Of a DNA stretch of 64,000 nt, positions 1 through 64,000 are shown piece after piece (the first letter of the stretch is position 1; every line of letters starts with the position of its first letter). A program made the translations under genes and the position numbers. Location: contig CM120642.1 in the NCBI GenBank assembly GCA_051362555.1, positions 11,408,001-11,472,000 on the forward strand, given 5' to 3'. The stretch is from Lingula anatina (Eukaryota; Animalia; Brachiopoda). Below the pieces are notes generated by a model. That model had not been told where the DNA came from, did not search any database, and saw only the letters and a list, made by a program, of their open reading frames with translations.

Positions 1-256
1 AAAGTTATAGTCAGGTTGTAAAATGAAGAGTACACTAATTTTATTTAAGATATGAATCCAAGCACACACCGTGAAATGCAAACTGAGCTACACAAGAACT
101 GAATTAGTATTTAGCAGGCGTCCATTACATAGGTTCGCATCTTACTTATTATTCCTTTTCGAAAGGCACGTGATGAAGTTCCATCTGCTTACTTGCTCCA
201 AATATTAGGTTTCCTCCGGATATGTTTTAAATTTTAATCTCTTTTTTTTTTCACAG

Positions 257-1086
257 GCAGTCGGGAATCTCCCTCACTGTGTCCGTGGCCAGATTGGGTG
301 CCGCTGTGGCACCACAAGTCCTAGCCCTTGGCCGGATGTATTCGCCTTTGCCATTCATCATTTTGGGGTCCCTTGCTGTTGGTAGCGGCTTGTTGGCCTT
401 ATTACTACCCGAAACTCTTGGGAAATCGCTCCCACAGACTATAGAGGAATGGGATGCCAGACTTAATCATGGCAGGTAACTATATAGTTTTGGCGGTGCA
501 GGGCTGGGCTGAGGCAGGCGGGGCCTGGACATATCTGAAATTCCCTTTAGCCCCTTTTACGCTGGTTATCATTTTTACCGCTTGGAACGAATTTTCGTCC
601 AATATTACCCTAAAAAGTTGGATCTTTGACAAATGTTGATGGTCATCACCAAAATCATAAACCATTGTTAATGAACTTAAAATATTTCAGCCTATTTCTT
701 TTGACACATATACTTTTGTCACATATACTGGGGTGTTTTTTAAAGGTCACATTTCTACCTTAGGCTGATGAACAGATTTTTGATAAATGGCCATTTACGA
801 TAAATCAGACCAAGACATTGTAATTCTGGAATACTCGAGTTCCGTAAGAACCCATTTGAAGACTGCTTTTGGTTTTGCTTATAAATCGAAACAAATTTGT
901 TAAATGTTTGTTTTGAGTTTTCTTTTCTTTGTAAGCCTTAATTTTACTGTGGACCACGAGAGCGTTGACCGTCAAACTGGTGAAGAGTTGAAAGACCAAA
1001 GTAATGACAGTGTTGACGTTGACGGTAAACGTGCCAATGGAGCTGAGCGGCTGGAACTCGGAGCCCTTAATGTGACAAATATTTAA
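257..1086 (+). CDS. SLC22/organic cation transporter-like, paralogue A (last two coding exons only; gene starts before the window)
   Basis: Exon 257-475 (cag| ... ag|gtaac) encodes ...SVARLGAAVAPQ...LLLPETLGKSLPQTIEE, the SLC22 TM11-12 and PETxG motif. A phase-2-compatible terminal exon 936-1086 (SLNFTVDHES...VTNI*) follows. AATAAA at 1200 and 1461. Confidence 0.85.
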
Positions 1087-1788
1087 CCCATCTCCCCATC
1101 TTCATCCATTACAACCGTTGGCGCCCGGGTTTGGAACTATCAATAGTCATGTTTGGCTAACTAAAATAGTCTGGTAATCGGTGGACTGAGACTGAGATTA
1201 ATAAATGTTTACGTATCTCTTTCTTTTAAGATATTACTTTTAAAAGTATAATTCTTATTGGTTAGCTTAAATATAAATGTGCATTTCAGTTTGGTTCAAG
1301 GATTTGGGCAAATTGTACTGTCAAGAATATACGCCGTACACAAATATTATTTTATAAATTTTTTGACGTTTATTGACCATGAAATGACATGTTCCTTGCG
1401 AAGGAATAGTCTTACTTAAAATCATGTCAAATAGACCGAATTTCTAATACACTGAAACTCAATAAAATGTTTTATGTGTTTTAAACTTCTAGCAACGTAT
1501 GTAGTAATTTGTACAGATATTGACTACGATCAGCATTTTTATTGTAGTTCACTTCATCTGGATGGATCTGTCATAGTTAAGTGTGAAATGATCAAATAAT
1601 CACGAGCTTAAAATTCGCGAGCTGATCTGAGCTACAGGTACTATTTCGAGTCACGTTTTACTTTATACTTTTTACACCTTAAGATCAATTCTCAATACGA
1701 ATACAACTGGTATAACTCTCTTAGCCTGAGTGGTTTTACATACTTTTAAACTCATTTGTGCTCCATCACTACTTCATGCGTCCAAGGA

Positions 1789-1855
1789 GTAAAAGGCATC
1801 TTCAATTGCTGTTTTCTATGTGTAAAAGGCATCTTCAATTGCTGTTTTGTATGTA
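1789..1855. repeat. Short tandem duplication (2 x ~33 bp)
   Basis: gtaaaaggcatcttcaattgctgtttt(c/g)tatgt occurs twice in direct succession. Confidence 0.85.
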
Positions 1856-2312
1856 ATTCGTTCACTGGACCACTTCACTGCCTAATGCATTGTCACCACG
1901 TGCATAGCGCATCGCACTTCTGTTAATCTAACAGTGGTATCCGCAACAAGTTTTTTTTTTTTTATGCAACATGGAAGTCAGCTTCAGATTTCTGTAAGGC
2001 TAAACCTGGATGAGATGTTAATGATTTGCCAATTTCGTACATGGCGGCAAGAAATGCAACATACTTAGTCGGTGTCACCGTAACGGCTGCCTTTATCACT
2101 TCTAAACAATTTAAAATATTCTAAATATTTTATGAACTGTAGTGAAAATAACACCACAGCCAGAAAAATTTGACATCTTATGTGACAATCTCCTTTTTAA
2201 CAGGTTTTAAAACTGACCAATCAGAGGCCTAGTTATGAGTAATAATGAAAGACAGTAAACTACATGCATACTATTCATAATAGGGCACTGTAACTGACCA
2301 ATCAAAGGCTAA

Positions 2313-2526
2313 GGGCGCATTCCCATAGATTTTAGATCGATCTATCCCCGTGGGGAGTCTCACTAGATTACTGTCAGATAATCCGGCTTAAATGTCCGTC
2401 CCGCCTACTACAAGCTGTAAGGGGGTAATTAACTTTCGTGCCCGCTCGGCTGACAGCTATTTAGCGTGAACCCCCAGGGAGTTAGGTCGATCTAGTTGGA
2501 TCGATTTAATCTCTGGGAATGGGGTC
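2313..2526. mobile_element. MITE, PIF/Harbinger-like
   Basis: Imperfect TIRs GGGCGCATTCCCATAGATT ... AATCTCTGGGAATGGGGTC, flanked by TAA on both sides (2310-2312, 2527-2529). Confidence 0.6.
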
Positions 2527-2670
2527 TAAGAATTTTACGAAGGGTATAATAATTCAAATTTTGTCTTTCTCAATATAACTGTTTTACATAGGGTGTCATA
2601 AGCTGAGGTAGGCGAGGCACTTGAACTCCCAATGTGAAAGACCCAAGTGAAGAGGTCTCGATCCACTTCA

Positions 2671-5600
2671 CTATGTTGCAATTTGGTCACTTTTCATATT
2701 TTCAAGTTCCACTTCGTCAGCGTCTCTTTCATCTTTTTGCGCTTGATTTTTCAAACTGGAAAGATAAAACAACAAAAAGAGCGTAAATTTCATACAGAAA
2801 GGAGCCAAAGTACCCACATTTCAAATATTGAATTGTTATGAAGTCCGATAGACAATAGGAGACTTTAAGGAAATACAGTGATAATTACAAATGGATATAT
2901 ATTAATTTTACAGAAATGTTAAGGAATTGCGTTTTGGGAACCTAAGACTACATGTAACAATACAATCGGAAACACACTTCTTGACGTTTTTAACGTATAA
3001 TATGCATGTATACAGCTGTGGAACAGGTTAATATTAAGTACAGGAAAACTTTAATATATAATAAACCATTCAATAATTAAAAGGCAAGTTACAATGGCAA
3101 ATAACTTGAAACTGTTAATATATATATATTCTTTAAAATCAATAGACATTGCACGTCGGTCATAAGCACTAGTTTATTTTTTAAAATAGCCACCAGGTAA
3201 AGGGAAGCGGGGCAAGAATAGATAAACTGCTTTCGTAGTTCTAATTTGAATGACAATAAAATCACTACCTCCTGCCATTGAGTTCTATGTCCCATGCCTC
3301 TAAGGTCTGTAACAGTGGCTTTCCTCGGGTCTCCGGGAGGAAAAAAGACACAAATCCTCCAGTTATGGCCAAGGAACCAAGTATGATGAAGGGCAGTGGC
3401 TGATATATAGTTTTGAGAAATAAAATTTGTGAGGCCAGAACACCTCCCATTCTGCCAAAGGAAACACAGAAACTAAGGCCAGTGTGCCTGAAAATAGAAG
3501 ATTAATTCCATCAACACGAATTGGACCCAAAAAGGATTTTAAATTTTTACCAGCAAAGAAGATTAAAAGATTATTTCCATCAACACAAATTTGACCCAAA
3601 AAGGATTTTAAAAGTACATGAAGCTTAAACCAAAATAATTCGGTCGGACACCAGAAGTATGTTATAAGTACAACACGAGGAAAGAAAAGCGACAGAGAGA
3701 TTAAAATAATTAAACACCACTTACTCTAATCTCGCAATGTCGTTTCAGTTAACAGTAAGCATGTTGATTAGTGGATTTATAAAATCTCAAATGCCAAACA
3801 ATAGTGGGATACCTTATAACAGTGGGATAAACTTCAGACACGACGAGGTCATTGAGTGCACCAGCTGCGCAGATCAGCATTTTGCCCGCCACTGCTGATA
3901 CAATGACTAACCACTGGAAATCTAAAACGAACATCATGATTCGGGTTAATTTTCTACTTGATCATTTTTCGAATTTCAAAATGATCAGCTAGAAAATTCT
4001 TAATTTAATATCGTGGTTTTGAGATCTTTGATACTTCACATACGCATATTCATACGCAATATGACACAGAAAATGATATGTTACTTGGATTCGTATGAGA
4101 ATAAAACATTATCCTAACATAACAAAATCAATTTAGGTCAAATAACTTTGATATGTGGAGGAAATAATGTGTTTTCCCTTTCTGAAAAAGCACTGATGAG
4201 TTTTAAGTACATACACACACTGGACAATAGAAGTGTCACCCCTACTGAAGCAATACTTTGGGGGGAGATAAGTGGCTATGGAATGATATGCTACTGGTAT
4301 CAATTTATTAACATCAAATGTCACAAAAAAACCCAACAATACATTTCCATGGTACAGCGGTTTTATACTCATTTGTCACATTATAAGTAGACCAGGCACT
4401 ATAATTACTCAAGATTTACCTACTTTGATTACTCTGATTCAGGGGGTGACACTTCTATTGTACATGTACATGTTACCAACCTTTGGGTATCAAACCAGAC
4501 GCTATGCAGGCTAAACCACCAAAGAATAAAGTAGAGACCAGTAGTTTTCGTCGTCCTGTTTTATCAAGAATGATCGAAGAAAGTACTACAATTGGCAAAT
4601 CTGCGGCGCCCAATAAGGCGAAGTTCAGGTAAATATTGCCTCCCAATCCCTGAGCATTTAAAGCAAGTCCGTAGTAGGCCACAGCGAATGAAAGTCTAAA
4701 ACGTAATCGTGCCTTATTTGTTAAAATGTAAACACATTGTAAGATATACACTATACATATGCACGTTTCAACCCTCCATTGTGTATCAACACGCTAACAT
4801 CACATTCAAAGCATTTTACATCTTAAAATTTTGACAAAACATTTTGTGAACCCTTGTGGCTAGAAGTGAACATAAGCACCGTAGAGCGGTTCAAAATATT
4901 CTACATATTGACGAAGAAAAATTATCAAAGGTAATATAATACTATTATATACAAAATATTAATGTAATACTGCTCAGCCAAAAATAAACGTCAGTTACGA
5001 TAATTCAATACAATTAATATATATATATATTTTTTTCCTTTTTTAAAAAAGATATCCATTCTGTTTCTGTCAGACTAATAAACATCGCAGAAAAAGCGGA
5101 CATTATGTCCATAAAAATTTCTTACCTGCAAAACGCAAGCTTAAAAGTCAGAACAGTTCTCTTCCAGGTCCTGAACAGATCCAGCTGAGAGTGTGTTTTT
5201 GTTTGTTTTTCCTCATCTCCCTCTTTTAAAAGCCGTTCCCATGTATCTTCTTCTAATTTAACCTTGTTTACTCGTGCTGCTTTAGTGATTATTCTTTTAG
5301 CCTCTTTGTGTCTTCCTCGTGATAGCAACCATCTCACCGACTCGTTGAAAATACTGGTGTGCAAAAAAAAAATAAATAAATAAATAAATAATAATAATAA
5401 ATAAATAAATAAATAAAAATAAATAAATTGGTAATAGCAATAAAATAAAATGCACTTTACCTTCACTGCGGGAATTGGATTTTTCCGTTTTAATTATGCA
5501 TTAAGATAATAATATAAGTCTAACTAAATTTATTGCCAAAGTACTGATATAAATGTCCCAACCAAGCCATACTTACAAATAAAAGAATATAATAATAACA

Positions 5601-7679
5601 GCGGGTGAGCAAGCTACCAAAGCCAGATAGCGCCAATTTCTGAGGAAATATGCCTCAAGTGCCAGAAGCGTGTGTCCTAAGCCAAAGGATATTGCCATGC
5701 CCATTCCTATTAATTTTCTGTACTTTGTTCCCACCAGTTCCATACCTAGTGGTGCGAAAGGGACGTCATCATTCGCACATAATCCACTTTAAAATTCATA
5801 TGCAGTTTGTCAATTGATTTTCACCTTGAAATAGCAATGCATTTTAAAACATATTAATTTTTGGTCATCATGGACAACATAGGCCCGGGTACTCTAGTGA
5901 GTTATACGGCCTGCACTTTAGTAAGAGAAAGGAGGTCTGTTTGCTCAAAGATGTGTCACAGTTTAGAAAACGAAATAACTGCCTTTACTCACCCATTGTA
6001 TAAAGTGATATGTACATGCTGGAATCACTGGCACCTTGAATAACATAGAGGATACAGAAAACCGCCATATTAGGAGAAAACGCTAACCCAATACCAGAGG
6101 CTGTCAATACTACAACACTTCCCAAGAAAATAGGCCTACGTCCAAACCTGAAAAACTGTGTAGTTTATTTCTCGTGGCAAAACTTCCGCTCAAACACAGG
6201 GTAGTTTAGACCGGAAATCTAACTTAATGCGCCATAGGCACCACATCGTGTAATACGGTAAACAGGGAAATAGTAACCTAATGCAAGAACCCAACTGTAT
6301 TGGAGTAAGGTTATCACAGAATGACATATTTTGTTTAAGAGATATTCAAAGGTGTGAATGCAGCGCTAGATTTTATTGACCATATTATAAAATTATACGT
6401 GGCGTGGTTGATAAAATATCAATGCATTAAAAAATTGAACTAAACGTGTTTTTTACAGAAAGTTATTGCAAACACTTCTTTGGCGTTTATTTACGAAAGG
6501 ATATATGATCTAAAAATCCGATCATGCGACACATGTACAGAAAACTCAACTTCAGGAATTATTGATCATCATTTCAAGTGACAAAGAAGTGCAAAATGCC
6601 CACCCCAGTTAAAAAGCTGTTCTTCAAATATGTGCTTTCTTAGCAGTTGAAGAAATGTCCATTTAGAATTACATGTACAATGTATTAAGTTACCTGTCTG
6701 AGAGAATCCCTGACACCAAAATTGCCACCAGTTTACCACCAAAGAAAACGGAACTGCACGTGCTCAGCTGCCACGCGTTGTCGCACGTGAGGTCAAACTG
6801 AAAATATCACGTGGAACAAATGGGTATAAGACAATAAATGAACTGAAACCTTTTAGGGAGAATAATTTAACAGCAGGAAACTTCTAATTTACTGTGACAT
6901 GACAGTCAATGTAGAACGCGCGTTTTAATTACATTCGGTATATCGATCGAATGACTGTAATTATCTTGCTTATTGCGTTATAAACAAGATTGTTTGGTGA
7001 CGTTTCTCCAGTTATTGCTAATGTTCGAGATGAAAATGAAAAAGGGGCATTTAATAATTTCTTAATTGAAATGAATAAACAGGTGTGACAACGTCACGGT
7101 GCACTTTGAATAGGCAAACGTTATGTCGCTGTGGCCATATATATCTACCTCGGAAACAATGGTGGCCTGATACTCGTCCGTACTGTAGTATCTGCCAACA
7201 GGACATGGGTACGTCTCCTGTGATTTCCAAACAGTGCTATTCCACAGACTATCCGAGGAGGTTGTCAAATTCACCGTCTGCGCATACTCAACATCACTCT
7301 CTAAAGAGGTAGTCATAAGACGCTGCAATAATCCGAAAGTGGAAGCATTTGCTGCAGTTATATTTTGAAACACGGGAATAGAGCCGTTGGTTAACGTTAT
7401 ATCCATGCGGTATAATGCACAGCCATTTCGCTTGCCGTATTTCGTATAAGGCACGTTCATGTCTAGAAGTTGCTCTTTTGACACATTCCCATACGTTCTT
7501 GATACATACTCTAAACGTTCCTGGGGTATTTTACAATGATGAAAGGGCTCTGCGCCGTAGAAGACCACCCCCAGTGTAGATATCACAGAGTAAAAAGCGA
7601 CGACGCATATTAGAGCACATCTTTGCTTTTGATAGATTCCGAATTCTCCCAAAATCTTCAAGAAATCGTCGAAGTTCAT
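2671..7679 (-). CDS. SLC22/organic cation transporter-like, paralogue B (9 coding exons)
   Basis: Exons 7679-7149, 6797-6694 (104 nt), 6147-5993 (155 nt), 5745-5577, 5353-5126, 4695-4481, 3921-3813, 3487-3269, 2755-2671; all GT-AG and phase-compatible. Motifs MNFDDFLKILGEFGIYQ, TIVSEFDLTC, DRFGRRP, ESVRWL, EVYPTVIR, LPETRGKPL. Confidence 0.92.
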
Positions 7680-8349
7680 CTTCGTTGAAGCACAGTCGCG
7701 CGCGCCTTTGAATAAGGACTGTGAAAAATCCCAGTTTGAAAATGTACCAAATCAACTACAACCAGGCGCAGAGATTGTGATCCCAGTTGAACTCGTTAGG
7801 CCTGAGGGTATTCAAGTCTAAACCTTCACCTTGATTTATATCACAGTGGGAACCTCCTGGAGACAAAGAAATGTCACAGTAATTGAATATCGATTTTTTT
7901 TGTATGGCTCTCTAAGGACTACACATAGATATGAGTCCTAATGAGCTTTTGTTACTGCCTTGTTTCTTTAATATGATGCCAGGTGGTAGATATTTTGATA
8001 AAAAATATTTAAATAAGGTGTCAGCGTAGGAAAGAATATCGAAATCCTTAAAAAAATTATCCAAGTGAAAATATTATCAGTACACTCGCACTTTTATGCG
8101 CTTGAACTTCGTAACAAAACATATTTGTTTCTTACTATATTTTAATATATTTAAATATAATTAAAATTACAACAAAGAACAACAAACCTCCCAGGTAGAT
8201 ACTACACTGTACCTCTACAGTACCCGGTTTATGAACAGCAACATCTGATTGCTTCGCACTGCAGTCTGGATCATCTTGAACTGTCACCCACGTCGGATTT
8301 GCATACGTACATGTACATGACGGCGCGTCACACAGATTCTGTAATGTAA

Positions 8350-8359
8350 ATCACGTGAC
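8350..8359. promoter_or_regulatory. Palindromic E-box (ATCACGTGAC; SREBP/USF/TFEB-type) between the divergent SLC22 genes
   Basis: Direct motif match upstream of paralogue B; function not shown. Confidence 0.3.
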
Positions 8360-8621
8360 ATCTGAAGAAAAAACTGACAGTAAGAGCAGGGGGCCTGTTT
8401 TACATTAGGTCTTAAGTCTGTTCTGGGGTTAAGACCTCATCTTACATGTATAAAAACTAAGCGAAATGGGTTCCGCCTCACAAAGAGTCTGAAATTAAAG
8501 CCCGCTCACCTCGCTTTTTACGGCCTTTTAACTAAGCTCCTTATTAGCAAATCGGTTTTTATTCTCAGCAGCAATACATGTTACAATGTAGTAGATTCTT
8601 TAATTAATAGTTTTATCATGA

Positions 8622-8789
8622 CAGGGGCGGATTTAGGTCGTCTTCTTGGTCTTCCGGAAGACGGTCAGATTTTGAAGTTTACATTGACGGGTATCTATTT
8701 TTTTCTGTCGGAAGACGGTCAAAAATGGAGGATGGATCAACAAAGATAATTTGGAAGACTGTCAGAAAATATCTCTGGATCCGCCCCTG
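8622..8789. mobile_element. MITE with CAG termini and 5-bp TSD (hAT-like)
   Basis: TIR CAGGGGCGGAT ... ATCCGCCCCTG; flanking direct repeat CATGA at 8617-8621 and 8790-8794. Confidence 0.8.
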
Positions 8790-9595
8790 CATGATAACTA
8801 TTTTTTGTGAAACAGACACTGGGTGCCAAGTTAAGTTACATGTACATGTACCTGCTTTATGACCGCACTGTACAACCTTAGTGTAATCCATGCGAGTTTG
8901 TCAATTTAAAGGGTGATATACAGCCGTCAATACCTCTGCAACGGAGAAATGAACGAGAACGTATAACGCCAAGCAAGTCCACTTACATCTATGCATCAAC
9001 AACAGCAAAACCACATAGCCAAACGTACTGCTTGTCTTAAAGACAATTTTGTGAAAGGAGGCATCTAAAACCTCGGCCTTAAAGACAAGTATCCGCTTGA
9101 TTGATCGAGTTAATGACCTAAAAAAAGAAATAAGGTTACTGAGGTAAGATTTTCACTGTGATACGGCTAGTTTGACCTTTACGACACCTTGTTTTTTAGT
9201 CATCTCGGCAATAATTCTGGGTCATCTGCGATAACATGAACGCAAACATTCTCAATTCCGATCAAGTGTACTGTTTCCTGTGCTTTTTTTCTACAGCGCG
9301 ACAGCCAAGAATCGTGTCCTGAATTAGCCTGAGAGATATCCGTGAATTTCAAGTGAAAAATCAGTCTAAAAAACAACAATAATAACATTAATTAATTAAA
9401 ACGCAACAAAGGAAAAAAACAGTGGACATTTTGCAGCTTGCCGATCACAAAAAAAAGAGCTAGACGTTCATTAAGACATCAGGAAACTGCCACCCCAAAT
9501 AGGTGTTTCAGTATATTGAGTCTTAACATACACGTAGATTACCTTTGATCAAGGCTTTAGACCATTTTTTTTAAATCATATGTTAGTGTAACTAC

Positions 9596-9629
9596 GTTTT
9601 ACCAAGGAGTTATAACTCCTTGGTTTTAC
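9596..9629. repeat. 20-bp perfect palindrome with 7-bp flanking duplication (transposon footprint-like)
   Basis: gttttac-CAAGGAGTTATAACTCCTTG-gttttac. Confidence 0.7.
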
Positions 9630-9681
9630 TTGGTGCTTAGTATATACCTACTCTGCATGTGCCACGGCAGGCCTACTGTAC

Positions 9682-9720
9682 CTCAAATCATGGACAAAAT
9701 AATTTTGTCCATGCTCAAAT
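9682..9720. repeat. 25-bp hairpin with 7-bp flanking duplication (transposon footprint-like)
   Basis: ctcaaat-CATGGACAAAA-TAA-TTTTGTCCATG-ctcaaat. Confidence 0.7.
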
Positions 9721-10874
9721 TACATCATAAACAGCAGGTGGGGTTAGTCTCATCGGGCAAGCTACAGCCTCCCCTTGCGTTCCCGTCTAAACTTACGCAA
9801 TAGCAAAACTAACATACCAGTACACCCAACATAGAAACAGAAATTCAAATCCAGAAAACTGTAAGTTTAATGACGTTAGTTTGTCTTTTTCTCTTGTGAA
9901 AATGAAAGCATTAGTTTATTCAGAAAGCATGCGTGCGTAAGTGTTATCACATCCTGTAAATGAAAACTGGACGAAATATTTCATTTAACGACATGCCACA
10001 CGTGATGACGGCCCATACTTACTCTTACGTCTTGTGGTACGTTTAGATATACTAAAATAATGATGCTTAGGTCTAAATGATGTCAATGTGCTTCCATATG
10101 AAGTTAGCCATAGATAGTGGAAACACGCAATAAACCTGTACTCCGCTGGGTTGACTATTTCGACAATACAGTCTTAAAAAGGTAGGCCGTTTATTGTCCC
10201 ACAACCGCGTTTTTTTACTCAGATTCGTGGTACTACTTGGATAATATCCTCGTTCGGTGCTTCAGTTTTAACCTAGATCAGTTCTATTCTAAATCTCTGT
10301 TTGAACGCCTCTCAAAACAGCGAGACTGTATATAGATGAAATGTACACAAGGCAGATGTTAATATCCTGTACATCGACCTATTTAAGCTGTTATGCAAAA
10401 GCACGGTAATCGTGCAGTGGCTGAATAACAGAATAACAGTCGCGCATAGAGCAGAGAACGTGTCAGGTGTACGCATTACAGGACACAGGTTGGTTTTCTG
10501 CACATGTTCAATGTGAACAGTTTGTTTGTTTGGTCTAATTTATATGGTTTATTTAATATCAGCAGTGCATATGCGTCGTTGCTTCAGTTAGTTGGAATTA
10601 TATAACGGAATGAATGCGGGTCTTGTTTACGTTCAGCGAGTTAAGCCCGTGTTAAATTTGTGCTATTTGGAGTTTTCTAGTTTTTGAAGAGGAACTAACA
10701 GAGAAAGTTGCTCTGATAAGCATGCCCTGTTCTTGATCCGAGACTAAATGTAACAAGGACATGTTTACTTACATTAAATCATTCATTTACTTGCCATGTA
10801 ATGGAATTCAAACACGAGTTACGAAGTACAGGTATTTCATTTCATAGCTCCCACGATATCATAATCTAGCTGAT

Positions 10875-13800
10875 ATGCATTTCGACGAGTTTCTAAAGAT
10901 CCTTGGACAATTTGGGACCTACCAGAAGCAGAGGTATACCCTCATCTGCCTTGTAGCCTTGTACTCGGTAGTCTCAATGTTTGGAATTGTATTCTACGGT
11001 GTAGTACCTCAGCATCACTGCAAGATTCCCCAGCACCACGTGGAACATGTAAACAGCACAATCGGCACCGTGACGTCAGAAACCCTGCTTCGTATCACTG
11101 TACCGCACAATGAAGATGGCAAACCCAGCAGCTGTAGCCTATATTCTTTAAATGACTTGTTTTTGAATAGCACAGGTTTTGAAAATGATGTCGTGCCATT
11201 CAATAAAACAGCTTTTGTTCAATACCATATATCTGCCGCAAACGTTGCGTACAAACTTAATCAAACACCTGATGATGTGAATCGTTATCGTTGGTCAAAC
11301 AAATCCGTTCAAACAACGGAATCAAGGGATGGTGGTGAAATTCTTCAAAGTGACAGAAGAAGAAACCAACCCTGCCCAGAAGGACGAGTGTACAGCACAG
11401 ACGTCTACCAGTCCACAATAGTATCAGAGGTATGTATAAAGAGACAGAAACACCAAATCCACCTACCTTTAAGTTAAAGGTAACAGTTCTTCACTTGGAC
11501 AGACTCACATTTCTGCATGAAAACCCCAGTATTAGATCAGTAAACATATGAGGGTCATTATAAAGATGCGTTTTGCAGGGGAAAAACCAGTCATCGTGAA
11601 AAATTGGACATACAGTGCACGTAAAAAAATTCCCGTCTTCACTACAAAAGTGATTCAAAAACGACAAACAGAATAAAGAAAGGGTTTATAGTCCGTTATT
11701 GTGTCTACGGAATTGGGTGAGTGATGACGTTTTCAGAAACATCTTTTTTTGCTAGCTACTTCCTCTTTTCAGTTCGATTTGAGCTGTGAGAATAAATGGC
11801 AGCTAAGAACAACAACCTCTGTATTCTTTGCTGGGAAACTGGCTGCAACGTTACTGTCTGGGATGGCGGCTGACAGGTGAGTATGTATCTCGCTGCAGTA
11901 CCGTCGCTTAAAATTTCTGAAGTCATGCTTACCTATGACCGGTAAAGGCTGCGACTGGTTCATGCTGTACATAATATCATACAGTTTGAGCGATAGACAA
12001 CTAAATAACCTGGGTATCACGTAAGACAGCCACAGAGCCCCCGCGCTCATCCTGATTTATTTTGATTAGTACATAAGAGCTTGTGAAAGAAAAAACTCTT
12101 CATTTCCAGTAGCGTAATTCTTTTGTGTCACGTTCCAGGTTTGGCAGGCGTCCGGTGTTCTTAGTGGGAATGATTCTGCTAGCATTGTCAGGTGTGGCAC
12201 TAGCGTTCTCCCCTAACATGATCGTCTTTACGGTGCTGTATGTGATACAAGGAGCCAGCGATGCCTGTGTATTCCAGTCCATCTACACTCTTGGTAAACG
12301 ACGTTTTTTTCACTTTGCCTTTACTTTTATTTTAGGACTTGTAATTACATTTGAACGATATAAGATGGGCACAGTTTTCAGGGCCGTAGCCTGAGCAAAA
12401 TGTCAGGGGGGCAGTAAGCGGACACGAGGGGGCGAAGCTCCCGAGGGGGGAGGGTGTGGTCGGGGGTGTCCCCCTCCCACGGTGTGGAAATTTTTGAAAA
12501 AATTGTATGTATAATACTGCATTCTGGTGCATTTTAACTGTTATTTACTGCTCAATCGGAAGTCAGAAATTGTGGGTTCATTTTGCCATAAGTACAGTCA
12601 TAAGTACAGCCCCGGAGGCTACGGCCCTGGTTTTGTATGAAGAAAATATACATGTAGTCTACTTTTGGAGAAGGAATTTATACCAGGGAGAGTGGGCCAA
12701 AAAGCGCACTCTCACGTCCGCAGAAGCATGTTTTGTGCACATACTAGTACTGTCAAATTCACCAAACTGCAGCATTTAACCTCCGCCAAGGAGGTGCTAG
12801 TTTGCCTTTGTTGGTTTCATGCATGTTATCCTGAATCCGCCATCTTCACATCTGTTTTGATTTTTTCAGGTATGGAGTGGGTGGGCCCGAAGAAGAGACG
12901 AATTGCAGGGATGGGGATCAGCATCTGTTTTGGACTCGGTCATTCTTTTTTGGCATTGGAGGCGTACTTTCTCCGTAATTGGCGCCATCTAGCGCTGGTG
13001 GCAAGTGCTCCGGGAGTAATATTCATAGCATTCTGGTTGTACGTAACAGTTAACAGTGACAATATATAGCTATATTCTTTCAATCGATATTAAGGTAGCA
13101 TGGAATAGGATAAGTTAAGATAAAAACTGGTTTTGAGAAAAAGAGCTAAGGGCAAAATCCACGGTTGGCTACAGCTTTTTTAAAAAACTTTTTTCATACA
13201 AACAATAAAACTTTATTTAACCCTCAGTTACAATACGTATTCAAGGTATTTTCATAGCTAGCACATGCATTTTCTTACCATTAGCGTATTGGAAACATAA
13301 TCCAAATGCTAGTAACATGTACAGAAAAGACTTGTAAAAGTAGTTGTCATTTTCAGCTTCTTCGGGGAATCTGTACGCTGGCTTCTTGCACGTGGGCGTT
13401 ATGAAGACGCTAAGGTTATCATAGCCAAAGTAGCCAAGACAAATAAAGTTGAATTGGAAGACAGTGTGTGGGAGAGTTTGTTCAAGGAGAAGAGCGAAGT
13501 GAAGCAGACGACACATACTTTTATTGATTTGTTTCGAACCTGGAGGAGAGCGGTCATGACAACTACCCTTGTTTTCGTTTGGTGAGAAATAAAACGTTGA
13601 TGGTAAAATTTATATACTGTATATTCAATGTTGAACATTACAAAATGTGAGACATAAATACGCGTTCTTCTAAAAGATTGTTGACTTATCAGTAGCAAAT
13701 GTGTGACAAAATATTAAATTTTATCTCTAAAAATTTCACCCAGGTTTCATTTATGTCAAACATCTATGTGGTGTTGGGAGCAAATGTCATGAGACGTCAG

Positions 13801-15413
13801 TGAACGTCGGTCAACAACAGCCCTTCACAAGATACATTTATATCTGACGATCGTAATCTTGCGTTAGACCTCGAGAGTTTCTATCAATGTACACCGCTGT
13901 TATTTGTTTATTTCAGGTTTAGCAGTAATATAGGTTACTCTGGCTTAGCGTTAAACGCCGAGGGGTTGGGTGCCAATGTATACCTTAATTTTGCTTTGCT
14001 TGGCGCCGCAGACGTTCCAGGGATGGTGCTGTCTATGTTTCTTCTAGACAAAATTGGAAGGAGGAAAATAATCTTTTTTTCTATGTGTGTTGGTGGAGTT
14101 GCTTGCGTATTGACCGGAGTTATACCTAAAGGTGAAACATTTTATTAATATATGCACGAGCTACATTTAGGAATGGAATAGTTTTATGAAATGGCAACAC
14201 ACAAAAGTCAACATTTTTTGTATGCATACGTGTTTTTAATTAATGATTATATAAGAATGCTTCACCCAGTTACTGATTACACGGAATCAAAAGATATAGA
14301 TTAAACAAAAAAAAGTTACCCTATGAATACCCGAGTACGAGTAATTCATTGTGACCGACAGAGAAATAACAAATACCAGATCCTCCAACATGACAATATT
14401 CCTTTATGATAGAATCTTTGTACTTTTTAGATATGCATTGGTTGGTAGTCACATTGGCACTCATTGGTAAAATGATGATAGGAGGCGGGGGAGCTGTAAT
14501 CTGCATGCTAGCGGCTGAGTCTTACCCAACAGTTATTAGGTCTGTCTGCCTCTCTGACAATGTGGCTCTCTGACAAAATTTATCCATTTCTTTCTCACAA
14601 GAAAATGGCGAATACTGCATATAAGCTTGTCGTTTGTACATTTTTTTTCTTATAGAGTATATAACAAAAGAGCTCTCTACGTTTTCTTAGAATTTCAGCT
14701 GGAAGTGTTTGCTTCACGCACAGTAAGGTAGACATACATATGTGTACTGATACAAATTATGTGCACTTTTCAAAGCTGTTGAAAATTATAGTATAATCCT
14801 GCATACAGATGAACCACGAATGATAATACACGTGTTCTTTTCAGAAACGTGAGCCTTAGCTTCGCCGCCTCGATGGCGCGTCTGGGAGGAGTTGTCGCAC
14901 CTCAAATCTTGCTTCTAAGTCAATTCTTCAAGCCTCTTCCATCCGTCGTTTGGGGTTGTATGGCCATATCTGCCGGAGTGATGTCATTATTTTTGAGGGA
15001 GACATTAGGGAAGCCGCTGCCTCAAACAATGGAGGAACTGGACGTTATGCTTGCAGAAAGGAGGTAATATTTACACCGTTTTGCATTTTTATTATTGTCG
15101 TTTTAAATGTATGACAGTCTTTGCGCTGAATGGCATTCATTTACTTCGAATATTTTAGAATCAACACACCAAATACGATTTAATAAGCGAAATTTAAAAT
15201 TAAAAAAAAAGAAACAAAAGAAAAGAAAAAACGGCTCTTAAAGAAGATAAAATATTTATTGATTTTCTAACGTTGTTAAAGCATGACGACAGGTGTCATT
15301 TTTATTAATAACAATAAACACGTTTTAAACTCAACAGCATGAAGTTCTGGAAAAAGGTACCACAAAGCGACGAAGCGGCAAAGGAGACAGAAATGCAAGC
15401 CATGGATGCCTGA
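10875..15413 (+). CDS. SLC22/organic cation transporter-like, paralogue C (9 coding exons)
   Basis: Exons 10875-11429, 11773-11876, 12139-12293, 12870-13038, 13357-13581, 13917-14131, 14431-14539, 14845-15063, 15338-15413. Same intron positions as paralogue B; motifs MHFDEFLKILGQFGTYQ, RFGRRP, ESVRWL, ESYPTVIR, ETLGKPLPQT. Confidence 0.92.
12379..12629. mobile_element. MITE with CAG termini and 5-bp TSD (hAT-like), intronic
   Basis: TIR CAGGGCCGTAGCCT ... AGGCTACGGCCCTG; direct repeat GTTTT at 12374-12378 and 12630-12634. Confidence 0.85.
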
Positions 15414-15727
15414 TGTCCAGTGTAATTTTAATCTCTTCAAATTGTTATATCGACTTCACTCAAATTTGTTCTATATAATTTTATACAAGCAAGCCGCAAA
15501 TTTTAATTTTAATTTGACTTAAAAGTTAGGATTAAATTTTGTTCTCATGGGTTTTTGCTACTCGCACATAGAAGGTGCTGAAGGCGCAAGTACTCGTTTG
15601 TAACGCTCAATGCTAACAGACAAGCACAGTACACATGGGTTGTCTTAATATAGTCGTGTCTTCCCTTGACACGTCTCCCACTTCAAAACATCGTGACATC
15701 GCCAGAGACTGGGCAGATAAACCAGTA

Positions 15728-18700
15728 TTACATTAGTCCATTTTTGATAACGTTATGAAGAGGGTATTTCCCCTGGCCACATCCGGCACCACTGAAGTCA
15801 TCCAAGGCGTAATCCCACGTGAAGGCGCCAGCATAACCTTGGGCTTTTATCCATTCCACCTAAAACGGAGCGCTTTTATCTATATGTGTCTAACGATGGA
15901 AAAGCGACTAGTTTAACACTAATCATCACATTTAAATGTGTGCAAGAATTACTGGCGTTTTTCTCACCACTGATTGACAGCGCTCTACCACTAGTTCTCG
16001 TCCTTCGAAATATGAAATGTGCTTTTTTTCATTTTCAATGTTTTTTTTGTTTTTTTTTTTGCATCAAGGTTATTTATTCAAATGGTGTTGTTGGCCTTTA
16101 CTTTGTTACATTTAACTTCTTATCCTTATCCTCACAAACAAAAAATAAATAACAAGACATTCCGCAACCAAGACAAAGATTTTTACGTGAATAAAGATAT
16201 TTTTTTAAAATCCTACCTTGGTTTTCAAACTTATCTGATTGTCAAAACTAATCCACTCCATTCCTCCATATTGAGCCTTTCCATAAGCGTATGGCACCTT
16301 GGCTGTATCGTCCATGACATACTTATAGCCTTGCTTTAAGAGGCTGCAAATCTAAAGACAAAAATTTTAAGTGTCAGATCCAGGATTATTTTTAGGGGGA
16401 CCCGACAGGCCTCGGATGCAAAGCTGACCCTCCCCCCTCCCCCTTTGGCGGTGCCAATTGGTCCGGTTTTTATGAGGGGAGTATTGGTGTGATTTTTTGT
16501 CAGAAATCGAAGGGGCGTCAGGGCCCCCTGACACCCGCCCTACATCCGCCACAGAGTGTCTTGAGTTTATAGCAATCTTGTCACAGAGAAAGCTTTTATC
16601 CCAATTAATCGTTCCGTAATCTCTACCAATTTGTATGATTTACAGTTTTTGACATTTTTTTAGAGGTAGTTGTAGAATATTTTCACATATTTAGTGTTTT
16701 CACATGTCAAGCTAATGTTTAAAACGTGAAAGGTGAATCAGTAATATAAGCCTTGCGTCTAATAACTTTCATATAAGTAATACCTCGTAGTAAGCGAGGA
16801 ATCCGGCTTGTCTTGTAAACGTTCCTGCTGGTCCTGCCCCCTTGTCAGGAGCACCGATGCCGCAGTCTTTGTCATCGACTAAGGTAAAAGTGTGCCCATA
16901 TGTTGGAAGTCCTACAATTAGTTTATTTTTTGGCGATCCATTTTTCTCCCAATACTTCATAACCCACTCCTGAAATAAGGTAAAAGAGACGTTTCAAAAT
17001 GTGTTATTTAAAATGCAAGTACAGAACATGTACCTTCAAGTTAAGGGTCTTCATATGTAAGTTTCTTAACTTACATATATAAGTGTGGTCTTTTAAGATT
17101 TTAAAATAAATGATAGACACGGTATCAGGACAATTCCCCCCCCCCCGGACAATTCCCCCCCGGACAATTCCCCCCGGAAGATTCCCCCCCACCCCCGAAG
17201 AATATATATATTTATATACAAAAATATAAAGTAAAGAATACAAAGTTCAAAGTTCTTTTCATCCATTTTCTGAATATTTCTTTGTGTGATGATGCAAATC
17301 AAGGATAGATAATATTAATTTTATTAAAAATTTATTTTCTTGGAGTACAAGTACATTAAATTTTCGAGATAGAAGTACAGAACATTTTATTAAAAATCTG
17401 ATCAAAGAATATATATCTCCAGGTAAAGGAGGGGTAAACAGTTGATCTCACTCATCCAGGTAGCCCTTTGATGAATTAACTGTTACTTTTAATTGCTTTA
17501 TTTCTCTCCCCCCCCCCCCCCTTGATTCAGTAAGTCTTGAATAAAGGTGCATCTCTAGGGAGAGGTGGGGTAAACAGATTTTCTCGCTTATCCAGGTATC
17601 CCTGTGACGATTTGTCACTTTTAATTGCTTGACCACCACCCACCACACTAAAATATTTATAAAATATCTTTTACCTGTTCATCTGTTTACCCCACTTTTA
17701 CCTGAAGGATAGGTGGTTATACTTCGATTAGATACTTAATAAATCTTCCTGTACTTGTACTCAACGAAACGGGAATTTGTTATAAAATAATTTGTTTCAT
17801 GATGATGTTATATTATCACACTAAAAATGTTAATAAAATAGATGAAATGTTTAAAACTTTACACTTTCTACTTTATATTTGTATATTAATATATATTTCT
17901 TGGGGGGGAATCGTCCGGGGGGGAATTGTCCGGGGGGAATTGTCCGGGGGGGAATTGTCCTAGAATCGATAGACACGCATCCTTATAAATTCAAGCCAAC
18001 GAGTACCAATACAACATGCACGTGCAAATAATGATACCAGAAAAGCATAAGAGTCATGTCTTGTGCATCCTGAGATTTGAAGACTCTTGGGAAACCCTCC
18101 TCTCGGCATTAGTCAAGGCGGTGTTAAAGGATAAATCCCAATAAGTCGTGGTAATGATGAAGGTTTTTTCCACCTCTATGCAATATCAACTTACCACGTT
18201 AAGCTGGGTATCGGGCCCCTTGGCTCCTTTAAATGGATACAGAGGACTGTTCAGCCCGGTCACATTGGCCCATGGACCCATCAGGTCGTATGACATGACC
18301 AGGACGTAGTCTAACGTTCTGAAACATGGTATTAATGCATGTTCAAGGGATCTTGGCAAAGATCAAGCTAGCGGTGTAATTTTGCCATTGCCTGATATCT
18401 CTCAATTGTATATCGGTATCTCCTCCCAATTGTAGTGTTTTCATGACATATACTTTTATTTAAGGATTGGAAAATGAAAATATTACAAAGAAAATCGAAA
18501 TTCTAATGAAATACGACTTACTTTGAAATCTTTGGAACATCGTATGCGTATTTGATGTACTTTAAACCTGCGGCAACTGCTGAAGTTAGCAATAATTTTG
18601 TTTTGTTAGAATTCTTTGCTTCCTCTGTATAAGCCGCTTGCAATTCCTGAAACAACGTTAATGACATATCTTGACTTACTTGATATTATTTAAAGTCCCA

Positions 18701-20145
18701 TGTTACGCAGGAATGTATGGTAGACTTTTTTTATCTAATGTTGACCGTTTCCTTGATTTAGTTAAAACGAGGTTTCCCGTTAATAAATGTAAATCAATTT
18801 GGATAATTATATAGTTTTTTTTTTAGCCCATAAAGAACATTTGCTGGAACGAAGGATTGATCGCGTATTATCTTTTACCTGCAGAAGTTCAGTAAATGTA
18901 TTTATATCCGATGGCTTTCCTCCTCTGCTTCCTGGGTATTCCCAATCTAGCAGAAGACCATCAAAAGTTCTGTTCCTCAAAAACTGGATTGACGTCATGA
19001 CGAACTCTCGCCTGCTTTCCTTAGTTGCCGCCATTTGACTGAATGGCTCAGATTTCATGTTCCAGCCACCCACAGCAAGAAGTGTTTTAAAATTAGGGTT
19101 AATCTTCTTAAGGTCATTGAAACGTTCATACCTAGCAAAATATGTTTAAATGCACAACTTATGTTATAATTTTAAACGCTACGGTCCTGATAAATTGTTA
19201 GAAAATAACTAAGTTAAAAAGGAAAATTAATAAACCAAGGCGGTTGTTTGTTTCTTAATGACACGATTTTTCGAAAATTTGGAAAAAAACAAAATCAACA
19301 GCATGTGGTTCAAGTTGAAAGTAAATTGCCGAAAGTAAATTGTTACGCAATTAATAAAATTTATCCATTAGATCTCCCTCTGAAAGTTATCAAATATCTC
19401 ACGTGATCCACTTACAGTCCTTTTTTCCAAGGCGTGGAGTCATCGTCCCACTCATAGGGGGCCAGTTGGTTTCCGTTCAGCTTGGCGAAAGCGTAAACGC
19501 CGTGCGTGCACAAGTGGGGGTCCACCTGTTCCGGAAAGAACTTCCCCATGCCTTGGCGATACTGGGCCCAGTTGGTGAAGAAGCAAAATAATGACTTGGA
19601 TGTGGGGGTTGATACTTGAACTGCAATGATATAATTAAAGACTGATCATTTTGTACAAGGAAGTGCTAAATGTAGAAAAAATGTATTTGTAATTTAAACC
19701 ACATAAACGTTAGCTATTAATAGATGTGCACAATCACTTTCAACGCTGAATAGCTTGTTTTGTATACTTTTAAAAATATAAGTATGTTATTTAAATATTT
19801 TCATTATTTATTATTATCATTATTATTATTTTATTATCATTATTATTATTTCAACAGTTCTTCAACCTGTTGCAAGCTGAATCATATTGAAATAGCGATT
19901 ACTATGCATCATTCATACTGATTAGATATTTTAGTGCCTACTTCCTGTTGCATGCATATTATCCCTTTCATTTTAATTTTCAAAAAACATTTTACATTTG
20001 GTCAAGTGGAAATAGTAATTGCAAAATGATGCTTTTAGATAATTAACAAAATCCAAATACCTTCGTTGTTTTCTGTCCCTCGTGTACATTCCAAGGTGAC
20101 AGCAGTCGTAAGTAGCAGAATGCAAATACTCCTGTAAGTACTCAT
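15728..20145 (-). CDS. Secreted GH18 chitinase/chitinase-like protein, ~414 aa, catalytic domain only
   Basis: Exons 20145-20061 (signal peptide), 19620-19416, 19131-18879, 18646-18522, 18318-18195, 16969-16784, 16351-16217, 15859-15728. Motifs CFFTNWAQYR, DPHLCTH, KTLLAVGGWN, FDGLLLDWEYPG, MSYDL, GLPTYG, GFLAYYEIC, WDYALDDF. Confidence 0.92.
16370..16553. mobile_element. Degenerate GC-rich MITE related to the GGCGGATCC-terminus family, in a chitinase intron
   Basis: Ends gtgtcagatccagg ... tacatccgccac resemble the termini of the elements at 8622 and 54915; no clear TSD. Confidence 0.45.
17121..17967. mobile_element. Foldback/Mutator-like non-autonomous element with long TIRs, in a chitinase intron
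   Basis: Left end (GGACAATTCCCCCC)n is the reverse complement of right end (GGGGGGAATTGTCC)n; inverted similarity continues ~300 bp inward. 9-bp direct repeat GATAGACAC at 17112-17120 and 17968-17976. Confidence 0.85.
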
Positions 20146-20592
20146 GGTGACGCCAGTGCCTCACAAGTCCACAACGGTGACACAAAATACTATGGAAAAA
20201 TCAGTAAATGGTCCAGAATAATATGCGTGCAGCTTCACATACATACATACAGTGTATATGCTGCAATAATGGTAATCATATCCGATAACATAGTAAGTTG
20301 CGTGATTGATACTGTGATATGAGAGCATAGATAATCGAATAGTAAAAGTTATGTATGATTATCTGTAGTGTCTACAATGCTTTCATTATTCTATTATCAA
20401 TGCTCTCGTATCACTGTATCGAGCAAGCAACTTGCACTATCGAATTTGTTGCTATTTGTAGTGCTCAATATAATCATTATTATCTATAAGGGTAGACCCC
20501 AATATACCGAGATCTCGAACTTGGAAAAAATGTCATCTACTACTTTGTGCGAATCTCTTGCTTTTGATCATGCATCACATGGTCCTGACTCC

Positions 20593-20594
<2 letters not shown>

Positions 20595-20622
<28 letters not shown>
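20595..20622. repeat. (GT)n microsatellite
   Basis: Direct reading. Confidence 0.95.
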
Positions 20623-20623
<1 letters not shown>

Positions 20624-20923
20624 GCTGTGTTTGTGTTTCTAAGACCACAGGTTGAGAAAAACGCTTTGAGCGCACGCCTGTTAAAGCCTACAATATATAT
20701 AAGCAGATTTCAAGTAGCGCCTGTGGTACATATGGTATTCTAGACTCTTGATGAGGGGAAAGAATGAAAATTCTGATGGACTGGGAAAAGGAAAAAGACT
20801 AACAACACGAGATCAGGTACACGATGAGTTAATCCGTAGATACCGAACTTTTAATACAATATAGTGAAATATTAATCTGCAATAGACATCTGACATTTAA
20901 AGTACCAAAATATTAAGGATTGA

Positions 20924-20925
<2 letters not shown>

Positions 20926-20972
<47 letters not shown>
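20926..20972. repeat. (TA)n microsatellite
   Basis: Direct reading. Confidence 0.95.
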
Positions 20973-20976
<4 letters not shown>

Positions 20977-23399
20977 AAATTGAGTTAGATACCGTACCTT
21001 GATGAACCTACAGCATTCTGGTTTTGTCTTGTGTTTTGATGAACAGGAGCAGTCAGAAGTGCACAAGATATTCACAGCCTCATTTATCAGCAGTTGACTC
21101 ACAAGACATCAATTTCCTCCATAAGTATGCGTTTACTATTACTGGCAATGATGCTAATAACTACACGGCGTTGAATTCTACTATTCACTTGCACGGTCAC
21201 GGGAATAAAGATTAATCACGGTCACAGTGCTATGACTATTGTTTCCAATACACTGACCATACGCATATGCAGGTCAGACAGTATTAACTTGGTGTGGTCA
21301 GCCGCTTTCTCAACAGATGTCTATCGCAGCGTCTTAGTCTACTATATAAAAAGCGAAGAGTCATCAGATCTCCCAGGTGTTCATATCATATGTAAATTCA
21401 TCAGGTCACACAGCAGGAGAAAAAAACCAGTCACATTCGTTCCCATTTCTTATCGTCATGCATCTGATAAATAATGACTTGTCTGTGTCTTTGTTTACTC
21501 CGATAGGCCTGTATTCATGATGCTTTCGGAACATTAAGATATTTTTATAAATGTGTGGTGTGAGTTGTACAGATAATACAGAGAAAAACTCCACTGCACA
21601 TTAAATAGTGAGACAGCTGGTAAATTAGTTGTCTGTAAGCGTGTGTTAGACGTTTTAAATATACATCCAGGCCCAGAAAAGGCCCACTTTTTATCAATAT
21701 TTGGTCTAGATGTCATTTCCATTGGATCAATTAATTCCATTTTTTTTTATTAGAAAAAGACCCCCTTGGAAATTGCTTTCATCCTGCTCTAGCGTACTAA
21801 CTTTACACGGTAGCCGTGACTTGAAAGATGTTCACATGAAACTGTTTTCAAAATTCTTCTGGAAAGAATTCTTCTAATTTCTTAGATGTTGGTGGTTTTC
21901 AAAATGTGTATAAGTTTAACTTATTGCAGATTGCTCATTATGTAGGAGTGGAAAATATATTAGAGCTGCGTCTGTAATCCGCTACAGATTTTAAGGTAAA
22001 TGACATATTTCTTGTAAGATTCTACATCATCTCCGTTTTATTTCCGTACTTATCCTTCGTCATCTCTCTGCACAATAACATGCATTTTTTGCCAAAAGCA
22101 GCGATTAAGATGCTAAACGTGCCATGAGACCACCATTAAGACAACCAAATGTGACAAAGCAAAATTTGGAGACATTTTGGTTTTGTTTAATGTACATTAT
22201 ACACAGCTCGCTATTGCTAGGACATCGCGATTTAGATTTCGGTTAGAACACAACCTAAAATATAAGTTATAAACTTATATCAGCAGACAACAGTCATCGT
22301 AATTTGTTTCATTGATTTCAATTTCTATTTCAATCTTTGCATTATTTCATCGGTTTGTTAGTATATTTTTTTATCATATCACACCAAATACTCTAAAATT
22401 ATACAAAACAGATATTCTTTTCTTTTTTTAAAACTTAATTTGTTTTGCTGGAAAAAATAAAATAGTTACTAAAGCCAGAAAAGTCAGTTTCTACTCGATT
22501 AAGACACTTATATGTTTTCGCAAAGGCTTTTCAGATGCAGACACAAGGTCCATTAATCCGAGTCAATAGTAATAATAAGGTGACGGAGAAAGACATCTTA
22601 GTTGTTCGGAAATGTCTCACTTAAAAAGCACAATAAAGTATGAATAACATACGCCCAATAACAAAATGACCAACCATTTCCTACATACATGTAGGTCAAT
22701 TACGACAAATATGCTTCAAAACGTAAAAAAAATACATTAAAGCATACAATTGCAAACTAAATTGAGTGCCATTAAGAGGGATGCTATAATTTCATCCCAT
22801 TTGATTCAGAAACGAACATTTTCCCTCTTCTTCCTAAATTAGTAGACCGCAAAACACACTGAAATTTAATGTCTTACACATTTTGGTGACGCGACTGCGT
22901 ATACTGGGGCTGGCAGGTCCTGTGTGACATTTCTCGCCCGAAGGAAAGTCAATTTGGGGCGAAAGCGTGGGGACATTGGAACGTTTTACACCGGACTGGA
23001 CATCAAAGCTCGATCCTTGGAGGTCTTTCTCGTGAATCTTGGCACACATTCCGGGAACTGCTTATGAAAGAAAAACGCCATTTCTCTACCGAGATTTAAG
23101 CTTACGTGAAAAGTGGACGGTATCGCGTCCCGAAAATGGTTTGAAGACATTTAGATCAACCTTATAGAAGATACGTGAACAACTTGAAAATAAAAGCATT
23201 TTCGAATTTTCACATTCGGAGATTGCATTTCAAACATTCTGTGACTGCGCCTATTTCATCCACATTCAAGGCGGAGGAGAGAAGGCCCAGATAAAACTGA
23301 AACAACGGACCCGTAGATCTAGAGCAAAAGAAAAGTGACACTGATAGAATAAAATTAAGAATTACAAAATCTAAATTTGAACATCTTTTGCCATTTACC

Positions 23400-25898
23400 A
23401 TGGAGAACCAAGAGATGAGTGTCACGATGCAGGAGCGGGTAAAGGCCGCCCTTACGGACCGCCTAGGAATGTTCACCCGCAGTGACGCCCAGAGAGCGCG
23501 GTTCATGCAATACTGTGTCTACATCAGTGTAGCTGTCCTGCTGGTACTGTCAGCGATGATGATCATCGTATTTCCCATTGTTTTCGACAGCTTTTATGCC
23601 CGTACCGTTTACCCGATTAATCAAGGTAATGGTTATCACGTACAAATTAAATATGTTGGTGTTTGTATTAATTTTGATGGTGTTTAAAGAAAACATAAAA
23701 GGAAATATTGCTGATGTTTTACAAATGTCCAAAAATGGTAATTTTTAAGCGTTCTGAGTACTTTCTTACTACCCTGCCCCCAAAGAGAAAAGAGAAAAGC
23801 TAAACTTCCTTTCCTTTATCTGCGTTTTGAAAGAAAATGTGGGACTACAGCATGTTGAAAATAGTGCCAAAATTTTGCCTACGTTGCTCAGATAGAAATT
23901 CTTAAATTTTAAAATATATATACATATATATATAACCCAATCTTTAAAAAACATGGATAACTAATAACTTATCTAAGGTCAGACGGGGCGAGCTTCGTTA
24001 AGCTCCGAGACATTCAGATTTAATGTCACCATATAATTTGCATCAACATTAAGCTAACATTAAGTCTATCTTCCTGAGTTAAATGTCTAGTTATATGTTT
24101 ATTTTTATTCAAGAGCAGGGAATTTTTTATTGAAAAAAAGTTTGAAATGAATTTTAAAGAGAAAGGTTAAAGCATTAAAAAGTATTATGTATCTATTTTC
24201 TAATCAGGGTTTTTCTTCACCCACGTAAAACGAATCCCACTTTTTCCATCTATTTTTAAAATATAAATATCCTAGGAAGGCAAGTCAGCGTGTCTGTTAC
24301 AGGCCTATGAGGACATTCAGAAAATGATGAAATTATATCATAACTATTTGTGGGTTGTACATTTTACTCTTTTCATTCCAGATACTTTAACAGCCACCAC
24401 AGCGGAAAAGCACGTACCAATAGATAAACAAGAGACAACTGAAATGATCCCGACAACATCAACAGAACTGGAATTGTCAACCGAAGTCGATATAGCAACT
24501 ACGGAAGGTCAGCCCTCTAAAACAACAGCCAAACCAAAGAAAAAGACAAAAATCCCAAGTACTACTGTTACTACGAGAAAACCAACCACAACAGAGAAAG
24601 CCACAACAACAACAACCTCTCCTACAACTACGGTTCCAAAATCGACCACCTCACCTCCATCCACCACCACGACGACCAGAAAGACCACGACCACCCCCCT
24701 CAGCCCCACCATCCCCCACTGGTGGCGACTACGCTTGTCATTCTCGATCCCCCAGCCCTGCAGACGGGGTGCCAAATACCTGCACGTGAATTGCAGGAAG
24801 TACCACACCTGTATGACCGACTTTACCCTCCACGAGGCGCAATGCCCGGGCGGAACGATGTTCAACCCGCGGTCTAAAAAGTGTGATCTGGAGAAGTACG
24901 TGCACGAGTTCTGCTACAGAGTACGGCTTACGGAGCCCGAGCCGCCTGTGCAGAGGCGAATCATAACAACAACGACCACAGAGGCCCCGGAAACGACAAG
25001 TAGGTTTTCTGTGCAGAATTATGGTTTTTCTTTCATAAAAGGTGTTACATTATTTAAATGTCAATCATTCAATCTAACCTAGGATCCCACATATACCTGC
25101 GTAAATATGTGTTGAATACATATCGTCAGGCCAAGTTTTGTTTGACAAATTCCGATAATAGAAAACGATATCCTAATAAGTCATAATAATGATTTTTAAA
25201 ACAAAACTTTTACTAATATTTTAGTGATAGTAATCACTTACTTTGGAACAAAATTATTTGTGAAACAACTACGTTTCATGTCAACTCGTCACAAGAGCAT
25301 CATCAGGCCGAATGCCAACATGTTGTTTTGATAGACATGTGAACGATTCTCAATCGAGTTAGTAATTGAAATACGTACATTTTCAGCTCCGCCGCCGCTT
25401 TTTAACCCACCAATTCCGTGCGAGACGAACAGTTTGTTTCCCCACGTCAACTGTACCCTCTTCTACAAGTGTGGTGACAACGGTTTTCCATCGGTGCTGA
25501 CCTGTCCCCCTTCAAGCGAACCGGTGATCGGTACCCTCTTCTACAACGAGCGGACCAAGACTTGCGACCAATTCAACAATGTCCAAGAATGCACCATGGG
25601 CGCACATAGAACCGTCGCCGTGAACTTGATGAACCAGTTCAACCCCCCATTCCCTTGTAAGAACGGAAAGACTTATCCTCATCCGGACTGCAAAAAGTAC
25701 TACACCTGTGTGGGAGAAGTTCCCACAGAAAAGACGTGTCTTCAGCAATTCAAAAGAATGCACTTTACGACGAAGGGAGGGGGTTGTGTGGATGCTACCA
25801 AAACTTTACTCAGTGGAGAGTGCAATAATTCGGACGAAAGACAAATAGATTTTCGAAAAGGAGACGGTGGCAATAATAACGTTGAAGATACAAAATAA
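23400..25898 (+). CDS. Type II membrane (signal-anchor) protein with Thr/Pro-rich mucin stalk and three CBM14/peritrophin-A chitin-binding domains, ~451 aa
   Basis: Exons 23400-23625 (hydrophobic YCVYISVAVLLVLSAMMIIVFPIVF after ~37 polar residues), 24382-24999, 25387-25898, with phase-1 introns. Three 6-Cys units: CRRG..NCRKYHTC..CPGGTMFNPRSKKCD..C, CETN..NCTLFYKC..CP..FYNERTKTCD..C, CKNG..DCKKYYTC..C..C..C. Confidence 0.85.
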
Positions 25899-26699
25899 AC
25901 TTGATATAGGTAATAGAAAGAGCGCAGCGTACAAAACTTATAACTTCCAAATAGATCACTGACAGCTAATTGATTAAAATTTTTAACTACAAATCAAAAT
26001 TTGGTATGAAGAACTCATGTTGATACCTTTAATTCATCATACAGGTTACAATAAAATTACATTATGAGTTTGTTTACAAGCATGTTGCTGCTGTGAACTT
26101 GAATGATAAAACTACATAGTACTGTGCAAAATGTAATATATACAAATATACAAAATATCAACAAGCCATTAGACGTCTTTACTTATAGGACTATACCCAC
26201 ACATCAAATGACATCCAACATGGCAAATTCTGCAGCTGCGTCACAAATTGTTTCTCTGCCACAGACTATGGTTCTTCAATAAGAAACTGCATCACCTTCC
26301 TCAAACACTGGATAAAGAATATGCAAGCTACATGATACTACAAGTCATAACTGGGACACCTTTTACATACCATGATGTAATATTTTAAACTGTTATAGAC
26401 TCTATCAAAGAGGTTCTAAATTCTTTATCTTGTTGTATTTGTCATTGCTGACTTCAAAGCTCCTTTGGTCTTTTCCCCCCGAGATTCCTTCTGTGGAGAA
26501 AGTGAATTTTCTTGAATTTTTCACATCTTGGGCATTGTAACAGCAACATGGCTGATGATCAGTTTTCAGCAAAATGTATCACCTTTTTCTCCTATAACAT
26601 AAATGATTATCCATTAAGAAAGAAGTTTAAAACATAGGACAGCATGAAAATAATTGGAATAAAGTCACAGCATGTTATTCAATCTAATTAATGAAAAAA

Positions 26700-29600
26700 A
26701 CCAATAAGTTATAATACCATGGGGCCACTGCATGAAAAGAACAAGGCAGCAAAGCTGTCAAATGTACAGACAAAAAACAGGAAATAACTATGCACAAAAT
26801 AGGCTACTGTCAGTTCTGATGCAAAAGTACATTATGTTAAACTGCAAATTCAACATCAAATTTTAATTATCCTCAACAGGTAATACCAATGTAATTAAAA
26901 TATGTGACAAGTTTACACTTTGAAAATGTATAACTTCCAGAAAAAGAAGTCACTTAGACTGCTTTTCCAACTCAGACTGCATTTTAGTCCTGTATTTCTT
27001 TTTTGAAAGTTCGGCAATCATAAGTAACATGGTTTTCCCATAATGGTCATCATGGCAGCAGCACCCAAAATTGTGTTTTCTTATATTCTGATGCAATATT
27101 ACATAATGGTTAACAGCATAATGACCGTCAATTTTTAATAATAAAATATACGTATCATGGATTTTCAGAAAATGTGACTAGCATGGGTCTTCAAGCCCGT
27201 GGAACTTCAAAGTCACACCTTGAAAATGCCAATATGTGAAAAATTAAGTTTTCACAAAATAACTGTTTAACTGGCAGTAAGAATTACCAAACAGACTGTA
27301 TTTCCTACTGAAGCTGTATTTTAGTCCCATGTTTCTTTCCTGTAAGTTTGAGAACAGTAAATGACATGGTTTTTCTTAAATGGTCATCATGGGAGCAGTG
27401 CCCAAAATAGTTTTTTTTTTCAAATTTTGATGCAATATTACATAATGTTTAACAGCATAATGACCATCAACTTTAATAATAAAATATTAGTATTATGGAT
27501 ATTCAGAAAATGTGACTAGCAAAGGTCTTCAGGCTCATGGAACTTCAAAGTCACAACTTGAAAATGCCAAAATGTAAACGAGACAGCACTGTTCTGAAAT
27601 GTTTTTTTTCCATTTTTAACAATTTTTAACATAAAACAAAATTAACAGTTTTCTGCCGTTTTTATATTATCAACTAAGAAAATTGATGAGATGGGAAAAA
27701 TATCAACAGAGCAGTGTTAAATGTCCAATCTCTCCCATTCTGAGATTCTGAACATAGTGAATGATTGAATCTGACAAACTGCAATGATATTTCCATTTTT
27801 GAAACTTTATTACACAATACACGATAACAAGTTTACCATCATTTTTACATAATCAACTAATAATGTTGTAAAATTGCAGGAAATGCCAAACAAACACTTT
27901 TACGTATCTTATTAGTTCAATAATGAAACTGTTTACATGCCTAAGAATTAAATCTGAGGAAATGTGAAAAAAACTGCATTTCTTTAAAATAATGGCCCGA
28001 TTATGCTGATTTTTGAACTCAACCTGCGTTTTAGCAGAAATGACCACTCCTGTGAGTTTAATGACAATTGGCCTATCTGTTTTTCTTATATTGTGTTTAC
28101 AGTGTTGCATATATGCTGAAAAGTGAAAAAAAAAGCATAACTACTAAAATAGTGGTCCGATCATGCCGGTTTTCGAACTTGACCTGCGTTATAGTAAGAT
28201 TGATTACTCCTGTGAGTTTCATGACAAAAAGCTTATCGGTTTTCCTTGAAATGTGTTTACAGTGTTGCATATATGCTGAAAAGTGAAAAAACAGCATAAC
28301 TTCTACATTAATGGCCCGATCATGCTGATTTTCGAACTTGACCTGCATTTTATGAATATTCATCAGCTCTGTAAATATACAGCCAAAAAGTAAAACTGCC
28401 TTCCACTTATCATGTTTACAATGAAAGTGCATGGCACCAGCGACAGCGACAGTGACGGCAACGACGGCGACGACAGACGCAGGTGATGGCAATATGTACA
28501 GACACATCTGTACATATTAACTGTACTGTTTGAGCACAGTAAGTGACATGGTTTTTCTTAAATGGTCATCATGGGAGCAGTGCCCAAAATAGTTTTTTTT
28601 CAAATTTTGATGCAATATTACATAATGTTTAACAGCATAATGATCATCAATTTTTAATAATAAAATATTAGTATCATGGACAAATAGTAAACGTGACTAA
28701 CAAAGGTTTTTAGGCTGATGGGACTTCAAAGTCACACCTTAAAAATGCCAAAATGTAAACAAGACTGCACTGTTCTGAAATGGGTTTATTTCCATTTTTA
28801 ACACTTTTTTAACATAAAACAAAATTAATAGGTTACTGCCATTTTTAAAAGATCAACTAAGAAAATTGATGAGATGGGAAAAATATCAATAGAACAGTGT
28901 TAAATGTCCAATTTCTTCCATTCTGAGATTCTGAACATAGTGAATGATTGAATCTGACAAACTGCATGATATGAGTTTATTTCCATTTTTGACACTTTAT
29001 TACACAATACACGATAACAAGTTTACCATCATTTTTACATAATCAACTAACAATGTTGTAAAGATTCAGGAAATGTCAAACAAACACTTTTACGTATCTT
29101 ATTACTTAAATAATAAGGCTATTAACATGCCTAAGAATTAAATCTGAGGAAATCTGAGGAAATGTGAAAAAACAGCATAACTTCTAAAATAATGCCCCGA
29201 TTATGCTGATTTTCGAACTCAACCTGCATTTTAGTAAGACTGACCGTTCCTGTGAGTTTAATGACAATTGGGCTTTCTGTTTTTCTTATATTGTGTTTAC
29301 AGTGTTGCATATATGCTGAACAATGAAAAAACCGCATAACTACTAAAATAGTGGCCAGATCATGCTGATTTTCGAACTTGACCTGCGTTTTAGTAAGATT
29401 GATTACTCCTGTGAGTTTCATGACAACAGGCCTAATGGTTTTCCTTAAAATGTGTTTACAAGGTTGCATATATGCTGAAAAGTGAAAAAACAGCATAACT
29501 TCTACAATAATGGCCCGATCATGCTGATTTTCGAACTTGACCTGCGTTTTATGAATATTCATCAGCTCTGTAAATATAAAGCCAAAAAGTAAAACTGCCT

Positions 29601-29720
29601 TCCACTTATCATGTTTACAAGGAAAGTGCACGGCGACGGCATCGGCATCGGCATCGGCATCGGCGACGACAGATGCAGGTGATGGTAATATGTACAGACA
29701 CATCTGTGTCTGTACATAAA
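26700..29720 (-). mobile_element. Helentron/DINE-1 (HINE)-like non-autonomous element with internal tandem repeats, partly duplicated in tandem
   Basis: The end at 29689-29718 is a perfect stem TATGTACAGACAC-ATCT-GTGTCTGTACATA next to an A/T run. Inward follow a (GGCATC/GCGAC)n microsatellite, ~160-bp tandem units and ~335-bp units. Segments 27347-28511 and 28529-29709 are near-identical direct copies. Left boundary approximate. Confidence 0.65.
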
Positions 29721-29926
29721 AAATCCTCCAAAAAGTGAAATAATGCAAATAAATATTTCTTTATCAAAACATACTGATTTAATCAACATTAGTAACAAGA
29801 ATTTCAATAAGAACATGTGGACAATTATAGATTAATTTTAACAGCCTCAAAAGCAAATCCGCAGTAAAATATATATACATTTACTCTTTTGTTTGTGTAG
29901 ATCAGTTAATTAGTAGGAAACAAGGA

Positions 29927-32900
29927 TTACTTTTTCTTTGGTCTAGACCTCCCAGGGCCTGAAGGAGGACTCATGATATCTGAGCCTGCTGCAGAAGAGT
30001 CCTCCAAACTGTCATCTGCTTCAATGTGACCGCCTGGTGTGTGTGGGTTGTCATCAGGATGCTGGGAGTCCGAGTCATCCAACACAATAGGCCTAGGTGA
30101 TAATTATAAAGAATTTCTTAAGCAAGACAAAAAAAGTTGTCTTATAATTTTGCATATAAATTCATCATAATTTCAATATTCAAAGTATTCTTTTTAGTGC
30201 CATATCAGTAAAATTACACAAAAATAAAAAATAAAATAAAAATCTCATGGAGCACTGCTAATTCTCTACATCACTGCATGTCTTTTCAAATATTATCAAA
30301 TTCTTATCATCACACACTGCAGGATAGAAATGACACTTCCTTTATTTCTAAAGATACACACTTTATATCTGACGGCTCAGACTTGATATTTTGGGTCCAC
30401 TTTCCTTCCTCTTCTTGATGAAGACTTCCTGTTTCATCTGCTTGGTCTGAGCTAGTGTCCAGTGAATGAAAGCCTGAGAAATACACCAACATGATACATT
30501 GTTTAGCATACCACTGTAACATTTACAGATAATGCAACGATTCAACTATATTAATGAACACATCTGTAATATTAGATAAAAGATATTTTGTACCCAGAGA
30601 CTGGTGTACATGATATCTTTAAAAAAAATGCTTGAGATTTTTAAAGTTTCACTAAATAAAATGTAAAAGCATTTATGGCTTAAAAACACATACTTTCTAA
30701 CTGCAGAGGCTGATCAGACTCCGTGTTATCATCTGACTCTGGTTCTGAGGATGGAAAGTGAATGTCAGCAAAAGATTCATCTTTAACCCTAAAATGCACA
30801 AGAAAGCATGTGAAACACAAGTGACACAATTTAACCAGATGCAATAAAAACTGCCAATTTGTATGTGAATACGTAAGTCCATTGTCAAGTGAAACAGTTT
30901 CTTTTACAAATATTAACTAGTAATTGTATGCATGTGGATGAGAATTAATGTACCCCAGTATGTGTATGCCTGCATGCACTCACAGAATGGGCATGCTAGC
31001 AAACTGTCATTTGTGTAAGCACAAATGTATGTGTATATATGCTTTCACATGTGTGGAACTCACTTTGTTTTTTCCTCTTCCCCAATCTCTGAATCTGTAA
31101 TAGGCTGCTTTACTTTCTCATAATCCTCTGTTAACTGCTGGCAAACCAGTAGCATATTGTTGTGATAATTGACCACCCGTGTCTGGTAGAATTCATGAAG
31201 GTTGCTTATACTTCCTATGCCAACTTCAAAAAACACTTGCTGAATAATATCCTTAAAGAGATCATAAAATAAGAAAAAGTGTTACAGTTTTCACTTTGTA
31301 AAAATCAATCTGATATTCTACATGGGACATGGAACCATAAAAGTGGCTTATATTTTTACTTTTGTTTGCAGAATTTTTTTTCTTAAATTATGCTCAAAAT
31401 GCATACAGGCACTGAACTGATATCATTATAAAAAACTCAAGTTTAACTTTTAGCATTCTATTCCAAAAGACCATAATATATTATCTTTTTTACCAGTATC
31501 TCCACAACAAGACAGTATATAACAGAATATAACACTAAAATAGATAAAACAGTACAAAAAGCCATCACACCTGAAAGCCTGTATAGCCATGCAAACACTC
31601 ATTGTCTTTTGATGTTCGTAGCAGTTTAGTTAGTCTGGTCATATAGTCATGGCTTACATCTGTCAATGTTTCCAGGACTGACTCTGGGCAAGCTGAAATA
31701 ACAATATAACTAGCTTAGGGTCTAAACCTAATAACAGAACCTGCAACAGAAATGGTCTTGGTTTGCAAAATGTCTACAGAAAAGAAAGTAGAACACCAGG
31801 GTTAACCAGAGTAACTATTCATCTTAATTAATTAATTAATAATGATAAATAATTGATTAAAATATTTATCTATTTTTATTTTTCTTCTTTCTTTTTCTTC
31901 TCATTGTTTTTTTATCTCTTTTTTTTTTAAGGAAAAGTTCTGGTTGGGCTACATTTGTTAGTGTAATCCCAATATAAACCTTGTCTTGGTATAACGTTTC
32001 ATTTATATGACCCCACACTAGTGGGCTGGATTTGGTCTTAAAATGCAATTTAAGATCACAAGTGCTCTTACACGATCTTAATCATTACAGCAGTAGTCTT
32101 AAAATGGACTGAATCTGCTTTTAAGGTCCAAAATGATCTAACATCTACTTAAGTGGTCAAGCAGTTTCCTCCCCTCACAATGGGGGACACCTCCCCTCAC
32201 AATAGAGGACACTTCTGCTCACAATAGGAGAATGTGTAAGGGGAGACAACTTAATTGGCTGTCAGACCAGAAATGGCCTTACTCATGGTTTAAGATCATG
32301 TAAGACTATTTGTGAACTTAAATTGCACTTTAAGACCAAATCAAGCCCACTAGTGCCAGTTCTTGAATCTTCTCAGCATCAATAGGTATTCTACAATTAC
32401 AATAAGTCATTTTATATAAGCAAATCTGTATTTATCAAATTAATTTACAATTATTAACATTATCTCACTTTCATATCCTGCATGTGCACAAATTGCTGCC
32501 ACTGAATTTCTTAACAGCATCCGACATGTCATGCTGTCAATTTCTAATGGAGCATTGCCTATTCCCCTTGAGAAATCACTGAAAAAAAAGAAAGCAAAAA
32601 ATATCAGGACATGAATCAAAAGAAAGAATGGTCAAATCAAAATACTGTACTGTCCAGATCAAAACTTAGTTGTTTTTAAAGTGGTGGCATCTTCATCTTA
32701 CATTAAATAATACATTTAATCTTGATCTACACACAAACTTCTAAAAACATTTCCATCTATAAAAGATAAATTACTTTGGCTTAAGAGAAATAAATACATT
32801 TATTCTTCTTTAGTTAAAACATTCATGTGTTTAGTTAAATTACTGCTTTGAGGCAAAATGTCTTTTTCTTTAGTACAACTCATCATCATGGTGGGGTAAT

Positions 32901-34029
32901 GATGATCATAACAGTAAGCTTAACTACTAAGAGCACAAGGTTTGTGTCCGGCTGTTACCCGGTACATGATTTTAGCCTTCTACTTGATATGTTGATATTT
33001 TCTCCTTTTAATTTATGATTAATCCTGAACAAATCCTTGATAGACTGGCAACAAAATCATCAAACTTTAAAATTTCTACAGCCATTTGATATATTATCTT
33101 GACAATCTATATCACCTTGAGCACTTTGCAAAAATTGTACATGCTAACATGATGAGATCTACCTCACCTTTCCGTATCTTTAGGAAGAAAAGGCAGGGGA
33201 GTGTTTCCATTGTCTTTTCTGTGACAGCCAAAGCTATCACAATCTGGCACCGGTGATGGGCTGGGGAAACTGATGCCTTCTAACTCTGCTGGGCTCTGAA
33301 ACAGTGTGGAATTTGAATGTCACTTCACAATTTACCAGCAGTCAATCGTATCATTCCCAAGTGAAAAGACTTTTTTTTTTTTTGGAGGAGGGGGGGAGGG
33401 AGGCAATACATCTGGAAACATCTTAAGCCTTTACCTGAACATACTGTGCACAGTTTTAATAAATTCAGATCTTACACCACAAGTAATGGAAAGTTACCAT
33501 ACTATCTCTCTGTTGCTGTATGGACACTGTCATAATCTTGAGTCTCTTTGCATGCTGGAGTAAGCGTATCGTATGAACCATCAAAGGATCAATAGCAAAC
33601 TGCTCTGCTGGAAGTGGACTAAAATACAAAGATTTGCAAACTGTTGGCCAAAACATATTTTGAAGGATATACACATTTGGTGAAAATTTCATTGTTTTAT
33701 TAATGTGAGCTGTGTTTTGTACAAAAAAGTCAAGAAAAATCAACATTTAAAAAAAGATGAATAACATCAAGTTCTGACATAAGGTTTCAACAGAATGTAT
33801 GTTGAATGCATATTATGCACTCACTTAAAACCATATAACATGGGTGTACTAGTAAAACCACATCAACATACTCGCTGGTTGGTGGATAATGCCTGGCTGA
33901 AGGTTGATGAAGCCTGGGACCTTCTACCTCCATTGGTCTAGGTTTTGTCATTTGTTCCCTCTCAATTGCTGCTATCCCTGGGTCTGTATCTGGGAGGCTT
34001 GGCATTTCTCCCCAGTGAGATGCCATCAT
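29927..34029 (-). CDS. SUPT7L: STAGA/SAGA complex subunit SPT7-like (STAF65 gamma)
   Basis: Exons 34029-33872, 33618-33498, 33295-33168, 32578-32469, 31692-31571, 31251-31064, 30788-30694, 30473-30362, 30092-29927. Motifs HWGEMP, LHQPSA, HTIRLLQHAKRL, AHAGYE, ESVLETLTDV, QVFFEVGIGS match my recollection of vertebrate SUPT7L. Confidence 0.88.
32016..32355. mobile_element. CACTA/EnSpm-like MITE in a SUPT7L intron
   Basis: Termini CACTAGTGGGCT ... AGCCCACTAGTG with ~70 bp of imperfect inverted repeat; 3-bp direct repeat CCA on both sides. Confidence 0.8.
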
Positions 34030-34475
34030 TTCTCCTTATTGCCTTGCAATATAACCTAAAGTCTAATGGACGAGTAGTAAGAGCATACAAAGTTATGAAT
34101 TGCTGCCATTTGGGCAAAGTTGAAACCAACAACACATTTGACGAAATACACAAATACGGTGTTGAAATAAAAACATAAGCTCACCGGTATGTAGCAGTCA
34201 AGTTTAAACTTTCAGAAAAATCGGAAGCCGTTTAAATAATCATTATGCACTCAATCAACATACAACGCTCGAAACCTGGCGAACTGTCATGGGAGCAGCC
34301 ATTACATAGCAATCACGCACTGACAAATCTGAGCAAAATAAAATTATTATAAATCGATAATAATCATCAAACACGTTGCAGATAATCAAAATAAAATTAT
34401 TTTAAGAACTATCTTGAACGTAAGTCACAAATTTACAATTGTATTGTTTCGTATACATATTCACTGCGGAATATC

Positions 34476-34511
34476 GTTGCCTAGATACATCACACTAGCG
34501 CAGCCATTTTG
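34476..34511 (+). promoter_or_regulatory. RFX X-box-like (GTTGCCTAGATAC) and YY1-like (CAGCCATTTTG) motifs in the SUPT7L/TTC29 divergent promoter
   Basis: Motifs at 34476-34488 and 34501-34511; a likely non-coding first exon of TTC29 ends at donor aag|gtagg 34605. Confidence 0.5.
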
Positions 34512-35524
34512 GAAAATGATTTTGATATGGAAGTCGATTGTCACTTGAAAATACGGGCATATCTGCCTATTTTTAATATCATCGTGCGTTAAACATTATA
34601 AAAAGGTAGGTTACATCTTTAAGTTCACCTGAAGTTTTGAAATATAATTTTAAGAGCTCATTTTGTGCAGTTCGTACGTTTAAGGGAACGCACTACACGT
34701 ACATGAATTTGATAAATATTTGACTGACGTGTCATTTTAATTTGACTAAAATCTCTTCAGGTTGGATCTTTTTTAGGAATGTTTCATAATATGATACAGC
34801 AAACTTTAAATCTTTTTTAGTTTGACAAATAGTAGTAGACCCAAAACTTTTAAGTAAGTTGAGAGGTGTCCATTAAGTATTTAGATTGTGATATAAATCG
34901 AAAATATTATTGAAATTTAAATTGCCACTCCACCGTATTTTCCTGCCAAAATGAATTGTTATAGATTGTTATGTGTTTGAAATCTCTCACAGTCATGTTC
35001 ATGTTCTGTTCTTCTTAAATCTTTTAATTCAGATTCTAAAGACAATAAAACCCTTTATCTAAAAGTTTATCTGGAGGGTACCCAGTATGTTGTTATTATC
35101 TTCTCAGCCTACTTGGCTAGCCACTGCCAGCTTGGTATATCTGTATTTTAAATGGAAGAAAAGATCAATTCCATATACAAAGATGGGCCAAGCAATTATT
35201 TGCGGCTAGGACAAAATTGCTCTTTTTCCCAGGAAAATTCAGTTTGGCAGGAAAATCCGGTGGATGGCCCTTTAACCATGATGCATTTTTAGAAGACCCT
35301 TTAAAACTATTTTATTATGAATAAGGCAACAATTTTGCACAGTTATGACACAAACTTGATTGAATGACCAGTAAATTTACATATGGATTGATAAAAATTA
35401 AAAAAATTACCTAGTACTGTATGTTATAGAGGTAAAACCACAGTTACTGGAGCCATCTATTTTTCTTTTCATTTTGTTACTATTTATGTATTTTTCAGAT
35501 AAATAAGAAATAAAAAATCTAAAG

Positions 35525-37416
35525 ATGACTACAGCTCTACCGGCTATCCGCCAGCATTCTGGCAAAATGGGTCAGCAGAACATGCAGCAGCACCACATGC
35601 CCAGCCCCCCTGTTACTGCCAGGTCTCCTTCCATGAGCACAAAGAGCTACTTGAAGCCTATGCGCAGGTCTCTAGGCAAGAAGGAGAAAGAGATGTTGAT
35701 GAGACAAGCAGCGCTTCGCTCGCAGCAACCTGAACTGACCAAGAGGGAAACAGCAGCGTGAGTGACATATTTTAAGAATAAGATATATCATAATGATCAG
35801 TTTTTGAAATGATGCAGTGTTTACTATAACTTTTCTATGATTTGAGTGATTGACCAGGCAATTAAAGTATGTATCTTAAAGTAACTACCTTGTGTAACAA
35901 TATAGATTGTTCTAAGGTTACACATTTTATGGTGGAGCACAGATGTGGTGTATAGCAAACAGCTCAAAAAGTAAAAATTTGCCCAACCTGGCAATTAAGG
36001 TTTTACAGTTTCAGTATTTGACAGACCAAATTTGTTCTGGCATTGACTAGGTAATTTATCCTATTACAGCTGCAACCTGATGTTCATTTTGTACATTGGA
36101 TTGTCAAATAAAAAAAAAAGTTAAACAAATTTAACACTTTATTTTAATGTTTTGTTTCTTTCACCAGGTACCGTAATACCTATATGCACAACCTGTGCCT
36201 GGACATGCTGCAGGAAGGCTTCCATAGGTCCTTCTCTGAACTGTTTGCACTGGTCAAGCGCCAGTACTCTGAGAGAGAGGCAGCAGGGCCAGAGTCCATG
36301 ATGTGGACACAGATGATGTTAGACGAGGAACATGAGAAATTAGAAATGCTTAAAGTTTTCCTTACAAGAGCTGAGGCTGCCCTTAGAAAAGGTGAGTTTT
36401 ACACCATATGCCAAACCCAGGAAGTTTTGGGAGAGGAGAGGCTTTATCATGATGAAATCCCCCTGCAAGACTTAATTTGTGCTTATTTTATATCACGGAT
36501 ACATCTATTTTGTGTATGCATATAGGCACATGCTTTTTTTTTTTTTTGCATCATGATATCAATGCTACCATTAAATACATAGATCTGTATATTTTGCTGG
36601 ATATACTATCAAAACACATGTATGCAACACTTATGAAAAGACATTCATGTCTGCCATTCCAGATGACTATGAGGAAGTGTACAATGCTCGGTATCAGCTG
36701 GCCAAGTATTTCCAGAGCACAGGAGACAAGTGGCTGTCAGATCATTTCTACACCACGTGTCTGGACACCAGTGGCTCCATCAAGGCTAATGTGAGGTTCC
36801 AGGCTGAGGCACACTGTAATGTGGGACTGGCTTTGGAAGAGAGTGGTAAGATAGTGCATTAGTCATCCTGTTTTGTCTTTTTGATTTATGTTAATGAGAT
36901 ACATTGGTCTGAAATGTGACACTTTACTTTAATGGTATCATTTCATGTCCAGGTAAATATTTCATTTGTCTAATATCGGTAATATAAATCTGACTTTTAC
37001 TATTGTACGTCTCTTTGTGAATGGGAAATATTGCTTTGTTTAATTACAGTATAAACCTTTTGGATAAGATATATTCAAAAAAATTGTCACCTTTTGAAAG
37101 ATGAGATGATATGGAACATGTAGTAATACACCATGACATCCTTTTCCAGGTGATTACTTCAATTCAGCAGAACAGTTAGAGAACTTCCACACCCATGCCT
37201 CAGAACACAAGGATTGGGTCACCAATGAGGGGGTCACACTGCACGCTGTGTCCTGTAACCATCTCATGAGGGTGTACACAACTATTGGGAACAAACTGGA
37301 GGCTAACAAAGAGCAGGAGGCCTCTCTGTCTTATTTTGTGAAAGCTTACAATATGGCTGTGGAAGGTGAGACAAGGGGGATAGATGGCATGTTATGGGGC
37401 AATATGACCAGGGAAG

Positions 37417-37476
<60 letters not shown>

Positions 37477-39935
37477 GCTTGCTGGAATTTTGTAAATTAA
37501 ATTTACAAAATTGAAATTATAGATATGGACTTTATGTTGTGCTTATTTCTGTTATGTCATTATCAGTTTGTTACTTGTATTTACTTCTGTCACCTGTGCT
37601 AGTGACAAAAGATATTTGAAAGAGATGTTATTTTAGGGTATAAGGCTAACTGTTAAAGAATTGCCATTCATAATGGCAAGCTGGTCAGATGAAAAGAATT
37701 TTTAAGCTGTAATTGTTTATAATTGCAATATTCTTTCTCTACAGGTGGTGACCTAAAACTCAAGGGAGAGTCCAGCTACAGATTGGGGCTTGCATATGAA
37801 AAGGCAAAAGATTCTGAAACTGCTCTTTTGGTAAGACCATCAGGACCATCAGATATTTGATTGCCAGACTGTTTTACATTACACAAATTCATACTTGCAG
37901 TAATCTTTAGTCTATAAAGTTGATTAAGCTAATATATAAAGTTGATTTAACTTTTATTTTCACATTGGAAAAGAGAATTTCAGAATATTTCAAAGGACTT
38001 TATGTTCCACTTTTTCTCACATTCATTATTTAATGATAAAAGAAACGTATTAGTATATTTAATTTCATTACAGTATCTGAATGACTTCTTGGAGACCTGC
38101 AAGCAACTGAATGATGATGTTGGTATCGGCCAAGCATGTGAAGCCATTGCAAAGTCTTATGAAAGGTAGTTTTCTTATGACTTATTGGTTGGTTGAATCA
38201 TTAATGGGAATCATCTGAGATGGCCCATATTCAAGCTGAATTTTTTTGCGAGATGTGAAACGAATTGGGTGTCAGACTAAAATGTGCGGTGTCTATTGTA
38301 CAATATTTTGTAGTGCTTTCTAAGCAGACATTCCTGATGTGTTGAATTAAGCCTTAAAGTTTATTGCTTAAAAGTTAACCACACCTCACTTTTGCACATT
38401 TTACACTGACAGCCTAGTTTTATGCTGTCTGCAGTCTTTGATGATTTTCATTGATTCAGAAGATGATATATATTTTATTGCATGTCTTGTCATTATCGCG
38501 TCTGCAATATTTATTGAAGGGCATTTTTTAAAAATATGATTATTGTTATTATTTAAATACATAATGTTCTGTGAAAATATTTATGCTTCATGTGATTAAC
38601 AGCTGGTAGGACTTCTAGACATGTGGCACATGCATTTAATGTATTACACTTGGTCATTGCTGTGTGAAGATAATAATAGCTTTGTGATGCTATACTTTCA
38701 GTCTTGGTAAAATCAATGAAAGCATCCGTTATTTGGAGCAGTTCTGTGAGGTTGCTGAGAGGAGTAAGCAAGAGAAGGCTTATAGCAAGGCTTGCAGCAA
38801 TTTGGGAGCTGTTTTCAATTCACTGGTGAGTTTTGAAAATATTATGTGCGAACTTTCTGTTACAGGGACCCTCAGTTTCATCACAATTTTGAAAATTTTA
38901 GTATTTTGCCTTTTAGTAAATGGATCAGTGACTGAGATAGCCCATAGATAGACATTGTTATTGTTCTTTGGTTAAAATATGTAAATAATGATATCAAATG
39001 TGCTTGGTATCAATTTTAAAACTGTGTACGATGTATGTTTATATCTGAACATTTTCATGTTTGAACTTATTCTGAAAAAGGATGAACAAAAAAAAAACAG
39101 TCCCAATAATTAATGGTTTTGATTATCTTTCATTTTTAAAAAAAATTCTAATCATGTGTTTGTTTTCAGGGCAAATATGACAAAGCCACAGAATACTTCA
39201 GCAAGGCCTACAACTTGTCCAGAGCCCTTAATGACCAGGAGTCCATCAAGACGTCCAGGGTCCATTATGGTGTTGCAATGGCCCACAACATGATGCAGGG
39301 GTTCTGTAACCACCTGATTACCCCCACCAAGCCCAGCATGGAGAGACAGGTGGAGTGGAAGAGCACCAGGGTGGACGAGTTCAGCAAGGAGATACCTCAG
39401 GAGAAACAGGGTATGTTTTTACAGGCATTCTTGTCTTTAGGATTTCATGAAATGAAAATATTTAGTGTATTGACATTACTGAAACCACTGATTTTGTTTT
39501 TAGTCATACATAATATTTTGTTGACATATTTGCAAGTATGTAGAATTCCTCTAACATTATGATGATTTGGCTCCTTTTTCCATATTTTATTGCCATAACT
39601 ACATAAGACACAAGAAAGCCAACCATATAGTTTTATAGACCATGAATTGTTTTCTTGGAGACATTTTTGTTGATAAATAAATGATCATATATTTAATTAT
39701 TTGTAATATATATCAATTTGTTAACCTATTTACAGAGCAAGAGCAACCGAGCACAACCCCAGCATCCCACCAAACACAATCTGAGCCTGCTTCCAGGGAT
39801 GTGTCCAACATGGAGCCAGCAGCCACAGAGACGGCACCAGCCACTGAGGGTGAGGGTACCCCAAGTCAAGGCGAGGTAGAACAGGCTACAGAGAACCAAG
39901 AACCAGCAGACAGCCAAGCACCTGCAGAAAGTTGA
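35525..39935 (+). CDS. TTC29: Tetratricopeptide repeat protein 29 (cilia/flagella)
   Basis: Exons 35525-35757, 36168-36391, 36663-36845, 37150-37365, 37745-37830, 38074-38165, 38702-38825, 39170-39410, 39736-39935. Motifs AAYRNTYMHNLCLDMLQEGFHRSFSELFAL, LTRAEAA, DKWLSDHFY, AEAHCNVGL match my recollection of TTC29; TPR-like helices. Confidence 0.88.
37418..37473. repeat. (AAT)n microsatellite in a TTC29 intron
   Basis: Direct reading; explains the poly-N in ORF 37248..37514. Confidence 0.95.
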
Positions 39936-41317
39936 ACCCACAAGACCATGTAATGAACTGCTCTTGTAGCTAGTATATTAACAGTCCTCTGGTCTGAATG
40001 AAGGGAAGAGACAGACTTGAAGGAAAACAATAGACGGATCAATCCATATGAAACAGACATCTTGATAAACATTGAAATCCATTCTGTGATAGGTATTGAG
40101 TATAATGAAGGAAAGTGAGAAGGGAAAGTAACATCAGTTTTGTGACGTGTTTGGAGAGAATTTTGTTTGATGGCTAAAATTCTAGGTCTACAGACAGTCA
40201 TACCATCCGTCCAGATTATAGTTTGATTAACCTGCATATGCCAAATTTCACCATGAATGATTCTCTCCAAAATAAAGGTCGATTATATTCTTATTGAACT
40301 AGTGTATATAAAATATAGTTTATTTTTTGTCTGTTATGTCAATGTTATTTAGATTTATAGTTTAGCATTTTATTGACTCATTCATTAGGCATTACTTTCT
40401 GTATAATGCTTATTTCATGATGTAGGAAAGATATTCCTCACTTTTGAGTGCAGACTTCTTTGCAATAAGTAAAATTTTACATATGCTGAAAAACCCTTTT
40501 ATGTTCATACCTACACGTTGCCGCATTAAAATTGCCCAGAAGAACATTATACAGAAATGAAGTAGTACAAAAGTGGGCTAATTGTGTGACAATTTGTAAA
40601 TAAAGTCTTTAGAATTATTATTCTGTGTTAAAGTTTTAATTTAGTTATTATTCTTCCAACATTTAAATCTGGGTTCTCAAGAAATAAGCTGCCCAAATGA
40701 TAAATACATGCAAAAAAAATGAAAACAATTCAACAATCTTTTCCATTAGTTTTATTCTATTCTGTAAAATTGGTAAAACCATACATTGTGTTAGAATTCT
40801 GTTTTACACCACAGAAAAAATATTCAGTTCAGAAGTACATATGCCTGTAAAATCAGAAGTCTCATAACACTGGCTGTTTACTTAGCCACTGTATTCAGCC
40901 AGATATTACAAATGTAACTTCTCTTAACAAAAAGTAACCAACTCCACCCTGGGCCTGCCCAACCAGACCAAAAAATACGTTCAGCATGTCCACAATTGCA
41001 ACAGTTGAGACAAATCACAACCATCACAATTGTCACTCTAGTTTGAAACATCAGGTATGCACTGAAGACTTCTGCCACATTTCAGTTGGAAACCTTCACA
41101 GTTACAAGAATCCCTCTTTAAACATGGCTGTTAAGAAGAAGGAAATGTCACTGTCAATCACGTCAACTTTCCAACAGTAAGGTGACAGGAAGCCTACCCA
41201 TCATGGTGAAATCACTTCATATGTGCTAAAAACAACATCAGTTTTCACATCTAAAAGGTCTGGTTACTATAAACATTCAGTCATAGGTGTCTGGTCAAAT
41301 TAAAAATTCACAGAATA

Positions 41318-44300
41318 TTAATTCTGTGGTTTCAATGCATCGAGGACCTTCACAATGTCCCCATTCTTGGACTCGAGGAGGCGAGTGAGCCAGCCATCTT
41401 CAACCTGAAAACCCCATCTGTTTCATCTTGACCAAGGCATCTGCCACCTTGGGGTTGGGGTGAGGTGGTGTCTGTGAGAGCTGGGGATAGAGAGGCTGCT
41501 GTCCTTGCTGACTGGCTCCACTTGGCCCTGGCTGACCATCAATAACTGTCCATCCATTTTCTGTATCACTGCCCTGCTTTTGGTCTGGTGCAGCATCCTA
41601 CAAGGGAAACAATTGAAGAATGTTCTTTAGAATAACTGATACAACAACTCATATGCTGGAAGGGACACTAAGTTTAGCACATATCTAAACAATCAGCCAA
41701 ATACCCTGAGTACAGTATAAAGCACAATTCAATAATAAAATGTAGTAATAATAATAATAATGACATATCCTTTATATATACTCAGTATTCCAGTGTTCTA
41801 AATAAGCACACCAGTGGTCATTTTTTCACCAATTTAAACCAGTGAGAAACAAATGGCTACTCACCTGCATAGGTTCATCCAAAGGAGGGGCAGAACTGAT
41901 AACAGGGGCTTTACTGGCATCTGTAAGCTCCCCAGTATCTTCCTCCATTGCTGTGGCCTTTTCACCTTCCTTTGGCCCTTGATCCTTGCTTGTTGTTGTT
42001 GAAGCTTGACCCTGACCCTGGTTCTGACCTTGACCCTGACCTTGGGTCTGATATGGTGGCACCCCACCCCACATTGCGAACTGTTGCCACCAAGGCACCC
42101 AGTTGCCATCTCTGCATCTCTGTCGCTTTCCCTTGTGCTCCACATCAACTTCTACATCTATGCCTATGTGTAAAATAAAACATTTTATTTTCCTTACTGG
42201 AAATTTGTAGGAAGTATAATTATTAATCACAAGCTATCTAAACATTAAAGGACCTGCTATATTTCCTGGACATAACCAAACAATTTTTTGAAAATGTAAG
42301 GAAGCTGGAAGATCCTGAAATCAATGTTACAATAAGTATTCTTCAACAAGAACAATTTTGATGATTAATACAGCTTATTTTAGTATATCTTGACAGTCTA
42401 ACTTCTCACCAAGAGGATCCAGCATGGCAGCCACACTTTCTCCAACACTCTTCAGAAAATCTCCTGGAGCACTGTTGGCATTCTGCTGTCCTCCCTCTGC
42501 ACTTCCAGCTGCTGTAGCACCCTCCTCGGGTGGCTGCCCATTAGACTCTTCCTGCTGCTGCTGTTCTCCCTCTCCCTGCTGCTTTTGCTGCTGATTCATC
42601 ATGTTGTGGAGCCATGCTTTCTTAAAACATTTTTTCATCCACTTTGGGGGTCCATTGCCCTTGTGCCCACCCCAGGGCATTTCACATGACCCACAGCTCA
42701 CACGAGGGCCCCTGGGACCATGACCTCTCCATGGGCCAGGTCCACCATGACGACCACCCTGGTTATATGGTGGTGGTGGCGGGAAAAAACCACCCTGAAA
42801 AGAAATATGCATTATGGCAGATGATCATGCAGATTTCATTCAGAAACAAGGATTGGCTGCAGAGAGATTTCTAGAGATATATATCTCAATCATCATTCAC
42901 CTTTTAATTTATAAACAGACAGATCTAGCTACATTCAACTATTACACTAAAATTCTGATATTACAGAGAAATCAAATGCACATTAAGAAAAAAAAGAACA
43001 CTACATGATTTCATTTAAATTAAGAAATAACCATAAATTCTTGAAATAAACTATAAAGAAAACTTTATTGTGCATTAAAAAAACCTACCATGAAAGGTCC
43101 ATGGCAGCCTGGCTGAGCAATGCGCACCATGTCATGCTCTGTGTGGAGGCCCTTGCCCTCACAGTTGCCACACAGGTCATAGTCTGGGCAGATCATACAC
43201 TTAAATCTGGGTCCATAGATCTGACCTTCACAGCCGTCACAAACAACACCGGGGTGGTGGACCTTTTCATAACCCTCTTCTTCTTGTGGCTGTTGCTTAG
43301 GGGCACCTGTCTCTGAAATAATTAGGTTTCCGTTAATAGAAATGTCATCTCAAATTGTTGGAAAAATGCTAATTTGCAGATGCACCTTAGGTTTGATCAT
43401 AAATTTTAGGAAAAAATACTTGGATTGAGATCTTAAAAGAGAAAAGTCTACCAAGCAACTAAAAAAAAGCCAATTTTCAATTTATTTGTTTATAAATAAA
43501 GCTTTGCAATAAAGGCAAGCTCTTTTGTAATCCTACATACACTGATCCACCTGAGGCTGACTCATCAAATTAAGACCATGTCACAATGTAAACAAATGTA
43601 TTCAAGATGGCGGAGTTCAATTTGGGAATGTCATTCAGTACCAAAAGTACATATATCTTCCATACAGAAAAACGCAAAATGCAAATCAACTTATTTCATT
43701 TTTATATTTTCATTACAGAAATTTCTTTTAGGCTCCTCTCCACACACAATTTCTTTTCAACTAACCTGTAATGTAGACCTTGAAGATATCTCCCTGGATC
43801 TGCCCCAGAGCCTCTGTTAGCTCATCATCACTGGAGAATGCAATGTTGTCTCCCTCCACATCTACAATACATAATATGCACTGTTTGTATTATTTCATGA
43901 TGCATTTTAGCCTTTAAATTATTGGCTTCATTAAGGATATTTCGGACCAGTGAGAAATAAGAACATATTTCTTAATTTGCTATGTATACTAGTACATTGT
44001 ATCCCTCTCTACATTAATTATACCTACTGTACACAGTATGACAACTTCGTGTTAAAAAAGCTAAAACAGAAATGTGTCTGTATCTAACGCTAAAAAAGCT
44101 TGTCATCCTTTTTTTTTTACTACTGGACTCTTTTTTTCTAGTGTACTGCACTGTATTGCGCATTTAAGGGACAGTGAAAGTTTTTTACTTCAGATTTCTG
44201 ATGCCGAATTCCAAATTTTTACATCGAGTAAAATATAATGTAACATACCGTACGAGTCGTCATAATTTAATTTAGTATTATTTCTTATTCTATATGCTTC

Positions 44301-44559
44301 GCCATAGTATCTATTCTATAATTCTCAGTCTCACTCCATAAAATTATGCAAACATCATCAAAATTTTTAATTCATGTACACGCATGTCTTTACCTTTCCA
44401 ATACAGGGAAAAATTCTCAGATGCCAAACTTGGAAAAATCTGTGCCGTTTTCTTACAAAAGTAAGAGAAGTTGGTGGCTACATCTTGGTCGATGGTAAAC
44501 CGTCTAATCTCTGGTTGTTGCCCTTGCTTTTCAAGGTACGCTTTCACTGTCAGGGACAT
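41318..44559 (-). CDS. SQSTM1: Sequestosome-1/p62 (PB1, ZZ, LIR, UBA); apparent +1 frameshift in the UBA domain
   Basis: Exons 44559-44394, 43861-43766, 43312-43089, 42794-42410, 42163-41865, 41597-41318. PB1 [95 protein letters not shown]. UBA reads MKQMGF, then GWLTRLLESKNGDIVKVLDAL in the +1 frame (in-frame TGA at 41402-41400). Confidence 0.9.
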
Positions 44560-44687
44560 GGTGAAATACCGATTGTTGTTACTCTGCACTTCTCTCTGTC
44601 TTGAATTAGGTCGAGTTGATGTTCGTAGCTAGTATCTCCCTCTCTTCGTCAAAAGTGAACGTATGCTAAAGATCGTACACACACCGG

Positions 44688-45195
44688 TTATATACTGCTT
44701 GTCACGACAATCTAGAAACTTCTTAAGTGATTCAGTGACAGCTGTTAGTTGACAATTTTGAAGATAAAATTTTGCTGAATCATTTAGTCTTATGAAACGT
44801 ACGAGAGAGATTACGCTAGCTTACGCAGGTTTTGGAGCACGTGACCAAAACATAATGCATCGAGCTTTTCCGTAGCTGTTCGGTTCTGTACGGAAAATTC
44901 TTTTTACTTCCGAGTCATTTGGTCTAGAATTTTCGGGGATGACTAAGGGATAAAACATTTCCAACTGAAACATAAATTGCTTCAACACGATATTAGTCAA
45001 TAAATATGATTTCACCGAGTGTGTGCTTGCTTGATCAAATATCTGAGTTGAAGAAATAATCATTTTTAATAAAATATATCACTATTGCGGCTGTCATATT
45101 AACGACCTATATTTAATATCTAGGCCAAAGTTAACGTACGACGTAAAATCATCCGATGCACTGCGCGCGATGTGATTGGTCAAAATCTCGTGGTG
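44688..45195. promoter_or_regulatory. Compact divergent promoter region of SQSTM1 and SREBP
   Basis: ATGs are ~660 bp apart. TATATAA (minus, 44694-44688); ARE-like ATGATTCAGCAAAA (minus, ~44770-44783); CLEAR/M-box GGTCACGTGC (minus, 44837-44846); inverted CCAAT 45175-45179; SRE-like ATCTCGTGGTG 45185-45195. Confidence 0.6.
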
Positions 45196-45217
45196 CTACC
45201 AGCAGTGGACAACAATC

Positions 45218-48200
45218 ATGGCCGACCAAGGAGGGTGGCCGTTTTCCTCCGATACTTTACCCGATCTAGGAGCAAGTTTCAATGTACCTTCAGATTTAGA
45301 AACAACAGGAATAGGTGACATAGATGGTAAGAGCATTTTGTGAAAATTTGGTGTTTGTAGGCCGTGTACTTCCAAAGTTATGCACGTTGTTTACAACTTG
45401 CCTCCAGTCCTAAAAGAACCGTGTTTGTGCGCTCCAGCTGTCAGAACAGTTTCATTCGCATTAACTTTGAAAAGCATGACATAAATGGTCAACACTTGAT
45501 TTATTGTATGGGGCTGCTGTTGCTGTAAATGTTTCTGGTCAAACAACTACAATGTGTTGGTGTATTTCCAACTCCTTCAGTCTAATCTGAGCAATTGTTT
45601 TAATGTCAAGGAAAATGGACGATCAGCCTGTTACTATCAAGTGTGACGCGACGAGATCTCAGTGCTCGACTTTTCTTATAGTCTTTCTAAATAGATATTG
45701 CTCTGAACGATAAAAAATGTATTTCAGTGTCATATTCAGTTCACAGCAGATCTTGAAGTTGAGTGTCATAGTACTACTGAACTTGCGTACTGCATTTTGA
45801 GACCACACAGTTATCTACCCCGTATCTTGAGTAAGGTTGAGTTTTATGTGTACATTTCAGTGTTGCATCAGTTGTAAATGATATTTTTAATTTTATTTGA
45901 CAAATGAATTGATATCGAAATTAATATCCACACATCATTGCTTGTTTTTCAGATATGATGCAATATTTGTGTCCTGGTGCACCTCCAGATGATTTGTTTG
46001 ATGGTCAGTTATCAGCTATCAAAACAGACCCAGATCTCTTGTCTCCAGTGCTGGATGACCCGAACTTAAATCTTGACAATTTAGATGCTCTTCTAAATTT
46101 CAATGAGTCACAGACACTTAAACCTCCCCCTGATTACAAGCAAGTAACACAACAGCAGCAGCAGCAACCACTGAGGCAATTATTTCAACAACAGCCACAA
46201 ATTCAACAGAAGCAGCAACAATCAGCGCAGAACGTGAAGCAACAGCAGCCACAGCAGTTATTATTACAACAGCTAGCACAGCAAGTGGAACAGCAGAAAT
46301 TACAAAATGCCTTGCAGAATTTACAACGGCAACAGCAGCAGCAGCAACAACAGCAGCAAGCACAAGTTACTTTACAGCAGTTACAACAGGTATGTACACA
46401 TATGTGGAAACTGCTGCAGAATGACACATAAAAGATAAACTTGATATTTCAGAAAGTTTGAAATAATAATAATTAAAATTGTGATAAAAGGAATGGGCAG
46501 TTTATAGTCCTGTGTTCATTGAAGTAGGTTGGTTTTTGGTTACGTCTAAAATGTGTTTCTAGTATTGTTGAAATATATTTAATTATATATTTTTTGTTTT
46601 CCAGTTGTTACTGCAAGCACAGATGAAGCCAGATACCTCCCCAAAGGTAGTTACCATCTCGACCACCTCTCCAGCTTTGAGTAATTTGAGCAATGTGAAC
46701 ACTGTGACCACTTCAGTCAACCCTGTCCAAACTGTGGTGACCACTAGCCAAGGCAGCGCAATACTGACCACTAGTATCCCCATACAGCTGGTGGACGCTG
46801 AGAAGGTTCCCATCTCCAGGTTGAATACATCTCAGACCAAAAACCCACCCAAAGGAGAGAAGAGGACAGCGCATAATGCTATTGAGAAAAGATACAGGCT
46901 CAGTATCAATGATAAGATTCTGGAGCTGAAAGACCTTGTGTCAGGGACTGATGCTAAGGTATGAAATGTTTGGAAGTATTATTAAGTGTTTTTATGATGC
47001 AAGCATAAGTATTTGGTTGAGACTGGAAAATAGTCTTATTTTCATTTAACATGGAATTAATTGTTGTAAGTATATTATGTAACTATTCACACTTTTATTT
47101 TTCTAGTTGAACAAGTCTGCAGTATTGAGAAAGGCCATTGAATATGTGAAATACATGCAACAACAGAACAATAGATTGAAGCAGGAAAATATGGCTCTCA
47201 AGATGGCCTTGAAGAAGCAGAGTGAGTATTATGGATCTTATTTACATAGGGTGGGGGGGGGGGAGGTTTCAAAATATGTAAAGAATAGAACCTGCTTAGA
47301 TGAGGGTGCAATTATTTCAGTAATTAGGATTGTTTGACTAATAAATGTTGTTTTTATTCAGACATTGCAGATTTACTGACCAGTGGTCAGGAATACTTGA
47401 CCCCACCTAATTCTGAGACTGGGTCTCCAATCCACAGTCCTCCTACCAGTGATACTGACCAGCCAGTTAGTCCATGTTCTAGTGAGGACAGCAACTCTTC
47501 AGGTAATAATAAGAACTAATGATGTGATTTATAGCTTATGAAACATGCTGTTGTTAAACTATTTGTTTCACCATAATACATTTGCCTTAAAAGATCTATC
47601 ACTGGCTGTGATGTTAAGATGAGAAACTGAAGATCAATGTGTAATGCTTTTAGATGGCAGCAGCAGTCTTACTACCCGCGCCATGATGGACAGGTCTCGC
47701 ATGGCCCTGTGTGTGTTCATGTTTGCTATCTTGGCATTCAACCCTTTTGGTGCTCTGATGGGCAGTGTGGACAGAGGAATAGCTGGGGATTACACAGGGG
47801 GACATATGGGCAGTGCAAGAACGCTTAACAGCCTGGGAAGTGAAGGTAAGTTTGAAGAATACATTAAATCATAAGTCATAAACATTTATAAAACATGGTT
47901 GTGTGAATTGAGATTCTGTATGGTGTAGACGAAAAAAGTACTCCTCGATGAGTAACATAGAATACCTATATGTCAACATCAAGATTGTCACTTTTTACTT
48001 CAGATCTTGCAAGTGGTCCAGTCAGCTGGTGGGATTGGTTATTCCCTTCAGCATTCATATGGATGTTAAACACAATACTGGTGTTTGGGGTGCTGGCCCG
48101 TATTCTCATCTATGGAGAACCTGTGACCAAGCCCTTATCTGAAACTTCAGTGCAGTTTTGGCGGCATCGCAAGCAGGCAGATATGGATTTAGCACGGGTA

Positions 48201-49014
48201 AGTACATAACAGGTGTGATGGTGTTGGAATTTAATCCAAGACTTTAAATTTTTTATTTAATGTTTTAATTGAACAGTATATTGATGTAACATTTATAAAT
48301 TGTTGTATATTCATGTCACCTTCAAAGATTCAAAAACAAGTGTACTCATTTTAGGGGGAATACAACACGGCCAACATTCAACTACAGAAAAGTCTTTCTG
48401 CCATTGGTCGTTCCTTACCAACCTCCAACTTTGACCTAGCAGCAAGTATGTTTTGGAACCTCCTGCGCCAGGCCCTTCATCGTCTCTATATTGGCAAGTG
48501 GATGTCCTGCAGGGCCGGGGGCTTGAGGACAAGTGAATCCAAGGCCACAGAAGCCAAGCAGTCCTCAAAGAATGCTGCTTTGGCCTATCATAAGCTAAAC
48601 CAACTATGGCTAACAGGTAGGAAACATTATCATGTCAAGATAAATATGTTTTATATTCTATCAAATTGTTAACAGTAAAACCAATTCCCCCTATGAAAAT
48701 GACACTTTAAGCTGAACTCTTGCTGAAAGGTTGCAGTGTTAGCAATTGTTTGCTCACTCTTTAAGTGCCTAAAAACAGCTTGTTGTTGAAAAGTGACAAG
48801 GCAAATGAAGCTTTCTGTAAGTCCCTTTTCTGTTTTGTTTCTTAGGACATGGTGGCGGAGGTGTGCTGTCAGGTTTAAATCTAGCACTGAGTAGTGTGAA
48901 CTTGGCCGAAGCTGCTGCAGACCAAATATCCCAGGAGTCCCTGGCTGAAATCTATGCCACTGCAGCTGTCACTGCTAAAGTGGGCCTACCAGTTGCAATG
49001 CAGTTCCTTGCAGT

Positions 49015-49052
<38 letters not shown>

Positions 49053-52000
49053 TGGGCAAGAGGGGGTTGGGGTGGTATTAACATGCCAACATGAACCAAT
49101 GCATTTTTTTAAACCCATGAATATTATTGAATAATAAGATTTGTATATAATACATCAGTGTAATCATGGACAGTACATCTGATCACTTCTGCATTCTAGC
49201 GTTATTTCCTGAGCAAGGCCAGGACTGTGTGTAAGAGTGGCAGTGGCCAAATCCCTGTATCCATGCAGTGGCTATGTCACCCACTGGGACACAGGTTCTT
49301 TGTCAGTGGCAGCTGGACCATTGGAAGCAAGGACAGCATTTATAGCTCACTGACCAGTGAAGGTGAGACACTGAACATTTGGCTCACAACATTCTAGCAA
49401 TTTTACACTGTGTTACCTTGCAAATTAGTTGGTTCAATAAGTGCAAAAAGTTTCCAGCTTTTGATTTGTATTAAAGTGAAGATTGACAAAATACTTGATA
49501 TCATCTTATTTCTACATAGTCATAATGTCAGGGATGGCATAGATTAGTTTAATGTGATCCTGTATTTTTCAGCTGACCCGCTGGCCTGTGTAATGCGTGC
49601 ATTCAGAGAGCACCTGCTGGAGAAGGCCTTGTACACACTGGTCACTCCTGGTTACAGTTCACCAAACATCCACAATGGTGACCACAGTGCAGATGGGTAG
49701 GTTTATTAAGTTGGCACATTCTCTGTAAAATAACCTTTGTTTGACATATTTCTCGTATTGAATTGGATTTGCTAGATCTGAAAAAAAAGTTAAAAGCTCA
49801 AGTGGTCTAAAGATTTTTCTTACTTAACAAAGGTACAATGTTTGGATGTAGGAATGATGCAAAAATTTTATCAGAAGTTGTGAAAATACAAGAGAGAACA
49901 TTTATGTATTGTCTTATCTGTTAATCTTACTATTCTCTCTGGGTGTCTTTTGGTCAGTGAAATCTGTTGCAATGAGCATTCTGTCTGGTTCTTGGAGTAT
50001 AAACGTTAAAAGTCAAGTCTTGTCTTTTCTAGGTCACCCTCAGTCAGTGAGGTCTTGCAGTACAGCCAGCTACTAGCAGACTGCTCCAATGCAGCCAGCA
50101 CTGTGATCAAGTTGGAGGGAGGCGTGATGATAGTCAGTGGGGACGAGGTGTCCAGATGGTGGTCAGCTGTTCTGTCTGTTGGAGCCTATTGGTTGATGGG
50201 AGATGATGTGGCTGCAGAGAAACAGTTCCCCATCATTGAGACATTCCCCAAAGCATTGAAAGAGAAAGAGTGAGTCTTTTCTTATGCCTTTGTTGTGAAA
50301 ATGAGTTCGAGTTTTAAAGGGGTCATATGTCCTTTAAAAATATAATAAAAAGAATAGGAAAATAAGAATTAATGCTAAAAGTCAGAATTAGAGTGGTCAG
50401 TAGAAAGTGTTATGATGTTAAATGTTATAGTATGTTATATCTCATTCTTATCACCTATAAGTTGAAAGCCATAAAACAGTTTCATATTTTATTTCTAGCC
50501 ATCCTCTCCCCAAGAGTGTTCTGATCATGTTCAAAGCGAGGAAGAACCTGCTGTCTGATCACAAGTCTAGTTGCAGTTTTAACACCATCAAGCTGTGTAA
50601 CCAGGCCGGCCATTTGCTGAGAGACAGTCTGCACATGGGAGCAGAGAACAGGAGCTGTCAAAAAAACATGGTGGGTGTGAAAATGCCTATCATGCATCGT
50701 TGTGTTGTTTGTGAATTATAAATATGTGGAACTTGAAGGAGAGAGCCACACTGCAGTGAAGAATGCACGTTGTGCAAGTGATTTATCTAGCAGCAGCAGC
50801 AAATCCGAGATGTTGCCTGTCTCTCTAGTGCATTGTAGTTGCATTGCATTGGCTGTCATAGTATGCAATGCATCTGCAGTGCAAATAGAGCGACTGGAGC
50901 TATCAACAAAAGCAAAGGGATGGATGTATTTAGGGGCTTATAGCAGCATGAAGCGTGCTTAACGGGTTATACAAGGCTTTGCAGTAACAGGAGGCCAGAT
51001 TAATAAAATTTTTAAATGACGATTTAAGTTGTGATGTAAATAGTTACCGTGGAATAACAAGAGTATTTGTAAACAATGATTGACTAAAGTTTCATTTTGG
51101 TTTTGGTTTTCAGATGAGTATAAATTCAAGATTGGTCTGGTTTCAGTTGAATGTGCTATTACTTCACTATATATGTTTGAATATAGGCTGTTCAGCTGTT
51201 GGTGTGTGACTGGCTGCTGTTGTCCAGGACCAGTGTGTGGCAGGCTGACAGTGAGAAAGGAACAAGTATAGTGTCCTCGTCTGAACTGGCAGCATTCCAG
51301 CAAGATTTAAGCTGTCTGAGACAACTAGCACAATGCTTTAAAGTGGCATTACGAAGAGTGAGTATAGATTAGTAGAATCAATGTAGCATTGTTTTCAAAG
51401 TGGATTCCTGCTTTATTCTATTAAAAACTAAGTGGAAAATCAAAACTCACGCCAAATTATACACCTATGTTGTTCAGGACAAAAAGCTCCAACTTGAATT
51501 CTGAAAATAATGGCAAGTAAAATATCTGATATCATATAAATTCTTCCAGGTATTTCTTCATGAGGCCACTGCTCGTTTAATGGCTGGAGCCAGCCCAGCA
51601 AGAACACAGCAATTACTAGACAGGAGTGTACGCAGGAGGCATATAACTCCTCCTTTCCATGAAAAAGGTGAGATCTATATATCTTGTAATGTTAGTCATT
51701 TAGTAGTGATAAAAAGTGCTGATATTTAAAATCAACAGACACTGACCATAATTGTTTTGTTCAACTAAGATGTTCAAGTTTGGATGATGTGCATTTCTGA
51801 ACCACAATTCAATATTTAATTTGTCTCTGAAAGTTGTTCATGAGAAGGATAAGAAATAATTCTTGTATTGTATACCAGCTTGTTAGAGAAACCTCATTTG
51901 TTGAAACAAGCAGCCTGGCCACCACCACCTTATTTTCGTGTCCATTTCCCAGATTATCCAGAGTCCAAAGATACCCCAGACCGGGCCCAGGCCACCGCAC

Positions 52001-52182
52001 TCCTCATGGCATGTAAACACCTACCTGAAGCCCTGCTAGCAGAGCCAGGGAGGCGAGCGGGAATGCTGGCTGAGGCAGAGAAGTTGTACGAACAGATGGG
52101 AGACACCCGTGCTGCTCAGGACTGTAGGCAAATGATGGTTAAAATGACCACAAGCAAGGTGCCTTTACAGGTGGCTTACTAG
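45218..52182 (+). CDS. SREBP: Sterol regulatory element-binding protein (16 coding exons)
   Basis: Exons 45218-45326, 45953-46389, 46605-46958, 47107-47221, 47362-47502, 47654-47845, 48004-48197, 48355-48616, 48846-49012, 49200-49362, 49573-49696, 50033-50269, 50499-50670, 51187-51357, 51550-51667, 51953-52182. bHLH-Zip [20 protein letters not shown] with the SREBP-diagnostic Tyr; DRSR-TM1-NP (site-2); luminal RTL (site-1-like); FWRHRKQAD; [26 protein letters not shown]. Confidence 0.95.
49017..49051. repeat. (GT)n microsatellite just after an SREBP donor site
   Basis: Direct reading. Confidence 0.95.
50821..50891 (+). ncRNA. mir-33: pre-miR-33 hairpin in an SREBP intron
   Basis: GTGCATTGTAGTTGCATTGCA at 50828-50848 is the mature miR-33-5p sequence. 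The complementary arm TGCAATGCATCTGCAGTGCA lies at 50864-50883, with basal stem ctct(ct)a/tagag; it is intronic and sense to SREBP. Confidence 0.95.
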
Positions 52183-52803
52183 GCACGAAGGAGACCTTAA
52201 CATCTACTTCCTCGAGTTTTGGTTTTATGAAAATTTGGGATATTTATGAAAAGGACGCATGTGCTCACTCACAAGAGTATTGATAGTATAATTTTCTGTC
52301 CGTGATGAGTCGACGTTTCTTGGAGAGTGGGCCCTTGTATGTATAAACCCAGCGTAAAAATAACTAATTCATGGTATTCTGCGAGAATCTGAATACTAGA
52401 CGACCTGAAGACTTTTGATATTGCTGGCATTTATGTGACTTTTGCATAATGCACTATTTATACAAGAAATAAAGGATTACCTACTAAAAATTATTCTTTT
52501 CATAAAATTATCTCAGCCGTAATCTACTCTGTTCATCTAATTGTTGCTCTCACAATATGATAATTATTCAAATGACTAATGCAAGCGTGCAGATTTCTTT
52601 CATTCCAAATTCTTAAGCGTGCTCATTTCTGTCTATGCTTGCTGTCTTGGTTAAGTTATATCAAACTTTGTGAAACATTTGTCTTAAATTTAAAATCCAC
52701 ATTTCTTAAGTAGAATAGTGCTACTCGTGTGACGTCGACTTTTTTTAAACTATTTGTGAACAAGCAGATTTGAGGAACCCAGTGGAATAATTTATTCGGT
52801 CTC

Positions 52804-54844
52804 CTATTTTATTTCCACTTCAGTGTCGACAAGCAGTCTCCATTCGGATCCTGACACTTCTGTAAGCGCACCCAGACCATCGCACAATTTGAATGCCATT
52901 GTGGCCTTCTCGCCACCGGATGGGGTGAAATCTACTTCCCCAAATAGCATGAGAACGGCCGAGTCGTCTTCCTTTTTCCGCACGATAGCGCCACTGTCAC
53001 CAGGCTCGCAAAAAATCTCATTATTATAAATGTGCTCCAGAAATACGACATTCTCAATCCCAGTACTAAATTGCGTGAAATCTCTACCGTTGATCCTACT
53101 TTCTGTGCGACCCGTCGTTGCTCCAATTTTGTACATAACTTTTTCAGACAGCAGCTTCACATCAGACTTCCATACCTGCAGTAAACAAAGATTGTGAAGG
53201 GCGACGTAATCCAAAGCGCAGTCGTCCATTATTTTCAGTCCACAGGCTTTCAAGGCTGTTATATCTACCCACGGAAAATTGCCTGAATTTCTGTCATTGA
53301 CGAGATACCCACAAACGCATGTAATTTCTTGATCATTTGTTAAATGTACGATAAATGAGTCTTTGTCTTTATCTTTAACGCCGTGTCCTGCACTAAGAAG
53401 GTACACTTCACCTTCTGTCCCAGTTGTTGCGTATGCCCCTAATGTCATGTAGCTTTCGCGATCGGAGTCCTCTTTTTTAGGTATGTTTAATTTAGCACCT
53501 GAGCTTGGCGGATAATTATAAAATGTTATCTTAACAGGAGACTCTGCAAATACCACGTCACAGTCAGTTTTATCTATATTGCCGTGAGTCTCCACCAATG
53601 ATTTCACCATCTCCTCTACTTCTTCATTTGTTTTTCCCTCGCACATGCTAAGACAGACGTGAACTCTGAGTCGGTTGTTCCAGATCTCCATGCAGTCGAT
53701 AAACTTGAACCTAGTAAAGATGGAGACAGAGACATTTTATTGTAACAATAAAAATAAAACAATACTTGGTAAAGCAATAAACAGTTGGCCTACCACCAGC
53801 AACTATTGCAAGTGTAACGTGACTTCATGAAACGTAATTTGCTTTAGTTTTCCAACGGAATATTTCACATATCACTTCTATTTTCATTCATATCGATTAT
53901 ACTGAAATGTTTTACTTTAAAACAAACTATTTATACAGAAAAGACATTTTTAAAATGTAACTTTCATTAATTTTTCAAATGTATTTATTTCTTAAAAAAG
54001 AAAAGTCGTACTTCCTCAGTTCATCCTTCAGGATCTTTGGAATTTTTTCACATTGCGCCACATCTAACCTTTCCACAGTGTGAATGCCAGGTGCATCTTT
54101 GGGGGATGCAGGATTGCATGTGCCCAAACCACTGGAAAGAGAGTGAAACGCTTGTTTCTTTTATCTACTTTGTGGGCATTGTTTGAGTTCAATATATCGC
54201 GTGAGAGAGAGAGAGAGAGAGAGAGAGAAAGAAAGTCTGTGCACATCGATGAAGTTGCAGGGTTCTCTATATGAACGATTTGATCCAACCTTTACATTAA
54301 AGTTACAATGTCTTTGTACTAAAACTATAACATACACCAAAACATGTATAAAAGTTAACATGTGATGATATAACAGAGTTTAAATTGGGAAGACAGAGAG
54401 AAGGTTTAATATCACCTTCGACCATTCCCTGGTGATTTGAGAAGGGCTCCCCTCTCCATACATTCCTTGCGAAAGTCAGTGCTACCCCACTATGTCCATT
54501 TCCACGGATCCGATGTAAGTACTAAATAGTTCATTATTTCATTATTAACATTAACATTTACCTTGAATTAATTTCTTCATTGCGGAAAGGAGGGCCGACT
54601 TTGGGTAATCTATGACTACGGGTTTTCGGCGTATCCTGATTATCAGAGAGACCAACACTGGTAGATTTGCAGCTTTCAGGTGCCTTCCTCAGGGCTTTTA
54701 CTACAACGAAACAAGGACAACTTTTTTTATTTGCAATACGCTCATTGTGATGTTATTACTGATATCATCCAGAATATGTCATAATACGATGTCCAAACCA
54801 GTTACAGAAAAGTAAGCTTCAGTTATTAAGTCACCTGATGTGAG

Positions 54845-54916
<72 letters not shown>

Positions 54917-57900
54917 GTGGGGTTTTAGAGGGGAGAGGGGTCAGGGGGGACCTGTTCCCCCCCTTCGATTACTGAAAAAAAATCACACCACTAGCTGAAT
55001 CATAGTTCTAAACCGTACCAAATGGCACCGTTTGCCCTCCAAAATACCAAAAATTTTCGGGGTCCTTCAACGAGTCCTGAAGGGGGGAAGGGGGGGGGGG
55101 AGGGCCGGCTTTGCATATCAGACCCCCTTTTCAATAATACTGGATCCGCCCCTGTATATTTCTTTCGGTTGTTTTTTCAAACGATATCGCAAGACGTCTT
55201 CAGAGACGACAAACGCAGTTGGGTATGTGGATCTCCAATCATAGAGACAAGGTGAATTTTTCATGACGATTTCTTTAAAATTCAAATATCTGAAGAAAGA
55301 TTAATTTTATTATTTTTATCAAATTTGCAACCTGAGAGTTGGATAATCACTGCATCATAGTAGAAAAAAAACAGTAGACAATAAGAATAAAGGAATATTA
55401 AAAGACACATATAAACAAATTTAAAACAAAATAACTAAAAGGTTAAAAAAGAAATAAAAGTCTATCTGTTAATATTGAAACTTGTATATGGCACTGGTTA
55501 AAAAGTCACTCATTAATCGTTCTGTATTAATTTTAGGTCTTTTGAATGTCTCCTGCTCTCTTATGAATATTTGGCATTTTGTTTTGGTTGTAAAAGATAA
55601 TGCAATCTATGATCCGGTTCATTTGATATCCTAATAAACAATTAATGCGTTTTATCTTCGAGACTACAAATAAAGAACTGACTTTAATGTGTAATACTTA
55701 CAGATATAATTGCTCGTCCAGTGTATGTAGGCCATGAACGCAGCTATTAACACAAATATCACAACAAATATCACAACAAGTGCAATGGTCAATGGACGTA
55801 ATGCATGTAGCCATTTGATCAAAATATCCGGTGAATTGTCATCGGTATCCGCTACAGTGTTCAAGATTAAAAAAAAAGAAAACTGTTAGGTACAGTATAA
55901 GCTTATATAACCAACATGTTATAACTTCACTCAGCAAATACAGAATGTAGTAAATTGCAGTCAGTAACGTAAAGCATAAAAACAAAAACTTTTCTAGGCA
56001 TTCTACCCACTTTCCAAAATAAAATGACTGTTTCCTTCCCTGTTCCATGGCTCGAATGAAAAAATGCTGATTAACAGCCCCACAGAAAAGTACATAAAAT
56101 GCCTCAAAATGGGTCATATTTTCAGAAAACAAAAATGGAAAATGTCCTTGCAACTTTAATTTGAACCCCAGCCCCATTTTAACATGCTGGATAAACCAGT
56201 GACATGGGAGTAACAATGCATAATCTGCATTACATTTCTGTATTACATCTCTTTATGTAATGCAAAGTAAAAAAATTGACTATATAGCGCATGATAGCGC
56301 ATGGTTATTGTTAAGTAAACCTTACAAGATTTTTCTTTCACTGAAAGCTCCATGTCCTTCTGTGTGGAAATTGTGCCAAAAGCCACGGCTGAAAACGCGA
56401 GAGTCGTACAAGTTGGTATGGCTGACATGTTGGTTGTGTATTTCGATGTGTTCCTTGGGTGTATCCTTCCTAGTTCGACACCGTTTTCACTACTTATAAA
56501 AACAAGTAAAAACAAGTAGCTTTATAGTATGACATGAAACGGAGTGTATTAGAAGTTAAACAACGTGTTTACCTTTAAATACATTACAAGCGCAAAAGCA
56601 CACGCATATAAAACGTATCAAATGAGTTATAACTCGGCACTTCAACTCATTTACATACATAAAGTGTTATTACAGTTAAATGCATGGTGTTGAACTTTGT
56701 GTGCATTTTTTTTTTTTTTACCTGAAAGCCTTGTTCGTCCATTTAATACATTTTTATGTTCATAAAATGTTTATGCTCATAAAAAAACGTCCAGGACAAT
56801 CAAATTACTCTTTAGGCTTGAGGCTACTACGTGTTGTCATATTTGGACAAATGTTATTTTTTTTACTTAGTAAGTCAGTTACACATACATATATACGCGC
56901 CATTTGATTTCAAACCAGCGAAAGAATGTTCAAAACAGAATATAGAGCCATTAAATCTTATAGTGTGTAATATATCCTAAACTTTAAAGAATCATATCTA
57001 ATTAAGTCGCCTTTTTTTCTGGAATATTTGTCAAATATTTGACATAATTTTGACTTACAAAGAGGTGTTCACTGCCTGGCATACTGTGTCCGAGTATATT
57101 GTACACTGCTGGACTACAACTTCGTTAGCGCCACACACCCGGCAAGACTTGCATAAGTAATCGAACTGCTCATTAAAAGTTTCTTTAGCGATGCATGGCT
57201 TGCACTTTTCTTTGCATGGATCCTGAAACAATGATTGACAACAGATTACATAATAAATATTTCAAAAAGATCCGATAATGTAATTTTAATTACATTATTT
57301 TAATTTATTGTGGTTAAAACCACAATAGCTCAGACGTAGAAGGCCAATTCGTTGTGTACAGCTGTGTCTAGAGAGTTTTTTAACGGAAGACGCCCCAGTC
57401 TCACCCTCTACCAGGGCCGCAGAGATATGTCTCAGCTAAATGAAAGAACTTTTCTCCACTCGCGTCAGAAAAAAGTTCACACAATTATCTGCAATCCTGG
57501 TAGAGGGTATCGCAGCCTTAAGTTTCGGAAAACGCGGAAATCTGAGCAATTCTCAGCTTATTGAACAGATGATGGAGGAGAATTCAAAGGATGGTTGTCT
57601 TCAAGCGGTTGTTTTCCAAAGTTATGACTAAAACATTTTAAGTTTAAAAAATTTAAACTTACCTGTGTGTTCAGATTTTTTCCTTTCCCTTTATGACACT
57701 TGCAGGGTCTACAGCAACCATTATGATCTATCTTATGCCAAGGCTGGCAGGGAGGGAGCGCGCGGCCTTGAAGACCACATGGCCCCGGTTGTGGTCTTAC
57801 AGTGCTCCTTCGCACAGGTGATGGGGTCCCAAGCGCGGCCTAAAGTTTAAAAATCAGTACAGGGACCAAGCCTTTGCTTATATCTCAAAGGTAGTCACAT

Positions 57901-59688
57901 ATCTTTTAAAGAAAAATGAGATCATTACGAGGATAACAAGGCACAGCAAAGTTGTCAAATGTACAGTCAAAAAGCAGGAAATAATGACAGACAAAAAAGG
58001 TATTTTTTTCAAATTTGATGCAATATTTCATGATATGTAACAGCAAATTCAACACCAAATTTTAATGATGAAGAGCAGGTTATACGAATGTTATGATATG
58101 TAACGGGCATAAGGCTTTAGGCACATGAGAGTTCACATGTAAGCATAGAAATGCCAGAATGATAAAAATTAAAAACATCATACATAATTCAAAATGATAA
58201 TAATAATAATCCAATCAAGGCAAGCAGGTTTTCCAATTTCAACTTTATGTCAGTCCTAAGAATTATTCTTATAGCTTAGAAATTATAATAAGTGACACAG
58301 TTTTTCCCTTCATCGCGTTTGTGATGGCAGTGCACTAAATAGACGTGTTGTAAATTCTGATGCAATGTCACATAATGATTAACAGCTTAATCACCACCGA
58401 TTTTATTTAACTACTATACTTATCATAGGCATATAGAAAATGCAACTACCATATGGCATTAAGCCCATGGGAGTTCTAAGGGCGCTTTCTAAAATGATGA
58501 TCAACGGGTTAACTGATCCACGGACTACATTTGGCCGACCCCCTTTAAACGCAAGCCGTCAAATCCCCTGATGGTCTCCCCGCCACATGCGGCATTAAAT
58601 GGGCCAAATCTTGGCTTTAAGACGGGGAGGCAAGCTTGTTTTTAAGTGGAGTTGGCCACATTTAGTCTGAGGATCACTTAGTCTGTGGATCATCTGTTCT
58701 GAAAGCTATACAAGGCAAACATTGAAAATACAAATATGTGAAAAAAGAACATTCCAACAGACGCAATTCTCCAAGAACGACAAGAAGAAGCTGTATTACA
58801 GTCCCATAAACATTTTTTGTAAGTTTTAAGAATCATAAGTAACACGGTTTTCCTTTAACAGTCATAACACGGCATTTGATACAATATTACATATTGCCAA
58901 CTTATTTTTAATAATATGATAAAAGTATCATGGATATTCAGACAATGTGACCAACAATTGCCCTAAGCCCATGGAACTCCAACGCGCACTTCGTCCTTGG
59001 TATAACATATGATTATAATAGTAAAAAATAGCATAACTTTTGGAAAAAAGGCCCAATCAATCTAGTTTCCAAACTCCGCCTGTATATTTGTAATATTGAA
59101 CTATCGTATATGTTAGAAGACAATAGGACTATAAGTTTGCCCTAAATTTTTTATTTTTATTGCATAAGTATAATATAGTCTGTAAACAAAACCCCATCAG
59201 GCTGTAACGAGCTGTATCTAAGTCTTATTCATTATTCCTGTAAGTTTGAAGACAATAGGTCAAATGGTTTTTCCCTGTAATGTGGTATCAGTATTGAATA
59301 TAGTATAATATATTCAGAAAAAAAAAATAATAAAAATAAAATAAAAATAAAAATAAAAAAACAGCATAACTTCAAGAAAAAAGGTCTAATCAAGCTGATT
59401 TTCAAATGTGACATGTATTTTAGTAATATTGATAACTCCTGTAGGTTTGGAGACAAAACGCCGGTCGGAATATTAGATCTTAGGTTTACTTTAAAATATG
59501 TATCTGTATTTCATAAAGTACAATATTTGATTTGATGGCAACTATTTCAAACTGAAAATAATTAAATGAATCGGATAATAAGGAATATAAACGAAATGCT
59601 AGCGAACAAAGTTGAGAAATAATTATACAAATTTGCAAGTTTGTCTTACCAGAAAGCAGAAAACCAACGCCAAACACTTTAAGTCCAT
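52804..59688 (-). CDS. Predicted type I membrane protein: signal peptide + 2 TNFR-type cysteine-rich domains + TM + cytoplasmic trypsin-like serine protease (~619 aa)
   Basis: Exons 59688-59650, 57839-57663, 57222-57059, 56489(or 56492)-56326, 55851-55702, 54700-54562, 54131-54012, 53710-52804. All GT-AG; phases 0,0,2,1,1,2,2 give one open frame of 1860 nt. Triad motifs SAGH (53385), VDIT (53265), GDSG (52995). Probable 5'UTR exon ending at donor 60556. Confidence 0.72.
54203..54227. repeat. (GA)n microsatellite
   Basis: Direct reading. Confidence 0.95.
54847..55154. mobile_element. (TA)n tract abutting a CAG-terminus MITE (54915-55154)
   Basis: Ends CAGTGGGGTTTTAG ... CTGGATCCGCCCCTG, flanked by TATATT on both sides; same right terminus as the element at 8622-8789. 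Confidence 0.65.
57935..59460. repeat. Diverged copy of the 26.7-29.7 kb repeat family, in the first coding intron of the TNFR-protease gene
   Basis: acaaggcacagcaaagttgtcaaatgtacag..aaaaagcaggaaataa (57937) matches 26741; ctgatgcaatgtcacataatgattaacagc and cagcataactt..aatcaagctgattttc match the unit motifs at 27-29 kb. Confidence 0.7.
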
Positions 59689-61387
59689 TCTTCCCTGAAA
59701 TAGGAAAAAAAAATATTTCATTATATTTCATGTATATTTTTCAAACCACAGGTCATTTTCCATCACAGAAAGGAGATATTCAAATTTAAATTTAAATTTA
59801 AATTTGCTGTTTTATGAAAAGCAGAGTGTACTTTAGGTATTTAAATCCCGATATCTACGATTTGAATGGTTCACATGTATGGGAGGTAATGCACAACAAT
59901 GCGTCTTCTTAAACCATCAAAATTTGTGACGAAGAGCAATTTTGTTTTTTCTCTAGTGTGTTTGCAGTAAATCATCCCTAAGATCACCAAAAAACTTGAC
60001 AATAGGATTATTATTCTGAGAGCTTTCTTTTCCATTCGGCACAGCTGCAAAACGCAGATTTAAGCGCTGTTTTAGTGTCATTTTCGGCTAAGAATTAAAA
60101 AGTTTAAAATGCACATCAATGTTTTGAAACATAAAATTGTTTTTTTATAACTTGGAAAATCCATCCCCTTCCACACGATTGTAATCCAACAAATGGGAAT
60201 ATTTTAACAGACTTTTAAAGATAATAACCCATTGCTGTCACCCATTGTTGACGTGTAAATATACCGGTATTTAGACTAATTATGTAAAAGCGCTAAACAT
60301 CACACCCTTACCAAATAAGAGAATGTGTATTGACGAATAGCTTAAAAGGGTAAGTTGTGGAAAAAAAGAGAATCTCTGGGATGCTTCATGGTATTTGAAT
60401 GTGACATGATAAATAAAAGGAGTCTTATGATTGGAATTTAAGGATATACGAATAAATTGTTTGAGCCTCAAAATGTGTAGGTTCTCTCTTACTGCCTTTA
60501 AGGACAATGCACAGGGTAAAATCCAGTTTTCGGTTTTGAGAGAAATAGCACTTACACTGTACCGGTACACTAGAAGAGCGCGAGTGAGTGCTGATACACA
60601 ACCAAGCCAAGCCCCCCCCCCCCCCCCCCCAAAAAAAAAAAAAAAAAAAAAAAAAAAGGCTAAGATCAGACTAGACTTATTACCGACATTATAGGCCTTC
60701 CTATTGGTTAAAAGGTATAAATTGTTCAGAAAGGACAAAGATTTATGCTTTTTACTGGCGGCTATAGAGTATTTGGCACATTTAGTGTGGTTAACGGCCT
60801 TCAATATTTATTATTTTATACTTATTTTACAACATCTACGAACAGAAATTACACTTGCTGTCGGAGACAATTTCGGTAAGTTAACGTAATAACTTGTTTG
60901 TAATTGTAGTTCGTAATTCCTTATAATACGTTATGTAAAGTCTAAAGAGGTTATGTAAGCTTGTTTACTAATCTGAATAAGAAGTTAAATCCGTGAAGTA
61001 ATTGTCTTGATTTGATACTAAAGAGTGAGATTCCCCACATATCGTTAGAATGTACCTGAGCAAGCAACGAGTGAACATTACATGACTGAAACTGGTTATT
61101 TTTGTCAGCGTTGGATTTCTTCATAGCGTAAATATTTTGACCACGAACCTAGGAAGTGATATTAACGCGTCATCCAACCTAAAAGTTTACAAAGTTGTCT
61201 ATATTCCGAGCCTGTTTGTAATTTTATGCATTGCTAAATTTTGCGCGGTTCTAGACATCGCGAAAATGGAAATGGTTTGAAATGAAATCGAGGGGCATCT
61301 TAGACAAAATGTCAATCTATCAAAGTGAGCCGTCATAATCTTCCAGCATGATGTGCTTCCCAACTCCCAACAACAGCCCTTACCCAT

Positions 61388-61809
61388 TCACTTTTCTTTT
61401 CTGATCGGTTTAATTCCTCGAGAAGCCATTTCATGTCTATTATCTTTTACTTAATTTTAATAACGACTATCTCTACTAGTATAAAATCATGCAGTCGACT
61501 TGAGCCCATTAAATCATTCGATATTCGGGATAGAAGACATAGCTGTGAAACTCGAAATTTTCGTATGCCAGTTTTAACCAACGGTAGGCTATTCATTTGA
61601 CGTCATACAGTTTATATATAGTCAGCTTAATGACAAATCCTGAGGTTGACGGAGGGAATTTCTCGCAAGTCTTACCTCTCCCATTCAGACACACGTAAAA
61701 ATGTTTCTTTCAATTTTAAAATTACTGTTTTCTTGAATCTCCCTGGCAGTAGCTGAAATCCATGTATTCCAATGGTAAATGGTGGCCACCTTGGATTTTT
61801 TTTATCATC
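61388..61809 (-). CDS. Possible last two coding exons of an unidentified gene starting further right
   Basis: Exon 61809-61676 (tttcag| DDKKNPRWPPFTIGIHGFQLLPGRFKKTVILKLKETFLRVSEWE |gtaag) is phase-compatible with 61436-61388 (RHEMASRGIKPIRKEK*). No recognisable domain. Confidence 0.3.
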
Positions 61810-64000
61810 CTGAAACATGCTTATTACCCAACAGAAATATATTAAAAGAGTAATAAAGGAGAGGAAAACACTGAGAAAAAAACTTAATTTGACAATGGAC
61901 ACAGTGTCTACCTAACAATCGTAAGAGCCCATGTCCGATTTCAAATTTTCTCAAAATACCCAAGGTTACTCACTGAAATGCATTTGTAACCCACCAGAAT
62001 GACCAGATATATATCAAAAGGATAATAAGGGTTTGGAAAACTCTTTGAAAAAAACTTTAGTTGATACTAAGATCTAATATCCGTTTATTAGATCTTAGGT
62101 AGATAATAAATGTTATACCTCAGGAATTTTTATAGTTCAAACCCAATAACAATTATGGTGAATAATTGTGTTTATGAAATGGCAGGGTTATAGGTTTATA
62201 AACTAAACACAGAGTGTACAGGCTGTGGCTGGTTTTATCATAGTGGACTAGAGTCTACTTAAACTATTTTATCAGGTACACTTGAAAATCACTAAATTTA
62301 TAATTTTATTAAAATTTTATTTTTAGCCCTCCACCATCCCCTATCACCCGGCCAATGTTTTTGCCAACTTTTTGCTCTATTGTATGGGGTTTGTACGTGT
62401 GATCATTTAATTTTACGTTGTTACTATCCCCATCTTGTAACTTAGTATCGTATTACATTTCGTCATTTTAATAAATGACAATATCAGTCATATGGACTTA
62501 TTTTTTATTTGATTTTGAGCAAAATCTGAGCTTCGTTGTGCTTGTGAACATTTGACTTCATAAATAAATTTCTAAAGAAAATGGCAGCCATCTGGCATTT
62601 TCTCAAAAATGCCATCTGGCATTTTTCTGAGGGAAACACAATCTACCATAGACGTATAATAGGGGTAATGAAGATATGGAAAACACTGATAACAATCTAA
62701 ATTTGATAATGGGCACTATATCCCCCTGGTTGTAGTTGAAACCCCTGCCGTCCACATACTCTTATGGCATTGGAGGCCATCTTTTTTTTCATATTTTCCC
62801 CGGCTAGGATTTCTTAGGACTATTAGCATGTCATTTTGGGGACTTCATAGGAAAGCAATGTGGTAAAATAAAAACTGTTGCAATTACTTTCCAAATTGGT
62901 CCTATAATGGATTAGATTGCGAATATTCTACTTGACGCTTAACGTCGAGCATGGAATAGCAAATGTACCAATAACCTCATAAAATGGAAATTAAGTGTAT
63001 AGACTTACTTGCAAGATTGGATGATATTTTGGCGATCTTTCTCCCTCCAATGTCCTCAAAATATCTGCCGGTTAAAAAAATCAATCGAGTGAAAACAAAT
63101 AAGTGCCCATTCGCACTACTTTTTCAAGAAGAAAAAAAAGATACAGAATATGTTCGATATAACAATAAGATATTATAATTAAATTTAGTCTCAAAATTAG
63201 GATGGCAAAAGGGTAATGCAAGTTGTAAATTTAGAAGTTAATTCTTTGTATATGTTAATCACAGGCGGATGGAAATGTCAAAAGTACAGGTACTTCGCGT
63301 CGATAGATTTATTCTGTAATCAATAACTGTTGTTATAACTGCTGAATAATATTTTTAAGTTGGCAAGTTGGGGTGACGCCATATAAAAAACATGGTCTTG
63401 ACTTCTATGTTAAATTTCTTGGTCGGTGTGCAGCAGTGAGCATCAAACTTTAAAAGGCTTCTCTTCTAAAAAAGTCGCCACACGAATTCTTCTAAAAAGT
63501 TTCATTTTCCAAAATTTATGAATACAAAGCAAAACACGATGCATATTCTAAGCCGAAAGCGTGCTCAAAAGATTGGTGCCATGTTGCCCATGCCCGAATA
63601 TTTTCCCCAGTATCGTGGACGTGAGATATATAAGGGGAAGAGCATCGCAAAAGGAGACTTACAATGCAAAGGTTTGGAGGGTATTCTCCATATAAGTACC
63701 ATATTTATGTTCAGATACATTAGTAACATGGTCCTTTTTTATATTGTTTAAGCAAGTTAAACAATGCACAGGCCATGTATAGTAACATACATTGTCAAGT
63801 CTGTTTTTATAACAATACTGACATCATAACACCCAGAACTCCGCACGTGCTGGCGAAACGGCCTAATAATCTTTTAAAACTTCATGAAAATGCATGTGCT
63901 AACATCGTAAAAAATGGACCGATTTAACTACAAATCAATTAAAAATATTCTCTTTTGTATTTGCCACTATCGGTCTTTATTTCCATACGTTCATTGAAAC

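What the first reader, a model, noticed from the sequence alone, without database searches (positions are those of the whole stretch)
52804..59688. TNF-receptor-like ectodomain fused to a cytoplasmic serine protease: candidate ligand-activated 'receptor protease'
Seen in sequence: eight minus-strand exons with canonical splice sites join in one frame, and most are too short for the ORF track. They give MDLKCLALVFCFL|AALG (signal peptide), then CQPWHKIDHNGCCRPCKCHKGKGKNLNTQ|DPCKEKCKPCIAKETFNEQFDYLCKSCRVCGANEVVVQQCTIYSDTVC, a Ser/Thr stalk, the TM LTIALVVIFVVIFVLIAAFMAYI, a basic stop-transfer LKALRK, a linker, and a ~300-aa domain with TLGAYA, LLSAGH, VDITAL, KIGATTGRT and PGDSGAIV. Established knowledge: CxxC..TF..CxxCxxC..CT..SDTVC is the TNFR cysteine-rich-domain pattern. 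TNFR-family tails normally carry death domains or TRAF-binding motifs and recruit proteases (caspases) indirectly. The xAGH/D/GDSG plus KxGxTTGxT pattern is the chymotrypsin fold of the alpha-lytic/Nal1/Ssy5 type. Inference: ligand-induced clustering could trigger proximity auto-activation of a tethered intracellular serine protease, collapsing receptor-adaptor-protease into one chain. I know of no described TNFR with this architecture.
Basis: partly seen in the sequence, partly recalled or inferred. Interest (0 to 1): 0.92.

Follow-up and report, generated by a model that had tools for sequence, protein, structure and literature searches.

The report
Brachiopod TNF receptor with built-in protease
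In a lamp-shell (brachiopod-like) genome, exons for a TNF-receptor outer domain and a membrane anchor sit in frame just upstream of an intact serine-protease gene piece, likely forming a single receptor that would cut proteins inside the cell when its ligand clusters it, but the splice that joins the two halves is predicted, not yet seen in RNA.

Summary
The parts are real. Eight GT-AG exons join in one frame to 620 aa: signal peptide, a TNFR_c6 domain above Pfam's cut-off, one TM helix beyond chance, and a chymotrypsin-fold protease with an invariant His-Asp-Ser triad whose best structural match is rice NAL1. The closest relatives are two Lingula anatina RefSeq proteins, listed on scaffolds of the same length (490,919 nt), that split the locus: a 127-aa ectodomain and a 456-aa protease. 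The decisive junction (55702 to 54700) remains untested. For it: a perfect donor, only 1 of 10 candidate acceptors stays open, and the protease exons have no good start of their own. Against it: the split annotation, no fused homologue found, and reads from a diverged relative that cover the first part of intron 5 at exon depth, which suggests a short-tailed receptor mRNA. Best reading (0.6): one gene with a short isoform and a long receptor-protease isoform. The idea is not new: a cDNA-validated TNFR-caspase exists in amphioxus (PMC2575513). A NAL1-type serine protease in that role was not found in print. The scan noted NAL1-type immune fusions on other DNA, but not a TNFR one.

The parts
59650..59688 (-). 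Exon 1 (coding part): start codon and signal-peptide core, aa 1-13. An acceptor-like AG 6 nt upstream suggests an earlier untranslated exon.
   Evidence: same start and join in RefSeq P0030; signal peptide judged by hydropathy only
57663..57839 (-). Exon 2: end of signal peptide, Pro-rich segment, atypical first cysteine-rich repeat (aa 14-72)
   Evidence: no Pfam hit alone; 80% identical to P0030; covered by reads and joined to exon 3 in 14 reads
57059..57222 (-). Exon 3: canonical TNFR cysteine-rich domain (C82, C96, C99, C102, C112, C120). Reading through its donor meets a stop at once, giving a 127-aa secreted form.
   Evidence: TNFR_c6 34.8 bits against cut-off 29.4; DR5, CrmE and p75 hits; read-through
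56326..56492 (-). Exon 4: Ser/Thr-rich stalk with N-glycosylation sequons (aa 127-182)
   Evidence: GC 0.44; no homologue and no read junction seen
55702..55851 (-). Exon 5: stalk end and transmembrane helix (aa 203-225, about 55724-55792); perfect GTAAGT donor
   Evidence: KD 3.37; 0 of 300 shuffles at KD 3.0 or more; donor
55290..55701 (-). First part of intron 5: candidate 3' end of a short-tailed receptor isoform (read-through adds 13 aa, then a stop; AATAAA at 55311)
   Evidence: read depth matches exons 2-3 in 2 of 4 runs and is zero in the same 2 runs; inferred
54562..54700 (-). Exon 6: basic juxtamembrane residues and low-complexity cytoplasmic linker (aa 233-278); no Met, and an in-frame stop lies about 20 codons upstream
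   Evidence: likeness to P0001 weak and not significant by local alignment
54012..54131 (-). Exon 7: linker end and start of the conserved module; no Met
   Evidence: aligns with P0001, score 107, 0 of 1000 shuffles; matching residues in P0002 and P0006
52804..53710 (-). Exon 8: small alpha/beta domain (about 55 aa), then a NAL1-type chymotrypsin-fold protease. H428 at 53385-53383, D468 at 53265-53263, S558 at 52995-52993; stop codon; AATAAA at 52796.

Best explanation
This is likely one brachiopod gene whose full-length mRNA would encode a type I TNF-receptor-family protein carrying a NAL1-type serine protease on its cytoplasmic side, predicted to be switched on when a trimeric ligand clusters the receptor. 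Shown: the exon chain and open frame, the TNFR domain, one TM helix, the protease fold and its triad. Inferred: (1) exon 5 splices to exon 6 in at least some tissues, while early polyadenylation in intron 5 makes a second, short-tailed receptor that could act as a decoy or damper; (2) the protease lies in the cytosol, because no second TM follows and basic residues K234, R237 and K238 follow the helix; (3) ligand-driven trimers or lattices bring the tethered protease modules together on their ~90-residue linkers, and the assembly orders the catalytic triad, as hexamer assembly does in rice NAL1; (4) the active protease cleaves a cytosolic target (latent transcription factor, repressor or death effector) in innate immunity or cell death, skipping the death-domain adaptor and caspase steps.
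For: All 7 intron phases match and all sites are GT-AG. The exon 5 donor is a perfect GTAAGT. Of 10 candidate acceptors from that donor to 54700, only 54700 keeps the frame open to a donor in phase with exon 7; the other 9 stop within 22 codons (the filter is not exhaustive, since exon 5's own acceptor fails it). Exons 6 and 7 hold no Met, exon 7 is conserved coding sequence, and none of 11 ATG-led phase-1 mini-exons in intron 5 has a GTRAG donor. A separate protease gene would have to fit its promoter, first exon and intron into about 1 kb that also holds a repeat and a (TA)33 run. The relative's two RefSeq models face each other on scaffolds of the same listed length (490,919 nt) and both look cut. 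P0030 ends at exactly the length that read-through of the exon 3 donor gives (127 aa), and neither model contains a TM exon; that an assembly or model break caused this is inference. The same protease module is fused to a sensor domain elsewhere in Lingula (LRR plus Nal1_C in P0002), which parallels the amphioxus pair LRR-caspase and TNFR-caspase. No cysteine is invariant in the family alignment, which fits a cytosolic enzyme. NAL1 needs its hexamer for activity (PMC12012508 passages).
Against: No read evidence for the 5-6 junction; reads were laid only on exons 1-5 and most of intron 5. In the two runs that express exons 2-3, the first part of intron 5 is covered at exon depth: 17 and 11 reads against 15 in X9, 5 and 2 against 4 in X7, and zero in X1 and X4 for both. 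Most receptor mRNA in those samples may therefore end before exon 6. RefSeq annotates two genes. No protein of 528-2000 aa with this protease was found among 1577 candidates (weak, word-based), and the only TNFR relative found is the 127-aa form (1 of 1 candidates). Exon 6 is not significantly like P0001 by local alignment. No ligand, substrate, activity or oligomer was tested.
Confidence: 0.6

Rival explanations
1. Two separate same-strand genes: a short-tailed (or 127-aa secreted) TNFR-like decoy whose mRNA ends in intron 5, and a soluble cytosolic NAL1-type protease with its own small first exon in intron 5 or 6.
For: RefSeq splits the relative's locus this way. The first part of intron 5 is covered at exon depth and holds AATAAA at 55311. 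ATG-led mini-exons with weak to moderate donors exist, such as ATG at 55513 with GTGACT at 55509, plus 9 phase-2 candidates for exon 7. No N-terminal TM or TNFR domain was seen in the other 9 family members aligned, and no TNFR-like cysteine pattern in 32 of 32 metagenome loci.
Against: The perfect donor at the end of the TM exon has exon 6 as its only open-frame partner. Space for a promoter is very tight. Reads at 55336 lie downstream of the best mini-exon donor, so they fit a 3' end better than a first exon. P0001's 22-aa leader has no significant counterpart in intron 5 (32 of 400 shuffles score as well), so no conserved independent start was found.
Confidence: 0.3
2. The fused mRNA exists, but the protease is not activated by clustering. 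It is held by its N-terminal alpha/beta domain as an autoinhibited pro-enzyme and is released by cleavage or degradation of that domain after receptor signalling, as in yeast Ssy5; or exon 5 is skipped (exons 4 and 6 are both phase 1) to give a secreted form.
For: Weak Peptidase_S64 hit (E 0.006, below cut-off). A separate ~55-aa domain precedes the protease in the model. The Ssy5 prodomain mechanism was seen in abstracts in the search listing only. Exon 5 is phase-symmetric, 150 nt.
Against: Profile and structure searches rank NAL1 first (E 3.6e-10; Foldseek ranks 1-10). The N-terminal domain is short for an Ssy5-type prodomain (Ssy5's long prodomain is recalled). The lack of invariant cysteines argues against a secreted enzyme.
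Confidence: 0.07
3. The protease exons are a decaying or rarely expressed remnant next to an ordinary decoy TNFR.
For: The protease is less conserved against the relative (79%) than the ectodomain (85%). Its expression was not examined.
Against: A 907-nt exon is open with the full triad in both lineages, and the relative has a RefSeq model of it.
Confidence: 0.03

Closest known systems
Amphioxus TNFR-caspase hybrid receptor (Brafl1_82667; PMC2575513, passages read; additional files not seen)
   Same: [quoted passage not shown]
   Different: The protease here is a His-Asp-Ser chymotrypsin-fold enzyme, not a cysteine caspase, so the architecture would have arisen independently, in a protostome. 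The amphioxus fusion is cDNA-validated; this one is not.
Rice NARROW LEAF 1 (NAL1; PDB 7Y77, 8HAU, 8PMG; Pfam Nal1_C PF25819; PMC12012508, passages read)
   Same: Best profile hit (E 3.6e-10) and best Foldseek hit (E 2.4e-9); VIA Z 15.4, rmsd 4.2, 207 aligned, tied with other trypsin folds; same triad and a small domain before the protease.
   Different: NAL1 is a soluble hexameric cage that binds ATP and cleaves FZP; here the module would be tethered to a membrane receptor. Identity is about 15%, and the window protein itself gives no Nal1_C hit.
TNF receptor superfamily (DR5/TNFRSF10B, p75NTR; Pfam TNFR_c6)
   Same: Signal peptide, cysteine-rich domain, stalk, single TM.
   Different: Described as non-enzymatic receptors that recruit adaptors (bioRxiv 10.1101/2021.12.26.474206, passages read). 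Here no Death-family Pfam hit in exons 6-8 and no PxQxT motif; only one canonical and one atypical cysteine-rich repeat.
Yeast SPS sensor (Ssy1-Ptr3-Ssy5; Pfam Peptidase_S64; abstracts seen in search listing)
   Same: An intracellular chymotrypsin-like protease activated downstream of a plasma-membrane receptor; weak S64 hit.
   Different: Receptor and protease are separate chains, and activation is by prodomain degradation.
Lingula anatina LOC106164199 (P0030, 127 aa) and LOC106164211 (P0001, 456 aa)
   Same: 85% identical to aa 1-123 and 76% to aa 276-618 of the model; both listed on a 490,919-nt scaffold.
   Different: Annotated as two uncharacterised genes; neither has the stalk or TM exon; P0001 has a ~50-aa longer linker and a different leader. 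Their order and spacing on the scaffold could not be read.

Membership tests
TNF receptor superfamily | At least one TNFR cysteine-rich domain | tested here: met
   TNFR_c6 34.8 bits against cut-off 29.4; the relative P0030 scores 29.1, just under the cut-off; all 10 Atlas structure rows are TNFR clusters
TNF receptor superfamily | Signal peptide and a single TM helix (type I) | tested here: met
   Hydropathy only; no SignalP or TM predictor was available; the exon 3-4-5 joins are unseen in reads
TNF receptor superfamily | Non-enzymatic tail with a death domain or TRAF-binding motif | tested here: not met
   No Death-family hit in exons 6, 7 or 8; no PxQxT; one loose TRAF2-like 4-mer at 346 inside the folded domain (motif patterns recalled). 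It is filed as a TNFR-ectodomain protein, not a canonical TNFR.
TNF receptor superfamily | Binds a trimeric TNF-family ligand | not testable with these tools
   No ligand was identified
Chymotrypsin-fold (PA clan) serine proteases | His-Asp-Ser triad in order with a GDSG motif | tested here: met
   H428, D468, S558 invariant in 11 of 11 aligned sequences
Chymotrypsin-fold (PA clan) serine proteases | Double beta-barrel fold | tested here: met
   Model pLDDT 76, pTM 0.68; VIA Z 14-16 to trypsin folds over residues 62-291 of exon 8
NAL1-like proteases (Nal1_C, NAL1_N) | Nal1_C at Pfam gathering score | tested here: inconclusive
   No hit for the window protein; 2 of 12 search hits pass the cut-off (P0002 40.6, P0011 30.5); the family profile finds NAL1 first in the PDB
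NAL1-like proteases (Nal1_C, NAL1_N) | N-terminal ATP-binding domain (NAL1_N) | tested here: inconclusive
   A beta-beta-alpha-beta domain is modelled, and Foldseek aligns about 345 columns to NAL1 at high rmsd, but there is no NAL1_N hit and VIA covers only the protease
NAL1-like proteases (Nal1_C, NAL1_N) | Activity depends on oligomer (hexamer) assembly | not tested
   No complex prediction was obtained
Peptidase S64 (Ssy5) | Pfam gathering score | tested here: not met
   15.6 bits against 23.6
Amphioxus-type TNFR-protease shortcut receptor | Intracellular domain is a caspase | tested here: not met
   Serine protease fold and triad; it may work like one but is not a member
Amphioxus-type TNFR-protease shortcut receptor | TNFR ectodomain, TM and protease on one transcript | tested here: inconclusive
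   Genomic support; junction not examined in reads; intron 5 coverage points to a short isoform

The most novel reading that the evidence does not exclude
A ligand-gated receptor serine protease in an animal: a TNF receptor whose cytoplasmic domain is a NAL1-type protease that assembles into its active oligomer on ligand-driven clustering, tuned by a decoy isoform made by intronic polyadenylation. It would be a second, independent invention of the receptor-protease shortcut (after amphioxus TNFR-caspase), using a protease family that lophotrochozoans appear to attach to immune sensors in place of caspases.
Probability: 0.45. Interest if true: 0.82.

Novelty: new variant of a known kind. Interest (0 to 1): 0.64.

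Why it matters
Animal receptors with built-in kinases, phosphatases or cyclases are common (established knowledge). Receptors with a built-in cytoplasmic protease are rare; the one TNFR case found in print uses a caspase (PMC2575513). If the fusion holds, it shows the same shortcut built twice from unrelated proteases, gives the unstudied invertebrate NAL1-type proteases a defined upstream trigger, and makes a direct test possible of whether NAL1-type enzymes are switched on by oligomer assembly. It also offers a natural single-chain design for a ligand-controlled protease. One RT-PCR decides the main point.

Tried and rejected
No whole genome was held, so paralogues and synteny could not be checked. 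Single-sequence phmmer of the protease exon against the PDB gave 0 hits. The single-sequence fold was unusable (pLDDT 33); the 11-sequence alignment worked. P0003 and P0004, 2 of 12 hits, were dropped from the alignment as repeat-driven matches without the triad. No RNA holder of the stretch was listed; 4 of the 9 same-label runs were laid once, and their variants match the RefSeq relative at 2 of 2 amino-acid-changing sites, with 6 of 8 silent, so they come from a diverged allele or species, not this genome. The loose-end table was cut (154 rows not shown) and could not show where reads leave intron 5. The idea that P0001's leader comes from DNA homologous to intron 5 was tested and not supported (32 of 400 shuffles). 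Likeness of exon 6 or exons 4-5 to P0001's N-terminus was not significant by local alignment (152, 189 and 107 of 1000); the score of 61 comes mostly from exon 7. A complex prediction of three protease copies was not available. The metagenome scan gave 32 loci, none with a TNFR-like cysteine pattern; 2 of 32 have an upstream hydrophobic stretch. Literature: ten searches listed no paper on a TNFR with a serine-protease tail or on animal NAL1-type proteases; the phrase 'cytoplasmic serine protease domain' occurred in none of the 15 papers listed. Passages of PMC8195603 and PMC11463336 show no such fusion. The library lacks most subscription papers, and no supplements were read.
Full report
Observation. 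Residues 1-17 look like a signal peptide and 203-225 are a strong TM helix; no other hydrophobic segment exists. Exon 3 is a TNFR cysteine-rich domain above Pfam's cut-off (34.8 against 29.4 bits), with best PDB matches to death receptor 5, CrmE and p75. The TM exon is not a chance product of AT-rich DNA: 0 of 300 shuffles gave a splice-bounded exon with KD 3.0 or more, and only the true tile among 54 window tiles did.

The protease. Alone, exon 8 gives only a weak Peptidase_S64 hit and no PDB hit. A search of 1.84 billion representatives gave 12 hits. Ten are true relatives; the named ones come from Lingula, Mytilus, Saccostrea and Ostrea, and two repeat-driven hits were dropped. In the 11-sequence alignment His, Asp, Ser and the GDS motif are invariant and no cysteine is. 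The profile finds rice NAL1 first in the PDB (E 3.6e-10). The model (pLDDT 76) has a small alpha/beta domain followed by a trypsin fold, with NAL1 as the top Foldseek hits and Z 14-16 to trypsin-fold enzymes. The Atlas places it with unnamed mostly molluscan clusters and Nal1_C clusters. One Lingula member carries leucine-rich repeats in front of the protease (P0002).

The organism and its relative. The closest sequences are two Lingula anatina RefSeq proteins: P0030 (127 aa, 85% identical to aa 1-123) and P0001 (456 aa, 76% identical to aa 276-618), both listed on a 490,919-nt scaffold. The window is therefore brachiopod-like and diverged from that annotation (inference). P0030 supports the exon 1-2-3 joins and has exactly the length obtained by reading through the exon 3 donor into its stop. 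P0001 supports the exon 7-8 join but starts with a leader that matches nothing significant in the window. Neither model has the stalk or TM exon. This can mean two genes, or one gene broken in the middle; the scaffold DNA could not be read.

One gene or two. For one gene: the TM exon ends in a perfect donor, and of 10 candidate acceptors up to 54700 only exon 6 keeps the frame open. Exons 6 and 7 have no Met, exon 6 has an in-frame stop about 20 codons upstream, and none of 11 ATG-led mini-exons in intron 5 has a consensus donor. The 1-kb intron also carries a repeat and a (TA)33 run. For two genes, or at least a second isoform: reads from 4 of 9 listed runs, laid at 90% likeness on exons 1-5 and most of intron 5, show the exon 2-3 junction in 14 reads (X7 4, X9 10, X1 and X4 none) and cover the first ~400 nt of intron 5 at the same depth in the same two runs. 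The X9/X7 ratio there (3.4 and 5.5) follows exons 2-3 (2.7 to 13) and not the repeats (0.7 to 1.1) (counts are small and mates are not independent). An AATAAA lies at 55311. The simplest reading is a receptor mRNA that reads through the exon 5 donor and ends there, encoding a TNFR with a short tail. These reads come from a diverged allele, exons 1, 4 and 5 were mostly uncovered, and the 5-6 junction and exons 6-8 were not examined in reads. No fused protein was found in the databases, which is weak evidence because the searches are word-based and only one Lingula copy of each half was found. I put the existence of a fused mRNA at about two in three and the full best explanation at 0.6.

Mechanism. 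If fused, the protease is cytosolic: signal peptide, one TM, then basic residues. TNF ligands are trimers and cluster their receptors (established knowledge). Rice NAL1 forms stacked trimers, and only the hexamer holds the triad in an active shape (PMC12012508, passages). The likely mechanism is therefore assembly-driven activation of tethered protease modules, with the short isoform as a decoy. This is inference; no oligomer prediction, ligand or substrate was obtained. A prodomain-release route as in yeast Ssy5 (abstracts in listing) is the main mechanistic rival.

Comparison and novelty. TNFRs are described as non-enzymatic (bioRxiv 10.1101/2021.12.26.474206, passages), but amphioxus has a cDNA-validated TNFR-TM-caspase and an LRR-caspase (PMC2575513, passages; additional files not seen). 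What would be new is the protease class and the lineage. Ten literature searches listed nothing on a TNFR with a serine-protease tail. Earlier notes of this scan report NAL1-type proteases joined to immune domains in bivalves and a fungus; I checked only the Lingula LRR case. No note reports a TNFR fusion.

Verdict. Observation confirmed; interpretation partly supported; new variant of a known kind; interest 0.64, rising to about 0.8 if the 55702 to 54700 junction is shown.

Noticed in passing
P0002 (Lingula anatina LOC106181623): Leucine-rich repeats fused to the same NAL1-type protease (Nal1_C above cut-off); a cytosolic sensor-protease that parallels amphioxus LRR-caspase.
   Followed up: partly
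P0016, P0022, P0023 (Logan; Ostrea edulis): About 250-300 N-terminal residues with no Pfam hit precede the protease; possibly undescribed adaptor or sensor domains.
   Followed up: no
window 57056-57059: The exon 3 donor contains an in-frame stop, so intron retention gives a secreted 127-aa ectodomain of the same length as the RefSeq model in the relative; a possible third, soluble decoy isoform.
   Followed up: partly
window 55702-55851 and 55882: Exon 5 is phase-symmetric and could be skipped to give a secreted TNFR-protease; a second acceptor lies at 55882.
   Followed up: no
window 45925-52182 (+): A bHLH gene (HLH hit; SREBP-like by recalled motif) ends about 620 nt from the protease stop, tail to tail.
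   Followed up: no
window 3089-15100: Two divergent MFS/sugar-transporter-type genes (weak MFS_1 and Sugar_tr hits for one exon; SLC22-like by recall).
   Followed up: no
window 18807-19145 (-) and 24276-25898 (+): A GH18 chitinase exon on the minus strand and chitin-binding CBM_14 exons on the plus strand; apparently different genes.
   Followed up: no
window 57935-59460 and 26740-29560: Copies of a dispersed repeat in intron 1 match a repeat block near 27-29.5 kb; parts are abundant in all four RNA runs.
   Followed up: no
L028 and L032: Metagenome NAL1-like protease ORFs with a hydrophobic stretch upstream (KD 2.44), probably a signal peptide or membrane anchor.
   Followed up: no
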